Shown here: in pieces, positions 1 to 64,000 of the stretch
Position numbering within the stretch: the first letter of the stretch is position 1
How the letters are laid out: each line of letters starts with the position of its first letter
IMG/VR virus record: IMGVR_UViG_3300044653_000068
Location: 32,001 to 96,000 of that record
Source of the DNA: a virus
Strand: one strand, 5' to 3'
DNA: 64,000 nucleotides
Program-made: the position numbers and the translations under genes
Notes under the pieces: model-generated
Told to the model about the DNA's origin: nothing
What the model saw: only the letters and a program-made list of their open reading frames with translations
Database searches by the model: none

Positions 1-1302
1 GGCGGACAACTGGATGTCGAAGCCGAACGCGAAGCTGTAGTTGTTGTTGGGGTACGCCATCGACGTGGTGGTGGCGGTGTTGGCGTACCCGTTGTTGCCC
101 GTGGAGGTCGTGGCCGTGGCGATGCCGACCGTGCCGGGGTAGTACTCCACCGCCTGGTAGGCGAACCAGGCGCTGGTACTGCTGCTGAACATCGTCGCGA
201 CGTACGTGGTGCCCGTGGAGAGCGAGACGGGCGACGAGAACGCGGCGTAGGCCCAGCCCGCGCCTGCGGTCGCGGCGGACCCCCCGGGCGCGGTCAGCCA
301 GGACGGGCTTGAGTTGCTCGCGACGAGCGTGCCGGTGGTGACGCTGGTGTAGGTGTACAGCCCGATTTCACTCGGGAACAGGGTGTTGCCGAACGGGCTG
401 TACTGCCACAGGCCGAGAAGCTGGGTGGCCGTGGATACGGTGAAGGAGAACCCGGTGGTGCCGGCGCTGCTGGCGGCGGCGTACGCCCCCCCGGTCCCGA
501 CAGGGTTGCCGCCGTTGAAGAAATTCCCGCCGGCCATGACGGGCGGCTGGGGCGGGGGAGGCGATCCGAACTTTCTGAACGACAGCGGGGACTGGCGCCC
601 GGGAGGGGATGCCGGGGGGATGACGGGCGCCGGGACGGCCACCCCGCCGCCCGCGAGCTGGAACGCGACGAGGAGGACCGCGTAGTTGTCGCCGGTGCCG
701 GTGAAGGTGAGCCCGTCAGTCTCCGTGCCGCCGGTGCTGGACTTGTACTGGACGATGTTGTTGCCCTGGCTGCCGGAGTTGACCGAGTTCGGGTCGAGGG
801 TCCAGCCGGAAGCCTGCGTGTAGGTGTTACCGTCGCCGCTGTCCGCGAGGAACGTGATCAGGTACTCGCCGGCGAGTGATGAGGCATACGTCGGCGACAA
901 GACCGGCGAGGTGGTCCCGGCCGTGCTGCCGAACGTACCGTCGAGGCACGCTGCGGCGGTGCTGCCCGTCGCGAGCCCCGAAACCTCCTGGACGACGATT
1001 GAGGGGCTGTTGGCGCCGCTGTACGTCGCGGTGATCGTCGGCTTGGTGCCGGCGTCGCCGGACGGGGTGTCGAGGACGTAAACGTAGCCGAACTGGCTGC
1101 CGCCGTTGAATGAGACAGTCGTCGCCACCAGGGCGAACGAGTTCCCGGCGGTGTCTTTCACGCTGGAGACCGTCACGCCGCCGCTGGACAGCACGTAGGC
1201 GATCAGCTTGCTGCCGGCGGTCAGGTTCGCCGTGGTGAAAGTCGCGGCGACCGACGTGCTGCCGGTTGAGCTGTTGGCGCTCTGAAGCCAGTTCCACGCC
1301 AT
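1..1302 (-). CDS. Ser/Thr/Gly-rich virion (tail/fibre-like) protein, 3' partial
   Basis: Hand translation from ATG 1302 (GGAGG upstream): MAWNWLQSANSSTGSTSVAATF..., open to the window edge; beta-rich domains joined by a Pro-rich linker; second domain resembles DUF4082. Confidence 0.75.
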   Translation of the reverse strand, partial: MAWNWLQSANSSTGSTSVAATFTTANLTAGSKLIAYVLSSGGVTVSSVKDTAGNSFALVATTVSFNGGSQFGYVYVLDTPSGDAGTKPTITATYSGANSPSIVVQEVSGLATGSTAAACLDGTFGSTAGTTSPVLSPTYASSLAGEYLITFLADSGDGNTYTQASGWTLDPNSVNSGSQGNNIVQYKSSTGGTETDGLTFTGTGDNYAVLLVAFQLAGGGVAVPAPVIPPASPPGRQSPLSFRKFGSPPPPQPPVMAGGNFFNGGNPVGTGGAYAAASSAGTTGFSFTVSTATQLLGLWQYSPFGNTLFPSEIGLYTYTSVTTGTLVASNSSPSWLTAPGGSAATAGAGWAYAAFSSPVSLSTGTTYVATMFSSSTSAWFAYQAVEYYPGTVGIATATTSTGNNGYANTATTTSMAYPNNNYSFAFGFDIQLSA

Positions 1303-1331
1303 GCGGCTACCGCCCTCCGGTCAGGCGGCTG

Positions 1332-1952
1332 CTAGTCGAGCGTTTCGACGAGCCACTCGGTGCAGGCGATCGTGCCGAACGCGGCCGACGAGGTGGCGGC
1401 CAGGCCGATTCCGGTCAGGGACGTGGTGTTGATGCCCAGGGCGGTCTCGCCTGAGATGTTCGGCATCGGCAGGATGATGGCGTTGCCGGTGCCCAGCGCC
1501 ACGGGGGCCCCGGGGACGGCCATGGGGATCTTGACCGAGCCCTGCGTCGAGACGCTGCCCGAGGTGCCGCTGCCGAGGGCCGTGCAGCGCATCAGCGCGT
1601 CCAGCTCCCACTGGAGCCCGGTGATCGAGCCGGTGCCCAGCGCCAGGGTGGTGGTGGTCGCGAACGTGGTCCAGGTGCCGGTGTTGCCCGCGTTGCACCG
1701 CAGCAGCCAGGACAGGTTGGAGGTGGTGCCGGCCGTGTTAACGTACCCGCGCGCCGTGACCCGGATCAGCATGCCCGAGTACCAGCCGAGGTACTGGCCG
1801 TCCGGGTTGACGGAGGCGACGTCGGTGTTGAGCCCGCCCGCCTGGCACGGCGAGATGGTGGCGGTGGAGGCCGAGGAGGTGAGCGCCGTTCCCGCGCCCG
1901 CCGCCCGCGCGCTGCCCGAGTTGATCAGGCTGACCCACTGCTGGTTGGCCAT
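1332..1952 (-). CDS. putative virion structural protein
   Basis: 206 aa, T/S/G/A-rich, GC-rich third codon positions, tightly packed operon. Confidence 0.7.
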   Translation of the reverse strand: MANQQWVSLINSGSARAAGAGTALTSSASTATISPCQAGGLNTDVASVNPDGQYLGWYSGMLIRVTARGYVNTAGTTSNLSWLLRCNAGNTGTWTTFATTTTLALGTGSITGLQWELDALMRCTALGSGTSGSVSTQGSVKIPMAVPGAPVALGTGNAIILPMPNISGETALGINTTSLTGIGLAATSSAAFGTIACTEWLVETLD

Positions 1953-1953
1953 A

Positions 1954-2217
1954 TCAGCACCCCCAGACCAGCAGGTAGCCGCTGTCGGAGGACAGCCCGG
2001 ACGGCATGGTGACCACGGTGCCGGTGAACGTGGCGGCGATCTCCACGAACTCCGACACGCCCAGCACGACGCCGCTCTTGACGATCAGGAAGCCGCTGAT
2101 GGTGGAGACGTCGATGGTGTCGCCCGTGCTGACCTTGGACAGCGCGAACAGGGCAACCTTGTCGGCGGCGCCGGCCGAGTACACGAGCGTGCAGTTGGCC
2201 GACGTGAGCGTCGCCAT
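1954..2217 (-). CDS. small putative virion protein
   Basis: 87 aa, GGAGG RBS, operonic. Confidence 0.7.
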   Translation of the reverse strand: MATLTSANCTLVYSAGAADKVALFALSKVSTGDTIDVSTISGFLIVKSGVVLGVSEFVEIAATFTGTVVTMPSGLSSDSGYLLVWGC

Positions 2218-2227
2218 GCGTCCTCCC

Positions 2228-2758
2228 CTAGACCGAGATGTTGAAGATCGCCGTGATCGCGGCGGAGGCGGGCGTGGCCCACAGGATCGTGAACGTGGCG
2301 GCGGTGACGGTCTGCGTGCCGCCGAAGTAGTTGAAGCAGATGCCCTGCTTGGACACCGTGCCGCCGGAGATGGTCGAGTCGTACACCAGCAGGCCGTAGA
2401 AGCCCGACAGGGTGACCGAGGCCGTCGAGGTCTGGCCCGCCGTGGGAGCTGTCACCTGGAAGCACAGGGACGACGAGCCGGTGTCGATGGTCCACGTCTT
2501 GGTGGTGCCGACTGACACGCCGCCGGCCGCCCAGTTGGTGCCGGTGATCTCGTTGCCGGTTACCCACTGGCCTGTGTTGTACCCGGTGTTGGCGAGGGTG
2601 TCGGCCTTGTTCGGGGTGCCGGAGTTGCCGAACGCCGCGCAGTTGATCGTGTCGCCCGTGAGGCTGACGAAAGAAGTGGGCGCGGTTCCCGCGTTGACGG
2701 CCCTGGCGATCGGGTTAAGCATCGCCTGCTGGAAGATCGCGCTGTTAGACCAGCCCAT
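2228..2758 (-). CDS. putative virion/tail protein
   Basis: 176 aa, NEITGTNWAAGG..LLVYD..FGGTQTVT pattern typical of actinophage minor tail proteins. Confidence 0.7.
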   Translation of the reverse strand: MGWSNSAIFQQAMLNPIARAVNAGTAPTSFVSLTGDTINCAAFGNSGTPNKADTLANTGYNTGQWVTGNEITGTNWAAGGVSVGTTKTWTIDTGSSSLCFQVTAPTAGQTSTASVTLSGFYGLLVYDSTISGGTVSKQGICFNYFGGTQTVTAATFTILWATPASAAITAIFNISV

Positions 2759-2842
2759 CGGGCTCTCCCTCGGTTGGCTCGGGCTCGACGGACCCGTGCG
2801 CGGCCGCCAGGTCCGCGAGAATGCGCACTTCAGGCTCGGTCA

Positions 2843-3169
2843 TCAGACTCGCAGCTCCCCGTGGGCCAGCCCCGCGTTGGCGGCCAGGTCGTTGCGGCCG
2901 TCCGCGTACTTCGTGATCACTGACATGTACGCCCTGCCGTCGTCTCCCATGGCCTGCTGGTCGCCGTTGAGGTAGTCCTCGCGCTCGACCGCCACCACCT
3001 CGCAGTCGGTGCCGGCCCGGACGAGGGGGGCGCTCAGCTGGTGCAGGCGCGGGCAGTTGTGGTAGCGGGTGGCGCCCGGCGGCATGGCGGGCAGCACCTC
3101 GGCGCAGTAGCACCCGTTAGGGCAGTACCACTCCTCGAAAGCCTGGCGCAGGATGGGCACATCGAACAT
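2843..3169 (-). CDS. conserved phage protein, Cys/His-rich
   Basis: WYCPNGC...YHNCP, EREDY motif. Confidence 0.7.
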   Translation of the reverse strand: MFDVPILRQAFEEWYCPNGCYCAEVLPAMPPGATRYHNCPRLHQLSAPLVRAGTDCEVVAVEREDYLNGDQQAMGDDGRAYMSVITKYADGRNDLAANAGLAHGELRV

Positions 3170-3173
3170 GCCC

Positions 3174-3482
3174 TCAGTGTAACGGCTTCACAGAGCCTGA
3201 GATAGTGGGGTCGAGCCTGGCCACGTCAGCTATCGTGGCCGCCGCCAGCTTATGGACGCCTGCCCCCAGGGAGTCGCGAAGCCCGCACAGAAGGCCCGCC
3301 CACTCCCCCAGCTGCGCGGGGGTGATGAACCCGGTCACGGTAGCCGAGTCCGTGCGCATGGTCACGCCGACCACGACCGGCTCGCCCGGCTTGGCGACGG
3401 TGCCGCACTCCAGGGTCACGGGACCGCCGGCCAGCAGTCGGTTGTTCGGGTCCAGCCACCGAAGGGAGTCCGGGGCGGTCAC
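3174..3482 (-). CDS. hypothetical protein
   Basis: GTG start overlaps the upstream TGA (GTGA). Confidence 0.6.
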   Translation of the reverse strand: MTAPDSLRWLDPNNRLLAGGPVTLECGTVAKPGEPVVVGVTMRTDSATVTGFITPAQLGEWAGLLCGLRDSLGAGVHKLAAATIADVARLDPTISGSVKPLH

Positions 3483-3715
3483 AGCCGGGCCCTCTCGCGC
3501 CACATCCGCCCGGCGGCGCGCTCCGCCAGCCCCACGATCTGCTCCTTCTGGGGGCGGGTGACGGCGCTCAGGTAGACGGACAGCTCACGCTGGCCCGAGG
3601 CGTGGCACAGGTCCCCGACGAGGCGGCCGAAGACCGCGCACTCCTCTTCCGTCAGCTCGGCGGTCTCGGCGTCGTACGTGAACCCGTTCATGATCCTCAT
3701 GCTAGCGGCCCTCAC
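3479..3715 (-). CDS. hypothetical protein
   Basis: coupled start/stop overlaps on both sides. Confidence 0.55.
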   Translation of the reverse strand: MRAASMRIMNGFTYDAETAELTEEECAVFGRLVGDLCHASGQRELSVYLSAVTRPQKEQIVGLAERAAGRMWRERARL

Positions 3716-4326
3716 ATCCGGACCTTGCGGGGACCGCGCGCCGGGGCAAGGCCGGCCGGCCGCAGGATGATCTCCCTGCGGATGGCGACGTCCAGGTTGT
3801 ACAGGCCCAGCGGGGTGACGTACCCCGGCCAGGTGCCCTCGAACAGATGGCAGCCCTCGTCGGAGTACGCCACGTCGCAGAGCTGGGAGCAGATCAGGTG
3901 CTTCGTGCTGGCGATGTAGCCCCGCAGGCCGGGCGCGGGGATGTGCAGCCGATGGCAGAACATCGCGCCGTAGTCGAGGAAGCTGTAGCCAACGCCGCCG
4001 GTGGAGGTCTTGTGCCCGGTGCCGGGGCCGTACTTCTGAACAGCGGCGCCCCAGATGTCAGCCAGCTTCTCCTCGGTGAACTGGGCCGCGATGGCGGTGC
4101 ACCAGTAGATCGTGTCGCTGTCGTACTCGCTGACGTTCGCTATCCGCGCGCCGCCGGGCTCGGCCTCCAGGACCGTCTCGTTCGGGCCGAGGAGGAGCGA
4201 GTGCTCCCAGTCCTTGAACCCCTGGCCGTTGAGGAACTCCCCGACCTTGATCAGCTTCCCGACGTCACCGGAGATCTGGGTGAGGCCGATGGTGCCGATC
4301 GCGGGGAGCGTCGCGGGAGTCGTCAT
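3712..4326 (-). CDS. permuted papain-like amidase (YaeF/YiiX, C92-like)
   Basis: His before Cys: WEHSLL..EAEPGG..GYSFLDY..LICSQLC; leaderless TAGGCT-N6-ATG. Confidence 0.7.
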   Translation of the reverse strand: MTTPATLPAIGTIGLTQISGDVGKLIKVGEFLNGQGFKDWEHSLLLGPNETVLEAEPGGARIANVSEYDSDTIYWCTAIAAQFTEEKLADIWGAAVQKYGPGTGHKTSTGGVGYSFLDYGAMFCHRLHIPAPGLRGYIASTKHLICSQLCDVAYSDEGCHLFEGTWPGYVTPLGLYNLDVAIRREIILRPAGLAPARGPRKVRM

Positions 4327-4335
4327 GGGGTCAGC

Positions 4336-4929
4336 CTACGACTTTCGCCAGGCTCCCCGGAAGATCCTCGCCGTGCCGTCAGGGGAGATGATGCAGTCGT
4401 CCACGACGGGCTGCCAGCCGAGAGCGCCGAGGTCGGTCTCCCAGGAGCCGCCCGCGAGGATCGCGCCGGGCTTCATGCTCGCGGTGATCAGGTCTTCCAG
4501 CTTCTTCTCGCGCTCGGCGTCGCGGAACGGCCGGTAGAGCCAGATGACGTCGGCGAGGGCGTAGATGCGCTCGATCGTGGGCAGCGTCAGCGCGTCGCCC
4601 CGGTAGACGTGCCCGTGGGCCCTGGCGGCGTTCGCCATCTTGGGGTCGATCTCGATGCCGTGCGGGATCAGGCCGAGCAGGTCCTTCGCGATCCTCAGCT
4701 TGGTGCCGGGACCGCAGCCCACGTCGAGGAACACGGGACCGCCGGCCTCGCCCATGACGTCCCACATGATGCCGAGGAAATCGGCCGGCTGCCACGGCAT
4801 CCACGGGTTGACAACCGGGTCGCGGCGGACGCCGAGCTTCAGGTGCTCGTACTCGGTCTCCGCGACCCAGTTGACGAGTCGCTGGACGCCTCCCGCGCGG
4901 GTCGTGCTGCCCGGTGTGTCGGGGATCAC
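4336..4929 (-). CDS. class I SAM-dependent methyltransferase
   Basis: FLDVGCGPG motif I, EID, GDAL, WLYRPF. Confidence 0.85.
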   Translation of the reverse strand: MIPDTPGSTTRAGGVQRLVNWVAETEYEHLKLGVRRDPVVNPWMPWQPADFLGIMWDVMGEAGGPVFLDVGCGPGTKLRIAKDLLGLIPHGIEIDPKMANAARAHGHVYRGDALTLPTIERIYALADVIWLYRPFRDAEREKKLEDLITASMKPGAILAGGSWETDLGALGWQPVVDDCIISPDGTARIFRGAWRKS

Positions 4930-5171
4930 TGCTGTCCTTCCTCGGTGTTATGCGGTGTAACACGCGTCTCAGGTCGGATCGTAGCCGGCCATTCCCCCGC
5001 CACCGCCCGCTCGAAAGCGGCCCTGAACTTCTCGACCTCCTCGTCGGTCAGGACGCGCTTCTCAGGCCAGGCCCAGGTCTCCAGCATGACCGCCTCGCCG
5101 ACCGGGAGATCCCACTCATAGGGATCACGCCTACGACGTGCCAGCCGGGCTCTCAGCCACCGCAGTATCAC
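4926..5171 (-). CDS. hypothetical protein
   Basis: GTGA overlap start; C-terminal part of track ORF 4926..5486. Confidence 0.5.
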   Translation of the reverse strand: MILRWLRARLARRRRDPYEWDLPVGEAVMLETWAWPEKRVLTDEEVEKFRAAFERAVAGEWPATIRPETRVTPHNTEEGQQ

Positions 5172-5410
5172 GCCCCTATCCCTCCTGCCGACCCGTTGGC
5201 CACCTTCGCGTCCGCGCGCACCAGCCTGTCCTGCTTGAATGCCTCCAGCACGTGAAAGTCTTCCTTGAAGTCGTAGCCCGCCAGGATCATCGAGATCATC
5301 GAGGCCTGGCCGCCGCTGATCCGCCTCACCTTGCCGTCCGGGAGCTTCACGTCGTAGCAGCCGGTGCTGAACGGCCCCTCGAAGCTGTGCTCCAGGAGAA
5401 TGACGGCCAC
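5168..5410 (-). CDS. hypothetical protein
   Basis: 80 aa, operonic. Confidence 0.6.
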   Translation of the reverse strand: MAVILLEHSFEGPFSTGCYDVKLPDGKVRRISGGQASMISMILAGYDFKEDFHVLEAFKQDRLVRADAKVANGSAGGIGA

Positions 5411-5628
5411 TACTGCGCTTCCGGGTCGTTCCCGCCGAACGGCTCGTCCGTGCCCCAGCGGCCGTAGGAGGTCGGACGCGGCTCATCGTCGTCGAAGGCC
5501 TCCTCGATATCGAGGGGGGCGAAGGGGTTCGGAGCCATCAGGGGCATGTAGTCCTCCGGCCGGTTGCCGCCCCGGGTCTCGGGCGGGGGAAGGCCCTCGT
5601 CAACGGGCTTAGGCTCGTGCCTGGTCAT
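5410..5628 (-). CDS. Pro/acidic hypothetical protein
   Basis: GAAAGGA RBS before ATG 5628. Confidence 0.6.
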   Translation of the reverse strand: MTRHEPKPVDEGLPPPETRGGNRPEDYMPLMAPNPFAPLDIEEAFDDDEPRPTSYGRWGTDEPFGGNDPEAQ

Positions 5629-5668
5629 GTGAGTTCCTTTCACGCGACTGCTTCCCCGCAACCTATCA

Positions 5669-5875
5669 CTAGAACACCCCTCCCTCGCCGAGGACGCCGT
5701 GCTGCGCTGCCAGGCGACGCTCGTACTCCTGCTTAACCGCCCAGGCAACATCCTGCTCCCCCTTGGTGGGCATCAGGGCGTAGCGCTCCTGCGTGATCAG
5801 ACGGTTCAGCGTCCGGTAGAGCATCGTCAGCTCCACATCGCCCAGTCCCCCGGCCCAGGAGTCGTCGAGGCTCAC
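5669..5875 (-). CDS. hypothetical protein
   Basis: 68 aa, coupled overlap. Confidence 0.55.
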   Translation of the reverse strand: MSLDDSWAGGLGDVELTMLYRTLNRLITQERYALMPTKGEQDVAWAVKQEYERRLAAQHGVLGEGGVF

Positions 5876-6051
5876 GAGACCAGGCCTTCCCTGCGCACCT
5901 CGGCCGCGACGAAGGCCGCGCAGGCGTCAGTGCCCCGCCAGCAGTCGAGGTCCCCGGTCTGGTTCCGCTCGCAGTACTCGCGCATGGCGCGGGCTATCAC
6001 CGCTGTCAAATCAGACCCCGCCACCAATAGGATCTTGTCGTCGAGGCTCAC
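5872..6051 (-). CDS. hypothetical protein
   Basis: GTGA overlap with the aminotransferase stop. Confidence 0.5.
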   Translation of the reverse strand: MSLDDKILLVAGSDLTAVIARAMREYCERNQTGDLDCWRGTDACAAFVAAEVRREGLVS

Positions 6052-7160
6052 GCTCGGAAGCTCCTGACTGCGGCGATGACCTGCTCCTGCTCGGGCTGGG
6101 TCATGGACGGGAACAGCGGGAGGGTGACGAGGGTCTGCCAGACGCGCTCGGTGACCGGGGTCTCGTTCGGCCAGCCGGTGTCGGGAAACAGGCTCTTGTA
6201 GTGGTTGAGCGGCTTGTAGTGAACGCCGGCCGAGACCCCGTTCGCGATCATGTGCCTGATGAAGTCCGGCCTGCGGTCGGCGGGAACGCGGACGACGTAC
6301 ATATGGGTGGCGCTGTTCCCGTCCACCTTGGGGGTCTTGAGCCAGGGCAGGCCGGACAGGTCGCAGTTGTAGATGGCCGCCTGGGCGCGACGCATGCTGT
6401 TGCGCTCGTCGAGCTTCCGGAGCTGCACCCGGCCGAGGGCGGCGGCGATGTCGTTCATGTGGGCCTTGAAGCCGTCGCCGGGGATGTCGTAGTCCCAGCC
6501 GTAGCCCACCCGCGAGTCCTTGTCCCGGTCCCAGGTGGACTTGTCGATCCCGCACCAGCGAAGTCGGCGGACCTCGGCGGCCACGTCCTCGTCGTCGGTG
6601 GTGACCATGCCGCCGTCCCCCGTGGCCAGGTTCTTGACCGCGTGGAACGACCAGGCTCGCGCATCACCGCGCCGACCGGTGAACTTCGAGCCGGCCGCGT
6701 GCGCGCAGTCCTCGATGATCGTGAACGCGTCGTGGATCGGCTTCGGGATGGAGACGCCTGTGCCCGCGCCCCCGTACCAGACCGGGACGATCCCCCAGTT
6801 GCCGTCCGGGAACTCGCACATCTTCTCGTAGGCATCTGTGAAGTCGATGCACAGATCAGTCTCGATGATGTCCGCGAAGACCACCTGGTTGCCCGCGTGC
6901 TGCATGGCCTGCGCCGAGGAGATGAAGGTGAGCGCCGGAACGACGACGATACCGCCCGTGAGCCCGGTTGCGCGGGCGGCCAGCTCCAGGGCGGCGGTGG
7001 CGCTGCTGACGGCGACGGCGAACCTGGAGCCCGTGTAGGCGGCGAACTCGGCCTCGAACTTCTCCGTCTCCGGTCCCTGCCCCCACCAGCCGGAGCGCAG
7101 GACGCGGGTGACCGCCTCAATCTCCTCGTCGCCGCAAACAGGGCGAAACAGGGGAATCAT
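6048..7160 (-). CDS. DegT/DnrJ/EryC1/StrS PLP-dependent sugar aminotransferase
   Basis: SSATAAL, IIEDCAHA, SFHAVKNLATGDGG (PLP lysine), GVHYKP, TLPLFP. Confidence 0.95.
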   Translation of the reverse strand: MIPLFRPVCGDEEIEAVTRVLRSGWWGQGPETEKFEAEFAAYTGSRFAVAVSSATAALELAARATGLTGGIVVVPALTFISSAQAMQHAGNQVVFADIIETDLCIDFTDAYEKMCEFPDGNWGIVPVWYGGAGTGVSIPKPIHDAFTIIEDCAHAAGSKFTGRRGDARAWSFHAVKNLATGDGGMVTTDDEDVAAEVRRLRWCGIDKSTWDRDKDSRVGYGWDYDIPGDGFKAHMNDIAAALGRVQLRKLDERNSMRRAQAAIYNCDLSGLPWLKTPKVDGNSATHMYVVRVPADRRPDFIRHMIANGVSAGVHYKPLNHYKSLFPDTGWPNETPVTERVWQTLVTLPLFPSMTQPEQEQVIAAVRSFRA

Positions 7161-7735
7161 GCGTCCTTCTTCCTGAGCATCGCCATGCCGTAGATGTAGC
7201 GGGCTTCCACCGCGTCCTCCGGCCGGCCGGCCGGGACGTGCGCGCCGCCCATGTCCGTGATGTCCGTCGCGGGCCTGATGCGCTCGATGAACGCTTGCGC
7301 CAGGGTCACCATCGACGTCCCGAAGTGCCCGTGGAACGGGTTGGACGGCAAGCCCACCGGCCAGTCCTCAAGCACGTACCAGCCGCCCGGCTTCACCAGG
7401 GGCCAGAGATTGCCGAACGTGATCTCCGACAGGCTGCCGACATGGGAGGCGTCGTCCACGATCAGGTCGTAGGGCCCGAACGGCATGACCAAATCCGGCA
7501 GCCCCGGGTCAGCCTGGTCGGCCTGGATGTGCACAACCCCGAGCGGCAGGCCCTCCGGCTTGCTCAGGTCCACGCCGACGATGACGCCCTCAGGCGCGAG
7601 ATCGCGCCACAGGAACAGCGACCCGCCGTGGGCGGTGCCGATCTCCAGGATGCGCGCGGCGCGGTTGCCCCCGAGCAGCTCCCTGTAAACGGGGGCGTAC
7701 CCGAGGGTGCCCTTGTCCGTCGTAGGCTCGCTCAT
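7157..7735 (-). CDS. SAM-dependent (sugar O-)methyltransferase
   Basis: ILEIGTAHGGS, LIVDDASH, KPGGWYVLEDW (MycE/Methyltransf_24-like). Confidence 0.85.
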   Translation of the reverse strand: MSEPTTDKGTLGYAPVYRELLGGNRAARILEIGTAHGGSLFLWRDLAPEGVIVGVDLSKPEGLPLGVVHIQADQADPGLPDLVMPFGPYDLIVDDASHVGSLSEITFGNLWPLVKPGGWYVLEDWPVGLPSNPFHGHFGTSMVTLAQAFIERIRPATDITDMGGAHVPAGRPEDAVEARYIYGMAMLRKKDA

Positions 7736-8247
7736 TTCGGCGGCACATCCAGCCAGTACCCGTCGTAGCTGCGGCTCATGATCAGGTAGTGGCCCTTCTC
7801 GCCGAGGATGTTCTCGTAGACGTCGGCGGTGTGCCCGCCCTCCGTGAAACCGTTGCCCTTGTGGAACGCGATGGTGCGCTCGTTGTCGGGCATGACCCGC
7901 AGCCAGTAGTAGTCGAGGCCGTAGGCGCTCATCAGCCGCCGCATCCCCTGCCGCATGAAACCGCCACGGGCGAGCGCCTTATCCCCGAGCATCATCCGCT
8001 CCAGCTCGCCGCCGCCGTGCCTGATCGTCATGCCCACGGTGCCGATGGGCTCGCCGTCCCGGAGCACGAGGTACAGGTTCTGCGAGGGGTCGGCCAGGTA
8101 CGTGCCGTGGTACCAGTCGTAGTGCCCGCTAAGAGTGAACGGCGGCTGCCTCGGGAACCAGCGGGCATTGTCCGGGTCATTGCGCCAGGCGACAAGGCGG
8201 GGAGCGTCGTCGGCGGTGATCTCCCGGAGAGTCACTTCATCGGTCAT
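7732..8247 (-). CDS. GNAT N-acetyltransferase (PseH-like)
   Basis: WRNDP..H..W, PIGTVG, V..DNERTIAFHKGNGF; ATG 8247 with RBS. Confidence 0.85.
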   Translation of the reverse strand: MTDEVTLREITADDAPRLVAWRNDPDNARWFPRQPPFTLSGHYDWYHGTYLADPSQNLYLVLRDGEPIGTVGMTIRHGGGELERMMLGDKALARGGFMRQGMRRLMSAYGLDYYWLRVMPDNERTIAFHKGNGFTEGGHTADVYENILGEKGHYLIMSRSYDGYWLDVPPK

Positions 8248-8255
8248 GCTTCTCC

Positions 8256-9044
8256 TCAGTGAGCGTCGTGCCTGGACCAGGCTGACAGCGGGGTCCAGCG
8301 GTGGGTGACGAGATAACGGGGGATAGGCCAGAACGGGAACCTCCCGACGAGGCGCTCCAGGAATATGCCGTCCGAGTGGCGGGCGATGGAGCCCTCCGGG
8401 TTCTCCTCGAAGTACGGGTAGGCCAGAGCGTCCAGGCACGTCTTGTGGTACATGACCTGGCCGCCGTCAATGCGGCAGTCTACGCTGCCGGGGAACATCT
8501 TCGGGTCCAGGGCCGGGATGCCGATGTCCGGCCAGGGACCGCAGTCCCCGGGCCCCGTGGGCGAGCCGTGGCGAAGAGAGCAGTAGACGACCCGGTAACC
8601 GGGGTTGGCGTCCAGTTCGCCGGCCATTATCTCCAGGCAGTCCGGGTCGAGCAGATCGTCGTCTGACAGGTGGAGGAGGTACTTCCCGTTCGCCTCCGGG
8701 TAGTAGACGTTCGGCAGCCAGCACGCGATGTACGTCTCACGGCGCTTCTTCTCAATCTCCTCCCCCTCCAGGCGCTCGTACTGCACCGAGCAGCCATCGG
8801 GAACCAGGCCCATGGCCTCCCAGCTCGCCAGCTCGTTCATGACCATGGCGTTCGTCACGTCATCGTTAGAGTTCTCCAGAATCCACAGCTCCCAGTCGGC
8901 CATGGTCTGATCGCGCACGCAGCGCATGGCGTCCAGCACGTACGCGCCCTTGTTATAGGACAAGATGAACACCGAGACCTTCGGTCCCTTGTGCTCGGGC
9001 TCGGGCTCGGCGGGTCGCGTCAGGGTCTGGCTAGTGAGGACCAT
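8256..9044 (-). CDS. glycosyltransferase family 2 (SpsA-like)
   Basis: VSVFILSYNK, QTMADWEL, GKYLLHLSDDD. Confidence 0.9.
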   Translation of the reverse strand: MVLTSQTLTRPAEPEPEHKGPKVSVFILSYNKGAYVLDAMRCVRDQTMADWELWILENSNDDVTNAMVMNELASWEAMGLVPDGCSVQYERLEGEEIEKKRRETYIACWLPNVYYPEANGKYLLHLSDDDLLDPDCLEIMAGELDANPGYRVVYCSLRHGSPTGPGDCGPWPDIGIPALDPKMFPGSVDCRIDGGQVMYHKTCLDALAYPYFEENPEGSIARHSDGIFLERLVGRFPFWPIPRYLVTHRWTPLSAWSRHDAH

Positions 9045-9296
9045 CTACGGTTCGCGCCACCCTAGTTCGAGAAGCCGCAGATGCTCGGCGTCCAGGTGCC
9101 GCTCTGGCTCCAGCTCGACCACGATCCTGCCATCGGCGGTGAAGAACCGCTGCTTGACCGGTACGCAGCACCAGTCTTCGGCAAGGTCCACCAGATCCCC
9201 CGGAATGGGCAGCACGGGGTACTCGCGCTCCGTGGTGAACTGGCGCGGCCCGCGCTGCACGTCGCCGTAGCACTGCTGCCGGATCTCTACCTTCAC
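9045..9296 (-). CDS. hypothetical protein
   Basis: 83 aa, operonic. Confidence 0.55.
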   Translation of the reverse strand: MKVEIRQQCYGDVQRGPRQFTTEREYPVLPIPGDLVDLAEDWCCVPVKQRFFTADGRIVVELEPERHLDAEHLRLLELGWREP

Positions 9297-9387
9297 AGGT
9301 CACTTCCTCTTCACGAGCTGGTCTACGTTGACGCCGTTGCGCTCCAGCCAGTTGAGCGTGGCATACGGTGAGTTGAGATCGTTCGGG

Positions 9388-9433
9388 TATGCCCTACCTT
9401 GCCCCGCCGTGCCAGACCTGGCCGAACCTGACC
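9388..9433 (-). repeat. GGYNN pentamer tandem repeat (x9)
   Basis: minus strand GGTCA GGTTC GGCCA GGTCT GGCAC GGCGG GGCAA GGTAG GGCAT. Confidence 0.7.
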
Positions 9434-9441
9434 CAGTGCGC

Positions 9442-10523
9442 TCAGACTAGTCCGTCTTTATAGGCCCATCCCACGGGGAACAGCATCTTGTAGGCGTCGG
9501 CCCATTCCCGCCAGTGGCCCTCGATCGTGTTCCTCCGGGCCTTCTCCTTCGCGGCCGCGCCCATCTTCAGCCGCAGGGCCTCGTCGCCGGCCAGCTCGGA
9601 CAGGAAGCTGAGCCACTCGTGCTCCCGCTTCACCAGGAAGCCGTCCACGCCGTGGTCGATGAAGCGCCGGTAGGGCTCCACGTCGCTGGCGACGACGGGC
9701 GTCCCGCGCGCCATGTACTCCAGGGCCTTGATCCAGGACTTGGACCTGCTGAACTGGGTGTCGAGCAGCGGGCAGATGCCGATGTCGAAGTCGATGGCCC
9801 GGTAGAAGACGTCGGGGTAGTCGCTGACGTGAATCCACGGGATGTGGAACGAGCGGCCCGGCGGGCAGCCGAACTTGTCCCTGTAGTCAACGCCGGACAC
9901 GAACAGGTCCCACTGCGGGAAGCGCTTCATGAACCGGCGGACCGCGCCCGTCGCCATCGTGACGTCGCGGGCGTGCGAAGCGCCGCCCTGCCAGCCGATC
10001 CGGGGCCTGTCCCGCCGGTCGTCGTGCCCGAGGCCCAGGACGAACTCGGGGACGTAGTTGGGCAGCACCACGACGGGCACCCGGCCCCCGGTCAGCTCGC
10101 GCGTCCAGTCGCCGAGGTGCGGCGAGGACGTGGTGACCAGGTTCGCGGTGGTGCAGTAGCGCAGCACGGCCTCGCGGGTCTCGCCGCCCTCGGCGTAGCT
10201 CTTGTACGCCGCCGCGTTCTCCGGGGTGATATTCCAGATATCGTCATCGTTTTCGTAGACGGTTCGGCACGTCGGCGTGGCCCAGCGCCGCCAGACCCCC
10301 AGCCCCTCGAACGCGTTGGACCGCTGCGACACGATCACGTCGGCCTCGGCTGCGTCGGTCAGCAGGAGCTGCTCGTGCTGTTCCTGCATCAGCTTCGGGC
10401 CGCCGGACCGGAAGGTGACCTTCACATCACCGGAGTGCTCGTTGACCGCCGTGAGGGGGACGAGCATGCGATACCAAGTAAAGCGCACCCGGAGCCGCCA
10501 TCGTGGCTGGCGAAGACTCTCAC
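9442..10523 (-). CDS. GT-B (GT4-like) glycosyltransferase with a frameshift near the 5' end
   Basis: YENDDD, IGWQGGASH, DIGICPL..FSRSKSWIKALEY; N-terminus VRVFASHDGGSGCA (GTG 10523) is out of frame with WYRML... Confidence 0.85.
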
Positions 10524-10581
10524 GGGTGCAAACTCACCAGCGCGGTCACTGCACCCTCCGGAAGTAAAGTACGATACCGAC

Positions 10582-11121
10582 GTGCTCAAGCTACCACTTA
10601 CCGAGGAAGTCTACACACGGATCGACGACGCGGACCTGCTGCTGGTATCCGGCTTCCCCTGGCGTCCGCTGATTACGAAGACTAACAGTCAAGTCACGTA
10701 CGTTCACGCCTGGAACAACAGGCAGAGTGTGTACATGCATCGACTGATCGTCGGCGCCGGCCCGCGAGAGCTAGTTGACCATTCGGACGGAGACGGGCTT
10801 AACAACCAACGCTGGAACCTGCGCACGGCGAACCCGAACCAGTCACAGGACAACCGGGGCAAGCAGCGTAACGGCCGCACCTCGCAGTACAAGGGCGTCT
10901 TCTGGGATAAGTCCCGAAACCGCTGGGCCGCCACCATCCATCACGAGCACCGCACCCGCGCACTCGGTCGTTACCAGGCGGAAGAGGACGCAGCCCGCGC
11001 CTACGACGAGGCAGCCATTGCGCTGTTCGGCAGTTTCGCCCGGCTGAACTTCCCGACCGAGAACGGCGTCGTCTGCCTGCGGCATCAGATGGCCGTGCCC
11101 GATGCGTTCTGCGCCTGCTAG
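10582..11121 (+). CDS. HNH-AP2 homing endonuclease (freestanding)
   Basis: YMHRLI..VDHSDGDGLNNQRWNLR; AP2 motif SQYKGV.W..RW.A.I..LG.Y..EEDAARAYD; leaderless TACGAT-N6-GTG. Confidence 0.92.
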   Translation: MLKLPLTEEVYTRIDDADLLLVSGFPWRPLITKTNSQVTYVHAWNNRQSVYMHRLIVGAGPRELVDHSDGDGLNNQRWNLRTANPNQSQDNRGKQRNGRTSQYKGVFWDKSRNRWAATIHHEHRTRALGRYQAEEDAARAYDEAAIALFGSFARLNFPTENGVVCLRHQMAVPDAFCAC

Positions 11122-11124
11122 GCG

Positions 11125-11583
11125 CTACCCCGGGGCGGGCAGGGCCAGCGACACGGCTAGGACGGCGCCGAAGATCAGCAGGAAGATGCCGAGCGTGCCG
11201 CCCAGCTCCGTCCAGAAGCCGTGCTTCGCGCACGCCTGGGCCCGCATCACCCCGACGACGATCCCGATCAGCAGGCAGACGACGCCCATCAGCGCCAGGG
11301 CGGGCGCGCCGCGCGCGAACAGGAACGGGACCGCCGGGGCGATGCCCCCGGCCGCCGTGGCGAGGCCCATGACGGCCGAGGGCCACAGGCCGTTGTCAGA
11401 GTCGCTCAGGTACTCGTTCCCGGCCATGGACAGCGCGGCGGAGATCGCGCCGGACAGGGCGGCCGGGAAGATGAGGCGCTCGTCCCCGAGGAGGTAGAGC
11501 ACCACGCCCACGATCGACATGCAGCCGTCGCCCAGTCCGAAGATGGCCGGCCGGAACAGGGGCGCGGTGCTTTTCCCCGTCAC
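11125..11583 (-). CDS. VIT1/CCC1-family transporter-like membrane protein
   Basis: RPAIFGLGDG..S..GV, A.SMAGNEYLS, P.VPF; about 5 TM helices. Confidence 0.8.
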   Translation of the reverse strand: MTGKSTAPLFRPAIFGLGDGCMSIVGVVLYLLGDERLIFPAALSGAISAALSMAGNEYLSDSDNGLWPSAVMGLATAAGGIAPAVPFLFARGAPALALMGVVCLLIGIVVGVMRAQACAKHGFWTELGGTLGIFLLIFGAVLAVSLALPAPG

Positions 11584-11587
11584 ACGG

Positions 11588-12337
11588 CTACTTCGCGAGC
11601 AGGCTCAGGTCGCCCTGGAGGGCCGCCAGGTTGACGCCGTGGCCGTCGAGCCCGGACGCCGGGACCTCGCCCCAGATGCACGCCCAGGCCTCGGTGGACA
11701 TGAGGTGCCAGGCGCTGTACTGGATCGCCTGGATTCCGCCCCAGGTGACGATGTACAGGTTGTCGCTGTCGTAGCCGACGATCGGCACGCAGTGGCCGCC
11801 CTCGACGTTCCCGTTCTGGAAGGTCGCCGCCGTCCACGGCTCGCCGTCCTGGAACGCCTCCATCATCAGGTCGGTGACCCGGATGCCGGTGTAGGCGTAG
11901 CCGTAGGCGTCAACCGCGAACTGGAGGGTCGCCATGTCGCGGATCGAGACCGGCGCGTAGGCGGCCAGGGTGCGGCCGAACCAGCCGGTCTTCTTCACGT
12001 AGGCGAGGAAGTCCGCGAGCACGACGCCGTTGTCCTCGCCGCCCGTGTAGGCCAGGTAGTACTGGACGATCTCGTCGTCTGTGACAGCGGCCAGCGCGGT
12101 GTGCGACTCCAGGTCCACGGTCATCTCGCCGTGATTGACGCCCGCGACGCCGCAGTCGCCGTACTGGTCGTTGCCGTCCATGCCCCAGGCGGTGCCATCG
12201 GAGGCCTCCGGCGGGACGGGGGGCGTGACGCTCAGGGGAGCGGCGGGCAGCGCGCCGGCCACGTACCAGGTCAGGTCGCGGAGACCGTTCGGGACGTGGC
12301 CGGGAAGACAGCCCAGCTTGAGGTTCGAGTGCGTCAT
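11588..12337 (-). CDS. papain-like (C1-type) cysteine protease
   Basis: GNDQYGDCGVA (Cys), GGHCVPIVGYD (His), YIVTWG. Confidence 0.8.
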   Translation of the reverse strand: MTHSNLKLGCLPGHVPNGLRDLTWYVAGALPAAPLSVTPPVPPEASDGTAWGMDGNDQYGDCGVAGVNHGEMTVDLESHTALAAVTDDEIVQYYLAYTGGEDNGVVLADFLAYVKKTGWFGRTLAAYAPVSIRDMATLQFAVDAYGYAYTGIRVTDLMMEAFQDGEPWTAATFQNGNVEGGHCVPIVGYDSDNLYIVTWGGIQAIQYSAWHLMSTEAWACIWGEVPASGLDGHGVNLAALQGDLSLLAK

Positions 12338-12388
12338 TGTCCGCCTCTTCACTTGTGATCCGATGTCACGGAACAGGCTAGCCCGCGA

Positions 12389-12664
12389 TCAGGTCTGACG
12401 CCATTTTCCTGGGCCGTCCGGGAAACGCGCGTGCGCCTTGCCGTCATGGCCGACGTCCGTGCCGGAATTGCCGTCAATCGACGGCCAGCCCTGGTGGTCG
12501 GCCAGGGTGTGACGGCCGTCCGTGGCGTTGTAGTTCTCGTGCGGGGTCGGGTTGGCCTCGCGGCTGCCGACGTGCGGCTCGGTGACCGCGCCCTCGGCGT
12601 CCGCCGCGATCGGCTTGACGTTGTGCTCGACCGGCTTCTCGACCGGTCCCCACGTGTGTGCCAT
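12389..12664 (-). CDS. hydrophilic, probably disordered protein
   Basis: GGGAG RBS, 91 aa H/P/G/D-rich. Confidence 0.6.
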   Translation of the reverse strand: MAHTWGPVEKPVEHNVKPIAADAEGAVTEPHVGSREANPTPHENYNATDGRHTLADHQGWPSIDGNSGTDVGHDGKAHARFPDGPGKWRQT

Positions 12665-12678
12665 TGACTTGCTCCCTG

Positions 12679-12933
12679 TCAGGTGATCGCGGTGGCGTCG
12701 TACGCGTAGACGGGCTGCGTCGCGCTGCCGAACGTGAAGCCCGTGGTGCACTTCACCAGGACGTTCGCGAACAGGATCGGCGAGCCGATCGCGGGATAGG
12801 GGGCCTGCGCCGTGGCGAGCCCGTTGAGCATGTTGTTGCACGCGTCAAGGGACGGGGCGTAGACCGAGTTGCCGGTCGCGGCCTGGATCGCGGCGGCGGT
12901 CGTAGCAGCCGATGCTCCCGTTGTGTATGCCAT
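12679..12933 (-). CDS. putative virion protein, single copy of a repeat domain
   Basis: AGGA RBS; YTTG...PILFANVLVKCTTG...PVYAY. Confidence 0.7.
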   Translation of the reverse strand: MAYTTGASAATTAAAIQAATGNSVYAPSLDACNNMLNGLATAQAPYPAIGSPILFANVLVKCTTGFTFGSATQPVYAYDATAIT

Positions 12934-12944
12934 TGTCCTGTTCC

Positions 12945-13358
12945 TTAGCTAGGGCTGGTCGAGTACTCGAAGACGGGACTGGTAGTGGCGTTCCACCCGC
13001 TCGTGCACTCCACGAGGACGCCCCACAGTGTGATGGCGGAGCCCTGCCTCCAGGCGAGCGAGTGCAGCACGGCGGAAGCCTGGTCCGCCAGCGCCCCGGC
13101 GGTCACCAGCGCGGCGGCGGTCTGCGCCAGGGTCTTGCCGGTCTGCGTGAAGCTGGGCGTGATGTCGTACTCCCACACCGCGTCGCCGGGGTTGTTCCAC
13201 CCGCTCGTGCACTGGACGAGGACGCCCCACAGGGTGACGGGGTTGTTGGGCTTGTGCCCGGCGGAGGCGAGCGAGGTGAGCGCCTGGTCCATCAGCGCCC
13301 CGGCGGTGACCAGGACTGCGGCCATCTGCGCGGTGGTGCGGCCGGTGGTGAAGCCCAT
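12945..13358 (-). CDS. putative virion protein, two tandem repeat domains
   Basis: internal duplication LVTAGAL.DQA...TLWGVLV.CTSGWN...V.EY...PS. Confidence 0.75.
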   Translation of the reverse strand: MGFTTGRTTAQMAAVLVTAGALMDQALTSLASAGHKPNNPVTLWGVLVQCTSGWNNPGDAVWEYDITPSFTQTGKTLAQTAAALVTAGALADQASAVLHSLAWRQGSAITLWGVLVECTSGWNATTSPVFEYSTSPS

Positions 13359-13681
13359 TAGTGCATCCCCTTCCAGGTGCGCTGCGGCGAGCCCATACCG
13401 GGCCCGTACTCGGCGGACTCGGGCACGTCCACGTCGAGGTTCTTATCGGTGACGGCCTCGGGGCCGGGCAGGTCGGCGGGGCTCTGCTCGTTGCCGAAGT
13501 CCGTCATCGTGGCCATCACGACGTCGTGCACGGCCTCGGAGTCCGAGCCTCGGCCGGCGAAGTTCGGGTCCTTCTTGGTGATCATGTTGCCGCCGGCCAT
13601 CGACGCGTCGTACGCCGGGAAGTGCTGGTTCTCGGGCAGGTTACTCAGGTCGTGCGTCGTCGGCTTCACCGGGAACGTCAT
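13358..13681 (-). CDS. acidic, probably disordered protein
   Basis: GGAGG RBS, 107 aa. Confidence 0.65.
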   Translation of the reverse strand: MTFPVKPTTHDLSNLPENQHFPAYDASMAGGNMITKKDPNFAGRGSDSEAVHDVVMATMTDFGNEQSPADLPGPEAVTDKNLDVDVPESAEYGPGMGSPQRTWKGMH

Positions 13682-13835
13682 CGCCGGGCACCTCCTGTCG
13701 CGGCTGGTCTGCGGACGGGGTGAGGACGGCCTCGGGCGGCATGCCCTCGCCGTGGTCGTTGCGGCCGGCGAACGGCCCGAAGGCCCCGATGTGCGCGGGG
13801 TTCACGGGCCAGGGGGCCGGGCCGACCGTCTTCAC
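13641..13835 (-). CDS. Pro-rich small protein
   Basis: 64 aa, fills an operon gap. Confidence 0.45.
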   Translation of the reverse strand: MKTVGPAPWPVNPAHIGAFGPFAGRNDHGEGMPPEAVLTPSADQPRQEVPGDDVPGEADDARPE

Positions 13836-13838
13836 GGC

Positions 13839-14429
13839 TTACCGGCCCGCGTTCGGGTTCCCGGCCGGGCGCGGCTGGGTACCGGAGTCCATGGCGTCGG
13901 GGTGGCCCGCGCCCCGGACGGAGCCGGAGCCGATGCCCGTGCTGACCGGGCGGTTGCCTTCCAGCGCCGGGAGGGTGGCGCCGCCGGCGTAGCCCTGGTC
14001 GTTGGCCTGGGTCCAGTCGCCGATGCCGTCGATGTGAGCGGCGGTGGTGACATCGCGGTTGACGCCGCCCATGATGCCGAACGGGTCGGTGTACGTCACG
14101 GTGTCCGGTCCGGCGTTCTGGTTGGACGCGCCCGGCGAGCCGTGCAGGCCCGTGTCGGTGATCTCGTCGCCGGTGACGTACGAGAGGCCGTCGTCGAGCT
14201 GGCCGGGCTGCACCGTCACGTCGGACGAGTGCCTCCCCGGGGGCGTGGAGCCGTGCGCGCCCGTCGAGTAGGACTGGGCGAAGCCGAAGATGTCGGGAGG
14301 GGTCTGCCCGTTCTGCTCAGTGGGGTCGAGGCCCGCACCGCCGTGACCCTGGCGTGCCGGGGCCGGAGACTGGCGCTGGGGGGTAGCGCCCTGGCGGCCG
14401 GGGTTCGTCCCGTCGTTGACAGTAGCCAT
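13839..14429 (-). CDS. G/D/T/P-rich low-complexity protein
   Basis: GAAAGGA RBS, own TACACT -10 upstream. Confidence 0.7.
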   Translation of the reverse strand: MATVNDGTNPGRQGATPQRQSPAPARQGHGGAGLDPTEQNGQTPPDIFGFAQSYSTGAHGSTPPGRHSSDVTVQPGQLDDGLSYVTGDEITDTGLHGSPGASNQNAGPDTVTYTDPFGIMGGVNRDVTTAAHIDGIGDWTQANDQGYAGGATLPALEGNRPVSTGIGSGSVRGAGHPDAMDSGTQPRPAGNPNAGR

Positions 14430-14495
14430 AGCGATGAAGTCCTTTCACAGTTCCTTCACGCCCAGTGTAAGGCTCTATCGCAGCTTGGGGTAGGG

Positions 14496-14963
14496 CTAGT
14501 CCTCTTCCCCCAGTCTGGCCCCATATCTACTCATCAAATCGGCCTTGGACATCTCCTCGGCGCGCTCGATGGTGATCGCCGGGCAGCCCTTGATCCCGCT
14601 CATCTTCACGGCGTAGTCGGCCCACGCGGACTTGGGGGCGTTGCCGTACGGGCGCTTGGGCTCAACGGGAGCCTCCGGCACTCCCGCGACCTCGGGAACG
14701 GGCTGGCCGTCCGGCTCGTGACCGGGGTCGTTCCAGTCCTGCCCCGTGGCGGTCTTGTATGTCTCCGCCAACCGCTCCGCCTCCTGCGCCTCCAGCTCGG
14801 CGCGGGTCGGGCCGACCTCCTGCGGGGGACCGACGTACTCGCCGAGCTTATTGTGGACCGCGAAATCCGCCGTCGCGTCGTCGAGCGTGAGTTCCGAGCC
14901 CTTGTCCGCGACGATGCGCGGCCGGTCCATCTTGACGGCGGTGGTGAACTTTACCCGGCGCAT
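14496..14963 (-). CDS. conserved actinophage post-capsid protein
   Basis: GAGGAG RBS; C-terminal helical motif P..NAPKSAWADYAV...AEEMSKADLM. Confidence 0.7.
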   Translation of the reverse strand: MRRVKFTTAVKMDRPRIVADKGSELTLDDATADFAVHNKLGEYVGPPQEVGPTRAELEAQEAERLAETYKTATGQDWNDPGHEPDGQPVPEVAGVPEAPVEPKRPYGNAPKSAWADYAVKMSGIKGCPAITIERAEEMSKADLMSRYGARLGEED

Positions 14964-14982
14964 GCGCTGCTCCTCTTAAACG

Positions 14983-15021
14983 GCGAAATCCCCCACCAGC
15001 GTAGCTGATGAGGGATTTCGC
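14983..15021 (-). terminator. stem-loop downstream of the capsid gene
   Basis: GCGAAATCCC...GGGATTTCGC inverted repeat. Confidence 0.65.
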
Positions 15022-15046
15022 ACGGTCCCCGTGGACCGAGGCGAGC

Positions 15047-16423
15047 CTAGCTTGCGCCGCCCTTGAACACGGCCAGAGGCTGCGGAGCGTAGGAGGGCGG
15101 GTTCATCAGGTTGCCGTCCGCGCGGATGATGGCGCGGAAGCTAACCAGGTCCGTTGAGAAGGCGAAGTCGTCCGAGCGCTCGAAGCGCACCCCGCCGACC
15201 ATCCGGATGAAGTACTGCGAGAAGTCGCCGAAGACGATCGAGGTTGCACCCACGCCGATCGCCGGCATGAACGGGTCCGCGACCAGGGGCTTGCCCAGGA
15301 GCAGGTCCGGAGCGCCGAGGACGGTGGAGGGCTCCCAGATCGGGCGTCCCACGGTGTCCGTCAGCTTCCGGAGGGTGCCCAGCGTCTTGTCCGCCGCCAG
15401 CCAGTAGCAGGACCGGCTCTGGCGGTAGGGAGCGATGACGCTGTACTCCATGTCCACCAGGTTCGCGTAGGTCGGGCCGCCCTCGACGACCCCCGTGGTG
15501 TCCGGGGCCGCGCTCGTGCCGGAGGCCGAGGCCGGGCCGGTGATCGCGACGGGGGCCGCCAGGATGTTGCCCGAGATGCCGGACCCGCCGTTGACCAGCT
15601 CGTTGCCCAGGAAGTTGCCCAGGGCGCGGCCCGCCGACATGGCGAGGTAGCCGAGCAGGTTGACGCCGGAGTCGTCGATCAGCTCGCGGGAAACCTGGAT
15701 CATGATGCCGAACTTGTTCGCGGTCAGGGTCTTCTGCGCGAAGATCGGGTCGGCCGAGGGGAGCGTTCCGCCCTGCGCGGCCGAGACGGCGACCTGGGCG
15801 GCCGAGGTGAGGCCGGTGTGCTGGTTGACGATCGGGATCTGGATCGGCTCGCCGCCCACGGTGTTGAGCACGGTGGGACCAGTCTGCATCACGCCCGAGA
15901 CCTCGATCAGGTACGACAGGAGCTGGTCGTAGAAGTCGATCGGGACGATGCCGCCCGAGGTGTTCGGCACGTTGCCCACGTAGCCGTCCGTCAGGACACG
16001 GACTTCAGTGGGGCTCATGGGCCGGCCGGTGGAGAGCTTCTGCATGATCCGGGAGTTGAGGGCGGGGACCTCCAGCTGCTTGCGCTGGCCCGTCTTGACG
16101 TCGAACTGGCCGCCGGTCACGAACGACCGGGCCTCGGCCGCGAAGCCCTCAAGGCCGCTGCCCTGGGTCATCGCCGGGTTCGCCGGGCGGGCGTTCATCG
16201 CGTCGAACGACGCCATGGTCTCGGCCATGCGCTTCTCGGTGGCGAGAACGTCCTTGAGCCGGCCGTCGTTGGCGTCGAGTTCGGCGTGCAGGTCGGCGAG
16301 CTTCCGCTGCTCGTCCTCGTTGAAGTTCCGGCGCTCGTCAGAGGCGTGCAGGGTGATCTGCTCGATCTCGTGCCAGGTGCGCTGCACCTGCTCGTGGAGC
16401 TGGGTAGCAACCGTGGATGCCAC
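15047..16423 (-). CDS. major capsid protein (HK97 fold, N-terminal delta domain)
   Basis: GGIVPIDF, VSRELIDDS, LRKLTDTVGRPIW, FGDFSQY, FRAIIRADG. Confidence 0.97.
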   Translation of the reverse strand: MASTVATQLHEQVQRTWHEIEQITLHASDERRNFNEDEQRKLADLHAELDANDGRLKDVLATEKRMAETMASFDAMNARPANPAMTQGSGLEGFAAEARSFVTGGQFDVKTGQRKQLEVPALNSRIMQKLSTGRPMSPTEVRVLTDGYVGNVPNTSGGIVPIDFYDQLLSYLIEVSGVMQTGPTVLNTVGGEPIQIPIVNQHTGLTSAAQVAVSAAQGGTLPSADPIFAQKTLTANKFGIMIQVSRELIDDSGVNLLGYLAMSAGRALGNFLGNELVNGGSGISGNILAAPVAITGPASASGTSAAPDTTGVVEGGPTYANLVDMEYSVIAPYRQSRSCYWLAADKTLGTLRKLTDTVGRPIWEPSTVLGAPDLLLGKPLVADPFMPAIGVGATSIVFGDFSQYFIRMVGGVRFERSDDFAFSTDLVSFRAIIRADGNLMNPPSYAPQPLAVFKGGAS

Positions 16424-16497
16424 TGTTTTTCCTCTCGTGTGAAGAGAATCAACACTGGCTCCGGCGCGGTGCGCACGGCCTCAGACGTTCAACATCA

Positions 16498-16526
16498 AGA
16501 CTAAGGGCGGCTGTGAAGTCGTGCAA
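16498..16526 (-). promoter_or_regulatory. promoter of the capsid gene
   Basis: TTGCAC-N17-TAGTCT, near-identical to the promoter at 18087-18115. Confidence 0.75.
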
Positions 16527-16543
16527 CACGTCGTGAGAAGAAA

Positions 16544-16644
16544 TCCCCCGGCGGGACTCGAACCCGCACGCCATCTCAGCCCGTATCTCGGCTTGTCGTC
16601 CCGAAGGACTCCTCTAGGGTCTTGCCTTTTGCCTCGACGGGGGA
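16544..16644 (-). ncRNA. tRNA-like RNA lacking a canonical anticodon arm
   Basis: 7-bp acceptor TCCCCCG/CGGGGGA, T-arm GCGGG-TTCGAGT-CCCGC, internal GTCC-TTCG-GGAC hairpin. Confidence 0.65.
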
Positions 16645-16650
16645 AGTTCT

Positions 16651-18048
16651 CTACTCAGGGAGCGCGGTCAGCGTCTTCTTGCGCTCGAACATCTTGCGCA
16701 TGGCCTCGACCGGGGAAAGCCCTTCAGGCGCGGCCGGGGTCTCGGGCTCGCCGTCGCGCTTCTCCGGCTCGGGCTCGGCGTCCTCGCCAGCGCGGGAGGC
16801 GACGGTGACCGGGGTGTGCCTGCCCTCGTGGCCCGTGTGCTGATTGCACGGCAGCCCGTCGTGGCGGCCCCAGCAAAGGCCGGCGTGCCCGCCCTCGGCG
16901 GCATTGTCGCCGTCAGCGGGGTGGCCCATCGGCCGAACGCAGGGCTCGCCGTGATGGAACCGCATGCAAAGCTGGTCGGTGGTCCGGGGCTTGACCGCCG
17001 CGCGGATCTCGTCCTCGTCGCGGATCTGGCGCTCGTCCTCGGGGACCATGGAGTCGCCCATGACGGGCTCCGGCTCGGCGTAGCTGTCGTCGCGCAGGGA
17101 GTCGGCCGGGTCGTCGAGCACGCGGCTCTCCTCCTTGGGGGCGGCGTCCGGCTTTGGGATCACCGGTAGCGCGCGGTCGAGGCGGTGGAAGAACCGGCGG
17201 GCCTGGCCGGCCTCCAGGATGCTGCGGACCTCGGTCGGGTCGCCGCCGACGAAATGGGCCAGGGACGCGACGGCGCCGCTGATGTTGCGGGCCATAGCCA
17301 CCGTGTCGTGGTAGGCGGGGTCCATGACCGGCGCGGTGTCCACCAGCGCGGTGTTGCGGAGCTGCCGGAGCGGGGTGCCGTACTCGGACTCGCCCCAGGT
17401 GTCGTCCACGCCGGGCTCGGCGATGCGGAAGGCGAAGCTGGAGTAGCGGACGTCGCCGCGCTCGACCAGCTCCAGGACGTCCTCGCGGTGCCGGGGCGGG
17501 AGCACGTCGTAGGCGAGGCCCTGGTCGTCAACGCGGAGCTTCAGCGTCCCGGCCATCGTGGTGCCGAGCACCATGTCGTCCTTGTGGTTGTACCGGCAGA
17601 CCACGTTAATGTGGTCCTCGCCCTTCTCGATCGCGCGCAGCGCGTTGTCAAAGGCCCCGGGCATCACCTGCTCGTGGAAGCCGCCGAGGCGCCGCGAGGT
17701 CTTGCCGAACACCGCCGCGTAGCCGAGGATGTGCTGCGGCTCGCCCTCGGCGGCCGACCGGACCTCGGGGCGGTCCGCGATGAACCGCACTTCCGGGAAC
17801 AGCGCCTCCAGCGAGCGGCCCGTGTCCGAGTCCCCGCCTCCGACGCCGAACTTCTTGGCTGCCGCCATTACCTTGCCCTTCGCCTTGGACCACATCGGGG
17901 AGCGCGGGCCGAGCCGCAGGGCCGCGATAGCGTGCGCCTTATCGTGGATAGGGAAGTGCCGCTCCCCCTTCTCGTCGATGTAGGCGAACGCGGAGTCGGG
18001 CAGGGCCTTCCGTGCCGCGCTCGACAGGAGCGCCCGGTCCTCGGCCAT
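16651..18048 (-). CDS. HK97-type prohead protease with N- and C-terminal extensions
   Basis: GYAAVF, FHEQVMPGAF, YNH...LG, SSFAF, PAY; N-terminal LPDSAFA...FPIHD.AH domain. Confidence 0.93.
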   Translation of the reverse strand: MAEDRALLSSAARKALPDSAFAYIDEKGERHFPIHDKAHAIAALRLGPRSPMWSKAKGKVMAAAKKFGVGGGDSDTGRSLEALFPEVRFIADRPEVRSAAEGEPQHILGYAAVFGKTSRRLGGFHEQVMPGAFDNALRAIEKGEDHINVVCRYNHKDDMVLGTTMAGTLKLRVDDQGLAYDVLPPRHREDVLELVERGDVRYSSFAFRIAEPGVDDTWGESEYGTPLRQLRNTALVDTAPVMDPAYHDTVAMARNISGAVASLAHFVGGDPTEVRSILEAGQARRFFHRLDRALPVIPKPDAAPKEESRVLDDPADSLRDDSYAEPEPVMGDSMVPEDERQIRDEDEIRAAVKPRTTDQLCMRFHHGEPCVRPMGHPADGDNAAEGGHAGLCWGRHDGLPCNQHTGHEGRHTPVTVASRAGEDAEPEPEKRDGEPETPAAPEGLSPVEAMRKMFERKKTLTALPE

Positions 18049-18086
18049 CGCGTTACGTCCTTTCACGGACAAGAGTGTTCACGTCC

Positions 18087-18115
18087 AGAGTAAGGACGTC
18101 TGTGAAGTGGTGCAA
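18087..18115 (-). promoter_or_regulatory. promoter of the protease gene
   Basis: TTGCAC-N17-TACTCT. Confidence 0.75.
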
Positions 18116-18120
18116 CACAC

Positions 18121-18321
18121 TCAGGTATCGGAGACGACGAACATTCCGGCGCCCTGGGCGTACAGGAACAGGTCGCCCTCGGCCCTTTCGACGCGAAAGC
18201 GGTCGCCGAGCTTGAGCAGGCCGGCCTGGGAGGCCGTGTGCACCGCGCGCTCGTAGGGCACGCCCTCGTTGATGAGGCGCGACTGGATGGTGTCACCCTG
18301 GATTACGCCGGGCCACTGCAT
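18121..18321 (-). CDS. hypothetical protein
   Basis: TAATG coupling with the portal stop. Confidence 0.6.
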   Translation of the reverse strand: MQWPGVIQGDTIQSRLINEGVPYERAVHTASQAGLLKLGDRFRVERAEGDLFLYAQGAGMFVVSDT

Positions 18322-20120
18322 TACAGGTTCCCCCTCTTCTTTCCGTTGGTGCTCATGACCATCTCCCGCACGTCCGCGCGCCCGGGGATGAAAGGCGCGA
18401 ACATGTGACTCGCGGGCACGGGGCCGTCGTTGAGATCAGGGTCCTCACGGCGGATGCGGTCCTCGCACTCGCAGATGGACACCAGGATCTCCTGCGCGCC
18501 GACGCGCGCCTCGTAGGGCATGCTCGCGTCGCGCTGCACGGAGATCAGCGACGCCAGGAAGCTGGCCGGGTCCATGGCGAGGGGCAGCGGCGCGTTCGGT
18601 CGGCCGATCGGGGTGCCGGTGACGCCGTTGACGGTGATCGGGTAGGGCGACGGGGCCGCGTTCGCGCCGCCGGAAGCTCCCCCGCTGGAAGTCCCCGCGC
18701 TCGTCCCAGCGCCGCCCGAACTACCAGCACCGCCGCCAGGTACTCCAGCTCCCGGTGAAGGAGCCGCCCCCTGGACGGGGTACCCCTGCTTGACGAGCTG
18801 GGGGATGATGTACTTTTCCAGCTTGATGAGCCTGTCGGTAGCAACGTCCATCTCCAGGACAACGGCCTTCATGAACGACTTGGGGATAACGCCGGCCCGG
18901 GTGCCGAGGGCGTTCATGGTGGTGAGCGGCAGGTACTCGTTGCCGATGTCACCGGGGATAGGCGGCAGGTCTTCAAGATCGCGTAGCTCGTTGATAGAGC
19001 GCAGGCCCATGTTCCGCATGATCAGGTACATGTTGATGCGGGCTTCGAGGTCGGTCTTCAGCAGCGCGTCGGTGTAGAACTTGCACATCCGGTTGCGCGG
19101 CAGCAGGAGGCCGGAGAAGCGCTGCTCGGCGTTGACCAGCCACGGGCGGCACGCCTCGATGAGCTGGAGGGTGGACTGCTCCGTGGTGTTGTAGGTCAGG
19201 CTGTCCCCGCGCGTGCCGCCGATGCGGTCCGGGGGCACGTTCAGGATCACCGCGACGTGCGTGGCGTTCATCTGCATGGCCTCTAGGAACTGGGCCTCGG
19301 ACGGCGGGACCGTGACCGGCTTGTAGTCCCAGTCGCGGCCGTAGACCAGCGGCTCCCTGCGCCGGAGGCTCTTGACGAGTTCCGCCCGCATGGCGGCGGC
19401 CTGGTCCTTGTCCACCTCGATCTCGGCGTTCTGGAAGGTGCCGGGCGGGAAGCCGCCGGCCGCGTACCAGTCAGTGCCGAAGCGCTGCGCCTCGGTGCCG
19501 GCCAGGAAAGTCAGCGCGAACTGGCGCAACGGCGAGATGCCCTCGATCCGGCCGGGCATAGGCAGGCCCGCGATGTGGAACACCTCGGCGTCGGGCCCGT
19601 GCCACCGGACCTCCCGGCCGAACGCGAAGACCCGGGCGCGCAGCGGGTTCCAGGAGTGCTCGTCCTCCTGCTCGTGCACGTACACGTCGTTCGGGGGAAT
19701 CCACTCGATGCCGGTCGGGAAGCCGTAGTTGTCCCGGCCCGTGACCCAGCCCCAGGCGTTCCCCTGGAGCAGCAGCGCGACCATCATCGAGTTGACCCAC
19801 GAATAGGTGGTGCCGATGACGCTGGGCTGGTCGAAAATGGACGGCCCGACCCACATGCGCTTGCCGGGGTAGCCGTCCCGGCCGAGCTGGGACAGGTAGA
19901 CGCGCAGCGGCATGGAGGCGATGTTGTCCGCCAGCAGCTTGACGCCGCCGTAGAGCGCGGGGAGGGCGAGGGCCGCGTCCGCGCCCATGAACTGGCGCGA
20001 GGGGTGCGTCGGGCCGCCTGTGTCGAACCTCCACAGAGGCGAGTCCCACGGCCGCCAGGGCACGCCGCCGATGACGCGCTGCTCGACGGCAGCGGACATG
20101 ATGCGGTCGCGCAGTGACAT
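18321..20120 (-). CDS. portal protein (HK97 family) with a C-terminal extension
   Basis: LLQGNAW, GISPL, EAQFLEA...VA..LNVPP, SINELRDLEDLPP. Confidence 0.96.
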   Translation of the reverse strand: MSLRDRIMSAAVEQRVIGGVPWRPWDSPLWRFDTGGPTHPSRQFMGADAALALPALYGGVKLLADNIASMPLRVYLSQLGRDGYPGKRMWVGPSIFDQPSVIGTTYSWVNSMMVALLLQGNAWGWVTGRDNYGFPTGIEWIPPNDVYVHEQEDEHSWNPLRARVFAFGREVRWHGPDAEVFHIAGLPMPGRIEGISPLRQFALTFLAGTEAQRFGTDWYAAGGFPPGTFQNAEIEVDKDQAAAMRAELVKSLRRREPLVYGRDWDYKPVTVPPSEAQFLEAMQMNATHVAVILNVPPDRIGGTRGDSLTYNTTEQSTLQLIEACRPWLVNAEQRFSGLLLPRNRMCKFYTDALLKTDLEARINMYLIMRNMGLRSINELRDLEDLPPIPGDIGNEYLPLTTMNALGTRAGVIPKSFMKAVVLEMDVATDRLIKLEKYIIPQLVKQGYPVQGAAPSPGAGVPGGGAGSSGGAGTSAGTSSGGASGGANAAPSPYPITVNGVTGTPIGRPNAPLPLAMDPASFLASLISVQRDASMPYEARVGAQEILVSICECEDRIRREDPDLNDGPVPASHMFAPFIPGRADVREMVMSTNGKKRGNL

Positions 20121-20136
20121 CGCCGCTCCCTTAGCC

Positions 20137-20151
20137 GTGAAGACGCTTCAC
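20137..20151. promoter_or_regulatory. palindromic operator candidate GTGAAG-N3-CTTCAC
   Basis: lies between the TACTCT -10 and the portal RBS; same palindrome at 30842-30856. Confidence 0.55.
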
Positions 20152-20184
20152 GCTAAGAGTAGGGCAGGAACGTTGGAGGCGCTA

Positions 20185-20559
20185 TCAGCCCGGTTCGCTG
20201 TAAGCCTGCACGTTGGGGCCGAAGGGCACGCCGAACGGCGTCGTGTGATCGGCGATCCGGTCGTCGTTGATAGAGCGCAGGCCCAAGGCGCGAGCGTCAG
20301 GGGCGGGACCGGGCGCGGCGACGGGCTTGAGCGTCATCGTCCCCATGCGGTAGCCGTGGCGGATCGCGAGGCCGTAGGCGGCGAGGCCCCTGGCGGCGAA
20401 CACCGCGCAGAACACCAGGAGCCACCAGGAGCGGCCGACGACCCACCCGATCCCGACGAGAATGCCAAGGATCACGGTGTCGATGACGTGCAGCGGGTGC
20501 GTGCGGTCCGCGACCTCGGCCGCCTCAAACCGCAGGTTCGCCAGAGTTTGATCGCTCAT
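20185..20559 (-). CDS. membrane protein
   Basis: hydrophobic segments; leaderless TACGAT-N7-ATG. Confidence 0.65.
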   Translation of the reverse strand: MSDQTLANLRFEAAEVADRTHPLHVIDTVILGILVGIGWVVGRSWWLLVFCAVFAARGLAAYGLAIRHGYRMGTMTLKPVAAPGPAPDARALGLRSINDDRIADHTTPFGVPFGPNVQAYSEPG

Positions 20560-20631
20560 GCCAGCTATCGTAACCCACGTCCTGCGGGCTCTCGGGTGAA
20601 CTGGCGTCACGAGCGCAGGGCGGCCACCGGG

Positions 20632-21339
20632 CTAGGCCGCACCAGATCCAGCGGCAGGCGTCGCACCGATAAGGCCCTGCACACCGTAGTAGCTGAGCTG
20701 GTCGTGGCTTACGTCCAGCTTGCGGTCGATGAACGTCCCGTTCTTGAGCACCGGGTCGAGATCCGCCCAGTTGAGCCCCCTGGCGTACAGCATCTCGTGC
20801 AGCTCGGGGAGCTTCTTGCCTTCCAGCTGCTTGTGCGAGTAGTGCCACTGAGCGCACATTTGCACGGAGTTACGGTACCAGTCCTTCTGACGCCACACGA
20901 AGACGTTGGGCGCGTCGGCCTCGGGCACGCTGAACGCGCGGGCGTCGAACATGGCCGGGGGCATCGCGGCGGGGAGCTTCCAGGCGGCCTCGCGGGCGAA
21001 GTAGGCGGTGAACGCGCTGGCCGAGACCGAGATCAGCTTGCTCAGCTCGTTGCCGAACCACGGCTGCGTCTCCGGGCTGTCAGCGTCGTCGAGCATGAAC
21101 GTGGCCTCGTCGCTCTGCGCGTAGGCGAGCTTGAAGCCCTGCATCTCCCTGGCCGTGTCGATGGCGGCGTTGGTCATGGCATTGATGAACGCGATGTCGA
21201 ACGGCTTGTCCAGGCCCCGGGTCCAGGTGTGGAACGCCTTGCCGTCAACCCGGATGAACACCGGGCAGTTCGGGGTCAGGGTGTGGGCGGAGACGGCCTC
21301 GTACCGCTTGATCCGGTCCCCGAGTGAGTCGCCCATCAT
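20632..21339 (-). CDS. thg1: tRNA(His) guanylyltransferase Thg1-like protein
   Basis: IRVDGKAFHTWT..LDKPFD, YAQSDE, FDAR, WRQ.D..RN. Confidence 0.95.
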   Translation of the reverse strand: MMGDSLGDRIKRYEAVSAHTLTPNCPVFIRVDGKAFHTWTRGLDKPFDIAFINAMTNAAIDTAREMQGFKLAYAQSDEATFMLDDADSPETQPWFGNELSKLISVSASAFTAYFAREAAWKLPAAMPPAMFDARAFSVPEADAPNVFVWRQKDWYRNSVQMCAQWHYSHKQLEGKKLPELHEMLYARGLNWADLDPVLKNGTFIDRKLDVSHDQLSYYGVQGLIGATPAAGSGAA

Positions 21340-21475
21340 GTTCCCCTCGCCTGGTACGCGGCTGCCAGGCGCTCGTAGTCCTCCTGCTTAACCTCGCCGT
21401 CCGGCAGCGGCCCGTGCTCTGCCACCGCCCACTGCACGAACTCCGGGAACCTAACGGCTACATCACGCCAGGTCA

Positions 21476-21690
21476 TCAGCTGCTCCCGTAAATGGGCCGG
21501 ACGCTGGTGTCCCTGACCGCGATGGCGGCGATCTCAGCGCTCTTAACGTGCTCCCCGAGCTGGACAAGCGCGCGTCCAGCGCCTGATTCGCGCGCTCCTC
21601 GGCAACCGTGGCGGCCTCGGCGGCGCTGAGCGGGCCGTCGATGACGAACCGGAGCGTGACCTCGGCCTCGTAGTGATTGATTTTCGGCAT
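21476..21690 (-). pseudogene. small gene with an apparent 2-nt frameshift
   Basis: GC-rich codon frame switches at GACGCGCGCTT (about 21570). Confidence 0.4.
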
Positions 21691-21699
21691 GCGGGCCCC

Positions 21700-21900
21700 T
21701 CAGTGGAAACTGGCGAATCTGATGTCCCGCTCCGCGCGCAGCAGGTCGATGGCGGCCTCCCGGCGGCTCATCCCCCACCCGCACAGAGGACGGCCGTAGA
21801 GCAGCGAGGGCAGCCCGGTGAAACGGGCCCGGATGATGTCGTGCTCCAGGCCTATCTCCTCGAACTCCACCTCGGAGTCGCCGTACTTGAGCTTGTCCAT
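21700..21900 (-). CDS. hypothetical protein
   Basis: 66 aa. Confidence 0.5.
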   Translation of the reverse strand: MDKLKYGDSEVEFEEIGLEHDIIRARFTGLPSLLYGRPLCGWGMSRREAAIDLLRAERDIRFASFH

Positions 21901-21936
21901 GCCCGCTGCAACACCGGGTCAGGCGGGCGTATTCCC

Positions 21937-23619
21937 CTACGCGATGGTGTTCGTAAGATCATAAGATCTGCGCACCTTGTTCAGGACGTACGCCGCGTTC
22001 GTGGCCGAGGTGATCGGCGTGATGTCCGCCTCGGCGTCGCGCCTGCACCAGGCCTTGCCGCCGTCCCCGGCCACACGGGTGGTGGCGCGAGCCACGGCCT
22101 TCCAGAGCGTGGGGGACAGCTCCTCCCCGAAGTGCCACAGCCTCTGGTCCTTGACCTGCTGCATGAGGAACGCGAACGCGGCCGCCTCCTCGCCGGGGCC
22201 CACCGGGTACACGCGGTCGCCCCACTGGCGGATGGCGTCGTCGAGCAGCGCCGCGCCCGGCCCCGACTTGGGGATCGCGATCGACTTGGGGTTCCACTTC
22301 CTGCACTTGACGATCAGCCACGGGATCACCCAGGCGACGCCCTGGCGCGAGCCGTCGCGGGGCATCTCGACGACGATCTTCTTCTGCTTGTGCTCCCAGG
22401 CGCACATCACCGTGGCGGACTTGCCGTCCTCGTCCACGTCGATCCCCACGACCATGGGGGGCGTCGGCATGCCGGGGTCCTCGTTGGTCAGCATCTTCCA
22501 GGCGGGCTTGCTGATTACCTCCCAGGGCTCGTCCTCAAGCGGCCAGTTGCCGATGGCGAGGCGCTCGATGTCGAACTTCCTGGGCGGCATCGTGTCCAGC
22601 TCGGACCGGGTGAACCCGGGGCTGATGCGGTAGCCCATGCCGGGGTTGGCCCTCGCCCAGGAGCGCGGGTCGTCGCGGTCGTCGTGCAGGTCGCACACGA
22701 TGTAGTAGTTGTCCTCGCGCCCGTGCGCCTCGTCCCTCGGGCAGCTCTCGTCGTGCGGGTTCACGGACCATTCCGCGCCGAACACGCCGGGGGCCTTCTT
22801 CTTCATGTTCTGGCGCATCTTGGCGAGCTGGGCGGACACCGTGCCGTCCTCCAGTCCGGCCGAGGCGGCGTAGATGATCTGCGGGTTGGGCCGGGCGGAC
22901 ATGGTGGGCATCGACGCCCCTACCTGCTCGTCGGACAGGATCATGGCCTCGTCGTAGACCAGGCAGTCGCAGGAGAACCCGCGCGAGGTGGCCGCGCCCG
23001 AGCGCGCGTGGAACTCCAGCTTGGAGGCCCGCCGCCGGAGCATCTGCCGGCCGCCCGCGCCGAAGATCAGCGTCGGGCGCGGCTTGAGGATGATCGCCTC
23101 CTTGCCGTTGCCGGTCCGGATGTTGGAGACGCGCCGGGCCAGGGCCGGGTACTCCAGCAGGACCATCTGGAGCCGCTCAAGGTGGTTGAGGCTCGTCTTG
23201 AGCTGATGGCTTGTGTGGATGATCAGCTCCTCCTGGAGCACGAACAGGCCGAACAGCTCGCGAACCTCCAGGCAGGTGCCCTTCCCGTTCTGGCGGGACA
23301 CGATCAGCACCGTGTTGAGGGCGGACCACATGCCGTCCGGCTGGCGGCCCATCATGTGCCGCAGAACCCAACGCTCCCAGGGGTCCAGCTCGTAGCCGAA
23401 GCCCTCGGCCCACTCCAGGGCCTCCTGCGCGACGTGATCGCCGCAGCCGTGGGAGTGCCTCTCCTCCTCGGCCTCCAGCGCGCACATCAGGCAGCCCGGC
23501 TGCTGCGCCTCGTGACGCGGCGGGATGGAGTAGAGGCGCGGCATCTGGTCGCCCATGAGCGGCCCCTCCATGAAGGTGCCGTCAGGGAGCTGGACGCGCT
23601 CGGTAAGTCGGTTGGCCAC
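21937..23619 (-). CDS. terL: terminase large subunit
   Basis: Walker A SRQNGKG, Walker B LVYDEA, SRGFS, ANPGMG, nuclease GIDV...DIT. Confidence 0.96.
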   Translation of the reverse strand: MANRLTERVQLPDGTFMEGPLMGDQMPRLYSIPPRHEAQQPGCLMCALEAEEERHSHGCGDHVAQEALEWAEGFGYELDPWERWVLRHMMGRQPDGMWSALNTVLIVSRQNGKGTCLEVRELFGLFVLQEELIIHTSHQLKTSLNHLERLQMVLLEYPALARRVSNIRTGNGKEAIILKPRPTLIFGAGGRQMLRRRASKLEFHARSGAATSRGFSCDCLVYDEAMILSDEQVGASMPTMSARPNPQIIYAASAGLEDGTVSAQLAKMRQNMKKKAPGVFGAEWSVNPHDESCPRDEAHGREDNYYIVCDLHDDRDDPRSWARANPGMGYRISPGFTRSELDTMPPRKFDIERLAIGNWPLEDEPWEVISKPAWKMLTNEDPGMPTPPMVVGIDVDEDGKSATVMCAWEHKQKKIVVEMPRDGSRQGVAWVIPWLIVKCRKWNPKSIAIPKSGPGAALLDDAIRQWGDRVYPVGPGEEAAAFAFLMQQVKDQRLWHFGEELSPTLWKAVARATTRVAGDGGKAWCRRDAEADITPITSATNAAYVLNKVRRSYDLTNTIA

Positions 23620-23650
23620 ACCCCGACTCTATAACCGGAGTGTGAACTCG

Positions 23651-23887
23651 CTACAGAAGTGGGGAGCGGACGGTCTCCAGATCACGGCGGCGCTGCGGGA
23701 AGTGAGGCGGGCAGTAGTCGCGCTGGTGCGCCCAGGGACGGCGCAAATCGGCCCAGTCGCAGTCGCAGGGGACGACGTGCCAGCCGGCGGCGCGGGCGTC
23801 CTCCTGGGCGAGGTGGAACGACCAGTGCTCCAGTGTCGTCCGGCAGAACGGCTTATCGCAGCGCAGCGCCCCGTTCCGGTAAGTCAC
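23651..23887 (-). CDS. Zn-finger-like hypothetical protein
   Basis: CDKPFC...GW...DYCPPH. Confidence 0.6.
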   Translation of the reverse strand: MTYRNGALRCDKPFCRTTLEHWSFHLAQEDARAAGWHVVPCDCDWADLRRPWAHQRDYCPPHFPQRRRDLETVRSPLL

Positions 23888-24090
23888 CCGGCGTACCTCG
23901 TGTGGATAGTCCACTCCCCCACGGCCGGACTGTAGATCACGCTGAGCCGCCCGCCGCTGATCATGTCGGCGGTCACCGGAACCTGCTGTCCGCGCTCGGC
24001 TATGTACCTGGCGAGCGACAGGATCGGCCCGGCCGCATCCGCGTCCTTCAGGTACCCGCGCAGGAACTCAATCTCCTCAGTCATTGACAT
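23884..24090 (-). CDS. hypothetical protein
   Basis: operonic overlaps. Confidence 0.5.
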   Translation of the reverse strand: MSMTEEIEFLRGYLKDADAAGPILSLARYIAERGQQVPVTADMISGGRLSVIYSPAVGEWTIHTRYAG

Positions 24091-24340
24091 CGAAATTCGG
24101 GTCGCCCGAGCGCATCTGCGAGTTCTTGCACGTCCCCCTGTGCGCAGTGCCCGGCAGCGTCGAGCAGCAGGTGCGCTGTGAAGTGATGTCACGCCCCGCC
24201 TGGATGTTCGCCGGCCCGTCACCGCCCTCCTGGATCTGATGCCGCCGGACCTCCGCGCGACTGCGCACCAGGACGAGGACGAGCATGAAAACCGCCAGCA
24301 CCGCGATCACGACGCAGGCACCCGCGAGTATTTCGTTCAT
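24077..24340 (-). CDS. single-TM membrane protein
   Basis: AGGAG RBS, N-terminal TM, GGDGPANIQAGRDI motif. Confidence 0.6.
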   Translation of the reverse strand: MNEILAGACVVIAVLAVFMLVLVLVRSRAEVRRHQIQEGGDGPANIQAGRDITSQRTCCSTLPGTAHRGTCKNSQMRSGDPNFDVND

Positions 24341-24349
24341 TATCTTCTC

Positions 24350-24682
24350 CTATTCCGCCGTGCAGAGCAGGGTTACCCAGCCGCGCCCATCACGGCCGGT
24401 CTCCCGGGCGCGAGCGTAGCCGTTCCACTTGAGCCAGATGTCCAGCAGGCCGGGCTCGTCCACCAGCAGGTCGGCCAGGGTCGCCCGGTACCGGCCCGGG
24501 GGCCTCACCGCAGGCCGCTGCGCGGCAGGTCCCGTGCTGCCTCCGCTGACCCGGAAGCGAGCCTGGGTGGCCGCGTACTTCGAGCGGCCCGGCAGCAGCG
24601 CCGCCAAATCGGCGGGCGGCAGGCCCGGGTTACCCCGGACGATCTCCAGCTCCGCCTCAGTCCAGGCGGGGGCGCGAACCAT
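24350..24682 (-). CDS. putative HTH/Myb-like DNA-binding protein
   Basis: WTEAELEIV...LAALLPGRS..A...R. Confidence 0.55.
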   Translation of the reverse strand: MVRAPAWTEAELEIVRGNPGLPPADLAALLPGRSKYAATQARFRVSGGSTGPAAQRPAVRPPGRYRATLADLLVDEPGLLDIWLKWNGYARARETGRDGRGWVTLLCTAE

Positions 24683-24926
24683 GCGGGCACCTCCCCGGAT
24701 GGCAGTTGATGAGGTGGAACGGGTCGCGCGACGGCGGGATCAGCCCGAACAGGTGCGCGGTCAGCGTAGCCCAGACGGACACCACGACCGGGCCCATCAC
24801 CCGGTGGCGGCTCGCGCTCTTGAACGCGTCGCTCATCGTCTCATTGCCCGTGGCGTCAGCCGCCAGCACCAGAACCGCGAGGGCGATCCAGCCCCAGCCG
24901 GGATGGTCATGCTTGGGAACGTTCAC
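24657..24926 (-). CDS. actinophage membrane protein
   Basis: GWIALAVLV...ETMSDAF...LTAHL. Confidence 0.6.
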   Translation of the reverse strand: MNVPKHDHPGWGWIALAVLVLAADATGNETMSDAFKSASRHRVMGPVVVSVWATLTAHLFGLIPPSRDPFHLINCHPGRCPHGSRPRLD

Positions 24927-25134
24927 CTCCCGCCTCCTGCCCCGCCTTGAATCCCCGAGTGAAGAGAACATCGCCTATGCGCATGTCCACTTCCCGCTGG
25001 CCGTCATCAAGCTCCTCCCACGGCAGAAGCCACGAGGGCCTGGCATCCGGTTGCTCCCGCGCCCACTCAACCCAGATCTGCCGCACCAGGCGGCCGACCA
25101 GTTCACGGGGCTCCGCCACGATCCTGTCGCTCAC
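24907..25134 (-). CDS. hypothetical protein (RyR-domain-like LLPWEEL motif)
   Basis: LLPWEELDDGQREVD. Confidence 0.55.
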   Translation of the reverse strand: MSDRIVAEPRELVGRLVRQIWVEWAREQPDARPSWLLPWEELDDGQREVDMRIGDVLFTRGFKAGQEAGGERSQA

Positions 25135-25377
25135 TTCCCGCGCCGCCATCTCTTCGGGGGGTTGACTCCCTTGAGAGCGTAGCGCTCGATCCAGGCGCGA
25201 TCCCGCTTCTCGGCCCACATCGCAATTCGCTCCAGGGGCCTCCGCCAGCCCGTCGCGTTGTCGGGGATCTCCCAGCGCAGGGAGCAGTCCTTCCGGACGC
25301 CCATGCAGAAGCTGCCCAGCCGCGACCAGGGGCTCTCGTAGAAGACGGTGATCAGGAGCCGCCTGTCGCGCGGGGAC

Positions 25378-25632
25378 CTACGCGCCGGGGTTGTCGTCAT
25401 CGCCGGCCTCCAGCGGGCAGAACGGGCAGGGAACGCAGTCGCACGACACGTCATGCCGGAGGCTGGGGTCACTGGGATCGCCCGCGCCGCACGTGCACAA
25501 CGGCTCGCGCTTCTCCAGCCACTCGCGGCCGAGCCAGCCAACGCCGGCGCAGGGGCACTCCAGCTCGGGCTGCTCCACCTTGAACTGGCCGTGGCCGTCG
25601 AAGTCGTAGAGCGGGGCGGTGGGGTCATTCAT
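25378..25632 (-). CDS. Cys-rich hypothetical protein
   Basis: CPC, CTC, CDCVPCPFC. Confidence 0.6.
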   Translation of the reverse strand: MNDPTAPLYDFDGHGQFKVEQPELECPCAGVGWLGREWLEKREPLCTCGAGDPSDPSLRHDVSCDCVPCPFCPLEAGDDDNPGA

Positions 25633-25948
25633 GCGAGGTCTCCTGTAGGTGGGTGATGATCAGCGCATACCCGTCATACCCGCCGGGGCGGCCGCCTTTG
25701 CCCACCGTAACCTCAACCGTGTCGTCCAGCTCGTCCGCATTCCAAGAGCTGACCCGCGTGTCCCCGGGCTGGCCGTTGGGGCACCGGATGCCGTTCATAT
25801 TGACCCGGCGTCCGAGCGACGCGTAGGTGAACACCGCCCCGGCTGACTGCCCTCCCTGACCCCCCTGGAGCACGATGTCAACGCGAGTCGCCCCGGCGGG
25901 CTTAACCCACGTGCCATCCTCGGCGAAGTACTGGATGTCTGGCTTCAT
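25625..25948 (-). CDS. standalone glycine-rich domain protein
   Basis: F..DGTWVKPAGA..V.I...GG.GG; VTVGKGG. Confidence 0.65.
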   Translation of the reverse strand: MKPDIQYFAEDGTWVKPAGATRVDIVLQGGQGGQSAGAVFTYASLGRRVNMNGIRCPNGQPGDTRVSSWNADELDDTVEVTVGKGGRPGGYDGYALIITHLQETSHE

Positions 25949-25975
25949 GTCCGGTTAAACGCTCGTTCCGGCGGG

Positions 25976-26407
25976 CTATATTCCGCCCTGCTCACGGCGT
26001 CGGCGCTCCTGCATCCGGGCGCGCTTGTCCTCGGTGTCGTCGGGCTCGCCCTCAGGCGGGTACAGCTCGATGAGCTGGAGGAAGTTCAGCCGGATCTCCT
26101 TGGTGTACTGGGTGATCTCGCGGGGCGAGACCTCGCCGCAGTCGAGCTGCCGGGCCATCATGCACGACTGCCTCGCCAGCGCGGTGTCGGCGGCCTCGTC
26201 CGGGAACTTCCCGAGATCCTTGATGAAGCTCTCCTCGATGCCGCCGTCCTTGACATCGCCCATCGTGGCCTCGGCCACCGGGCCGCAGACGGCGCAGTAG
26301 TACACGCCCTTGGACTTGATGAACACGTCGTCGCCCGGCGCGATGGGGATCTTGCAGCCGCAGCAGCGAACGGGGCCGGAAGCCGTGGCCCAGACCGGGT
26401 AGCTCAT
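25976..26407 (-). CDS. terminase small subunit (putative), N-terminal Zn finger
   Basis: helical ALA...MARQLD...TKEIR..L..L, acidic then Arg-rich tail; upstream of terL. Confidence 0.65.
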   Translation of the reverse strand: MSYPVWATASGPVRCCGCKIPIAPGDDVFIKSKGVYYCAVCGPVAEATMGDVKDGGIEESFIKDLGKFPDEAADTALARQSCMMARQLDCGEVSPREITQYTKEIRLNFLQLIELYPPEGEPDDTEDKRARMQERRRREQGGI

Positions 26408-26410
26408 GAC

Positions 26411-26824
26411 CTAACGGTACTCGGGGTACTCCCAGGGACGCCAGGGAGAAGGGGGCCGTTGGCGAGGAGGGGCCTCCGTGCCCGCGATCAGGTCTCCGGC
26501 TTCGGTGTACTGCCCCGTGTTCGGGCATCCGCCGCCGTGACCGCCACCTCGGATCGCACCGCAGCAAGGGCAGCCCTGCCCGTCAGTCGCGGGCCAGGTG
26601 CCGTCGCCGTTCCGGCCGTTACCGCCGCGCTGAACAGGCTTGTACCCAAACCGCCTGAACGCCTCGTCCTCCAGGTAACTTGCCTGCATCCGCAGCACCG
26701 GGTCCGCAGATCGCGAGACGCGCTGCACGTGCTCCCAAGCCGCCTTGAACTGCTCCGAATCCGGTCTGAGTCTCAGCCACTCGCCGACCTGCCGGAGCTT
26801 CTCCTGCTCGTCATTGAATCCCAT
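26411..26824 (-). CDS. hypothetical protein
   Basis: leaderless TAGGGT-N6-ATG; CPCC...HGGGCP. Confidence 0.6.
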   Translation of the reverse strand: MGFNDEQEKLRQVGEWLRLRPDSEQFKAAWEHVQRVSRSADPVLRMQASYLEDEAFRRFGYKPVQRGGNGRNGDGTWPATDGQGCPCCGAIRGGGHGGGCPNTGQYTEAGDLIAGTEAPPRQRPPSPWRPWEYPEYR

Positions 26825-26837
26825 GCGCGCACCCTAC

Positions 26838-26910
26838 GGTGGAGCTGGAGGGAATCGAACCCTCTGCAGCCTGCCTGCCAGGCGGGCCCGCTACCTCAGC
26901 GATCAGCCCC
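26838..26910 (-). tRNA. tRNA-Ala(GGC)
   Basis: GGGGCTG/CAGCTCC with G3:U70, loop CT-GGC-AG, T-arm GAGGG-TTCGATT-CCCTC; short D-loop; 3' end ACCG. Confidence 0.85.
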
Positions 26911-27023
26911 GTGCCAGGTTTCCCGGTGCACTCACCGTGGCAAGCGGATCATAGGGCGTTCCGGGGAGGGATTAAGGGGACTCCCGCACCGGCCTGCCGT
27001 CGCCGGCCTGGTATCCCCTACCT
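26911..27023 (-). ncRNA. candidate structured small RNA upstream of tRNA-Ala
   Basis: follows a TAGAGT -10; 5' and 3' ends pair; GGGGAT/GTCCCC stem capped by a GCGA tetraloop. Confidence 0.4.
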
Positions 27024-27104
27024 GAACCTCGGCGCCCACTCTACCGCGCCCGGAGGTTTACCTTCCTGTGACAAACGATCCGGTCATAGCGTAGATTGCC
27101 CCCC

Positions 27105-27956
27105 ATGACACGATTCCGAATGACCATCGCCGTTGTCATCGCCCTCGCGTTCGCGCTCCTCGGCCTCGTGCCGGGTGCAGCCTCGGCCTCTCCCGCCGCC
27201 CCGCACGCGCCCGCCGGATGGGGCGTGGTGTACGCGCACGACTTCGCGACTCAGGGCGCCGGGAACTGGAAGGCGGACCCCTGGTACTCGTCTGCGCCCG
27301 TACTCGAAAGCAGCCAGAACGGCCTGGGCGTGGACATCACGGCGCCCGGCCAGAAGACCTGGGTGGTCTACTCCCCGGCGAACCCGTACTTCATCGGCCC
27401 CGACGCGTTCGTCCAGGGGCTCGTGTACATCCCGGAGGCCGCGAACGGCCAGGTGGCGAACTGGCCCGCCTTCTGGACTTCCGGCGATCCCTGGCCGGAG
27501 AACGGCGAGATCGACATGCTGGAGGGCCTCGGCGGAAGCGCGTGCGTGCACACCCACTACGAGACCGCGCAGGGCGAGGCCGGCCCGTCCGGCGGCTGCG
27601 CCAGCCCCCCGCTCGGCACCGGCTGGGTGACCGTCTCCATGCTCCGCGAGAACGGCGAGGTCAAGGTCTGGTACGACAGCGCTTACATCGGCGAGGCGCC
27701 GCTGCCCACCTCCGCGCTGGAGGAGCTGATCTTCTCGGACGAGTCAGACGGGGGCGGCCCGTACGCGGCGGGAACGGCGTGGCTGCGCGATGTCACGGTC
27801 TCGGCGCCCGGCGGCACGCCAGTCGTAACGGCGGCGAAGACCCAGGTGAAAGCCGCCGTCTCGGCTCATGAGCTTCATCTCGCGCACCTCGCGCACTTGG
27901 CCCACCTGGAACATCTCGCCCACCTGCGGTACCTGGCAGAGCACGCGGCCGGGTAA
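27105..27956 (+). CDS. secreted glycoside hydrolase family 16
   Basis: signal peptide, WPAFWT..WPENGEIDMLEG (EIDxxE), C-terminal His-Leu repeat. Confidence 0.88.
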   Translation: MTRFRMTIAVVIALAFALLGLVPGAASASPAAPHAPAGWGVVYAHDFATQGAGNWKADPWYSSAPVLESSQNGLGVDITAPGQKTWVVYSPANPYFIGPDAFVQGLVYIPEAANGQVANWPAFWTSGDPWPENGEIDMLEGLGGSACVHTHYETAQGEAGPSGGCASPPLGTGWVTVSMLRENGEVKVWYDSAYIGEAPLPTSALEELIFSDESDGGGPYAAGTAWLRDVTVSAPGGTPVVTAAKTQVKAAVSAHELHLAHLAHLAHLEHLAHLRYLAEHAAG

Positions 27957-27976
27957 CTGGAACGCTGCCGGGGCCC

Positions 27977-28052
27977 GGTGGCGGGAGCCGGATTTGAACC
28001 GGCGACCTGAGCGTTATGAGCGCCCCGCGCTGCCGAACTGCGCCATCCCGCT
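27977..28052 (-). tRNA. tRNA-Met(CAT), initiator-like
   Basis: full cloverleaf, loop CT-CAT-AA, A1:C72 mismatch, TATAGT -10 at 28092-28097. Confidence 0.92.
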
Positions 28053-28092
28053 ATGTCCCTCAACCGTGCGGATTTCGCCGAGGGTGACCCCA

Positions 28093-28518
28093 CTATAACC
28101 CCCGCGCCAGGCGCTCGCGAGCGGCTTCGCGCGCTTCCTCGGCCGCCTCGGTGCGCCGGACCGCCTCCTCCACGTCGATCGGGCCAGCCGTGGTGTGAAT
28201 CCGGAGCCACTGGCGGTGGTCGAGCGTGCGGAGCGCCTGCGGCGCAGGACGCCCGTGCTCCTTGTGGTAGTCCGCCAGCGCTGACTGGAACAGATCCCAC
28301 TCGCGGTACATCCCGGGGGACAGCGCCGTCTTCGCTTTCCGCTTCTCTATCACCGCCCTCCGCTCCTCGGCCTGCTGCGCCTTGCGCGCCCGCCAGCTCG
28401 CGCCGGAGTGGTGGAGAGGGCAGTAAGGCTCGTCGTCGATCAGCCCCCAGCCCTCGCGCAGCGCGGCGTCAGAGTCGAAGCGGAACTCCAGGCAGCCGGG
28501 GTCAGCGCACTGGGGCAT
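28093..28518 (-). CDS. Zn-finger-like hypothetical protein
   Basis: CADPGC...GW...YCPLH. Confidence 0.65.
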   Translation of the reverse strand: MPQCADPGCLEFRFDSDAALREGWGLIDDEPYCPLHHSGASWRARKAQQAEERRAVIEKRKAKTALSPGMYREWDLFQSALADYHKEHGRPAPQALRTLDHRQWLRIHTTAGPIDVEEAVRRTEAAEEAREAARERLARGL

Positions 28519-28694
28519 AACTCGTACCGCCCCTCGCGTATGTCCTGCCGAGCCCGGTTACGCTCGCGACGCCGATAGTCCCGCTTGATCTCGCCGACCA
28601 CGCCGGGGCGCATCAGGTAGCAGTACCAGCGCCGGGCGAAGAACGCATCCTGCTCAGCACCGCTCAGCTTCAGCCGCCGCTTGCCCGTGCTCAC
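28440..28694 (-). CDS. basic hypothetical protein
   Basis: GTGA overlap; EQDAF...W...IKR.Y.RRER. Confidence 0.5.
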   Translation of the reverse strand: MSTGKRRLKLSGAEQDAFFARRWYCYLMRPGVVGEIKRDYRRRERNRARQDIREGRYELCPSALTPAAWSSASTLTPRCARAGG

Positions 28695-28912
28695 TTCATC
28701 ACCGGGGTGCCCTCGGGCGGCGCGTCCCAGCTCTCCCACACCACAAGCCGGTCCTCGTGCACGAACGACGGCGTGACGACAGGCGCTTCCTGCCCGGAAA
28801 GGCGCATGATGGCGTTCTCGGCCGCGCTGAGCGCCACCGCGTCGCCATCGGCCAGGGCGCGCTTGAACGCGGCCTTGGCCTCGTCCAGATCCGTCATCTC
28901 CGCCTCGCTCAC
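28691..28912 (-). CDS. hypothetical protein
   Basis: 73 aa. Confidence 0.5.
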   Translation of the reverse strand: MSEAEMTDLDEAKAAFKRALADGDAVALSAAENAIMRLSGQEAPVVTPSFVHEDRLVVWESWDAPPEGTPVMK

Positions 28913-29001
28913 AATCTGATCCTAGCAACTGCCCGAAACCGGCCCGAAGCCCGGCTAAGTCCCGAAAATCGCGGAAAAACCGCGCGAAAGCGCCTGAAAC
29001 T

Positions 29002-29814
29002 TCACGAATGCGCTGCGTGCTCTGTGACACCTGAAGCGGCCCACCAGGGCTCCGGCGGCGTCAACCCGCGCCTCGTGTAATAGTGCTGCTGCATCCGATG
29101 TCGGTTCGCGTGGGTCGCGCAGTCAGAGCAGAACTTAGCTCCACCGTGCGTCAGCACCGCATCACAACCTTCACAAGCGCAGATTTTGACCGGCCGGGGC
29201 GGTTTCGGGGCCTTCACCGGCCGCTTTTTACTCGGAAGCACCGAAATCTGCTCCGGCGCGAGCAAAAGCTCCGGATGCGCGTTCATGAACGCGATTTCCT
29301 CCGAAGTCATGCGATTTCCGCGCTGAACGTTGCAAATCTGATGCGCGGCGCGCTTGTTGGCCGAAACGTCGATTCCGCCGAGACTGAGCGGGATAATGTG
29401 ATCCACATTCGGCGCCAGCTCGTTGGTTTTGGGCGCTTCGGGGTCGATCGGCATGCCGGCGGCCTTGCACCACGAGCCGAGCTGGCACATTCCGCCCGCA
29501 CGCTCGTAAATCTCCCTGTCAGGCACACCGTCCCAGGTCTTGATCTTGTTCAGCTTCCGAGCCCGCGAACTGGCCTTCCTCGCCGCAGCCTTGTCATACG
29601 CAGGCAGTGAATCCAGGTAGCACTGCTTCGAGCAGAACTTTGGCTCGCGCCCACTATGCCGGTCCCCCCCGTCAAACTGCTTCCCGCACTGAAGGCAGAG
29701 ATACTGGCGAAGATGACGACGACAGCGCCCGCACGTCGGACTTTCTCTGCTCCCCCCTTTAGGATTCCAGTTTGCGGGTTTTCCGCAGATAGAACAGGGT
29801 CTGTATCTCGGCAT
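29002..29814 (-). CDS. HNH endonuclease with multiple Zn fingers
   Basis: VDHIIPLSLGG...NKRAAHQICN..RG; KFCS..C motifs; leaderless TAGGCT-N6-ATG. Confidence 0.9.
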   Translation of the reverse strand: MPRYRPCSICGKPANWNPKGGSRESPTCGRCRRHLRQYLCLQCGKQFDGGDRHSGREPKFCSKQCYLDSLPAYDKAAARKASSRARKLNKIKTWDGVPDREIYERAGGMCQLGSWCKAAGMPIDPEAPKTNELAPNVDHIIPLSLGGIDVSANKRAAHQICNVQRGNRMTSEEIAFMNAHPELLLAPEQISVLPSKKRPVKAPKPPRPVKICACEGCDAVLTHGGAKFCSDCATHANRHRMQQHYYTRRGLTPPEPWWAASGVTEHAAHS

Positions 29815-30102
29815 GCGCGCAGCCTACCTGCTTCTCTCCCGCCTAACAACTGGAGAAACCTCCTCCGCTACCGCAAAGTTCAGTAACCGAACTTAATTTT
29901 GTATTTTGCCTGGTCAGCAGCGTGGACTCACTTCGCGAAATCGAAAAAACAGGCGAGTGACCGGCTTAGGTCGCGGGGTTTTTCGAGCTGGTTGGGGATT
30001 TCGGTCAGCAGATCGTCCCCGGTCAAATTTCGCTAAAAAACTCATTCGAATTATAGGCGCATATAATTTTTCGAATTCTTTAATGGTAGCTGACACTGGG
30101 GG

Positions 30103-30192
30103 TAATGATTATGCTAAGTGCAATGATTGCAATGAGTATAATGATTGCAATGGTGGATGGGTGCAATGCGTATAATGATTGCAATCATTGCA
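30103..30192. repeat. AT-rich AATGATTGCAAT repeats with a 16-bp palindrome
   Basis: AATGATTGCAAT x3; palindrome AATGATTGCAATCATT at 30174-30189. Confidence 0.85.
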
Positions 30193-30243
30193 CTAGACAC
30201 ACTCATACAACTAGTTGTGTGCAGCCAGCGCACACTGACATGT

Positions 30244-30331
30244 GTCAGTGACAGTGGTCAGTGACACGTGTCAGTGACAGTGGTCAGTGAATACAGATTC
30301 AATGACTCGCGTCAGTGACAGTGGTCAGTGA
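30244..30331. repeat. 21-bp direct repeat x3
   Basis: GTCAGTGACAGTGGTCAGTGA at 30244, 30270 and 30311. Confidence 0.9.
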
Positions 30332-31159
30332 CACTCGTCAGTGTGGCAGTAGTCAGGCAGTAGCACACAGTTAGTTGCACGTGCACACAGCTGGTAATAC
30401 CACACTGCATTGGTAGGTTGCCTGATTACACCGTTGCACTGCTGGTCACAGCAACGCTTCGAATTAGCTTTGTAGCAACGGCAGAATACGATTGGTCTAG
30501 CAAGCACGCTAACGAATTAGGCCTCTGACCAGCACGAACACCGAAACGGACATTTGGGCGAAAATCCCCGCCAGGATTCCCGCGATAGACAACCGCTTGG
30601 AAGGCCTTGCACCCGTCAGATTGGCTGTTTGACGCCTTAGACGCGTTTCCGCTGGTCAGACACCGAATTCGCTGGTCGAAATGAACCGTTTAATTCCGCT
30701 TTGTCACCGAATGCCCGAATCTCCGAGCCGGCGCTATATGACTAGTCATGCTGTGACCGGTCACATAGCCGTTCTGCGACCCGAATAGCCGCTAGCTGAC
30801 AAACGTGTCCTGGCAGGCCGGTAAAGCCTGCCTAGCGGGCTGTGAAGTGGCTTCACGCGGCATTCCGAGTCTTGCCTCTCACGCGCGTACGCGTACGCGT
30901 ACGCGCATCGCGCGCCGCGCCCGGCCGGACTGTGAAGTCAGTAAACGGACATTCGGTGCACCAATAGGACAAACTACCCCAGTTTCATGAAATTTTATCA
31001 TGACATTTCACGATATGTCCCGTTTTGTCCTCTCGAATAAGATTCGCACATGCCCGGAATGCCCGAAATGCCCGAATCCGGAAAATGCCTGTGACCTGCA
31101 CCGTTACCTAGCCGTTATTCTAATTAAGCCTCTGACCTTGAGTCTGACAGGATGCACCT

Positions 31160-32345
31160 AGTTGTTCGTCCGCCCGGTCCCCCGGGAAGCTTCCGGGGAT
31201 ATCACAGCCCGCTTAGGCGGGTGGGGGCATGCGGTCCGCGCTTTGGCGGATGAACGGGCAACCGACAACCTAGCTCGCGATAGATGCGGTCGGCTGAACG
31301 GGTTTGCGCCTAGGCGCAATGCTTCCCCTAGTAGGCCGGCGCGTGAGCGGCAATAACCCCTAGGGACGCCCTTAGGGCACTACCGCGCGAGATAACTACA
31401 TGCACACGCACACGGGAAACGATGGCCGTATGGCCAAAGAGTCGCGCGTGAGTCACCGATACCGGATTGGCCTGCCTAGGTTGGCTGCAAGTCTCGTCAC
31501 GGTTCAAATCGGCTTTGTGCGCAGTGCCTTTACCAAGGTGCAAACTCTGTGTTCTGAAGATGGTTTTTCAGATCACGGGAACGTGAGTCAATTGGTATCG
31601 GCCGACCAAACCAGTGATCACGGTTGCTGACACGGTGCGCATGGCACGCGTTAGGGATACGGCTTTAGCCAAAGGTTCCCAGTATGAGGTTTCGTGCATG
31701 GGGTTCCTGTCAGCCATCGATGGAAACATGGCAGGGGTACGCGGTTACCGACATCCGCCTATGGCTTATCTGAGCTGGATTCACGCCACGGTCACGGGAC
31801 ACGATGCGCATTGATGCGCGGGAAACGTCCTAGCGACAGTCAGCTTTGCAACTGACATGGTGCAGAAATTCCGGGATAGCTAGCAATCGATCGGCCGCCC
31901 AATAAGCGGTCAAGCTTTACCTGTTTTACCGCTAGGAAACCCGAACCCGGAGAAATCACTAGCTAATAGCACTCCGGCAACGACCTAGCGCGTTTAACCT
32001 CCGGTCACGGTCGCAAGCGCATATAGCGGCGCTTAGGCAGGCTATGTAAATCCGGAGTTATCCAAACGTGTTTTACCGCAGTACGGTTGCCAACGGTTGC
32101 CGCGCTTAACAATCGCTTAATGTTCAGGTCCGCTCAATGGCCGGCGCTAACGCGTTCGGTTGCATTGCGCTTAACTGTTCATATGCCTAGCGGTTGTGCG
32201 CCTAGCGCGGTACCCGTTGGCGTTCCGTATCGCACGGTGCACGCTATGACGGACACGAATTAGATGTGTTGCGGTAACGCTCTGTTGCGCTATGCCAATC
32301 TATCTAATCTGAAATACAACCGATCATCGTGCACCGTGCGAACCA
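31160..32345 (+). ncRNA. candidate large structured non-coding RNA (about 1.2 kb)
   Basis: no credible ORF; nested long helices with G-U pairs; GNRA and YUAG loops. Confidence 0.65.
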
Positions 32346-32371
32346 CGTAACTCTAGTGAAAGGGGTTGGCC

Positions 32372-32623
32372 ATGCGCCTAAAGCGTGGTACCACGCGCGC
32401 AGATATCAAACGCGCGGCATTGCCCTACGGTGGCCGGGTAACCGATGCTGCCCACATTACAGCGCCGCTACACAGCAATGCGCCTACCCATAATCCGGGT
32501 AACGCGCTTGCCTCTATCCGCGCGGCCGCCGGCATGGGGTCACAGAACACTAATCGCCAGTTGAAGAATGGCGGTATTTCCAGCTACTACCGGACACGAC
32601 AGGGTAAGGGGTACGGACTGTAA
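32372..32623 (+). CDS. basic early hypothetical protein
   Basis: GAAAGGGG RBS. Confidence 0.55.
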   Translation: MRLKRGTTRADIKRAALPYGGRVTDAAHITAPLHSNAPTHNPGNALASIRAAAGMGSQNTNRQLKNGGISSYYRTRQGKGYGL

Positions 32624-32744
32624 TGCGATCACTCATCCGTCGGCTTATGCACGGCAACGGCAATCACGTGCGCGTCCATGGCAGGCACGCGCGAGTCAAG
32701 TTCTAACATCCCGGCAACCGATCACCTCACCCCAGGAGATTCCA

Positions 32745-32993
32745 GTGGTCACAGCAACGGCAAACACAGTCACGCACCCCAACTGTGACGCGCGTGATGC
32801 CGCCGGCGTCATTCTCGCCAACGTCAAGAACGCCGCACTACCGGACGTGCTCAAGTCCCTCGCGCGTGCCGAGAAATTCGGCTGTTGGCCGATCGGCCGT
32901 GCGCAGGTCACGCACACGGGATACGTCCGCAACGCCGTGCACTACGACGCGAGCACGGCTATCTACCGCGTCACGCTAGGCCGGTTGGTCTAG
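32745..32993 (+). CDS. hypothetical protein
   Basis: AGGAG RBS, GTG start. Confidence 0.55.
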   Translation: MVTATANTVTHPNCDARDAAGVILANVKNAALPDVLKSLARAEKFGCWPIGRAQVTHTGYVRNAVHYDASTAIYRVTLGRLV

Positions 32994-33130
32994 ATGCTCA
33001 TTCACATCTTCATCGCAGCTATAGGCGTTGTCATGCTCATGACGTGGGGCCTAGGCATCCTGGCACATCGGCGGGGCGGCCTGTTCCGCATCCAATACGG
33101 CTCCAGCTTCCATAAGGGGTACACGCACCG

Positions 33131-33343
33131 ATGACAACCTACCTAACCGCAGTGCCCGCCTACGGGCGCGACTACACGTCCAAAGCCGCCGTACTGGCAG
33201 ACTGGAACGCCGGTAAGGACTTCCGGATTCAGGACATGTCATCGCCCGATAACGGGCGCGTGCTCAACAAAGCGGATAAGCCGGCGGACGTCACGCTGAA
33301 TATCCGCTACAAGCGACTGACAATGGTTGCCGTCATCAAGTAG
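33131..33343 (+). CDS. conserved small phage protein
   Basis: PAYGRDY.SK..V..DW..GKDF motif, AAGGGG RBS. Confidence 0.75.
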   Translation: MTTYLTAVPAYGRDYTSKAAVLADWNAGKDFRIQDMSSPDNGRVLNKADKPADVTLNIRYKRLTMVAVIK

Positions 33344-33350
33344 GTACGCC

Positions 33351-33392
33351 GACCGCATGGCGCGGGCCGTTCGCGGTTCGTGGCCACGGGTC
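33351..33392 (+). repeat. conserved intergenic hairpin, copy 1
   Basis: GCATGGYGCGGRCCGTTCGCGGTYCGTSGCCACG; copy 2 at 37167-37205. Confidence 0.75.
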
Positions 33393-33423
33393 TACGTCCC
33401 AACCGACTAGGGAGACACGCGCA

Positions 33424-33732
33424 ATGAACGGCCAGATTCTCATGGAAGATGACATGACGTCGCAGGAATTGCTGGTGTCGGCCAGCATCGCGCGTGACCG
33501 GCGGCCGTTGCCGGCCAAATCGCGATGCACAGCCCACCTGCTCATCCCGGGTGACGTCGTGGCGATCTACGCGGGCGACCGCTACGACCATGCCGCGACC
33601 GTGGAACGCGCGGTTGACGTGTACGCGTTCACGCCGCCCGGTCACGTCACGCTATGGACTACCAGCGGGCGCTACGACGTGCCTAGCGACGCGCGGCTAG
33701 ACGTCATGGCGTGGGCACCGTTGGCGCGATGA
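33424..33732 (+). CDS. hypothetical protein
   Basis: GGGAGAC RBS. Confidence 0.55.
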   Translation: MNGQILMEDDMTSQELLVSASIARDRRPLPAKSRCTAHLLIPGDVVAIYAGDRYDHAATVERAVDVYAFTPPGHVTLWTTSGRYDVPSDARLDVMAWAPLAR

Positions 33733-33823
33733 TCCGGCGCTTGATAGACCGCGCGCAATTCGCGCTGCTGGCACTCCGCATGCAGCTACAGGCAAGACAC
33801 GAACTAGAACGGGAGACGAAACC

Positions 33824-34048
33824 ATGACCGCATTCCGCGCTGGCAACGGCAAATTCGTGAGCAAGGGCAACCCGATCGCCGTCATCGGCATGATGCAGGC
33901 CCGCAAGGACGCGACCGACCGCGCGAACGCGCTGGAAGCGCAACGCGCAAGGCGATCGGCCAACCTGCGCGCCCACGGCGTGAAGCCCTACAACGGGCCG
34001 CGCACACGGGCGGAGCTAGCCGCCGGCGTGGCGCTCGGAGAACTGTAG
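33824..34048 (+). CDS. hypothetical protein
   Basis: GGGAGAC RBS. Confidence 0.6.
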   Translation: MTAFRAGNGKFVSKGNPIAVIGMMQARKDATDRANALEAQRARRSANLRAHGVKPYNGPRTRAELAAGVALGEL

Positions 34049-34221
34049 GGCATGCGCCGGCTACTGGCCGCACTGGTCATCGCGGTAACCCTCGCGACCG
34101 GGGCGGGATGCGCGAGCATTCACCCGCAAGTCATACGCGCCAAAGTCACGTGCTACGCGCCCAACCCGGACGCCGGCGCGTGCCACGGGAACATCTACGT
34201 ACCGAGTTAGGGAGACACGAA

Positions 34222-34390
34222 CATGACCGACGCGCAACGGGAAGCGCTAACCGCGCTTTGCGAGAGGTATCACGTACCGTTCAGTGAAGATGACTTCCAT
34301 CACCCGTTCGACCTTCCGCCCGGGTACGTGGCGGGGCAGGTCGGGCCGATCTACGTGGGATGCGCCCCAGACGGCCGGATTAGCTCGTGA
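34222..34390 (+). CDS. small conserved phage protein
   Basis: hand translation MTDAQREALTALCERYHVPF...IYVGCAPDGRISS; GGGAGAC RBS; not in ORF track. Confidence 0.6.
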
Positions 34391-34651
34391 TCCTCGCCGG
34401 CGTGCTGGTCCTCGTAGGAATAGCGGTTACCGTCTACCAAGACACAACACAGCGCTAAAGGCGCAACTGAGAGGCGGCCACCGTGAGCTACTGCCACCAT
34501 TGCGGGCATCACGCGGAACTACACGGCGGTCCGTACTGCGCATGGTGCGCGCAATTCTTCTACACTCACGGGCGCATGCCGAAGCCGGGCGACTACCCGC
34601 CGGAAACAGCGCTAGCGCGCGTGTACGCAGCGATGGGATGGGACGTGACGA

Positions 34652-34963
34652 ATGTCCGCGATATCTGACGTGCTCAACAGCGAGCATTACGCCGCATGGG
34701 TGGACGCGAACGATCCGGAGAATGCCCTCCGGACATGGCCGCGCGTGACGTTGCAGGCAAACAACACAGCCGGCCGTCACGGGCCTAACCGTCGCGGGCG
34801 CGCGGCTGCAATCAATGCGCTTAAGCGCGCTATCGAACGGCTGCCATTGAACGGGAAGCCAGATAAGCCCTATGTGCGGCTGGTCCTGGAATCCAAAAGC
34901 TACAGCGAAACTCACGGCTTCACGCACGCGAGTTACTTCACATACCGCATAGAACGGGACTAG
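34652..34963 (+). CDS. hypothetical protein
   Basis: 103 aa, operonic. Confidence 0.55.
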   Translation: MSAISDVLNSEHYAAWVDANDPENALRTWPRVTLQANNTAGRHGPNRRGRAAAINALKRAIERLPLNGKPDKPYVRLVLESKSYSETHGFTHASYFTYRIERD

Positions 34964-35407
34964 CCATGCCGCTACTCATGAGGACCTATCCCGGTCCCCC
35001 GTTCCGGCCGTCAAAACATCTCGCGGATGTGCGTGAGCGCGCGTGGAATGCGGCGAACCTGCTTAACGCGCTGCTTGCCCTGGGTTACCCGGGTATTGAA
35101 GCGGCGCATCTCGCACAAGAGTCGAGCTACGTCGGCAACCCGCCGACCCGACACGGAAGGCACTAGAGAGGCAATCATGGACAAAGCGGAACTTGACCAC
35201 CTGGCCGACGTCATCGAACGCGTGTCAGAGGAAATGCGCGGCGACGCGCCGCCGACCGAACCGCCATGCGGGTACGTGAACCGCGCCGGCGACGTGACGA
35301 ACTGCAAACCGGATCACGACACGGCCGAGGACATCCGCGCCCGCATGCAGGCAACCGGCGGATACGTTCGGCCAGCATGATCAGCGACCTTGCGGCGTGG
35401 GCTGAAC

Positions 35408-35731
35408 ATGACGGAAGACACTAAGAAGCGCGGTGTGCTGGGCGGCATCGAGCCGGACCCGGACAAGGGGAAGCCGTACAGGCACACCCGGCGCAAGTGC
35501 CTCCTGATGATGGAGGGAATGAACGGCGGCAAGCACGGGGCCGCGCTGAAACTTCTCATCGAGAAGAGGCCCGAGGACGTGCTGGACGCGCTGATCGCGG
35601 TATCAGACGAACTAAAAAGGGAAGATCCCGATTTCGCCACGCCGGAGGATTACCCGCAATCACTGCCGGAACCAGTGGGCCTGAACTGGCACGGGAGCGA
35701 CTACCGAAACAGAGGCAGGGCAAGCGCATGA
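35408..35731 (+). CDS. duplicated gene, copy A (with an unrelated C-terminal tail)
   Basis: 200 bp identical to 50575-50774. Confidence 0.55.
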   Translation: MTEDTKKRGVLGGIEPDPDKGKPYRHTRRKCLLMMEGMNGGKHGAALKLLIEKRPEDVLDALIAVSDELKREDPDFATPEDYPQSLPEPVGLNWHGSDYRNRGRASA

Positions 35732-36714
35732 CAAAGACGGCAACGGTCGTAGGGGCGGGCATCGCCGGCCCCACGGCCGCGCTCAACCTCGCGCAACAGG
35801 GATACGACGTCGCGCTGCTGGAAAAGCGCGAACAGTCCGACATCGACTCCAACCATATGCTGACGCTCTCCGGTCAAACCGTGGATACCCTCGTCTACAG
35901 CGTGGGTATCGAATGGGGTGAGCTATTCCGCTATGACTCCCAGTACATCCGCCGGGAAACGTCGGACGGGCAGCGCTTGGCCGACAAGGGAACCAACTGG
36001 TTTCCCACGCCGCCTAACGTGTGCTGGAACGATCTTCACGACGCGCTAGCGTCCCGCTGCGATGTCACGTACGGGCACCGCGTCGAATCCCAGCCGGATA
36101 CCGACATCGTGGTGTGGGCGGACGGCATAGGCTCGTACGGCAGGAAATCGCACGGGGGGAGTCGGGGAACCTACGCGGGCGAAATGCTGTTGCGCGGCTC
36201 GGTGCCCCGTTCCGACGACGACATGGATTGGCTCACGTTCGGGGGGTCGCGTCACGGAACCTATGAGCTGGTTTCGTATCCCTCCTGGGAGCGGGACGGC
36301 GCGCCCGTGCGGGGATGGACGCTGTTCCTTCCCGTGGAGGAAATGCCGTGGGGCGGGACGCAAGCGCTCACCTCCGAGCAGCGAGACGAAATGCACCGAA
36401 TCATCCGCCCGCGCATGCACGACAAACCATACGAGCTGATCAAATCCACGGCCGACGTCATCGCCGCGCCGCAGTACGTGTGGCCGCCCGTACGTCATAT
36501 GACCGTGAACCGTGACGGCCAGCGTGAGTTTTTCATCGGGGACGCGGTTGGGTCGGTCTCGCCGCGTACGACGATGGGGGCGAACCTCGCGGTAGCGGAA
36601 GGGTACGGAATCGGCCGTGATCCGTCGTGGGATTCCGACGCGGTGCCCGCAGTGAACGAGGCACTGGAGGATTCCCGCGAAATGATCGGCACATCCACAA
36701 CCCGGGAGGGGTGA
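35728..36714 (+). CDS. FAD-dependent monooxygenase
   Basis: VVGAGIAG..A..L...G.DV.LLEK, WADGIGS, IGDA...P....GANLA. Confidence 0.88.
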   Translation: MTKTATVVGAGIAGPTAALNLAQQGYDVALLEKREQSDIDSNHMLTLSGQTVDTLVYSVGIEWGELFRYDSQYIRRETSDGQRLADKGTNWFPTPPNVCWNDLHDALASRCDVTYGHRVESQPDTDIVVWADGIGSYGRKSHGGSRGTYAGEMLLRGSVPRSDDDMDWLTFGGSRHGTYELVSYPSWERDGAPVRGWTLFLPVEEMPWGGTQALTSEQRDEMHRIIRPRMHDKPYELIKSTADVIAAPQYVWPPVRHMTVNRDGQREFFIGDAVGSVSPRTTMGANLAVAEGYGIGRDPSWDSDAVPAVNEALEDSREMIGTSTTREG

Positions 36715-36717
36715 ACC

Positions 36718-37089
36718 ATGGGGTACCTAATGAGCGGCGTGGTGCTGTTGTGCGTTCCGCTCCTACGGGAATTGTTCGCATGGCATCACGCCGGGCGCGT
36801 GACGCGCAAAACGGCCGAACCGCGCGAGATCGCTTATGTCAGCCCGTTCCTGCTGCCCGCCGAATCGTCGGCTTCACTCTTGCACAAAAGAGAATGGGAC
36901 GCGTGGTACAACGCGCGGGAACGCTACGCGACAACCCCCACGGCGGAGCACAGTGACGCGTGCACGCTGATCCTTAACATCAACGGCAATCGCTATCTTG
37001 ACCATGACGCGTGCCGCGCGTGCTGGTTTGAGGCCATGCTAAACAGCGTGACGCCAACCAATCCGCCCGACCGACCCATAAGCCGGTGA
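36718..37089 (+). CDS. membrane-anchored hypothetical protein
   Basis: GGAGG RBS, hydrophobic N-terminus. Confidence 0.55.
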   Translation: MGYLMSGVVLLCVPLLRELFAWHHAGRVTRKTAEPREIAYVSPFLLPAESSASLLHKREWDAWYNARERYATTPTAEHSDACTLILNINGNRYLDHDACRACWFEAMLNSVTPTNPPDRPISR

Positions 37090-37166
37090 CAGAACTAACG
37101 GTGATGACCGCTATAGCGCTGATATTGAGCGCGCTATTCCTTTACCTACTACGACCGTAAAGGCCG

Positions 37167-37205
37167 GCGCATGGTGCGGACCGTTCGCGGTCCGTCGCCA
37201 CGCGC
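37167..37205 (+). repeat. conserved intergenic hairpin, copy 2
   Basis: covarying copy of 33351-33392. Confidence 0.75.
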
Positions 37206-37395
37206 TTACCGGCGCGACCACAACTGAATAAAAGGCATTCAGCGCTTGAACTTGACTCCGTTCTAGGCGACTACCGGAGCGGGACAGATTCCCGCTTGCT
37301 GCGGAGCATTCCCGGGTGATTGGGTCATCGCGCCCAATGTCGCCAGCGCTGAACAGTGACCAGCCACCATCTAGGGATCTTGAAAGGATCACATC

Positions 37396-37818
37396 ATGGC
37401 TGACCAGAATTCCACCACCGTTCAGAACGTCGCGCCGACCGCGCTTGACGGCGTGCCGGCGGACTACCAGCGGACCGTGGACGTGAAGCGGCACACCTCG
37501 GAGCACGTGCACGGCAACAAGACCGCATTCGAGATGGAGTCGCACACCGACGACGAGTCGGGCGGCGTCATCGACAACCGGCTCATGACCGTCATTGACG
37601 GGCGGATCGAGGCACGGCAGAAGGCGGAGGACCTGCGCGCCAACGCCCGCAACCGCAACAGGATCTACATCCTGGTCGTCGTGCTGATTATGGAGCTGGC
37701 CGTACCCACGCTGTACGGGATGCACATGCTGCCGGCCCTGTTCCTCAAGTACGAGGTGCTCGCGATCACCGCGCCGGACGCGCTGCTGACCGTGTGGGCC
37801 TACATCCACAAGTACTGA
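37396..37818 (+). CDS. membrane protein
   Basis: GAAAGGA RBS, two C-terminal TMs. Confidence 0.7.
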   Translation: MADQNSTTVQNVAPTALDGVPADYQRTVDVKRHTSEHVHGNKTAFEMESHTDDESGGVIDNRLMTVIDGRIEARQKAEDLRANARNRNRIYILVVVLIMELAVPTLYGMHMLPALFLKYEVLAITAPDALLTVWAYIHKY

Positions 37819-37855
37819 TCAGACCGGGCAAGAGAGGCAGCGATAGGAGAAAATC

Positions 37856-38077
37856 ATGCCGTGGTACTTGGCAACACTGCTGATCGTCGGGGTGTCCGTC
37901 GCCCTGCTGGGGCTAGTCGCCGCGTTCGCGTGGCTGATGGGCCGGGAATACGACCGGCATCCGTGGTTCCGCAAGTGGATGGACACGGAGGCGGCCATGC
38001 ACGGCGCGTACCTGGACCAGCCGGACATCACGCCGGAATACCTGGACCAAATCCCGGGCGGATGGGACAAGCCGTGA
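37856..38077 (+). CDS. membrane protein
   Basis: AGGAG RBS, N-terminal TM. Confidence 0.65.
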   Translation: MPWYLATLLIVGVSVALLGLVAAFAWLMGREYDRHPWFRKWMDTEAAMHGAYLDQPDITPEYLDQIPGGWDKP

Positions 38078-38292
38078 CCGACCTCGTGAGCAAGATCGTC
38101 GAATGGGAATCGGGCGAGATGTCCGAGGAAGATGAAATCTCCTTCTTTCAGGAGATGGTCAACAGCGGCGTGGTCTGGCAGCTCCAGGGGGCTTACGGCC
38201 GGCAGGCTAAGGCCATGCTTGACGCGGGCGTGATCACCAGCCCGTTCCAGGTCGTAGGCGATAGCGACGACGCCGATGGCGACCTACCATGA
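38074..38292 (+). CDS. conserved small phage protein
   Basis: I..WESGEM..E....FFQ.....G.VWQLQG.YGR.A motif. Confidence 0.7.
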   Translation: MTDLVSKIVEWESGEMSEEDEISFFQEMVNSGVVWQLQGAYGRQAKAMLDAGVITSPFQVVGDSDDADGDLP

Positions 38293-38455
38293 TCGGCATT
38301 ATCGGCCTGATCATATGGGCAACCGTGTTCGTCTGCCTGTTGCTGTGGGCCCATTCGCCTTACACAGACGGTCGCTAGGTAGGCGGTGCGGGGCGTGATC
38401 TTTGCGCCCCGTTTCCGCGTGCATAGCGCACGGTTCACGTGAAAGGAAACACGCA

Positions 38456-38671
38456 ATGTACGGCGAGTCAATGGGAATTGCGGTCTGGATCGCATTCGGT
38501 CTGGCCTGCATGGTTCTGCTGAGTACCGTGCTAGTCCACTTTTGGGTTATCACGCTTATAGTGATCGGCGGGGTAACGGCCATTATCGGTGTCGCCCTCT
38601 GGATTACCAACCTCATCATAACGCTTCGCGCACTCAGAACCGCACGTCGAGAATACCCCGGACAATTCTAG
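38456..38671 (+). CDS. membrane protein
   Basis: GAAAGGA RBS, 2 TMs. Confidence 0.6.
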   Translation: MYGESMGIAVWIAFGLACMVLLSTVLVHFWVITLIVIGGVTAIIGVALWITNLIITLRALRTARREYPGQF

Positions 38672-39222
38672 TGAACTGGATCATGACGAAAGTCGCATGG
38701 CTCATACTGTGGCCGGAGCGGAAGCACTGGGACGCGGAATACGAGGCGGCCGTAATCGAAATCAACAGGGGGGCGTGCCTATGAACGCGGGGGAATGGCC
38801 GCTGGCCGTGCTGGTCGTGTTCGTCGCCGCATTCGTATGGGCATGCAATAAGGCAGCCCAAAACTAGCGAAAAGAGGAAACTTAGCAATGAGATTCTATG
38901 TGAGCTATACCAACCGCCGGGGGAAGACCTACGGGACGGGAACAAAGGACGGGTACAGCGCGCACGTGCGCGGCTGGCACGCCGGAGTCAAGGTCACACC
39001 GCGCGCCAAGGCAGACGAAATGAAAGACGGGCCGACGTCATGAACGGTGTAGTTGTCTTCCGCAAGGCGGACCGATACGACTTCGACGGGGGCGTTTACG
39101 AGAACGGGAAGGTTATAGCCATCATCCCGCTATCGGACACGGAGAAGATCCACAAGTGCGGAATTCAGTTCCCGGACGCCCCGGCCGAAGTGCTCAACTT
39201 CCAGTAACGAAAGCAGGCAAGC

Positions 39223-39720
39223 ATGAGAACAAATGACAGCAGGTACCTACAGCCGGCCATGGACGTGATAGCCCGCGCCGATCCAGGGCTGTTCAAGGCG
39301 ATGCAGGCGGACGACTGGCCGGTCATAGTCATTGACGAGCCGGACGACCTGCTGCCCCTGATTCCCCGCGTCGGATTCGGGCAGGTACTGGCCATGGCGG
39401 AGGGCCTGAAGCGCGCTAACGGCCTGACCGGGCTGCACACGCCGGACCTGCCCGCGCTCCTGCGCGGCACGACCCTGATAAACAGGGGCAACCTCCGGCC
39501 CGACGCGAAAGCGTCCGGGTACGACGAAACCCGGTACCTCGCGTACACGCTGGCACACGAGTACGACCACCACGTGCACGACTCCGACGAACCGGAGGCC
39601 TACGCCGCCGGCAAGACGTTCGCCCTGAAGATGGGAGACCAGGACATCGCCCGTGGGTCCGATGAGACCGAGGCGCGCGTCATGCGGAATAAGGCCGCCG
39701 GCGGCGACGGTTCTTACTGA
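39223..39720 (+). CDS. putative zinc metalloprotease
   Basis: TLAHEYDH...E.EAY (HExxH plus downstream Glu). Confidence 0.65.
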   Translation: MRTNDSRYLQPAMDVIARADPGLFKAMQADDWPVIVIDEPDDLLPLIPRVGFGQVLAMAEGLKRANGLTGLHTPDLPALLRGTTLINRGNLRPDAKASGYDETRYLAYTLAHEYDHHVHDSDEPEAYAAGKTFALKMGDQDIARGSDETEARVMRNKAAGGDGSY

Positions 39721-39751
39721 CATCACACACCGTTACGAGAGGTAACAAGCA

Positions 39752-40009
39752 ATGAAGAACCACGCAAAAGCACTTGGCCTAACGCTGACAGCCCTGGTCG
39801 TGATCATGGCCGCCGCGCTATTCGGCATCCTGTCAGCCCGTGCGCAAACTAAGCCCGTCAACCCATTGTGCACGGCCACGGCAGAGACAGCGCTGAACAA
39901 CTACTGGCAGACTCAGGTCGCCAACGCAACGCCGGCCACGATGACCCGCGTTCTAAGCGCGGCGATCACCGCGACGTCGGCGCGCGTCAAGCTGTGTGAA
40001 GGGAAGTAA
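39752..40009 (+). CDS. secreted/membrane small protein
   Basis: signal peptide, GAGG RBS. Confidence 0.6.
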   Translation: MKNHAKALGLTLTALVVIMAAALFGILSARAQTKPVNPLCTATAETALNNYWQTQVANATPATMTRVLSAAITATSARVKLCEGK

Positions 40010-40019
40010 CAGAACAGAC

Positions 40020-40274
40020 ATGGGAATAAACGACGACAGCGCGACTGTCATCACTGGTGAGGAACACGTGCGCATGGCGAGCATCCTCGCACTGCGCGGC
40101 GCGCTCAAGCTGGAGGTAAGGGGCTTCACGCGCCGGGGCAGGAGCGCGCGGACCATCGCGCAGGAATTGCTGGGGCTACCGGGCCGGCCAACCGCGCGGA
40201 CCGTCTACGTGAAGCTGAACAAGTACGTCACAGACCGGCTAGGGCCGGACTTCGACAAGCCTTTGGAGGGCTGA
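40020..40274 (+). CDS. conserved small phage protein
   Basis: L.LRGALKLE.RG..R.GRS motif. Confidence 0.65.
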   Translation: MGINDDSATVITGEEHVRMASILALRGALKLEVRGFTRRGRSARTIAQELLGLPGRPTARTVYVKLNKYVTDRLGPDFDKPLEG

Positions 40275-40434
40275 TGTACCTGCGACTGGACAAAGACAAC
40301 CCGCTGACCGACAGCGACGCCGACAATGAGGGCGAGCTGCACCTGCAAGCGGACGACGTGATAACGATCATCGCCCCGGACGGCGGCGAGCTGGTCGTCT
40401 ACGTGAACGACGACGGAAACCTGGTGGCGGACTA

Positions 40435-40650
40435 ATGAGCGCAGTAGACACGGCGACCGAGGGCGCGAACTACTTCATCAAGCGCTTCCGCTTCCAGGGC
40501 GAGACCACGGTCGTGCAGACCGGGCTGACCCTGGAGGAAGCGCGGGAGCACTGCAACCGCGAGGACACGCACGGTGACGGCTGGTTCGACGGCTACTCGG
40601 CGATCCCGGACGACGACCCAAGCTACTACAGGCAGGAAACGGCACCATGA
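40435..40650 (+). CDS. conserved small phage protein
   Basis: TGLTLEEA.EHC....T....WFDGY motif. Confidence 0.7.
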   Translation: MSAVDTATEGANYFIKRFRFQGETTVVQTGLTLEEAREHCNREDTHGDGWFDGYSAIPDDDPSYYRQETAP

Positions 40651-40904
40651 CCGGCCAGATCCCGCCGTACGCGCGAACATACGGTTTCGCCAAGGTCCGG
40701 GAGGACTACGCCCCCGGCTGGAACCACGCGCGCTATCAGCTCAAGGCGGACCCTTCCTATCGCATCAAGGCGGAATCCGGTTCCAAGCGCTGGCACGTTT
40801 ACCACGGGGCAGCGGAATGGCCGACCGTCTACCCATCACTTACCGAGGCGATGAAAGCAGTAATCCGCTGGCTGGAATTCAGAGATAAAGAGGCAGCACG
40901 ATGA
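40647..40904 (+). CDS. hypothetical protein
   Basis: ATGA coupling. Confidence 0.6.
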   Translation: MTGQIPPYARTYGFAKVREDYAPGWNHARYQLKADPSYRIKAESGSKRWHVYHGAAEWPTVYPSLTEAMKAVIRWLEFRDKEAAR

Positions 40905-41194
40905 CACCCGAATCATACGAAAACGTCCTGGCCATCATCCGCGCAACCCCGGGCACCCCGCCGGGGAACGTGGCAACGTGCGGAACATGCGGCTTCCGCT
41001 GGGACGACACGCTAAGCACATCGCTCACCCCCACGCCGAGCGCGCGGTGCCCTAACGAGTACAACCACGAGGAAGACGAGGAAGGCGAGGAAGACGAGGA
41101 AGGCGATCACACGGTGACCATAACCGGGCCCAATGGCGAGTGGCATTGGGCCGGCTACGCGGACAACCATGGAAGCCCACGGAAATTCGCCTGA
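40901..41194 (+). CDS. Zn-ribbon acidic protein
   Basis: CGTCG..WDD....TPTPSARCP.E..H; EEDEEG x2. Confidence 0.65.
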   Translation: MTPESYENVLAIIRATPGTPPGNVATCGTCGFRWDDTLSTSLTPTPSARCPNEYNHEEDEEGEEDEEGDHTVTITGPNGEWHWAGYADNHGSPRKFA

Positions 41195-41218
41195 ACTAAA
41201 AAGGGAAAAGAGCAAAGC

Positions 41219-42280
41219 ATGACAAACACATTCGCGATTACCGAGCGGTTCGCAGAAGAGGCGGGCAAGGAAAACCCAAAGTTCCTGCACAACAAGAGCG
41301 CGAACGTGTTCGAGGGCAGGGAGCGGGGCCGCCCGGCGATCTACAGCTACGGCTATCACTTCCCGATGGCGGTGCTCATGCCGGACGACGACGGGAACCC
41401 GCGCGGCTGGTGGCTGGTCAACGGCGACAAGTACAGCATCAGCACGACCCGGCATCAGAACGGCGTGCGGAGCGCGCTCCAGCGGACCGGCCTGCCCATG
41501 GTCATCATCCCGTTCTCAGCGATCAGGGAAGCGGGCATCGACCAAGAATCCATCAAGCGGATCGAGGTACTGCCCGACCGCTACACGTGGGAGCCACGCA
41601 CCCGCGATGAGGCGCCCAAGGACTGGGAACTGCGCGGGAATCACGGGCAGGATCGCGACTGGAGCGAGCTGCCCGATGGCCGGTGGGCTTACATGGCTAG
41701 CGTTCACCACCTGGGCGAGTCGCTGATCACAGCGAAGTACGACTACCGGTTGGTCCCATTCGACCGGGAGACGGGGCGCTACCCGCACGAGAGCGGAACG
41801 GCCTACTTCCTGTCGGCGTTCGACGAGAACGAGGGCGGGGTGGGCGGCCTGTACTTCCTGTGCCAGCTTCCCGAGAGCGCGACACCGACCACGGTCGCGG
41901 AGGCGCGCGAGGCGCTGAAGCCGAGCGCGGTCCTGCACGCGGACAAGTACGGAACACGTGGAAACCTGCCCGTGCTGAGGCAGGGCGACGTGTTCGCGGT
42001 GCCGACCGAATTCGACACGCGCGATCTCCCGGGTCCGAGCCAGCGGAGCACGTACGTGCTGGGCGTCAACCACGTGGCGACCGAGGTGCGGACAGCGGAG
42101 AACATCGGCGGGCGGGTGGACACCTACGGGCGCGGGTACCTGCGCCACAAGCCGCGCGAGCGCTGGCGTCGGCCGCAGCACCGGCAGGTGAAGCTGGGCG
42201 ACGGGAAGACCTGGTACCTGCTGGTCAAGAACACAGTGCCCGAGGGCCGGTCATGGTCTATGGGCGGGAACGTGGACTAG
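41219..42280 (+). CDS. hypothetical protein with a C-terminal RQGD motif
   Basis: IYSYGYHFPMA, YS.STTRHQ, RQGDVFAVP. Confidence 0.85.
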   Translation: MTNTFAITERFAEEAGKENPKFLHNKSANVFEGRERGRPAIYSYGYHFPMAVLMPDDDGNPRGWWLVNGDKYSISTTRHQNGVRSALQRTGLPMVIIPFSAIREAGIDQESIKRIEVLPDRYTWEPRTRDEAPKDWELRGNHGQDRDWSELPDGRWAYMASVHHLGESLITAKYDYRLVPFDRETGRYPHESGTAYFLSAFDENEGGVGGLYFLCQLPESATPTTVAEAREALKPSAVLHADKYGTRGNLPVLRQGDVFAVPTEFDTRDLPGPSQRSTYVLGVNHVATEVRTAENIGGRVDTYGRGYLRHKPRERWRRPQHRQVKLGDGKTWYLLVKNTVPEGRSWSMGGNVD

Positions 42281-42287
42281 GAGGAAC

Positions 42288-42539
42288 ATGGAAGCCATGA
42301 TCGCGACACCCGAAGTGACCGCCCCGGCCGTGCTCAAGATAGACGACCCGAGCGGGATGGAAACGTGCGACCGGTGCCCGCAGAACGCGCTGTGGCGCGT
42401 CGTGTACGAGGCGGGCGAGCTGACCCTGTGCGGGCACCACGCACGGGCGTACGGCTTCGCGGGGGAGGATTCGCACTCCGCCTACCAGCAGGCCGCCCCG
42501 GCGACCGAGACCAGGAACGAGAAGAGGAAGGGCAAGTAA
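42288..42539 (+). CDS. actinobacterial Zn-binding small protein
   Basis: CDRC...A......GELTLCGHH. Confidence 0.7.
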   Translation: MEAMIATPEVTAPAVLKIDDPSGMETCDRCPQNALWRVVYEAGELTLCGHHARAYGFAGEDSHSAYQQAAPATETRNEKRKGK

Positions 42540-42959
42540 ATGAGACTTCACACAAAGCTAGGCGGATACCAGCTCAGCCAGGCGCTACAGCGCGCCAAGG
42601 ACAAGGGCCGGATCGGGGGCAGCGTCGTGTTCGCGGTTGACTCCGTGCACGGGTCGCGCACTCACCCGAGGGCGTTCGAGCTTCAGCTCGGAACATGGGA
42701 CAACACCCTGCCGGCGGGCACGGTGGACCAGCGCGGGCACAAGCTGCGCTACCGCCGGACCCGGAACATCAACCGCGACGACGCCAACCGCTACGCGGCC
42801 ACCTGGCACGAATGGGGCTGGCTCATCGCCGAGATCTTCGACGCGGACCCGAGCGCCCGGTTCGGCGGCGAGAAGGGCTGGGGCTACAAAAACCGGGCCG
42901 ACTTCGACGAGAAGACGAACTGGCAGTTCGACACGGACCTAGGGGAGGAAACCGCATGA
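42540..42959 (+). CDS. conserved actinophage protein
   Basis: HGSRTHPRAFE.QL, AATWHEWGW. Confidence 0.75.
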   Translation: MRLHTKLGGYQLSQALQRAKDKGRIGGSVVFAVDSVHGSRTHPRAFELQLGTWDNTLPAGTVDQRGHKLRYRRTRNINRDDANRYAATWHEWGWLIAEIFDADPSARFGGEKGWGYKNRADFDEKTNWQFDTDLGEETA

Positions 42960-43180
42960 GGCCCGAGCTGCTAACCCCGCGAAAGGTCACCACGAAGATC
43001 ATGCACGACATGCTCACCGTGATAGGCGAGGACGTGAGCACGGAGCGCATCGAGCGCTGGGCACCGCTGGAGGCGGCCGTCGTCTACGACTGGGCCTGCC
43101 GCGAGTACCTACGCGCATCCGACAACTCAGTTCGCGCCCGCCCGCGCCCGTTTCTGATGCGGGTGCCCAACAATGCCTAA
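42956..43180 (+). CDS. hypothetical protein
   Basis: GGAGG RBS, ATGA coupling. Confidence 0.6.
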   Translation: MRPELLTPRKVTTKIMHDMLTVIGEDVSTERIERWAPLEAAVVYDWACREYLRASDNSVRARPRPFLMRVPNNA

Positions 43181-43356
43181 GCCGGTCAAGACGCCGACTC
43201 AGCAGGTGCTCAAGGTGCGAGGCGACGAACGGGGGGCCATCCTCAACGGCCTGCCGTCAATCCCCTACCTGCCGAAGAATCCGGCCCGCCGAAAGCGGCT
43301 GCTGTGGGCGCTGGGCATCGCGCAATCAGAACTACTGACACGAGAGGATTAAAAAC

Positions 43357-43830
43357 ATGAGCAACGTAATCATGAACGAGTACGTATTCGACATCCTGAG
43401 CGTGGCGACATTCCACGTCACAGCTCCCGATTACCAGACAGCGCGGCGCGCGGCCGAGGGGGTCATGGAATTCAACGTCCGCGATAACACCGTGGACGAA
43501 AGCGCGGGCATCGCGGACATCATCCCAGTCGCGAGCTGGGAGCTTACCTGCGTCGCCCCGCGCGGAAGGGCGAGCCTGGCCGACGCCGACAACACGGGCG
43601 AGAACATCAGCCCGGACGAGTACCAGACCTTCGCCGAGCCGATTGACGGCAGCGAGCGAGAAGGGCTGATGGAAGCGCTGAACGAGGCGGACGAGGCGCT
43701 GGGCGGCGATTCCAACGACGCCGAGCACGACGCCCTGTACAGCGTGCGGGAAACCATAGCCGCCATCTTGGGCGTGGAATACGACGCGCCGTCGCCAGAC
43801 GACGAGGACGACGAGGACGACGAGGATTAG
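43357..43830 (+). CDS. highly acidic protein
   Basis: GAGG RBS, D/E-rich, poly-DE tail. Confidence 0.75.
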   Translation: MSNVIMNEYVFDILSVATFHVTAPDYQTARRAAEGVMEFNVRDNTVDESAGIADIIPVASWELTCVAPRGRASLADADNTGENISPDEYQTFAEPIDGSEREGLMEALNEADEALGGDSNDAEHDALYSVRETIAAILGVEYDAPSPDDEDDEDDED

Positions 43831-43862
43831 GAGGACGACGAGGATCAGGAGGAAAACCAGAT

Positions 43863-44237
43863 ATGAGCGACGCAGACAAGATGCTGACCCGCATCCATCA
43901 GCTGATATCCACGCAATTCGATTCAGGGCTGGCTATCGAAATCCAGCGACTGGACGATCACCTGCGCGCGGGCGGCGAATTGCCTGCGGAATGGGGAACA
44001 CGGTCCGGTGAGGGCGAGACCGAGGGCTGCACCTGCTGCCAGACGCGCGCCGCGTCATCGGTCACCGGCTACGAGTGCCCCCGCTGCGGTCACCTGCCGA
44101 AGTCCCACGGGGGAGCGGTCGATGAGCTGAAGCTGACCCTGCGCGAGGTAGCTCAAACTGAAGCGGCGCTTGACGGCGAGCCAGCCGTCATCCCGTCACT
44201 CGCGGAACTACTGCGAGGCAACCCATGGGAGAGGTAA
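43863..44237 (+). CDS. hypothetical protein with a Cys/His motif
   Basis: LD..L..GG.LP..W; CTCC...CPRCGH. Confidence 0.65.
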   Translation: MSDADKMLTRIHQLISTQFDSGLAIEIQRLDDHLRAGGELPAEWGTRSGEGETEGCTCCQTRAASSVTGYECPRCGHLPKSHGGAVDELKLTLREVAQTEAALDGEPAVIPSLAELLRGNPWER

Positions 44238-44241
44238 TCGA

Positions 44242-44451
44242 ATGACGCAGCACCTGGAAGCGACGGCCGAGACCGTCGTCACCATCAAGCTCAGCAAGGA
44301 GCACGCCGTCAAGCTAGCGCACAGCCTGGGGCGGGCGCTGGAGGCCACGAGTCATCTGGACCCGTCCAGCCGCTACACGGCACTGGTCAACACCGGCACG
44401 ATCGATGACCTGCTGTCGCTGAAGACCGCTCTGTTCACGGTAACGGAATAA
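44242..44451 (+). CDS. hypothetical protein
   Basis: GAGG RBS. Confidence 0.55.
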   Translation: MTQHLEATAETVVTIKLSKEHAVKLAHSLGRALEATSHLDPSSRYTALVNTGTIDDLLSLKTALFTVTE

Positions 44452-44513
44452 CCCCCGGCCGTGTAGCGCTGTAACCAGCGGAGGCAACTGACGATCCGAA
44501 GAGAGGATCACGA

Positions 44514-45695
44514 ATGACCTATACCATTCCGGGCGACTACGTGCCGAATAAGGTACGGGCGCTCATCGACCAGCTGGCGTACGCGAAGGACGAGTACAAG
44601 GACGTCCTGACCATGGCGCTGCTCGTGTCCTACATCCGGGAGGCGTTCACCGCGCTGCCCGAGATCCTGGCGACGTCCGAGGTGCCGGAGAGCGGCAAGA
44701 CCACGCTGGTCTGCAACATCCCGCTGCTGCTGGCGTTCAACCCGTGGAAGATCAACAGGCTGACCACCATCGACGCGATGCGGGCGAAGTACCTGGAGCG
44801 GGTGAAGCCCAACCCGATCTTCGATGACGTGGGGAAGATCTTCAACGACAACGGCACCGGGGGCAAAACCACCTGGGCGTACTCCCTGCTCACCGACTGC
44901 TACACCGAGGAAGGCGTGATCGAGGTCTCGCGCAGCGGGATCAACCAGCGCCTTTCCAGCTACGGCATGGCTTTCATGAGCGGGCTGAAGAACGCGGTCC
45001 CGTACGACCTGTGGACGCGCTGCATCGAGTTCGCGAACATGGAGCCGACCCCCGAGGGCATCGAGCTGCGCGACTTCGGCGACCCGGGGATCAAGGAGGA
45101 CGCCAAGCTGCTGCGCGCGGCGATGGCATCATGGGCGGGATCGCGGGCGAAGAACATGACCGCCTACATGAACGGGCCGGTCAAGCACGTGCACCCGGCG
45201 CTGATCAGCCGTAAGCGGCAGAAGTGGGGCCCGATCTTCGCGGCCGCGAGCGAGGCCGGGGGCGACTGGCCGCGCCGCATCTACGAGGCGTTCGTGTCCA
45301 TCGAGCTGAAGGCGGCCGAGAAGCCGAGCCTGGTGGCCGAGCAGCGCCTGCTACTGGACGCGGCCGACATCATCATGCGGGACGGCGACGACAGGCTGTT
45401 CGCCACCGACCTGCTGGCGCGGCTGCGCGCACGGCCGGCCGGAAGCTACTACCGCAAGTCCGAGGACAAGATCCTGCTGAAGGACAAGTTCACGGAGGCG
45501 TTCGGCCCTCCCGAGATGATCACCATCCGGGGCGTCGGGCGGGGACTGGGCTACAAGGCCGCTCCCATCCTGGAGGCGGCGGCGGACCTGCGCGACGCGA
45601 TCTACCCGCGCATGACGCCGGTCGAGGACACGCTTGAGGCGGAGTTCGCGATCACGCCCCTGCACCCGATCACGCCGATAAGGACGGCCGCGTGA
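44514..45695 (+). CDS. DUF3631-like P-loop protein (replication/recombination associated)
   Basis: S..PESGKTT, FDDV, W.P.FA.A..AGGDWP. Confidence 0.75.
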   Translation: MTYTIPGDYVPNKVRALIDQLAYAKDEYKDVLTMALLVSYIREAFTALPEILATSEVPESGKTTLVCNIPLLLAFNPWKINRLTTIDAMRAKYLERVKPNPIFDDVGKIFNDNGTGGKTTWAYSLLTDCYTEEGVIEVSRSGINQRLSSYGMAFMSGLKNAVPYDLWTRCIEFANMEPTPEGIELRDFGDPGIKEDAKLLRAAMASWAGSRAKNMTAYMNGPVKHVHPALISRKRQKWGPIFAAASEAGGDWPRRIYEAFVSIELKAAEKPSLVAEQRLLLDAADIIMRDGDDRLFATDLLARLRARPAGSYYRKSEDKILLKDKFTEAFGPPEMITIRGVGRGLGYKAAPILEAAADLRDAIYPRMTPVEDTLEAEFAITPLHPITPIRTAA

Positions 45696-45917
45696 ACAAC
45701 TACGACGCCGACCTGGACGACCGGTACTACCCGGATCACGTGCGCCGGCACACCACGTTCGAGGAAATGCTCAACTGCAACTGGTGCTGGCTAGAGGAAG
45801 CGAAAGCGCGAAAGGAGGCGCTAGACGGTGTTCTGGATTCTGAGGTCGGCAGTCCGGTCAGCGGGCCGGAGTAGGAACGAGCGGGCACCGCGACCGCCGC
45901 GCACTCCGGCCGGACCG

Positions 45918-46538
45918 GTGACCATGCTGGCGATCTTCGCGAGCGCGGTCTTCCTGGTCGTCATGCCGGTCACGACCGGCCGGCTCCCCGGCCCGCTGGT
46001 CATGGTCCTGATACCGCTTGCCCTGGGTCTTCTGCTGCTGGGGGGGATACTCGTGTCCGGCGCGGCCGAGGCCGACCGGGCGAAGCGGAAGCTACGAAAC
46101 CTGCCCTCAGCGCCGACCGCCGCAGACGAGGCCCGCGCAACGGCCCTGATGCGCGCTCAGGCGGCCGGGTGGCAGTTCCGGGGGGACACGGCCACCCTGC
46201 CGCTCCCGAAGCCGCCCCAGGCCCGCCCGAGACCCGCGCAGACCCGCCCACGGGTGGCAACGCGAGCGCAGATCAAGCTGGATGCCGAGGAGGACGAACG
46301 GCTGCTGCGCATCGCGGCCATCATCGTCCAGTCGTGCCCGTTCTGCGGCGCCGAAGAGGGTGGGCTGTGCTACCCGATCGAGGGCTACAAGTGGTACGCG
46401 CTCGACCGTGCCCGGGGCATCTACGCACACCCGATGCGCATAGCCAAGGCGATCGGCAACAAGTCGGCCGAACTGGAGGACGTGCTCGCGCAGTTCGACG
46501 GAAACATGCCGGAAGAGATCATGGTGTCACTACTGTGA
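45918..46538 (+). CDS. membrane protein with a C-terminal Zn finger
   Basis: 2 TMs; CPFCGA..G..C...H..R; start uncertain. Confidence 0.6.
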   Translation: MTMLAIFASAVFLVVMPVTTGRLPGPLVMVLIPLALGLLLLGGILVSGAAEADRAKRKLRNLPSAPTAADEARATALMRAQAAGWQFRGDTATLPLPKPPQARPRPAQTRPRVATRAQIKLDAEEDERLLRIAAIIVQSCPFCGAEEGGLCYPIEGYKWYALDRARGIYAHPMRIAKAIGNKSAELEDVLAQFDGNMPEEIMVSLL

Positions 46539-46558
46539 GCACCGAACAGGAGGACTAA

Positions 46559-46852
46559 ATGGGACGCAAAGAACGCGAGCGGCTCTATCACTACATGCGA
46601 GGGGTAGCGGGCAGCGACGAAACAACAGGAGGAAGCATGAAAGGAATCCAGATAGCCGTCAGCAACGCCATAGGGCAGGGCATGACGCCCGCCGAAATTC
46701 AGGAGGCCGTGGATTCCGTGCTGGAACTGCACGCGCCGCCCGAGCCGCCGTTCAACGAGAACCACTACCGGTATCACACGCCCAACGGGCCGAACCCAGC
46801 ATGCCCGAACTGCCGGTGGCATAACTGGCAGCAGACAGAAGAGGGAGCATGA
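46559..46852 (+). CDS. hypothetical protein
   Basis: GGAGG RBS. Confidence 0.55.
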   Translation: MGRKERERLYHYMRGVAGSDETTGGSMKGIQIAVSNAIGQGMTPAEIQEAVDSVLELHAPPEPPFNENHYRYHTPNGPNPACPNCRWHNWQQTEEGA

Positions 46853-47156
46853 CATGACAACAACTATTCGCGTGGGATACGTAGCGTACGCGGTGACCTA
46901 CCACGAGCTGACCGACGCCGAGGTACCGGAGATCGTCACGGCGATCCAGGCCGAGGCCTACGAGTCCCTGGAAGTCATCCGGGACGTCAAGAGCGTGGAG
47001 AAGCCATGACCCTCCCCAACACGGCCGAGGGCAATCGCGCGTACATGCGCGGGAATATCCGGGCCGCCGGCCTGGCTCTAGAAGTAGAGGCGGAGGCGCT
47101 GCTGGTCATCGCGTTCCGCGAGCAACTAGAGGCTTCCCCCGAACAGGAGCAGTGAG

Positions 47157-47357
47157 ATGCAGGGAGCAAGGGCATTCATCCTGAAGATCGACAAGACCCG
47201 GGACCTGAACATAGCCGAGCTGGCCAAGGCCCTGTCCCGGACCGCCGGGCAGCTGGACTCCGGGCGGCTGCGCGTGGACGGCGGCATCGTGCGCGGCTCG
47301 GCCGGCCAGGCGATCGGCTCCTATCACTGGGAGGACCCGCCGAAGACGGACGAGTAG
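47157..47357 (+). CDS. hypothetical protein
   Basis: AGGAG RBS. Confidence 0.6.
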   Translation: MQGARAFILKIDKTRDLNIAELAKALSRTAGQLDSGRLRVDGGIVRGSAGQAIGSYHWEDPPKTDE

Positions 47358-47388
47358 CATTTCGGTCAACTACCCGGAGGGAGGGCGC

Positions 47389-47733
47389 ATGGTAATCCCA
47401 GGGCGCGGCGCACCGCTCCACGCAGCGGGCGCGCCGCCGACGTCGGGGACGGTCACCGCGATTCTCGCCGTCGTGATCATCCTCATGGCGCTGACCCCGG
47501 TCTGCGTCTACATATGGAAGTCGCGCGGCTGCCCGAGACCCCGGCTGCCCGACCGGACGCGCCACCGCTACCGGCGGGACATGAGGAACGTCAGTCGGCG
47601 CGGCCGGGCGGCGTGCGCCTGCTGCGGCGGGGTGAACACCCGGCTGCGCAGGGACCGCGCGCAGTGGGTCTGCAAGAACAGGGACCTGTGCAGGAAGTCC
47701 ATGGTCTACATGAACATGCTGGAATCTCTTTGA
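47389..47733 (+). CDS. membrane protein with a Cys motif
   Basis: GGAGG RBS, TM, CACCG...WVC....C. Confidence 0.6.
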   Translation: MVIPGRGAPLHAAGAPPTSGTVTAILAVVIILMALTPVCVYIWKSRGCPRPRLPDRTRHRYRRDMRNVSRRGRAACACCGGVNTRLRRDRAQWVCKNRDLCRKSMVYMNMLESL

Positions 47734-47986
47734 CGGCCCGGAAGACGGACAGGTACGTGAGGCGCGGCGGACCCGTGCCCCGGATCTACCCCGGCACCCT
47801 CGCGGGCGTCAGCCAGGCGGTCAGCGACGCCCGGGAGGAGAGCCGGTTCAGCCCCGGCGTGGTCATCACCGTCTGGGCGGTCAGGGGCAAGGGCCGCGAG
47901 CGCATCCGCGCCTTCGTGGCGGGCCGGGAACAAGAAGCCAGCTAACCGTGTTGGCACTACACAGCAAACAGAAACGAGGAAGCATC

Positions 47987-48292
47987 GTGGGTTACTACAT
48001 TGAGACGCCGGCGCTCACCGGCAAGGCCGACTACATCGCCCGCGCGTACAGCGGCGAGATCATCGATCGCGCGCCCGCGTCCTACGCGGACATCCCGGCG
48101 GGCAAGGCGCTCGTCGTCGTGGTCGTAAACACGCTGTTCGAGGCGGCGGGCGTGGTCTACAGCGAGCGCGAGTTCGACGCGTTCACTGACCAGGCGCATG
48201 ACTTCCGACCGCGCACGTACGTGCTGATGGACCGCGCGCTGGCATTCCAGGTAGGCGGGCGTCCCGGATCACCTGCTCTAAACACGCTCTAA
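47987..48292 (+). CDS. conserved phage protein
   Basis: GYYIET...KA...VVVN..F.AA...YS..E...F. Confidence 0.7.
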   Translation: MGYYIETPALTGKADYIARAYSGEIIDRAPASYADIPAGKALVVVVVNTLFEAAGVVYSEREFDAFTDQAHDFRPRTYVLMDRALAFQVGGRPGSPALNTL

Positions 48293-48328
48293 ACACCAGG
48301 CAGCATCTACGAAAAGAGGCAAACCATA

Positions 48329-49150
48329 GTGAAATCGATTTGGAGCGGTAGCATCTCGCTCTCCCTGCTCAACATGCCCGTCAAGCTGGGCACGGCCACG
48401 CAGGACGCCGGCCTGGAACTGCACCAGGTCCGGAAGTCGGACGGCTCGCGCATCAAGTACCGGCGGGTGGCCGAGGCAGACGGCCCTGACGGCGCTGAGG
48501 TGCCCTACCACGAGGTGGTCAAGGGCTACACCGCGCCTGACGGCTCCCTGGTAACACTCGACCAGCGCGATTTCAAGAGCGCCTACGGCGAGAAGAACCG
48601 GCAGGCCGAGCTGGTCATGTTCACCGATTCCGCGAACGTCCCGCCCATGGCGGTCAAGAGCGCCTACTGGGTGCAGCCAGACAAGGGCGGCGAGAAGACG
48701 TACGCCCTGCTGGCCGGGGCGCTTCAGCAGACGGGCAAGGTGGCGATCGTCAGGTACGCCATGCGCGACCGCGAGGCCATGGCCGTGCTGCGCCCGCACG
48801 ACGGCTACCTGTCACTGGAAACCCTGGAGTGGGACTCCGGCCTCGTCCGCCCGGACTTCGCCGCGCCGGCCATGAGCGCCAGCCAGGACGAGCAGAATCT
48901 CGCGCTCAGGCTGATCGAGAGCATGGACGGGAAGTACGATCACGCCGCGCAGACGGACAAGTCGTCCGAGGCCGTGATGACCATCATCCAGGGCAAGATC
49001 GAGCGCGGCGAGGTCAAGGCCCCCGCCCCGCGCCCCGATAACGCCGGCGCTCCCGCCGATCTCACGGCGACCCTCCTGGCCTCCGTGGCAGCGCAGAAGA
49101 AGGCCAAGGCACCCGCCAGGGCCGCGACCCAGCAGAGGAAGGCATCATGA
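48329..49150 (+). CDS. ku: Ku (NHEJ DNA end-binding) protein
   Basis: SIWSGSIS..L...PVKL..AT, SRIKYRRV, VVKGY, YALL..AL, DLTATL.ASV. Confidence 0.95.
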   Translation: MKSIWSGSISLSLLNMPVKLGTATQDAGLELHQVRKSDGSRIKYRRVAEADGPDGAEVPYHEVVKGYTAPDGSLVTLDQRDFKSAYGEKNRQAELVMFTDSANVPPMAVKSAYWVQPDKGGEKTYALLAGALQQTGKVAIVRYAMRDREAMAVLRPHDGYLSLETLEWDSGLVRPDFAAPAMSASQDEQNLALRLIESMDGKYDHAAQTDKSSEAVMTIIQGKIERGEVKAPAPRPDNAGAPADLTATLLASVAAQKKAKAPARAATQQRKAS

Positions 49151-49301
49151 GCAAGTTCACCGTCGAGTTCGTCAAGAGCCCGGCAGCCCTAGACCGCAGC
49201 AGCGACGAGGACACCGCCGCCGCGATGGCCAAGATCCTCAACAGGGAACTGGAGTTCTTCTGGGACTCCAAGGTCACTGTCACTCCCGAAAGGAAGGCAT
49301 C

Positions 49302-49517
49302 ATGACCGCGAAGAAGCTCACCGTCAAGCTCGTCAGGGACAAGGAAACCCCGGGCACCATCCGGTACACCGAAGTCCCGGACGAGGAGACCGGCAAATAC
49401 GCGGACGGCATGTTCGACGGCCCGGCCGTTGTCACGCAGTACGTCAGGAAGCACGCCGCCAGGGCTCTCGGCGACCCGAAGATCATCACCATCACCATCG
49501 AGGCCGTGCCCGAATGA
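49302..49517 (+). CDS. small phage protein
   Basis: KETPGT.RY.E...YVRK. Confidence 0.65.
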   Translation: MTAKKLTVKLVRDKETPGTIRYTEVPDEETGKYADGMFDGPAVVTQYVRKHAARALGDPKIITITIEAVPE

Positions 49518-49576
49518 GACGCAGCCGCGACCCGCTGGTCCTTTACGGATCGGCGGGCCGGCCGAGAGGAGAAGAC

Positions 49577-49972
49577 ATGCCCGCAGCAGTAGAAGCAATC
49601 ACAGAGGCAGAGCTGACCGCAGCAATGGCCCTTATGGGCTATCCCTCGCGGAACGCCCCCGCAATCTTCAACCGCGCCCTTGAGCGTCGGCGGGGCGATA
49701 TCAACCCGCAGATCGACGGCAACGAGGCCATCACGGTGGACGAGCTGCGCGCATCGCTCAAGCGCCTCGGGTACATCCCGTTCGAGGCGGCGGGCGTGGT
49801 CACGGACATCCTGGAGCACCGCAAGCCCGAGTTCGAGCCGGGGGACATCGTGACCGGCCATTACGGGGCCACGTTCATCAGGCAGGCTGACGGAACCTGG
49901 AAGGGCACGCACGGAGGCTCAATCTACAGGCACCTGGAAGGCCCGCTGACCAAGATCGGGGTGGCGGTGTGA
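49577..49972 (+). CDS. hypothetical protein
   Basis: GAGGAG RBS. Confidence 0.6.
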   Translation: MPAAVEAITEAELTAAMALMGYPSRNAPAIFNRALERRRGDINPQIDGNEAITVDELRASLKRLGYIPFEAAGVVTDILEHRKPEFEPGDIVTGHYGATFIRQADGTWKGTHGGSIYRHLEGPLTKIGVAV

Positions 49973-50229
49973 CACTCGGCTACAACACGCCTGAGACCCC
50001 CATGTGCGAGCACTGCGGGTCCAGGGTGCACGAGACGGACAAGTGCAGGTTCCCGCCGGAGGAGAAGCTCTACGCGTTCAGGAAGCCAACCGCCGAAGGT
50101 GCGCTAACCCCGCACCAGGCCCTCCGCATCCTGGAGCGCGAGCTGAAAATTAACGAGGGCCAAGAGAACGAGGCGGCCCGGGAAGCGGCCCTGAACAGGC
50201 TCTGGAATCTCGTCCTCACGGGCGAGTAG
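49969..50229 (+). CDS. hypothetical protein
   Basis: CEHCGS..H...C. Confidence 0.55.
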   Translation: MTLGYNTPETPMCEHCGSRVHETDKCRFPPEEKLYAFRKPTAEGALTPHQALRILERELKINEGQENEAAREAALNRLWNLVLTGE

Positions 50230-50284
50230 AGGGTCAGCGCGAGAACTGAAACATGACATCACAGACAATGAAATGAGGTAACAG

Positions 50285-50566
50285 ATGCCGGGTAACACGG
50301 CTATCGGCAAGGACGTGGTGCTGATCGGCCAGGAGGTGGTGGCCGAGTACCTGGGCGTGACCTCGCAGGCCGTCTCCAACTGGTACAACAGGGGCCTGGA
50401 GGGCATGCCGCCGTACGTCCCGGTCCACTACACGGGGGACAAGACCCCGGCCAAGGTGTGGCGGTGGACGCAGCTCCCGGCCTGGGGCAAGTGGCACGAG
50501 AAGCACAAGGCGGAGACCGGGCAGCACACCGCCGAGAGGAACAGGAAGACGGCGAAGGCAGCATGA
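50285..50566 (+). CDS. HTH DNA-binding protein
   Basis: VAEYLGVTSQAVSNW..R. Confidence 0.8.
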   Translation: MPGNTAIGKDVVLIGQEVVAEYLGVTSQAVSNWYNRGLEGMPPYVPVHYTGDKTPAKVWRWTQLPAWGKWHEKHKAETGQHTAERNRKTAKAA

Positions 50567-50778
50567 CGGAAGACAAGAAGCGCGGTGTGCTGGGCGGCAT
50601 CGAGCCGGACCCGGACAAGGGGAAGCCGTACAGGCACACCCGGCGCAAGTGCCTCCTGATGATGGAGGGAATGAACGGCGGCAAGCACGGGGCCGCGCTG
50701 AAACTTCTCATCGAGAAGAGGCCCGAGGACGTGCTGGACGCGCTGATCGCGGTATCAGACGAACTAAAAAGGGAGTAA
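50563..50778 (+). CDS. duplicated gene, copy B
   Basis: ATGA-coupled to the HTH gene; identical to copy A. Confidence 0.7.
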   Translation: MTEDKKRGVLGGIEPDPDKGKPYRHTRRKCLLMMEGMNGGKHGAALKLLIEKRPEDVLDALIAVSDELKRE

Positions 50779-50782
50779 GAGC

Positions 50783-51247
50783 ATGAATCATCTCACTACC
50801 GACCGCGCCAAGCGGGTCGGCGACGCCGAGCGGGACCTGTACGTGGAGCACCTGGCCGGCACGGTCGCCACCGGGCACCTGAAGCCAGCCGAGTTCACAG
50901 AGCGCCGGGACGCGGCCCTGGCCGCCGTCACAGCCGGGGACCTGATGAAGCTGATCGCGGACCTGCCCGCAGTCACCGTGCCGAAGCCGCAGCTCGTGAA
51001 GCTCAACCAGATGGGCACGAAGTTCAGGCCGGCCCAGTGGGGGGCGTGGATGCTGGCCAGCCTGCTGCTAGCCGCCGTCCCCGGCCCTGTCCTGACCTCC
51101 GTTTTCGGCGGGTTCGGCCACATCCCGCTCCACGGCGCGGGCTGCCTCTTCCTGACCGTCCTCGGCGTCGTTCTGTTCCTCTGCGCCGCCATCTCCCTGG
51201 CCCCGGACAAGACCGCGCCCGAGGACAATCCCGCAACCTGGCGGTAA
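50783..51247 (+). CDS. DUF1707 (SHOCT-like) membrane protein
   Basis: RVGDAERD...L......G.L...EF.ER...AL.A.T..DL..L.ADLP plus 2 TMs. Confidence 0.85.
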   Translation: MNHLTTDRAKRVGDAERDLYVEHLAGTVATGHLKPAEFTERRDAALAAVTAGDLMKLIADLPAVTVPKPQLVKLNQMGTKFRPAQWGAWMLASLLLAAVPGPVLTSVFGGFGHIPLHGAGCLFLTVLGVVLFLCAAISLAPDKTAPEDNPATWR

Positions 51248-51280
51248 AGTGCCGTCGCGATCCACGAAAGGAGCAAGACA

Positions 51281-51487
51281 ATGACCGCATCAGACAACGA
51301 GGGCTGGCTCAAGAGTTCGCTGAGCTTCGCCAACGGCAACTGCGTAGAGGTGGCGAGCCTGTCCGACGGCGATATGGGCGTGCGCAACAGCAGGGACGCC
51401 ACCGGGCCGGTCCTGCGGTTCACGCCGGACGAGTGGGACGCGTTCATCGGGGGCGCGAAGAACGGCGAGTTCGACCGAAACAAGTGA
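51281..51487 (+). CDS. DUF397 domain protein
   Basis: WLKSS.S..NGNCVEVA...VRNSRD..GPVL.FT..EW.AF..G.K.GEFD. Confidence 0.95.
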   Translation: MTASDNEGWLKSSLSFANGNCVEVASLSDGDMGVRNSRDATGPVLRFTPDEWDAFIGGAKNGEFDRNK

Positions 51488-51523
51488 CCGGCGGGTAACC
51501 ACCGTGATAGCGTCGTTATCCTT

Positions 51524-51536
51524 CGCTCTTTGAAAA
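51524..51536 (+). promoter_or_regulatory. boxA-like antitermination element
   Basis: CGCTCTTTGAAAA downstream of a TAGCGT -10. Confidence 0.5.
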
Positions 51537-51676
51537 TGTCATAACGGGAGCTGGGCAGGCGATCTTGCGTCGTCTGCCCAGGCCGGGGCATCCGAAACGC
51601 CCCCGGAGGGCTGAACCCTGACCCCGGCTGCGCCTGACTGCGGCCTCCTCCGTCTCCCCCTGCACTAGGAGAGTTC

Positions 51677-52861
51677 GTGAAGGGCACCAGCAAGGCGGCA
51701 CTCCGGGCAACGGCGGAACTTCGCGCCACGGCGGCACTCCGCACCACGGCCGCGTTCCGCACTGGCAGGGCAAAGCGCGCCCTGCGCTTCTTCATTCTCC
51801 CGGCCGTCGTCGTCATCGGCCTCATCACCGTCATCGTCACGCTCACCCCCGGGCCGGCGACGGCTCGCGCGGGAGGCGTCAGCAACGTCAGCGCGGTAAG
51901 CGCCGCCGGCGCCGGCAAGATCGAGCAGGCATCAGCCCTGAACGCTGGCAGCCGGCAGGTCGCCAGCCTGAAGGCGCGCACGGCGGACCTGGCGGCGGCC
52001 CGCGCGGTCGCGCAGGCGGAGAAGGAGGCGGCGACGGCGAGAGCGGACCACGCGTTCCACATCGAGCACCTCGCCCACCTGAGGTTCCTGGCCGCGCGGG
52101 CTGCGGCGGCCAGGGCGGCTGCGGCGTCGGCGGCGTGGGCGAAGTCGCACCCTGCCCCGCTCGTGACGCACGCGAGCGTCACCCCGATCACGAGCACCGC
52201 CCCGGTATCGTCCGGCGTCTACAGCGAGTCGATGCTGGAGCGGCTCTGGGTGGCCGAGGGCGGGAGCGCCGGCGAGGAGGGCGTGGCCGCCTGCATCGCG
52301 GAGCACGAATCAGGCGGCAACCCGGGCGCGGTGTCGCCCACCGACGACTACGGCCTCTGGCAGATCAACGCGGTCAACGCCTCCCCCAGCCTGATGCTCA
52401 ACCCGGAGGCGAACGCGCGGGAGGCCATCTCGCTGTCCCGTGACGGGACGAACTGGTCGCCGTGGACGACAGCGCCCGATTGCGCCGGGGCATCCGTCAC
52501 GGCCGCCGTGAGCCCGTCAGGCGGCATCGTCGGCTTCGCGCTCAGCTTCAAGGGCTACCCGTACGTGTACGGCGGGACGAGCCCGGCCGGCTTCGATTGC
52601 AGCGGCTTCGCGCAGTACGTCTACGCCCGCTTCGGCAAGTCGATCCCCCGCACCAGCGAGGAGCAGGCCGCTTACCTGGCCAGGGTGTCAAGCCCGTCAC
52701 CGGGCGACCTGGTGTTCTACTGGTCCGGGAGCGACGCCTTCCACGTCGCGATCTACATCGGCGGCGGCCAGGTTATATCGGCGCTCAACCAGAACGCGGG
52801 CGTGGTGGTGACGCCGCTGAGCTGGCCCGGCCCGGACTACAGCTTCGGAACACTCGCGTAA
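51677..52861 (+). CDS. secreted lysozyme-like transglycosylase plus NlpC/P60 peptidoglycan hydrolase
   Basis: TM/signal; CIAEHESGGNP...GLWQIN...WSPW; PYVYGG...FDCSG...HVAIY. Confidence 0.92.
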   Translation: MKGTSKAALRATAELRATAALRTTAAFRTGRAKRALRFFILPAVVVIGLITVIVTLTPGPATARAGGVSNVSAVSAAGAGKIEQASALNAGSRQVASLKARTADLAAARAVAQAEKEAATARADHAFHIEHLAHLRFLAARAAAARAAAASAAWAKSHPAPLVTHASVTPITSTAPVSSGVYSESMLERLWVAEGGSAGEEGVAACIAEHESGGNPGAVSPTDDYGLWQINAVNASPSLMLNPEANAREAISLSRDGTNWSPWTTAPDCAGASVTAAVSPSGGIVGFALSFKGYPYVYGGTSPAGFDCSGFAQYVYARFGKSIPRTSEEQAAYLARVSSPSPGDLVFYWSGSDAFHVAIYIGGGQVISALNQNAGVVVTPLSWPGPDYSFGTLA

Positions 52862-53001
52862 TCCCGTCCGGGCAAAAGGTCCGGGGAATAAACGCAGGCC
52901 GGCGCGGCGCTGTAACAGCCGCGTCTCACCGGAAGCCCCGTAAACGGGCGGATGGTACTGTGTGCTCACTGTCAGCTCAATTTCAGGAAAGGCTCGAAAC
53001 T

Positions 53002-53889
53002 ATGCTTCGCAAGATTCGCAGCACCGCACTCGTGATGGCCACAGTCACGGCCCTCGCGCTGGGCGCAGTCGGCGCGGTCGCCGGAGTGGCCAGCGCGTCC
53101 GTGATCCCCGTGTACAACGTCTCGGTGGGCAGCTCGAACGGCGGCGTCGCCGGCTACTACTGGGGCGACGACCAGCACACCAACTGGCGGTACACGCAGA
53201 CGACTGTGATCGCGTCGCCGACGCTGAACGACCTGAACGGGACCACCTCCTCGACCCTCGGGGCCGTGGGCACCGAGCTGTGCAACGAGAACGGCGGCCA
53301 CGGCAACGGCGTCGCGGCGCAGATCGGCCTGTACTACACCGGGAGCGCCTACGGCGTCGCCTACGACTTCGGCGACTTCGCGTCCAACAGCTTCGACGAT
53401 CCCTGCATCCAGGCCGGCTTCATCAACCCGGACATCGAGAGCGCGCCGCAGCTCCTGAGCCACACCGTCATCCACACGGGCGACCGCATCGAGCTGGCGA
53501 TCTTCTACAGCCCGGCCGCCGGCGCGCACGGCCGCCACACCCTGGCGTTCGGCGTGACCGACCTGTCGCAGCTCAACGAGGCCCGCAGTCATGACGAAAG
53601 CGTGACCGCGCAGTCCTTCACCGAGTTCGGCACCGGGGTCGTTAGCGATGCCGCCAACGTGACCGCCGCCCTGGACAACAACCTGGAGACCTACACCAAC
53701 TCCACGGTCAACTTCTACAGCGCGCACACCGCCGCGAAGCCGGTCGGCGACGAGGGCACGGGCTTCGGCGGCATCGGGGGCCTGACCATGGCGCAGTACG
53801 TGAACGTGTCAGATCAGCCCGAGATCAGCCCGAACGGCAGCCTGAACGGCCCGAACTTCACCGTTTACGAGGGCAGCACCACCCCGTAA
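53002..53889 (+). CDS. secreted beta-rich protein
   Basis: GAAAGG RBS, signal peptide ending ASA. Confidence 0.75.
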   Translation: MLRKIRSTALVMATVTALALGAVGAVAGVASASVIPVYNVSVGSSNGGVAGYYWGDDQHTNWRYTQTTVIASPTLNDLNGTTSSTLGAVGTELCNENGGHGNGVAAQIGLYYTGSAYGVAYDFGDFASNSFDDPCIQAGFINPDIESAPQLLSHTVIHTGDRIELAIFYSPAAGAHGRHTLAFGVTDLSQLNEARSHDESVTAQSFTEFGTGVVSDAANVTAALDNNLETYTNSTVNFYSAHTAAKPVGDEGTGFGGIGGLTMAQYVNVSDQPEISPNGSLNGPNFTVYEGSTTP

Positions 53890-54267
53890 CAGATCACGTC
53901 CCTCAGGGGCGTACGGAGCTTCACCCAGGTGGAGCCCCGTGCGCCCCTCTATTATGCGCCGGGCCCGTTCCACAGAGCCCATGCCCTTAATCTCATTGCA
54001 GTAGACAGGACCGGGGCGCACCCCCAGCCTCCCGGCGGCGGCCGTGCACACGGAGCAGCCTCCCGGGTATGTGTGAATTGCCTTCACATTCTCCGGCGTG
54101 CTCTTGCCGCCCTCAGTGTCCGGGATCTCGTGGTCTCCGCCGTGCGCACCGTAATGAAAACACACCCAACAGCGGCCGTGATCGCGGACGACTACCTGGG
54201 CCACCAGGCGCCGCCAGGAGCGGCCCTCAGCGCCCGCCGCGCGCTTCGGGCGGGGCTTCCCAGTCAC
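53809..54267 (-). CDS. HNH endonuclease (packaging-associated type)
   Basis: WRRL...V..RD...CWVC...DH.IP...GG....N....H...CN..KG. Confidence 0.8.
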   Translation of the reverse strand: MTGKPRPKRAAGAEGRSWRRLVAQVVVRDHGRCWVCFHYGAHGGDHEIPDTEGGKSTPENVKAIHTYPGGCSVCTAAAGRLGVRPGPVYCNEIKGMGSVERARRIIEGRTGLHLGEAPYAPEGRDLLRGGAALVNGEVRAVQAAVRADLGLI

Positions 54268-54441
54268 CGGGGGTCGTAATGCCCGTACCGGTACTGAAGA
54301 GACGGGCGCGCGTGCAGCTTGGCCATCAGCCGATCCTCCATCCCCTGCCGTGCAGCCAGTTATACGCGCAGCCGTGCACGCCCTCCGGCCAGTACCACTG
54401 CGTGGCGACTCCGGCGGGGGCGGCGAACATCCAGAGCGACC

Positions 54442-54693
54442 TCACAGAACTGGGACAACCTCGAACATCAGCATGTACTCGACCCCGACCTGGAACTTAT
54501 CGAAGGCGTCGGGATTGGACACGAACAGCTCGATGTAACCGGAGGGCGTCGCCTGGGACCACTCGTAGTTCGGACTCTGCGGGTCGGCGTCGTAAACCGG
54601 TGTGAACCGGACCAGGCGGGCGGTGTCCTCGCTGTCGTCGGGGTAGTACTGCGGCTTCGAGTTGCCGATACAGCGAACCTTGGCCTTGACCAT
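54442..54693 (-). CDS. conserved phage protein
   Basis: AGGAGG RBS; MVKAKVRC...N..WSQATPSG.I...N; in-frame upstream extension possible. Confidence 0.75.
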   Translation of the reverse strand: MVKAKVRCIGNSKPQYYPDDSEDTARLVRFTPVYDADPQSPNYEWSQATPSGYIELFVSNPDAFDKFQVGVEYMLMFEVVPVL

Positions 54694-55085
54694 TGTCTCC
54701 TCCTGTAATGACGCCTGCACCCGCAGCGGCTCGTCCGTGGCCGCCAGGCACGCGTCGATGTCGCCGATGTCGTGCATGATCCCGGCCTGCTGCCGGTCTG
54801 ACAGGAGCGCGGCCTGAAGGCCCGTGACCCGGCTCAGGTGCTCGCGCTCGTGCTCCAGCATGACGCGGGTCCAGCGTCGGAACTCCTCGATCCGGCAGCC
54901 GTCGTGGCACTCGCGCTCCATCAGACCAGGTACCACCAGTGAGCCTCCGGCCGAACGGAGAAGCCGCTGTCCCGCTGAGTCTTGGGACTGACGCCCGCCC
55001 CGGAATCATGAGGGCCCTGGCCGTTGTTGACGCTCTTATTCCGCATTACCGCTTCCTGCCTCCCGGCCCTTGATCCCGCCCACGG

Positions 55086-55259
55086 CTACCAGCGTCCCCC
55101 GTCAGGGTGGAACGTGCGCCAGCCGGCGCTGGCGGAGAAGCACGCAAGGCCGATGAACAGGAGGATGAACATGGTCCGGAGGTCGGACGCGACCGACTTG
55201 TCCACCCAGGCGACGACGGCCCCGATGATGAAGACGACCATGGCGATGAATCCGAGCAT
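55086..55259 (-). CDS. putative holin (2 TM)
   Basis: hand translation MLGFIAMVVFIIGAVVAW...MFILLFIGLACF; near the lysin; not in ORF track. Confidence 0.5.
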   Translation of the reverse strand: MLGFIAMVVFIIGAVVAWVDKSVASDLRTMFILLFIGLACFSASAGWRTFHPDGGRW

Positions 55260-55337
55260 GGTTACCGCTCCCTTTCCAGAAACGTAAGAACCACCCTGAG
55301 ACTACGCTCAGAGCGGTCCTCACGCCAGCAGCGCGGG

Positions 55338-55574
55338 TTACAGGCCTCTGGCCGCCAGAGCTGCCTCGACCGCCGCCTCGACGGCCTTGGCCGCCGCCAC
55401 GACGTCCGCCTCCAGGGCGGGAAGCTCCTTCACGGCGGCGGCGGCCGCCGCCCGGACCTCGGCCGCGATGGCGGCCTTCTCGGTCTCGAACGCGGCCTCG
55501 GCGTCGGCGAGGGCCTTGGTGACGGCTTCCTTGATCGGGTGAAGGATGTCCTCGATGTCCTGCTCAAGCCCCAT
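55338..55574 (-). CDS. Ala/Glu-rich helical protein
   Basis: GAGGAG RBS. Confidence 0.7.
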   Translation of the reverse strand: MGLEQDIEDILHPIKEAVTKALADAEAAFETEKAAIAAEVRAAAAAAVKELPALEADVVAAAKAVEAAVEAALAARGL

Positions 55575-55628
55575 GGCGTTCTCCTCGGGTGGCGGGGTTG
55601 TGGATTTGATCGTCCAGTCGAGCGCAGT

Positions 55629-56285
55629 CTAGCTCCCGGCGCGGTAGTCCGGCCAGCCCGGCACCAGGCACTCCACCCTCGGGTCGCCCAGTCCCACCCA
55701 GCCCTCGGCTGCGTAGCGGTTAGCGCCGTGCGGGTCGATGGGCGCGAGCCTCGCCAGGTACCCCGCGTTAGCCCACCAGAAGTTCCCGCCGAAGATCCCC
55801 GGCTGGAAGATCTTCTCCGGGTACTCCCCCCGGGTCAGCCAGTGGCACCCCACCGCGTCCACTGTGTGTAGTGAGTTCACGCAGTGCTTCCACCGGCCAA
55901 CAACATGACGCGTCATGTTCCTGCGCCAGGCATCGGCGAATGCGCCCCCCTGGAACGAGCCCTTGCCGTGCGCGTACATGACCGGCGTGGCCGGGTCAGT
56001 GGAGTCGTCCTTGGCGAACTCGTGCAGCGCGTCTAGGGTGACCATCTCGAAGCCCTCGGCGGCCTGCGTGAATAGCCGCCAGGCGGGCCATTTACCGTCG
56101 AGCCAGTCCATGGCCTCGATCCGCTGCGCGGGGCCGCCCACGATCCCGACGCGCACGTCCCCGTCGAACCAGGCGTCATCGAGAGCCTGGAAAAACTCGC
56201 GGGCGGGCGGCAGCCAGTTGGCGCCGTGGTGGGCGTCCCCGACCCAGAGGTGATAAAAACAAACGGGCGTCATCAGCTCTCGCAC
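55629..56285 (-). CDS. putative glycosyltransferase (YxHxKG family)
   Basis: FYH, E.VTL, YAHGKG, WRR.M, FGGNFWWA, R..AE.W.G. Confidence 0.7.
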   Translation of the reverse strand: MRELMTPVCFYHLWVGDAHHGANWLPPAREFFQALDDAWFDGDVRVGIVGGPAQRIEAMDWLDGKWPAWRLFTQAAEGFEMVTLDALHEFAKDDSTDPATPVMYAHGKGSFQGGAFADAWRRNMTRHVVGRWKHCVNSLHTVDAVGCHWLTRGEYPEKIFQPGIFGGNFWWANAGYLARLAPIDPHGANRYAAEGWVGLGDPRVECLVPGWPDYRAGS

Positions 56286-56295
56286 CTGAAATTCC

Positions 56296-56496
56296 TCAGT
56301 CTTCCTCCAGGTCCAGGCTGTCCGTGTCGTAGACCGTCAGCACCTCGGTGGGGTTGAACGAGGCGACCTTGCGGTCCCCGGAGTACACGACCACGTACAG
56401 CGAGCCGCCGTTCTCGGGATTGGCGGGCGGCTCGGTCCAGTAGTCGCCCTTGACGGCGTAGACCGCGCCGGCGAGCATCCGGACGATGACCGTCAC
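56296..56496 (-). CDS. hypothetical protein
   Basis: 66 aa, operonic. Confidence 0.55.
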   Translation of the reverse strand: MTVIVRMLAGAVYAVKGDYWTEPPANPENGGSLYVVVYSGDRKVASFNPTEVLTVYDTDSLDLEED

Positions 56497-56498
56497 GC

Positions 56499-57452
56499 TC
56501 AGCCCGTTGTGAAGTCAGCGCTGGCGAACACGCCGGGGCCGAGGTGCTCGGTGCCGGGGCCGGACGCGGACAGGTGCGCTGTGTACCGGACGCCCTCCGT
56601 CATGCCGCCGCCCTCCCACTCGCGCACGGTGCCGGGGATCTGGCGCGGGTAAGAGTCCACCAGGCCGTCCGGCCCGTAGACCCAGACGACGAAGTGATCG
56701 ACCACGGCGTGCCCGTCGAGCGGCGGCGCGGCCCACGCCAGCTTCACGGTGGTGTGGCCGGCCGAGACGACCCGCAGGTCCGCCGGGGGGCCGTAATGCC
56801 AGTCGGCGGGGGGCGGCGGGGGCGCGGGCACGTCGAAGACGGCGGCGTCCCACACGTCCGAGTCGAAGTCGGGGATCGAGGCCCACTGGGTGGCGTCGGC
56901 CTGCGGGTAGCCGCAGACGGCCGGGGAGCAGATGTGCTCGCGGAACAGCCAGTGCGCCGTCCACAGGAAGTACGAGGACCGGGCGAACCCGGCCGAGGCC
57001 AGGGCGGCGCTCACGAGGTGCGCGTCGCCGGCCGAGCAGTAGTACACCGGCTTCGCCGTGACCCCGCCCCTGCCGAGGCGCTGGAACGCGGGGGCTTCGG
57101 CGGGCGTCGCGTTGCCCGGCTCGATGTCCAGGCACGCCACGCGCTCGGCGGTCTCTACGGCCGGCGAGATGGAGACGAGCTTCGCCCCGGAGGCCTCGAA
57201 CCTGGCGACGAGCGCCGCCCAGTTGTCGAACGACCCGTAGGCGTAGCCGGCGTACACGGGCAGGCCCGCCTGGAGGTTGGCGACGTAGATCGAGTCCTGG
57301 CCGGCGAGGGTCGCCGCGCCCCCGAGCAGGTCCGCCGGCGCGAAGAGGCCGTGCTGAACGCGCCACGCCTTCGACGGGAACGCCGAGGACGGGCGGCCGA
57401 ATGCGCCGCCGGAGTAGTCGAGCCGGGAGTGGACGGTAGCGGGAGCGGTCAT
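56499..57452 (-). CDS. putative endolysin: GH25-like muramidase plus fibronectin III domain
   Basis: LDIEPGNA, PVYYCS, LWTAHW, ATQW; PP.DLRV...TTVKLAW..P...F.V...Y. Confidence 0.7.
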   Translation of the reverse strand: MTAPATVHSRLDYSGGAFGRPSSAFPSKAWRVQHGLFAPADLLGGAATLAGQDSIYVANLQAGLPVYAGYAYGSFDNWAALVARFEASGAKLVSISPAVETAERVACLDIEPGNATPAEAPAFQRLGRGGVTAKPVYYCSAGDAHLVSAALASAGFARSSYFLWTAHWLFREHICSPAVCGYPQADATQWASIPDFDSDVWDAAVFDVPAPPPPPADWHYGPPADLRVVSAGHTTVKLAWAAPPLDGHAVVDHFVVWVYGPDGLVDSYPRQIPGTVREWEGGGMTEGVRYTAHLSASGPGTEHLGPGVFASADFTTG

Positions 57453-57634
57453 GTCGCCTCCACGTACGGCAGGTTGTGATGGCAGGCCGCCAGAGCGCAA
57501 ATCGGGCAGACGAGGCCCGCCGCCCCCTCGTCCTCGTGCGACATCGGGTTGACCTCGGCGCCGTCGTCGCCGGGGGGCGCGAGCGGCGGCCCGGGGATCT
57601 CCCCGTTCTTCGGCTTGTCCCTGGCGGCGGTCAT
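57449..57634 (-). CDS. hypothetical protein
   Basis: ATGA couplings. Confidence 0.5.
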   Translation of the reverse strand: MTAARDKPKNGEIPGPPLAPPGDDGAEVNPMSHEDEGAAGLVCPICALAACHHNLPYVEAT

Positions 57635-57978
57635 GCGGCGGTCAGCTCCCTCGCCTTGTCCTCGACCGCCTTGCGGTCCGTGCCGTCGAACGGCCCCTCG
57701 ACCGACAGCCACCGGGGCCGCCAGTCGGGGCCGCCCTCGTCGAGGGGGTCCTTCCGCGCGAGCGGGGTGCCGGGACCGAACCGGTAGACGACCAGGAACG
57801 CCCGGCCGTCCGGCGCGGGAACGCCCATGACGAACTTCCGGTCCCTGTCGGCGTCATCCAGGTTCTGCGGCTGGAGGCGCGCGGCGAAGATCTTGCCCAC
57901 CGTGGCCTCGTCAACGCCGCCCCTCGCCAGCGCGCCGCAGACTTCCTCAGTGCTCAGGTACCCGTCCGTGAGGCTCAT
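57631..57978 (-). CDS. hypothetical protein
   Basis: leaderless TAGGCT-N7-ATG. Confidence 0.65.
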   Translation of the reverse strand: MSLTDGYLSTEEVCGALARGGVDEATVGKIFAARLQPQNLDDADRDRKFVMGVPAPDGRAFLVVYRFGPGTPLARKDPLDEGGPDWRPRWLSVEGPFDGTDRKAVEDKARELTAA

Positions 57979-58204
57979 AGCCCGCAGCCTACATCAGTTG
58001 TCGGTGGGTATCGACTTGAACCACACGTTGGCGATCCAGGCTGCGATCGGCGGGTACTTCACGGGATGACTGCACACGCCATTGATGCCGCAGACGGGGC
58101 AGGTGATGCCCGTGTGGTCCTTCTGCTGCTCGCTCATGCACCGAGGTTAACCGGTCGTGAAGAATCAGGCTAGCCAACTGCGCGCCGGCGGAGACGGGCC
58201 CACA

Positions 58205-58426
58205 CTACCAGGGATCGCGCGAATACCAGGACGGAATGCCCAGCTCGGGATACGAGACTCCGTACCGATGCTGGCTGTGCCCCCAGGGCTTCCCGAACTC
58301 CTTGCACTCCCAGATCGTGTAGTACCCGCACCAATTGGAGCCATTGCTGCTCGCGATCTTGCAGTCCCGGTGACGGGCGTAGAACCGGCCGGCCCTCGTC
58401 GGGCGCAGCCACCAGAAGCGGCTCAT
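58205..58426 (-). CDS. Trp/Cys-rich hypothetical protein
   Basis: ATGA coupling. Confidence 0.55.
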   Translation of the reverse strand: MSRFWWLRPTRAGRFYARHRDCKIASSNGSNWCGYYTIWECKEFGKPWGHSQHRYGVSYPELGIPSWYSRDPW

Positions 58427-58692
58427 CCGCGCCCCCGCAGCCTTAGCCGCAGCGCCCGCCGGGCGGGCTTCCGCAGCATCTTCGCCTGATCCGCCATCAC
58501 CCTCTCGACAGCGCTTCGGGGCCGGGTTCTATTCCGGTCGCGCCAGCCGTCGCACAGGAGCCAGCCTCCGGTGAGCCCGAAAAGGTAGTTCAGATCGCCC
58601 TGGTGGCGGGCGACGGCCGGGATCTTCACGCTGGCGGCCATCAGCCCGAAGAGGGCCGCGTAGACCGCGAGAGCGAGCAGCAGGCCCCTCAC
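58423..58692 (-). CDS. membrane protein
   Basis: GTGA overlap with the polymerase stop, 2 TMs. Confidence 0.55.
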   Translation of the reverse strand: MRGLLLALAVYAALFGLMAASVKIPAVARHQGDLNYLFGLTGGWLLCDGWRDRNRTRPRSAVERVMADQAKMLRKPARRALRLRLRGRG

Positions 58693-61235
58693 GACGAATC
58701 CTGCCAGGCGAGAAACGGCTCGTCGGCGTCCGCCCCGATGAGAACATCGAACCCGGGACTGGACAGAACCGACGTGGCCATGGACGCCACCAGGTGGCTG
58801 CGGGCCGCCAGCGCGTCGGCCTCCGGCACCCAGACCAGGATCTCGTCGTGGATCGGCAGCAGGGGCAGGCTCCCCCACGGCGTCTGGCTCCAGCGGATCA
58901 CCCCGTCCACCAGCAGCTCCCGGGCAGTGCCCTGGATCGCGTAGTTGCCGAAGGCGTGGGGGGCGTTCACGTAGATGTTGCGGCCCGAGTAGGTCCGGTA
59001 GACGCCCCGGCGCTTCCCGTCGAGCTGCTGGCTGAAGTTCTGCCCCGTCTCGTAGTCGCGCCAGACGGTCATGCCCTCGTAATAGCACTGGCGGAGCCAC
59101 TTGTCCCAGGCGACGTACACGGGCGCGATCTCGTCGAACGCCGACCAGACCCGCTTCATGTCCGCGACGTCGCAGTACACCTGGTCGGCCGCCGTCTCGG
59201 GGCCCCCGCCGAACAGGCGGCAGAAGATCCCGCGCTTGCACATGTACCGGTGCTCGTACAGGGCCCCCGGCCCGAACGCCGTGTGAGCCGCGAACCAGTG
59301 CAGCCCGGTGTGGGCCTTCCCGCACTCGCAGGGGTTGCCGTCGCACGCGTAGCACTTCGGCGAGATCTCGGCCGCCAGCAGGTCCGCGTCGCCGGAGAGG
59401 CCGGCCGCGACCTTGATCTCGCACCCCTGGAAGTCGGCTGAGATGCCGAGGTACCCCGGGTCAGCGCGGACCGACGCCCGGATACCGCCCTGTCGCGAGA
59501 ACTGCTGCCCGTTGGGGCGCACGCAGCTCGTCCGGCCGGTGTCCGCGTTGATCGTGTACACAGTCGGCCTCATCCGGCCGTCGCCGTAGTCGCACAGCGT
59601 CTCCAGCGGCCTCAGCAGCAGCCCGAGCGTGGTCACGTTGTGCCGGTACTCCAGGATCTGCTTGCACAGGTGGTGCAGAAGCTGGTTGTCGGTCCGGGCG
59701 ACCTTCTCCAGCTCCTTTTTCGCGGCGGAGGGGTCTCCGGTCTTCTTCGACACGCCCAGGCCGATTTCCGGGAACTGGGCTATGAGCGCCTTCGCGACTT
59801 CCGGCGAGCTGGGGTTGGAAATGCGATTTTCGCTCAGAATGGAGACATCGACCTGAGCCTGATTTCTGGCGTGCTCGTGCTTTTTGATCATTTCCTTGAT
59901 ATGCGGCGAATCGAGCTTGAAGCCGTCAAGGCCGACCCGGGCGCATTTGGCCTCGAACCACCTTTCGCGCTCCAGCACGGAATCGGCCACGGGCAGCGGG
60001 GGCAGTACGCGCATAACCGCCGCCAGGTCGAGGACGTCCGATCCGGCGTAAATCACCATCGTGACGCAGTTCTTCCGGACCATGTACCAGCCGCTGCGCT
60101 CCGGGGGCGTCGTGACGTCGGTCTCGACCAGGCAGCCCATCACCTTGAAAAGCGCGTTCTTGGCCTTTTCCGCGTTCGGCGACACCGCGTACTCGAAGAG
60201 GAGATCCCCGGCGGCCTCCTTGAGCTTGGAGGCGTCCGACCCCGAGAGCTTCGGGTCGGTGAGCTTCAGGTAGAGCACCGAGTCGTGCATCTTGGCCCAG
60301 ATATCGTCCCAGGAGATCAGGCCGGCCACGACGCACGGGATGGCGTCGGCGGCGGCAGAGTGCGCCGAGATCTTCCTCGCCAGGCCGAGCGCGAGCGAGG
60401 CGATCTGCATCTGCTCCGGGACCTGCGCGTCGAAGACCACCGCCGCGTGCTCATTGCCGAGCTGGATCGTCCGCAGCTCGTACAGCTGGTGGCCGAGGGG
60501 GTAGCCGGACGTCTCGCAGTCGAGGAACAGGTGGTCCAGGCACAGCTCGATCACGGCCCAGGCGTCCATGTCGCTGACGTGCCTCACGGTGCCGTCCCGG
60601 AAGACGACTGCGGGCAGCTGGACGGTCCCCCCTTCAGCTTCCTCCAGCTTCGCCCTGGAGGCCGCCTGCCTGGCCTCCACGCGCTCCTGGGCCCTGGCGA
60701 TCTTGAGCGCGTCGCGCTCCGCCGCCCTGGCGGCCTTTGCCAGCGCCACCGTGGCCGCCTTCTCCGCCTTGTCCGCCGCGATCTGCTCAGGTGTGCGCCG
60801 GATGCGCTTGGCTACTTGAGGGACGGGCTGGGGGACGGGCTCGGGCGGGGGCGCGTAGGGGTTCAGCGGGTTTTCGGGCTTGGGGGGGACATCCGGTCCT
60901 GGCGGTACAGGGGCATTTTCGACATTTCCGGCCGGAAATTCAAATAGAGGCACAACCGGGTCGGCCCTGGGCTCCAGCGCCATCGGCGTCCGGTTGTCCA
61001 CGTGCGCCAGCGCCTCGGCCCGCGCCTCGACGTCCTCTGCGCTCACAGCAGCCAGTCTCCCGTCGTCCTGCCTGACGATGCGCCCGGCCAGCATCTCCGC
61101 GTCGATGATCTCCCGCCAGCCGAACGGGTCGCGGTAGAGGGGGCCGGGGGCGTCGGCCAGGTGCGAGCTGAGGCGGCCGGGGAACTCCCACTCGCCCGAG
61201 GCGAGGGCCGCGTACAGCTGGTCCGATGCGTCCAC
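58689..61235 (-). CDS. polA: family A DNA polymerase with 3'-5' exonuclease
   Basis: ExoI LDCETSG, ExoIII YAGSD, TGRTSC..PN.QQ, motif A ADFQGCE, motif B R...K...F...FG, NYAIQGTA, motif C IHDEI. Confidence 0.95.
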   Translation of the reverse strand: MDASDQLYAALASGEWEFPGRLSSHLADAPGPLYRDPFGWREIIDAEMLAGRIVRQDDGRLAAVSAEDVEARAEALAHVDNRTPMALEPRADPVVPLFEFPAGNVENAPVPPGPDVPPKPENPLNPYAPPPEPVPQPVPQVAKRIRRTPEQIAADKAEKAATVALAKAARAAERDALKIARAQERVEARQAASRAKLEEAEGGTVQLPAVVFRDGTVRHVSDMDAWAVIELCLDHLFLDCETSGYPLGHQLYELRTIQLGNEHAAVVFDAQVPEQMQIASLALGLARKISAHSAAADAIPCVVAGLISWDDIWAKMHDSVLYLKLTDPKLSGSDASKLKEAAGDLLFEYAVSPNAEKAKNALFKVMGCLVETDVTTPPERSGWYMVRKNCVTMVIYAGSDVLDLAAVMRVLPPLPVADSVLERERWFEAKCARVGLDGFKLDSPHIKEMIKKHEHARNQAQVDVSILSENRISNPSSPEVAKALIAQFPEIGLGVSKKTGDPSAAKKELEKVARTDNQLLHHLCKQILEYRHNVTTLGLLLRPLETLCDYGDGRMRPTVYTINADTGRTSCVRPNGQQFSRQGGIRASVRADPGYLGISADFQGCEIKVAAGLSGDADLLAAEISPKCYACDGNPCECGKAHTGLHWFAAHTAFGPGALYEHRYMCKRGIFCRLFGGGPETAADQVYCDVADMKRVWSAFDEIAPVYVAWDKWLRQCYYEGMTVWRDYETGQNFSQQLDGKRRGVYRTYSGRNIYVNAPHAFGNYAIQGTARELLVDGVIRWSQTPWGSLPLLPIHDEILVWVPEADALAARSHLVASMATSVLSSPGFDVLIGADADEPFLAWQDSS

Positions 61236-61289
61236 GGGGCGATCCTACGCCACGCTGCGGGCCGAAACAGGCGCGAGTGACGGCCTGAG

Positions 61290-61645
61290 CGCCCTGACAG
61301 GCTGAAAAACGCCCGTCACACCGTCTGACCTGGGAAAAGTTATAGATATGGCAGATGACAGTAGTTTTTTGTAGTTAGGCTCCATGTGTGTGTGCGCACA
61401 TGCGCATATATATAGGTACATTTTTTACTGTCATAAGTGTCAAAGTGTCATAAATACCTGGTCAGAGGGTGTGACGGTGAAATGACGGTTGTGACGGTGC
61501 GATTTGGCGAGTTCAACTGTCACAACTGTCATCTTTAGGGCGTAATCCCTGGTCAGGGCACATGACAGTGACAGTTTGACAGTTGTGACAGTAAAACACG
61601 CTACTTGGGGCCTGGGGAGTTATCCACAGAAGTTATCCACAGGGG
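61290..61645. other. putative origin of replication
   Basis: AT-rich core, many TGAC(A/G)G iterons in both orientations, TTATCCACA at 61620-61628 and 61633-61641. Confidence 0.75.
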
Positions 61646-62133
61646 TGGTGCCCGAACCGGGCGAACCACTTGTTGGCCTTGACGAACTTCCCGCCTGTCC
61701 AGAAGCCCCAGGCGCGGGTCTTCGGCCCGGTCACCATGACGGTCCAGGCTCCTCGCTCCCCGGGCACCACGGTGTGCTGGTGCAGGGCGGGACGGTACCG
61801 CAGGGCGGGGGCCCGGAGAACATCCTCGCCGCCCGGGTTGAAGTCGGTGTACCCGCCGCGCACGACGAGGGTGACGAACCACCAGGGATGGTCGTGGAAG
61901 GCCCGGTCGTCGTCGGGCTTCAGCCAGTGGTGCACCCGCAGCGAGCCGAACGGCAGCTCCAGCTTCCACCGGATGACGTACGGGCACTGCGGCAGGCCCA
62001 GCTTCTCGGCCCGCGTCAGCACCGGGGGATGGTTTCGAGCCACCGACCTGCGCGTAATCTGCGCGCTGCTCTGCCTCTGAGCTACCCCGGTTCGGCGGAG
62101 CCCGCCGCGCTTGGTGGGCTCCCAGTCCTGCAC
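61633..62133 (-). CDS. cupin-fold protein (HDHPW motif); start at 62133 or 62022
   Basis: VHHW...D.DRAFHDHPW.F.T.V..GGY...H.H.V...TGP..R.WGFW. Confidence 0.8.
   Translation of the reverse strand: MQDWEPTKRGGLRRTGVAQRQSSAQITRRSVARNHPPVLTRAEKLGLPQCPYVIRWKLELPFGSLRVHHWLKPDDDRAFHDHPWWFVTLVVRGGYTDFNPGGEDVLRAPALRYRPALHQHTVVPGERGAWTVMVTGPKTRAWGFWTGGKFVKANKWFARFGHHPCG
62020..62091 (-). tRNA. degenerate tRNA-Ile(GAT)-like element
   Basis: perfect stems ACCGGGG/CCCCGGT, GCTC/GAGC, GCGCG/CGCGC; A at position 33, T-loop CTCGAAA, no CCA. Confidence 0.75.
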
Positions 62134-62153
62134 GACGACAACCTACCTCACTG

Positions 62154-62522
62154 TCAGGGCCAGTAAGCGGCCAGCTTGGTGACCGCCTTGACAGGACCCG
62201 TGTAATCGCTGGTGAGGGCGTTTACCGTACCGATCTTGTCCGCGTACCAGTACGGACACCACACGAGGTCGCCCGGCTTTACCCGGAGCCGGGTTAGCCA
62301 GGTCGCCCCGTCAGCGACTATCTTTACCGGCTGGACCAGGTACCCGCGATGGGGCGGGCACTTATGACTCTGCCGGCCGTTTATCACGGCAGCCTCAGTG
62401 CGGTAATAAGGAGAATACGAACCACACTTCAGACACTCGACGTTGTACCAGGTGACAGGCTTGTTATAGTGCGTCATCTGAACAGGGTGCGCCACATAAT
62501 TCTTAGTGCTGAGAACCGGCAT
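62154..62522 (-). CDS. hypothetical protein with a Cys/His motif
   Basis: AAAGGA RBS, CLKC...HKC. Confidence 0.6.
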   Translation of the reverse strand: MPVLSTKNYVAHPVQMTHYNKPVTWYNVECLKCGSYSPYYRTEAAVINGRQSHKCPPHRGYLVQPVKIVADGATWLTRLRVKPGDLVWCPYWYADKIGTVNALTSDYTGPVKAVTKLAAYWP

Positions 62523-62532
62523 CCTTTATCTC

Positions 62533-63180
62533 CTATCTGTACGGGCTGTCGTCTTCCTTGCGGTTCTGACGCCGGATGATAGACGCCACCCGGTCGATCG
62601 GGTAGTCCCTGACCACGGACTTCTCGACCACCTCCTGTACGACTGCCTTGGTTTCCGCCGTCAGCGCCACGTACACGCCGGGGGGCAGCGCGGCGATCTC
62701 GCCGGTCACCGGGTTCCGGTACAGGCCCAGCGCCCTCAGCTCACGGTCTTCCTTGCGCTGGGTCCGCGCCTTGTACTGGGTGAGCTTCAGCTCGTCAGGC
62801 GTTGGCGCGATCTCGGGCTGCTCAACGAGCTGCTGCGGGTACACCAGAACAGCCCCGGCCCGGAAGGCGGGTATCACTTCCTCGTTGATCTTGCGCCGCA
62901 GTTCAGCGCTGAGCCCGTAGGCCAGGTGGTTGACGCCGGACTCGGTGAGCCAGTAGGGGCTGGGCTTGCCCCGCCCACGCATGCCGAGCTTCACCGCTGA
63001 AATCTCAGCGGTGAACGTCACGTAGTCCCATTCATCGAGCGTGGGGATCACGTTGTTGGGCCTGAGGCCGAAGGTACTGGCCACGTCTGGCATGTACGCG
63101 ACGCGCCTGCCCTCGTGCTCGATGGTGCGGATCTGGCCGCCGTTGAAGGGCACCAGCTCGGTGCCGGGGTTATCTGGCAT
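62533..63180 (-). CDS. BRO-N domain (antirepressor-like) protein
   Basis: FNGGQIRTI...DVA..FG...LTESGV..L...EEVIPAFR. Confidence 0.8.
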   Translation of the reverse strand: MPDNPGTELVPFNGGQIRTIEHEGRRVAYMPDVASTFGLRPNNVIPTLDEWDYVTFTAEISAVKLGMRGRGKPSPYWLTESGVNHLAYGLSAELRRKINEEVIPAFRAGAVLVYPQQLVEQPEIAPTPDELKLTQYKARTQRKEDRELRALGLYRNPVTGEIAALPPGVYVALTAETKAVVQEVVEKSVVRDYPIDRVASIIRRQNRKEDDSPYR

Positions 63181-64000
63181 GCCCCGTGCAACAGCGGTAA
63201 GTAGCTGAACATTCCGGCCTTCAGGCTGAGCGGTCGGTTGCGGCCGGCGCTGTGCTTGTTGGCCGGGTAGCCCATCTGGGTGAGCCGGGTTCCGAATTTG
63301 GTGTTGGTCATGATCTCGGAGCGGGCCAGGTTGTTGCGGACGCCCCACGCCACGAACGCCTCGTAGAGCTGCCCGCCCGGGGTGCTGCCCTTCGGCTCGC
63401 ACCCGTCGTGCACGAACCGGGCGACGTGATCCTGCTCGGTGACGGCCTCCGCGAACGGGGTCAGCGCCTCGGCCGCCATGTCGGTCAGGGAGGGGTCCGC
63501 CATCACCCTGCTGGCCCGCTGCATCATCTCCCACAGCACCGCCGGGGCCTCGGCCTTCCAGGCGTCCGACAGGCCGCTGTGCCCGTCCCAGATCTTCCTG
63601 GACACCGCGCCGATCCGCTTCCTGTCCCCGGGGATGGGAAGATAGCGCACGCGCACCGCCCAGACGTTCTCGTCGGTCAGCGGCAGGTCGTCGTTGCCCG
63701 CCAGCAGCAGGGTGTGCTGCATGGTGAACGTGACCGGCATCTTGCCGTTGACCGCGCGCCCGGTGAGCTTCCCGCCGCCTGACAGGTTCTTCAGCTTCTC
63801 GGTGGCGATCTTGGACGCGGGCGGCGTCTCGTCCATCCACACCAGGCGCTTGCCCTTCAGCCGCAGGAACGTCTCGTCGTGCCCGGTGCGGCCCGTCAGG
63901 ATCTGCGCCGGGAGCTGCTCCGCGTACGACCCGAGCAGGTCCACCAGGACCATGAGGCGCGTCGTCTTGCCCATGTTGCCGTCGCTCTTGAAGTTGGGCA
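63048..64000 (-). CDS. D5/P4-family primase-helicase, 5' partial
   Basis: GNMGKTT Walker A, LKGKRLVWMDE, LKNLSGG..LTGR, GN..LP, C-terminal winged helix LYEAF..W. Confidence 0.9.
   Translation of the reverse strand, partial: PNFKSDGNMGKTTRLMVLVDLLGSYAEQLPAQILTGRTGHDETFLRLKGKRLVWMDETPPASKIATEKLKNLSGGGKLTGRAVNGKMPVTFTMQHTLLLAGNDDLPLTDENVWAVRVRYLPIPGDRKRIGAVSRKIWDGHSGLSDAWKAEAPAVLWEMMQRASRVMADPSLTDMAAEALTPFAEAVTEQDHVARFVHDGCEPKGSTPGGQLYEAFVAWGVRNNLARSEIMTNTKFGTRLTQMGYPANKHSAGRNRPLSLKAGMFSYLPLLHGACQITPAPSWCPSTAARSAPSSTRAGASRTCQTWPVPSASGPTT

Follow-up and report, generated by a model that had tools for sequence, protein, structure and literature searches.

Why does a tailed phage carry sugar-modifying enzymes in the middle of its virion operon? 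The locus lies in a window of 64,000 nucleotides (the whole stretch of DNA that was analyzed) from the 115-kb IMG/VR genome of an uncultured soil phage; no close cultured relative was found, and at least 246 viral contigs are related to it. The most likely answer is that this phage sugar-coats its own particle, and does so more elaborately than the transferase-only systems of mycobacteriophages.

A sequence-only reading had placed five co-oriented sugar enzymes here. All five (GT4, GT2, GNAT, Methyltransf_24 or MT24, and DegT; Table 1) are indeed present and intact on the minus strand at the coordinates first given, with Pfam, NCBIfam and structure matches that uphold their family assignments, intact catalytic motifs and open reading frames of coding-type GC3. 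Their claimed location inside the virion operon also holds: terminase, portal, protease, capsid and connector genes lie upstream, and four Ser/Thr-rich protein genes, followed by the head-tail adaptor (phrog_442) and tail-tube genes, lie downstream. The sugar island is situated between the capsid and adaptor genes, and the operon order is capsid, connector, island, Ser/Thr-rich proteins, adaptor, a further GT-B glycosyltransferase and tube. The island is larger than originally described, extending at least to a second methyltransferase (MT2) at 4336, and the further, tube-adjacent glycosyltransferase is outside the window. Because other soil metagenome studies yielded near-identical contigs that span the DegT/MT24, MT24/GNAT and GNAT/GT2 junctions, the gene arrangement is not an assembly artefact.

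Table 1. Features in and around the sugar island (positions in the window)
Feature	Position	Strand	Evidence
Major capsid protein, 458 aa, ends ...FKGGAS; candidate acceptor	15047..16423	-	phrog_10, E 7e-52
Head-tail connector protein	14496..14963	-	phrog_2322, E 7e-11
Conserved neighbor upstream of island	11588..12352	-	phrog_19005, E 4e-22
Small membrane protein, VIT1-N-terminal-like domain	11125..11583	-	PF01988, E 2.6e-9
GT4-type GT-B glycosyltransferase, first island gene	9442..10488	-	Glyco_trans_1_4, Glycos_transf_1, Glyco_trans_1_2 above cut-off
83-aa ORF between GT4 and GT2	9045..9296	-	coding-type GC3 0.84
SpsA-like GT2, GT-A fold, DDD motif	8256..9044	-	PF00535, 36.5 bits
GNAT N-acyltransferase, 171 aa, SpeG/PseH-like subgroup	7732..8247	-	Acetyltransf_3, 53.9 bits
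Methyltransf_24 SAM methyltransferase (MT24)	7157..7735	-	PF13578, 28.1 bits (cut-off 26.3)
DegT/DnrJ/EryC1-family PLP-dependent sugar 4-aminotransferase	6048..7160	-	PF01041, 279.9 bits, full length
Two or three small ORFs	5168..5875 (5669-5875, ~5410-5630, 5168-5410)	-	sequence
Second class-I SAM methyltransferase (MT2)	4336..4929	-	Methyltransf_25/11, E 2e-4 to 1e-3, below cut-off
Permuted papain-like amidase, Peptidase_C92 / NlpC-P60 type	3712..4326	-	Atlas structure match, TM 0.71/0.89, YaeF/YiiX C92 family
Three Ser/Thr-rich proteins, 25-27% S+T	2228-2758, 1954-2217, 1332-1952	-	composition ranking
Ser/Thr-rich protein, N-terminal 434 of 815 aa, 25% S+T	1..1302 (L031:14855-17302)	-	composition

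Three glycosyltransferases were detectable in the whole 115-kb genome, all in the morphogenesis operon and none elsewhere. GT4 matches phrog_7162 (E 1e-36), its AF2 model has a GT-B fold (pLDDT 87.7) whose top PDB folds are SdgB, BshA, MshA and GtfA, and no other island gene is kept so widely in the family (25 of 39 contigs). The closest solved structure to GT2, which is predicted to be soluble, is SpsA (1h7l, E 1.8e-13); it has no homologue among 50,697 cultured phage records, and since it is co-inherited with GNAT and DegT we presume it to be the amino-sugar transferase. The third enzyme, a conserved GT-B directly before the tail-tube gene, has counterparts of 46-53% identity in all five complete relatives, and its best fold matches include the protein O-glycosyltransferases GtfC and Gtf3. 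The SdgB, GtfA/GtfB and GtfC/Gtf3 systems, which O-glycosylate Ser-rich surface proteins, use cytoplasmic enzymes that modify Ser/Thr directly on the protein, and they rank first or nearly so among the structural matches of both GT4 (SdgB, GtfA) and the tube-adjacent enzyme (GtfC, Gtf3). However, the TM-scores are only 0.55-0.65 at 10-19% identity, the fold matches of both GT-B enzymes are generic (the non-protein GT4 enzymes MshA, BshA and PimA score about as well), and GT4 lacks the DUF1975-type acceptor domain of SdgB/GtfA, as the targets are ~500 aa long and the GT4 query 348 aa.

The gene at 55629, proposed by the sequence-only reading as a third glycosyltransferase, was not confirmed as one: it has no Pfam or NCBIfam match, resembles the viral DUF8361 family instead, and lies near the DNA polymerase gene. 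An uncharacterized gene in that position, and the diverse glycans with which phage glycosyltransferases decorate DNA (Pyle et al. 2024, as cited in PMC12619734), would suit a system that places sugar on modified phage DNA bases and so evades restriction. We regard this as exceedingly improbable, given that no thymidylate-synthase-like (ThyA-like) pyrimidine hydroxymethylase was found in the genome and that the recognizable glycosyltransferases belong to the structural operon, not the replication module.

What sugar might these enzymes make? DegT aligns with ArnB (1mdo, E 1e-54) such that its Schiff-base Lys motif SFHAVKN falls on SFHAIKN of ArnB, and it scores 244 bits against the NCBIfam PseC model and 226 bits against that of ArnB. 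GNAT was first listed as 7732-8439; the gene really starts with the ATG at position 8247, 8 nt past the GT2 stop and preceded by a GAGGAG ribosome-binding site. Its best NCBIfam match is PseH (TIGR03585, 37.3 bits, below the cut-off of 93.1), and its family profile matches SpeG (E 4e-12), C. jejuni PseH (E 4e-11) and also AAC(6'). ArnB (UDP-L-Ara4N) and PseC/PseH (pseudaminic acid) are accordingly the best sequence relatives of DegT and GNAT, with the PLP lysine conserved, but all scores are below the equivalog cut-offs, ArnA, ArnC, ArnT and a PseB-type (PF02719) dehydratase are absent, and, unlike the Arn system, GT2 is SpsA-like and soluble rather than ArnC-like and relatives pair DegT with an RmlB-like dehydratase. 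The nearest characterized relatives of DegT (ArnB and PseC) use UDP-sugars, which counts against our best reading (below) and makes the nucleotide and sugar candidate assignments only. MT24 has the sugar O-methyltransferases MycE (3ssm, E 5.8e-16) and TylE (8ia9, E 1.6e-11) as its nearest solved structures, the likeness lying in the catalytic core. MT2, whose earlier assignment as a methyltransferase stands in spite of its weak HMM match, carries the SAM motif LDVGCGPG and occurs in 10 of 39 family contigs, every time inside the island and also where the island has no DegT.

Among solved structures, polyamine acetyltransferases are as close to GNAT as PseH is, and this too counts against our best reading. 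Could the locus then be a mixed bag of unrelated auxiliary genes that act on small molecules or non-virion proteins, with GNAT, for example, a polyamine or aminoglycoside acetyltransferase? The SpeG and AAC(6') matches are consistent with this, and two papain-like proteins and several ORFs without assigned function are interleaved among the sugar genes, but we find it very improbable: GT2, GNAT and DegT are inherited together, side by side, in eight contigs of the family and also in an unrelated phage, and relatives add sugar-nucleotide SDRs to the same block.

The absence of a 4,6-dehydratase from the window, noted from the start, extends to the whole 115-kb genome, which also contains no SDR dehydratase/reductase or nucleotidyltransferase; a host-made NDP-4-keto sugar would therefore be required, as had been proposed. 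Relatives place an RmlB-like dTDP-glucose 4,6-dehydratase (6bi4, E 1.6e-39) directly beside the same DegT, so a 4-keto-6-deoxyhexose substrate fits. With the dehydratase missing here and present in relatives, the amino-sugar branch is dependent on the host or could be idle. An orphaned branch, in which dehydratase loss left DegT and GNAT without work or with some other host metabolite as substrate and only the glycosyltransferases and methyltransferases function, using common host NDP-sugars, would fit a genome that has none of the SDR dehydratase/reductase or nucleotidyltransferase genes found beside DegT in five relatives (L002, L004, L005, L059 and L061). We nevertheless think it quite unlikely: the ORFs are intact with coding-type GC3 and a retained PLP lysine, L064 shares the dehydratase-free order GT4-GT2-GNAT-MT24-DegT as far as its sequence extends, soil metagenomes from other studies contain near-identical copies, and RmlB products are common host metabolites.

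Is the location of these genes meaningful? Of the related contigs, 39 extend 5 kb or more past the capsid gene, and 35 of these have co-oriented glycosyltransferase genes there, with varying content; in six genomes, 9.5-16.2 kb separate the capsid and adaptor genes. The GT2-GNAT-(MT24)-DegT block is found in eight contigs of the family, sugar-nucleotide SDRs join the block in relatives, and an unrelated viral contig of 35% GC has homologues of GT2, GNAT and DegT following its SU10-type capsid gene. Because its place is constant while its gene content changes across the family, the island appears to behave like a variable "virion glycan type" locus. Bacterial surface-polysaccharide loci typically contain GT2 and GT4 glycosyltransferases and DegT/GNAT pairs, lipid-linked envelope intermediates can be substrates of soluble glycosyltransferases, and the nearest bacterial DegT homologues come from genomes of several phyla (metagenomic homologues with at least 52% identity number more than 100, several on contigs of ~113-118 kb). 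The island might thus remodel the host envelope, altering a cell-wall or capsular polysaccharide or a lipid-linked precursor, for example in superinfection block or release. We consider this unlikely, because the island enzymes are all predicted to lack transmembrane segments, no polyprenyl-phosphate glycosyltransferase is present, and no flippase, polymerase or ligase was seen. In addition, no tyrosine integrase was found in the genome, so a lysogenic conversion lifestyle is not indicated, and a fixed capsid-neck position in a large family and an unrelated lineage, with a glycosyltransferase at the tube gene, is unexpected for conversion modules.

If virion proteins are the targets, which residues might be modified? 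Mycobacteriophages Che8, Corndog and Myrna O-glycosylate their virions (Freeman et al. 2023, Cell Host Microbe 31:1216, as cited in PMC11600133, PMC12363180 and PMC12619734), and according to the account in PMC12619734 the Che8 and Corndog glycans are at the C-termini of the capsid and tube subunits; Che8 gp6 and gp11 and Corndog gp41 and gp49 all end in Ser. The capsid and tube subunits here likewise end in a hydroxy amino acid after small residues. The tail-tube protein ends ...AGT (a GT ending is found in six of six genomes), and the capsid C-terminal residue is S/T in 29 of 51 distinct family sequences (39 of 51 have S/T within the last four), an enrichment over the 18% background, but one that is common rather than universal, which weighs against our best reading. 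Alternative candidate acceptors are suggested by composition: the four proteins richest in Ser/Thr in this genome (25-27% S+T; median 11.5%) are encoded directly downstream. A homologue of the one at 2228 lies directly upstream of the capsid gene in two relatives (L051 and L052), and the 815-aa protein, whose gene runs off the window and directly precedes the adaptor gene, has ~12 GLATGTGAA-type repeats, with tandem 54-nt repeats in the DNA.

The island is thus probably part of a cytoplasmic system that the phage encodes to glycosylate the proteins of its own particle in late infection, and virion O-glycosylation with an N-acyl-4-amino-4,6-dideoxyhexose is our best, though unproven, reading; we infer the identity of the sugar, its methylation and its placement on capsid or tail. 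The pathway may run as follows: the host would supply an NDP-4-keto-6-deoxyhexose, the likeliest being dTDP-4-keto-6-deoxy-D-glucose from host RmlA/RmlB, since the phage genome has no dehydratase or nucleotidyltransferase. DegT would aminate C-4 with PLP, GNAT would N-acylate the new amine to give NDP-4-acylamino-4,6-dideoxyhexose, and the soluble SpsA-like GT2, always inherited with GNAT and DegT, would transfer the amino sugar. The capsid-proximal GT4 and the tube-adjacent GT-B could start or extend the glycan on protein, while the MycE-like MT24 and MT2 could methylate sugar residues. The glycan would most likely be attached to the last residue of the capsid protein (Ser, in ...GGAS) and of the tube protein (Thr, in ...AGT), as in Che8/Corndog, with the Ser/Thr-rich head-side proteins as alternative acceptors.

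The mycobacteriophage comparison of the sequence-only reading is strengthened by the island position kept in the family, the glycosyltransferase beside the tube gene and the Ser/Thr ends of capsid and tube proteins. Phage-encoded soluble glycosyltransferases are common to both, Corndog has an O-methyltransferase and three glycosyltransferases in its structural operon (genes 35-38, between the portal-side genes and the protease gene), and mycobacteriophage methyltransferases are 31-37% identical to MT24, the one in McProf adjoining a glycosyltransferase. In contrast, BLAST finds no similarity between the glycosyltransferases of the 115-kb phage and the proven enzymes Che8 gp108-110 and Corndog gp36-38, and the island, here known from sequence alone, follows the capsid gene, with a further glycosyltransferase at the tube gene. 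A sugar aminotransferase and an N-acyltransferase come in addition, joined in relatives by a dehydratase and other SDRs, which points to nucleotide-sugar tailoring and not to transfer only.

The closest cultured GT4 homologues (33-35% identity) are in the Streptomyces phages KimJongPhill and Zuko (Zukovirus, genes 4-6), where a methyltransferase and an SDR precede the glycosyltransferase and terminase and virion genes directly follow it. That SDR is 41% identical to the L002 RmlB-like dehydratase, and its annotation as a "UDP-glucose dehydrogenase" is unsupported by homology. Unlike the present island, the Zukovirus cluster has no DegT, GNAT or GT2 and is located ahead of the terminase gene, not behind that of the capsid, and neither the capsid nor the tube protein there ends in G-S/T.

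Mimivirus synthesizes viosamine and bacillosamine for its fiber glycans, and its virus-encoded DegT-type 4-aminotransferase, N-acetyltransferase and glycosyltransferases decorate its own particle with 4-amino-4,6-dideoxyhexose derivatives, as we propose here. The giant viruses differ in having eukaryotic hosts, their own dehydratases and glycans solved by NMR, whereas this is a tailed phage without a dehydratase, studied through its sequence only. Giant-virus amino-sugar pathways are reviewed in PMC9614988.

Several neighboring genes were also characterized. The protein encoded at 11588..12352 has Cys/His motifs (GDCG ... GGHC), looks papain-like by eye and has no Pfam match; its homologues in relatives directly precede GT4. 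Near the island, a transmembrane protein is predicted only at 11125..11583 (maximum KD19 hydrophobicity 2.84), and profile searches gave no family match for the 83-aa ORF. A weak PHROG match of the 3712..4326 product to "enoyl-CoA hydratase" was rejected in favor of the C92 structural match, and this amidase is probably not a sugar enzyme. The small ORF at ~5410 is conserved within the islands of two relatives (61-76% identity in L039 and L041), where it lies between the dehydratase and MT2 genes.

The record that contains the window is 115,256 bp long (the window being its bases 32001-96000), has an estimated completeness of 98% (IMG/VR) and belongs to a phage of ~68% GC. The minus strand codes for the genes from 1 to ~29000, and the virion operon found there (see the table) runs on past the window's left edge through the rest of an 815-aa Ser/Thr-rich protein and the adaptor, tube and tape-measure-position genes. 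A promoter and terminator scan of 1-17000 gave nothing that exceeded shuffled expectation.

Features of the virion operon, its sugar island and other genes of the phage (plain coordinates are those of the window; L031 is a stretch of the same record that overlaps the window's left edge)
Feature	Coordinates	Strand	Basis or remark
tRNA-Ile (GAT)	62019-62091	-	
Family-A DNA polymerase	58689-61235		replication region
DUF8361 protein	55629-56285	-	replication region
tRNA-Met (CAT)	27977-28052	-	
tRNA-Ala (GGC)	26838-26910	-	
Terminase large subunit	21937-23619	-	PHROG search
Portal	18321-20120	-	PHROG search
Protease	16651-18072	-	PHROG search
Major capsid protein	15047-16423	-	PHROG search
Head-tail connector	14496-14963	-	PHROG search
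phrog_19005 papain-like protein	11588-12352	-	GDCG...GGHC motifs; without Pfam match
Small VIT1 N-terminal-like protein	11125-11583	-	E 2.6e-9; one strong transmembrane segment; inside head module
GT4 glycosyltransferase	9442-10488	-	
GT2 glycosyltransferase	8256-9044	-	
GNAT acyltransferase	7732-8247	-	
MT24 (Methyltransf_24 enzyme)	7157-7735	-	
DegT aminotransferase	6048-7160	-	
MT2 (second methyltransferase)	4336-4929	-	
g3712, permuted C92/NlpC-P60 amidase	3712-4326	-	C92 permuted papain fold
815-aa Ser/Thr-rich protein	L031:14855-17302, overlapping window 1-1302	-	directly before head-tail adaptor gene
Head-tail adaptor	left of window		phrog_442
Tube-adjacent GT-B, 358 aa	G000:C1:26221-27297 = L031:10221-11297, outside window	-	Glyco_trans_1_2, E 1.2e-16 (Pfam)
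Tail-tube protein, 145 aa	left of window		phrog_10528 + phrog_1407
1472-aa protein	left of window		tape-measure position

The five sugar enzymes that had been named in a sequence-only reading of this DNA are all there as described, by Pfam scores with which the PHROGs agree. DegT matches PF01041 with 279.9 bits (cut-off 19.8) over profile positions 4-360 of 360, and its closest solved relative is ArnB (1mdo, E 1e-54). The PLP Schiff-base lysine marks an aminotransferase, a ColD/E1-type dehydratase having His at that position; DegT has the lysine, since its SFHAVKN aligns with the ArnB motif SFHAIKN, which we take to hold the PLP lysine (Lys188), and the upstream IEDcAHA motif is kept as well. 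The top NCBIfam models are PseC and ArnB, followed by WecE-, DesI- and LegC-type models, all of them under their equivalog cut-offs (for example, 244.4 vs 423.5 for PseC TIGR03588 and 226.4 vs 631 for ArnB NF008658). The reaction of nearly all these relatives is C-4 amination of an NDP-4-keto sugar. GNAT scores 53.9 bits against Acetyltransf_3, and a profile built from eight GNATs of the family gives near-equal matches to SpeG and C. jejuni PseH (E 4e-12 and E 4e-11). Its ORF as listed shares 184 nt with GT2; it truly begins at 8247, where an ATG lies five bases past GAGGAG and eight past the GT2 stop, which gives a product of 171 aa. MT24 is barely over the Methyltransf_24 (PF13578) cut-off at 28.1 bits, and its catalytic core resembles the macrolide-sugar O-methyltransferases MycE and TylE, only that core aligning (residues 24-127 with 215-328 of the 419-aa 3ssm chain).

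Of the two transferases in the island, GT2 scores 36.5 bits against PF00535 (cut-off 23.3), is SpsA-like (E 1.8e-13) with a DDD motif in HLSDDDLL, and has no homologue among 50,697 cultured phage records. GT4 exceeds the cut-offs of three Glycos_transf_1-type models (PF00534 34 bits, PF13692 36 bits), and its predicted structure (pLDDT 87.7, pTM 0.88) has the two Rossmann domains of a GT-B enzyme; its best PDB folds are GT4 enzymes (TM 0.55-0.66), with SdgB, an O-GlcNAc transferase of Ser-Asp-repeat proteins, first and BshA, MshA, TreT, PimA and GtfA following. No hydrophobic segment was found in any island enzyme (maximum KD19 <1.6), and among the neighbouring products only the small VIT1-like one is a membrane protein; it is conserved in several relatives (L002, L042, L059 and L061). 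The DegT-MT24, MT24-GNAT and GNAT-GT2 junctions are bridged, with zero to few mismatches, by soil-metagenome contigs of other studies; these are short and of low depth and were used for the gene junctions alone, and many short-sided "joints" in such contigs were set aside as cross-mapping from relatives.

The island thus has enzymes predicted to tailor and transfer an amino sugar, and where would its keto-sugar precursor come from? Epimerase, GDP_Man_Dehyd, Polysacc_synt_2 and NTP_transferase models matched all 14 control genomes and gave nothing at E<=0.1 in the whole record, and tblastn with the SDR proteins of relatives detected no degraded dehydratase remnant in this genome, so the earlier remark that the window holds no dehydratase extends to the whole record. 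A pseudaminic acid pathway is not indicated, as the single GNAT sequence matches PseH TIGR03585 weakly (37.3 bits, under the 93.1 cut-off) and the genome has no PseB-type dehydratase gene. We also reject an Arn-like pathway (ArnB, an ArnC-like GT2 and N-acylation): GT2 is soluble and SpsA-like, ArnA and ArnT are missing, and relatives have an RmlB-like dehydratase. It is possible that the amino-sugar branch has been orphaned in this one genome.

A third transferase had been suspected at 55629. That gene finds no support as a GT; language-model features (score 0.98) place it in the viral DUF8361 family, and it lies near the DNA polymerase gene. Genome-wide searches with PF13524 and PF00535 do give three GTs in all, and each of these phage genes is in the structural operon, linked to virion genes: GT4, GT2 and a GT-B gene directly upstream of the tail-tube gene. 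This last is 46-53% identical and in the same place in 5/5 near-complete relatives; it has no PHROGs family, and the closest folds to its structural model (pLDDT 76) are those of GtfC and Gtf3, glycosyltransferases of Ser-rich adhesins, together with generic GT-B enzymes.

Our best reading of the island and the tube-adjacent transferase, still unproven, is that virion proteins are O-glycosylated in the cytoplasm, the glycan including a host-primed, phage-tailored N-acyl-4-amino-4,6-dideoxyhexose. Two other uses of the same enzymes are disfavoured. If they remodelled the host envelope, a lipid-carrier or export component would be expected, and none was found; the island enzymes lack transmembrane segments, the set typical of lipid-linked or Gtr-type serotype conversion (a membrane GT, a flippase or polyprenyl-phosphate GT, and a lysogeny module) was not found, and a search of the genome for integrases of the tyrosine type detected none. 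If they glycosylated DNA, a ThyA-like hydroxymethylase might accompany them, and PF00303 has no match at E<=0.1 anywhere in the genome; that all three GTs are encoded in the structural operon also argues against this. The sequence-only reading, in which the phage makes a methylated N-acetyl amino sugar for its capsid or tail, stands in part: its enzymes and their placement are as proposed, and the substrate, the target of methylation and the acceptors are what we infer, as is the order of the steps.

On virion O-glycosylation the acceptors would include the capsid and tube subunits. The capsid protein ends ...FKGGAS and the tube protein ...GIAGT, the latter ending G-T in 6/6 genomes. In the family, the terminal residue of the capsid protein is S/T in 29 of 51 distinct sequences and S/T occurs among the last four residues in 39 of 51; as background, 18% of the ORFs in this genome end in S/T. 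These termini are of the same type as those of the mycobacteriophages Che8 (capsid ...NKTGS, tube ...YSDGS) and Corndog (gp41 ...PLVGS, gp49 ...IKGDS), whose glycans are located at the subunit C-termini according to PMC12619734, which cites Freeman 2023. Alternative acceptors are the Ser/Thr-rich proteins, the four genes after the island encoding the most Ser/Thr-rich proteins of the genome. The 815-aa protein contains ~12 GLATGTGAA(GGISQAAN) repeats, from 54-nt tandem repeats, and gives weak DUF4082 and BppU_N signals.

The capsid protein leads to at least 246 related IMG/VR stretches; 80 of these were mapped with the proteins of this phage plus the extra genes of the relative L002. In cultured phages the identity of the capsid protein to this one does not exceed ~30%, and megablast gave no cultured-phage match to the cluster. 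DegT has >100 metagenomic homologues at >=52% identity, several of them on ~113-118 kb contigs; the best bacterial homologue is 48% identical, and the closest bacterial ones are spread across CPR, Planctomycetota, Acidimicrobiia and other groups. In all, 39 distinct contigs reach 5 kb or farther past the capsid gene, and in 35 of them that part encodes one or more GT homologues, in every case in the same direction as the capsid gene. Another GT2 type is present in 28 of the 39, GT4 in 25, SDRs other than the RmlB-like dehydratase in 15, that dehydratase, DegT and MT2 in 10 each, a Methyltransf_24 in 8, and GT2 with GNAT in 7. The GT2-GNAT-(MT24)-DegT block occurs in eight contigs, counting this phage, and its order in L064 is identical to that found here. 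The island of L002 reads GT4, unknown ORF, GT2, GNAT, MT24, SDR, GT2b, DegT and dehydratase, the last being closest to dTDP-glucose 4,6-dehydratases (6bi4, E 1.6e-39). Between the capsid stop and the adaptor start lie 16.2 kb in this phage and 9.5-14.9 kb in the five near-complete relatives. This census and these distances show that the island has a fixed address and a variable content. It also extends farther than the GT4-to-DegT span first proposed, since L039, L041, L054 and L058 show that it includes MT2 and the small ORF g5410.

The unrelated viral contig L006 (35% GC, SU10-type capsid gene) has a ~12-kb sugar island behind its capsid gene as well (L006:2087-16316), with two DegT genes, FAD and GFO/IDH oxidoreductases, a methyltransferase, a GNAT, four GT2-like genes and one GT4, which also matches the "GT4-conflict" Pfam model. 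The order, all co-oriented, is capsid, second DegT, two oxidoreductases, GT2, methyltransferase, homologues of GT2, GNAT and DegT in the same order as in this phage, and three more GTs. The genes for GT2, GNAT and DegT thus travel together as one module, here again behind a capsid gene.

To our knowledge, the only phages with demonstrated glycosylation of the virion are a few mycobacteriophages. Their systems consist of transferases and, in Corndog, one methyltransferase, and are discussed as shielding from antibodies. Since the structural operon of Corndog includes an O-methyltransferase and three GTs, islands of GTs and methyltransferases in virion operons are already known; GT4, GT2 and the tube-adjacent GT-B do not match Che8 gp108-110 or Corndog gp36-38 (blastp E<=0.01). 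MT24 resembles mycobacteriophage methyltransferases, of which the McProf one adjoins a GT. Among cultured phages, GT4 has its closest homologues in the Streptomyces phages KimJongPhill and Zuko, where the GT and the terminase come after genes for a methyltransferase and an SDR. Our literature search found no paper on an aminotransferase/N-acyltransferase branch in phage virion glycosylation; giant viruses have such an amino-sugar branch for virion glycans (PMC9614988).

We regard it as a real possibility, somewhat short of an even chance, that the region between the capsid and neck genes is a fixed-site, hypervariable locus of "virion glycan type" which, with the conserved tube-gene transferase, lets members of a widespread, wholly uncultured family of 100-200-kb soil phages build differing glycans, some from self-tailored N-acyl amino-dideoxy sugars, and join them to each capsid and tube subunit at its terminal Ser/Thr. 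If so, phages would tailor their own nucleotide sugars by amination, N-acylation and methylation, virion glycosylation would extend to a large soil lineage without a cultured member, and the phage surface would undergo O-antigen-like diversification in an antibody-free setting. That the locus varies in content at a constant site suggests that diversity of the phage surface is selected for reasons other than animal immunity; these could be protease protection, adhesion to host glycans or the soil matrix or avoidance of them, or escape from host surface decoys. By its predicted activities, the island would also be a source of soluble enzymes that make rare amino sugars and attach them at a defined C-terminal tag.

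The island is bracketed by two different papain-like proteins, the phrog_19005 protein and g3712, which could be virion-associated wall hydrolases or processors of the acceptors. For g3712 the PHROG label "enoyl-CoA hydratase-like" was dropped in favour of the permuted papain fold; PDB sequence searches with g3712 and MT2 were uninformative. The KimJongPhill gene 4 SDR (L033:1199-2251) is 41% identical over 355 aa to the RmlB-like dehydratase of L002, whose best solved relatives are dTDP-glucose 4,6-dehydratases, and by this similarity its "UDP-glucose dehydrogenase" annotation is probably wrong. Homologues of g2228, a Ser/Thr-rich ORF downstream of the island in this phage, immediately precede the capsid gene in two relatives (L051:1352-1882, 80% identical, and L052:3022-3549, 98%); in this case shuffling has moved head-module genes between phages that are otherwise diverged, with capsid proteins only ~57% identical.

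Follow-up and report, generated by a model that had tools for sequence, protein, structure and literature searches.

A conserved long hairpin capped by an invariant tip precedes the early operon in the gene-free control region of an uncultured siphovirus

The large RNAs GOLLD and ROOL, which lie in gene-free stretches of phage or prophage genomes, are characterized by conserved sequence cores and covarying multi-helix folds. Much smaller elements are found in the early transcripts of phage T7, in which the RNase III signals are interrupted hairpins of at least 20 bp located just upstream of early-gene ribosome-binding sites. The put RNAs of phage HK022 are promoter-proximal and cis-acting, need no phage protein and bind to the host RNA polymerase (PMC9378689). 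Similarly, the RNA canT of Tn916 was shown to be an orientation-specific, cis-acting, processive antiterminator, which precedes the long operon of a mobile element and does not depend on further genes of this element (PMC11658703). Other structured elements act on the level of single-stranded DNA. For ssoA it was shown that the element of approximately 160 nt forms a large secondary structure when single-stranded, that it is primed by the host RNA polymerase in an orientation-specific manner and that it contains the conserved motifs RSB and CS-6 (PMC5703833; PMC4598088). Moreover, Frpo elements are located in the leading regions of plasmids (PMC11541004), and the PeSL cassettes of T4-type phages are conserved stem-loops that accompany functionally uncharacterized early genes in variable genome regions (PMC2839356).

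Here, we compare these systems with a locus of an uncultured virus. The window, i.e., the whole stretch of DNA that was analyzed, has a length of 64,000 nt and represents bases 32001–96000 of a 115,256-nt IMG/VR virus record, which is 98% complete. The source phage is a 115-kb uncultured siphovirus with an overall GC content of approximately 68%. Its minus strand carries the genes for the large terminase (TerL), the portal, the protease and the major capsid protein; the identity of TerL to its counterparts in Rhodococcus, Arthrobacter and Mycobacterium phages is only approximately 31%. Every gene left of position 29814 is transcribed leftward, and a long series of small rightward genes starts at 32372. 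The phage also carries Ro60 and Y-RNA-like genes. The junction between both arms is organized as follows:

21937–23619, minus strand: gene for the large terminase (TerL)
29002–29814, minus strand: gene for an HNH endonuclease (Pfam HNH PF01844, E 5.6e-5), forming the packaging-side border of the gap, with TerL 5.4 kb beyond on the same strand
29815–32371 (2557 nt), unstranded: gene-free, low-GC, CTAG-rich control region separating the leftward packaging/virion arm from the rightward early arm, as judged from the ORF map and the codon-position GC
32372–32623, plus strand: first early gene, encoding 83 aa with a basic N-terminus and preceded a few bases 5' by the RBS-like sequence GAAAGGGG

The first-pass annotation of this DNA had reported a gene-free stretch at 31160–32345. 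The stretch is indeed gene-free, and the gap is wider than was described, comprising all 2557 nt of 29815–32371. A codon-position GC signal was not found across the gap, and the internal ORFs of 53–76 aa did not result in a Pfam or PHROG match in any case. The 83-aa protein encoded by the first early gene matched no Pfam or PHROG family either; a homologous small protein is present at the equivalent position in the related phage L022. The GC content inside the gap drops to 51–58% compared to approximately 68% in its flanks. The tetranucleotide CTAG, which is depleted in the rest of the genome, occurs 21 times in the gap compared to 6.5 ± 2.5 times in dinucleotide shuffles, and perfect palindromes are enriched over the whole gap as well (29 compared to 11.6). 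Within the gap the following elements were identified:

30096–30356, unstranded: two iteron arrays in inverted blocks, with a 9-bp unit at 30096–30203 and a 13-bp unit at 30220–30356 (repeat families D1, D2, I1 and I2; TRF)
30484–30584, unstranded: conserved non-coding block in which TTCGAAT, CGATTGGTCTAGCAAGC and a GGACAT box occur, with 67.6% identity to the related phage G001 (E 3e-9)
30813–31030, unstranded: weakly conserved block containing CTGTGAAG as well as boxes of the GGACAT type, 59% identical to G001 (E 0.001)
31160–32225, unstranded: non-conserved CTAG-rich spacer, forming the bulk of the stretch of the first-pass annotation
31304–31319, unstranded: 16-bp perfect palindrome TTGCGCCTAGGCGCAA, operator-like
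32230–32341, plus strand: conserved long hairpin of 112 nt with a 14-bp perfect basal stem, an interrupted middle stem and an invariant tip
32273–32296, plus strand: the invariant 24-nt tip GGTAACGCTCTGTTGCGCTATGCC, which with its variable loop base reads GGTAACGCTC(T/C)GTTGCGCTATGCC

Four related phages (G001, L022/G005, L035/G015 and L019) were identified by searches with TerL and with a flanking protein of 141 aa; in all four, synteny is kept on both sides of the gap. For the 141-aa protein closer homologues exist with 87%, 73% and 67% identity (P0001, P0002 and P0005); the DNA comparison rests on the more distant loci obtained from metagenome, genome and viral scans. A gene-free low-GC gap of 2.3–3.1 kb is present in each of G001, L019 and L022, and L035 has the same divergent junction. 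Lineage-specific iteron arrays occupy the same relative place on the packaging side in L019, L022, L035 and G001, at a distance of 1.7–2.5 kb upstream of the first early gene, and in the window phage the arrays fold with z-scores of −5 to −7.5 on both strands. Collinear conservation is limited to 30001–30088, 30484–30584, 30813–31030 and the terminal hairpin. The block at 30484–30584 reaches 73% identity to L022 over 30513–30577, and the 10–11-mers AACGGACATTC and GGACATATCGT are common to the window, G001 and L019. Palindromes similar to the operator-like one occur inside the gene-free region of each relative, namely GCGCCTAGGCGC in L019, GTGCCTAGGCAC in L022 and TGCGCCATGGCGCA in G001. A clear origin signal was not found in the cumulative GC skew, and a blastn search of the region against 50,697 phage records resulted in no match.

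Taken together, it is very probable that the stretch 31160–32345 belongs to a divergent control region of 2.56 kb in a 115-kb siphovirus and forms the early-proximal part of this region, in which the packaging half is protein-binding DNA and the rest a fast-evolving CTAG-rich spacer. The packaging-proximal half (~29.9–31.0 kb) with its iterons, palindromes and conserved boxes is probably classic protein-binding DNA with origin, operator and promoter functions. The sequence from 31.16 to 32.22 kb evolves fast, varies in length and is rich in CTAG; it represents a spacer and not a conserved RNA.

This contrasts with the first-pass annotation, which had read the whole of 31160–32345 as a candidate new class of large structured ncRNA, acting as decoy, scaffold or antiterminator, a reading that we regard as most improbable. 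The stretch is gene-free, and the statement that it has no match in Rfam is correct: cmscan was performed at the gathering threshold over the window and with E-values up to 10 over 29500–33000, and within 31160–32345 it returned nothing except a snoRNA match at E 2.1, with no match to the GOLLD and ROOL models. Furthermore, the stretch as a whole folds better than shuffled sequences (z −3.3 on the plus and −2.6 on the minus strand), the spacers of the relatives have a slight folding advantage over shuffles, which is seen on either strand (z −1.1 to −3.3), and the stretch would be a transcribed leader if an early promoter is located near 31.0–31.3 kb. The reported helices that were checked are present at their positions. 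However, most of them are perfect 8-mer inverted pairs, of which we estimate approximately 10 to occur by chance in 1.2 kb. A dense folding beyond chance, as had been proposed, is not seen in 200-nt windows over 31101–32300, for which the z-scores range from +0.5 to −1.6 on the plus and from +1.4 to −1.4 on the minus strand; the sole outlier is the 200-nt window 32201–32400 with z-scores of −4.0 and −3.7. It is the terminal hairpin which supplies most of the folding excess, and without it 31160–32225 reaches only −2.3 on the plus and −1.2 on the minus strand. The presumed plus-strand bias based on G-U pairs also disappears on comparison with shuffles, as the energy gap between plus and minus strand of −31 kcal/mol lies within the expectation of −20 ± 9.

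Moreover, 31160–32222 contains no sequence that could be aligned with G001, L019 or L022 although the flanking non-coding blocks align, and the spacing between the conserved block and the hairpin amounts to approximately 1.65 kb here compared to approximately 1.0 kb in L022. The likeness to GOLLD and ROOL ends with the gene-free location in a phage genome, whereas neither a conserved core nor a covarying fold was found in 31160–32225 on comparison with G001, L019 and L022. With folding barely above that of shuffles and nearly symmetric between the strands, and with a spacer that is unalignable in relatives and variable in length, a single structured RNA of approximately 1.2 kb is left unsupported by the outcomes that the first-pass annotation had itself named as telling against it. 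Thereby a false lead is removed: there is no new giant phage RNA at 31160–32345.

The same lack of conservation, together with the variable length, the absence of a coding signal and the absence of family matches, might be taken to indicate that the spacer at 31160–32225 is functionless, consisting of decayed genes or of filler whose only role is to space the operator/origin half from the early genes. We consider this as improbable. A gene-free spacer of 1–1.65 kb is kept in all relatives, the genomes of which are otherwise tightly packed. CTAG is enriched 2.3–4.4-fold in the gaps of the window phage, G001, L019 and L022, with none of 500 shuffles reaching the observed count, and every relative contains a palindrome of the same family. 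Within 31160–32225 of the window phage CTAG was counted 12 times compared to 2.7 ± 1.5 in dinucleotide shuffles; perfect palindromes of at least 8 bp were not enriched within this interval (8 compared to 5.8 ± 2.5).

The one conserved structured element of the stretch is the 112-nt hairpin at 32230–32341, and we are highly confident that it is real. Its final helix had been described as a perfect pairing of 13 bp; the helix is real and covarying, and its length has to be corrected to a perfect 14-bp pair formed by 32230–32243 and 32328–32341. The hairpin folds with z-scores of −5.6 on the plus and −5.1 on the minus strand. In L019, a tip identical in 23 of 24 positions caps a 106-nt hairpin (z −4.4) with unrelated arms, and in the relative G001 the same region is present but the hairpin was not found. 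An exact-word search of IMG/VR with 17 bases of the tip resulted in 17 loci. The full 24-nt tip is present in 13 other viral contigs, which span 45–74% GC and are mostly unrelated, and the only variation is the T/C position of the loop. In at least 10 of the 13 contigs the tip caps a hairpin of 100–147 nt, the arm sequences of which differ throughout. Two further loci contain a 19-nt core in other flanks, also placed on hairpin tips, and two look like chance matches. The 12 hairpin instances that were compared are single and unbranched with a length of 59–147 nt, 16–52 pairs and unrelated arms. Scans in which one half of the tip, either 3' or 5', was left free did not reveal variant members, only unrelated and probably coding repeats.

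A covariance model (R1) built from the hairpins of the window phage and L022 resulted in full-length matches in six further loci. In the alignment obtained from R1, which is fitted to the model and includes some reverse-strand rows, 34 of 41 pairs show compensatory changes on both sides, and 89.5% of the cells are paired compared to 66.5% in shuffles and 24–46% if the partners are slid. Rfam gave no match at any of the hairpin instances tested. Beyond the viral contigs, a search of the tip in the 50,697 cultured phage records resulted in only three partial chance matches in Aeromonas tail-fibre genes, and a search with free loop in one genome of each of 185,579 prokaryote species yielded 15 matches in unrelated contexts without loop or hairpin; no paper containing the tip string was found in the searchable literature. 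Located where the early operon starts, the hairpin is a genuine, covarying element that has not been described before.

The strand on which this fold is selected bears on its function. The stems are approximately 92% Watson-Crick, the G-U pairs in the antisense and the sense fold amount to 38 and 43, respectively, and the sense-fitted alignment contains 15 G-U compared to 10 A-C pairs. As the G-U pairs are symmetric between the strands, they do not mark sense RNA as the selected strand, and a single-stranded DNA hairpin fits equally well. The main rival to a leader RNA is a priming or second-strand signal of the sso- or G4-type ssi-like kind, which would fold on the displaced strand during replication and would be read by the host RNA polymerase or primase, although we judge this to be rather unlikely. 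Like the sso elements of rolling-circle plasmids and ICEs (ssoA, ssoU, ssoT and ssoW), the hairpin is a long, imperfect, orientation-specific, single-copy structure of 100–150 nt, and its tip is shared by unrelated replicons without a common element-encoded protein, an architecture matching that described for ssoA, in which short conserved motifs common to unrelated replicons are read by the host RNA polymerase (PMC5703833; PMC4598088). The iteron arrays as a possible origin are located 1.7–2.5 kb upstream of the hairpin in the four related phages that bear it, the window phage included. A comparison by eye with the motifs RSB (TTATGCCGAGAAAATTT-like) and CS-6 (TAGCGT; PMC4598088) yielded weak 6–7-mer echoes, i.e., TATGCC on the sense strand of the tip for RSB TTATGCCGAG and TAGCG on the antisense strand for CS-6; these echoes are on opposite strands and within the range of chance. 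Moreover, sso elements belong to rolling-circle replicons, have defined RSB and CS-6 motifs and are flexible in their position relative to genes, whereas the position before a start codon is fixed here, and an sso would have no reason to be located 21–115 nt before a start codon and 0–9 genes from the head of an operon. Several of the hairpin phages encode their own replication proteins. Tailed dsDNA phages are not known to use sso elements, which also counts against a role as single-stranded DNA.

The genomic context of the hairpin is uniform. Its orientation is always that of the next gene, the start codon of which follows 21–115 nt after the hairpin base; this spacing is too short for a promoter between the hairpin and the gene. 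In the five loci L025, L030, L032, L033 and L036 the hairpin is intercistronic, and because the genes on either side are co-directional it is almost certainly transcribed there. The proteins encoded downstream are diverse small unknowns, including DUF2786/DUF7168 and DUF7222. The tip is strictly single-copy, considering up to six mismatches in this genome and up to three in 14 other records.

A leader or intercistronic location 21–115 nt before the RBS and a stem of 30–50 mostly Watson-Crick base pairs with internal loops are also expected for an RNase III-type site that processes or stabilizes the early polycistronic mRNA, similar to the sites R0.3–R1.3 of T7, at which cleavage leaves a protective stem. 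With the T7 signals the hairpin shares the interrupted stem just ahead of an early-gene RBS. RNase III needs no specific tip, and a letter-perfect 24-nt tip in unrelated phages would be left unexplained. Moreover, T7-type sites are multi-copy, without invariant tip and recur between many genes, whereas the tip-bearing element was not found repeated between the early genes. We therefore attribute only a small probability to this explanation.

A sigma-70 promoter scan did not locate a promoter upstream of the hairpin. With at least 8 of 12 matches, a −35/−10 pair was found in either arm or orientation in none of 12 instances, for which the hosts' own consensus may differ. This bears on the reading as a DNA-level promoter of the first early gene, which would be active as a single strand or as an extruded hairpin in the manner of Frpo or N4; this reading is very improbable. 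The position of the long hairpin immediately before early genes, some of which are anti-defence-like (DUF2786/DUF7168, DUF7222), would be in agreement with it, and Frpo elements show the same placement in plasmid leading regions (PMC11541004). However, next to the absence of the promoter elements, the bulges and internal loops disfavor the extrusion of a cruciform. Furthermore, tailed phages inject double-stranded DNA and the hairpin promoters of N4 have stems of 5–7 bp, which both argue against a promoter of this kind. PeSL cassettes resemble the element as conserved stem-loops tied to early genes of unknown function; these cassettes occur many times per genome and consist of a sigma-70 promoter and a terminator stem-loop, whereas the hairpin occurs in one copy, shows no promoter consensus, has an invariant tip and is not followed by a T-tract after its stem, so that it was rejected as a PeSL cassette. 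Rejected as well was a Ro60/Y-RNA-binding stem: Ro60 does not co-occur with the hairpin outside the window phage, as the TROVE domain was found in none of the 15 other records searched, 14 of which bear the hairpin.

Among the records with the hairpin, only G005 and G015 have TerL or DNA polymerase in common with the window phage, and an all-against-all BLASTP comparison of six near-complete hairpin phages did not reveal a protein family common to all of them. The absence of a common family points to a host partner or to a mechanism based on RNA only, and it is consistent with the protein independence of put-type elements. The single copy, the sense orientation, the promoter-proximal place and the lack of a common phage protein argue for a leader signal that is read by the host machinery. 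We tentatively propose that the hairpin is an early-operon leader RNA, in which the invariant tip on its long stem would be shown to a conserved host machine resulting in processive transcription, similar to put and canT. According to this proposal, transcription of the early-operon leader would include the hairpin as RNA, the long stem would present the tip to the elongating host RNA polymerase or to Nus factors as the most plausible partners, and the contact would render transcription of the long early operon processive, as for put in HK022 and canT in Tn916. The conservation and covariation of the element, its presence in one copy and its constant direction and place are observed, whereas its action as RNA, its partner and antitermination are inferred.

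With putL and putR the leader hairpin would share the cis-acting, promoter-proximal role in early phage operons without a phage protein, and a binding to the host RNA polymerase as for put would explain why the tip is conserved across unrelated phages. Promoter-proximal placement in cis, co-oriented with a long operon, is also observed here: in six genomes the hairpin has the sense orientation and is separated by 0–9 genes from the start of a long operon of co-directional genes; in five of these genomes a strand switch directly precedes it. We know of no sequence likeness between put and the hairpin. The put elements have a length of approximately 70 nt, form two stem-loops in a V shape and are present in two copies per genome, whereas here a single copy of one hairpin of 100–150 nt is found; a single unbranched hairpin of 59–147 nt is thus not a member of the put family. 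With canT the hairpin would share the orientation-specific, cis-acting and processive action, the place in front of a long operon and the independence of other genes of the mobile element (PMC11658703). However, canT is part of a Firmicute ICE, and its activity requires a fragment that is several hundred nucleotides long and for which a complex fold is predicted (452 nt were used, 341 nt were active and 291 nt inactive), whereas the element described here is a simple hairpin in phages. Intrinsic terminators are not in excess in the downstream operon (14 compared to 15.8 expected). As one long hairpin without terminator excess, the element belongs neither to the put nor to the canT family. The missing terminator excess, the single long hairpin unlike put, the absence of the hairpin from G001 and the lack of a located upstream promoter suggest that antitermination should be viewed with caution. 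The antiterminator function, which had been assigned to the whole stretch, is a live option for the element at 32230–32341 alone.

The letter-perfect conservation of the tip across genomes of 45–74% GC could also reflect base-pairing with a universal host RNA. The loop CUCUGUUGC is, as we assume, the complement of a conserved segment of RNase P RNA, GUUGCGCU presumably that of the 1100 region of 16S rRNA, and CGCUCU is taken by us to resemble the start of boxA; each of these correspondences could be due to chance.

As a summary, the combination of a control region, a real hairpin and a cis-acting leader signal is the best overall explanation of the locus, even if its chance of being correct in full is somewhat below even. 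At close to an even chance, the hairpin is the first example of an undescribed and widespread class of single-copy cis elements of uncultured, probably virulent phages, the invariant tip of which would be presented on a long stem of free sequence to RNA polymerase or Nus factors as RNA, or to RNA polymerase or primase as single-stranded DNA, thereby switching on processive expression or replication. The layout of iterons, GGACAT boxes, CTAG-rich spacer and hairpin provides an annotation template for the control regions of this uncultured phage group. A 24-nt tip that is letter-identical in otherwise unrelated phages, on stems that conserve nothing but base pairing, is the hallmark of direct contact to a partner not encoded by the phages. 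If this partner is RNA polymerase, the hairpin would serve antitermination or processivity as a portable signal that needs no protein; it would occur much more widely than put or canT and be useful as a genetic part. If it acts as single-stranded DNA, an sso-like signal would be seen in tailed phages for the first time.

The following sequence elements lie in the gene-free region between the leftward packaging and virion genes and the rightward early genes:

30096-30356, two dense iteron arrays with 9-bp and 13-bp units, about ten copies each, in inverted blocks
30484-30584 and 30813-31030, two non-coding blocks also conserved in the related phages G001 and L022, with the motifs TTCGAAT and CGATTGGTCTAGCAAGC
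31304-31319, perfect palindrome of 16 bp, TTGCGCCTAGGCGCAA

The iteron arrays fold with z-scores of -5 to -7.5 on the plus and the minus strand alike, and in the relatives arrays of other kinds occupy the matching relative position. They are candidates for an origin or for terminase or regulator binding sites. The conserved blocks carry GGACAT-type boxes common to the window, G001 and the related phage L019, and they probably serve a conserved regulator as operators or promoters. Moreover, a palindrome similar to that of the window, G(Y)GCC followed by TAG/ATG and then GC(R)C, is found inside the gene-free region of every relative.

Furthermore, CTAG occurs at 2.3-4.4 times the dinucleotide-shuffle expectation in the gene-free regions of the window (29815-32371), G001 (locus L016, 9626-11966), L019 (5821-8932) and L022 (reverse-complement coordinates 7801-10200), the relative L035 being left out, and is mostly flanked as (C/G)CTAG(C/G). 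Across the remaining genome it is about 4-fold depleted.

Downstream of the gene-free region, the first early protein (32372-32623) is small and homologous to that of L022 (2487-2753, minus strand); both have a basic N-terminus and a common C-terminal motif GG.S.YYR.R.G.G, and neither matched a known family.

The 19-nt core of the invariant hairpin tip, TAACGCTCTGTTGCGCTAT, is also present in a second context with the flanks cac...ggtagccgg in two further phage contigs (L021, 3403-3468; L034, 331-410), where it again caps hairpins, here of 66-80 nt. Two other contigs, which carry the long hairpin, contain a small hairpin with a cUUCGg or GCGA loop (L033, about 7450-7468; L036, about 11720-11740, minus strand), placed after the upstream stop codon and before the long hairpin. 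These two tetraloops are a pair typical for RNA.

Both ends of the phage record (G000:1-2300 and G000:112800-115256) fall inside an array of Y-RNA-like genes adjoining a 537-aa ORF (putative Ro60), which suggests a circularly closed assembly, with the contig broken inside one of its repeats. One array unit gave a sub-threshold YrlA match (L102, the piece G000:1-2300, 129-200, minus strand; 37.3 bits, E 1.1e-5).

Two features belong to the packaging side:

27979-28052, minus strand, tRNA gene (59.2 bits)
29002-29814, minus strand, HNH endonuclease gene, the first gene leftward of the gene-free region

Genes of the packaging arm flank the tRNA gene, and 1.8 kb separate it from the gene-free region. 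The HNH gene lies 5.4 kb upstream of the large terminase gene (TerL) on the shared strand. In cos phages with a terminase-assisting HNH protein the HNH gene is arranged likewise near TerL, and because the layout found here matches theirs, the physical genome end may be located outside the gene-free region, between the HNH gene and TerL.
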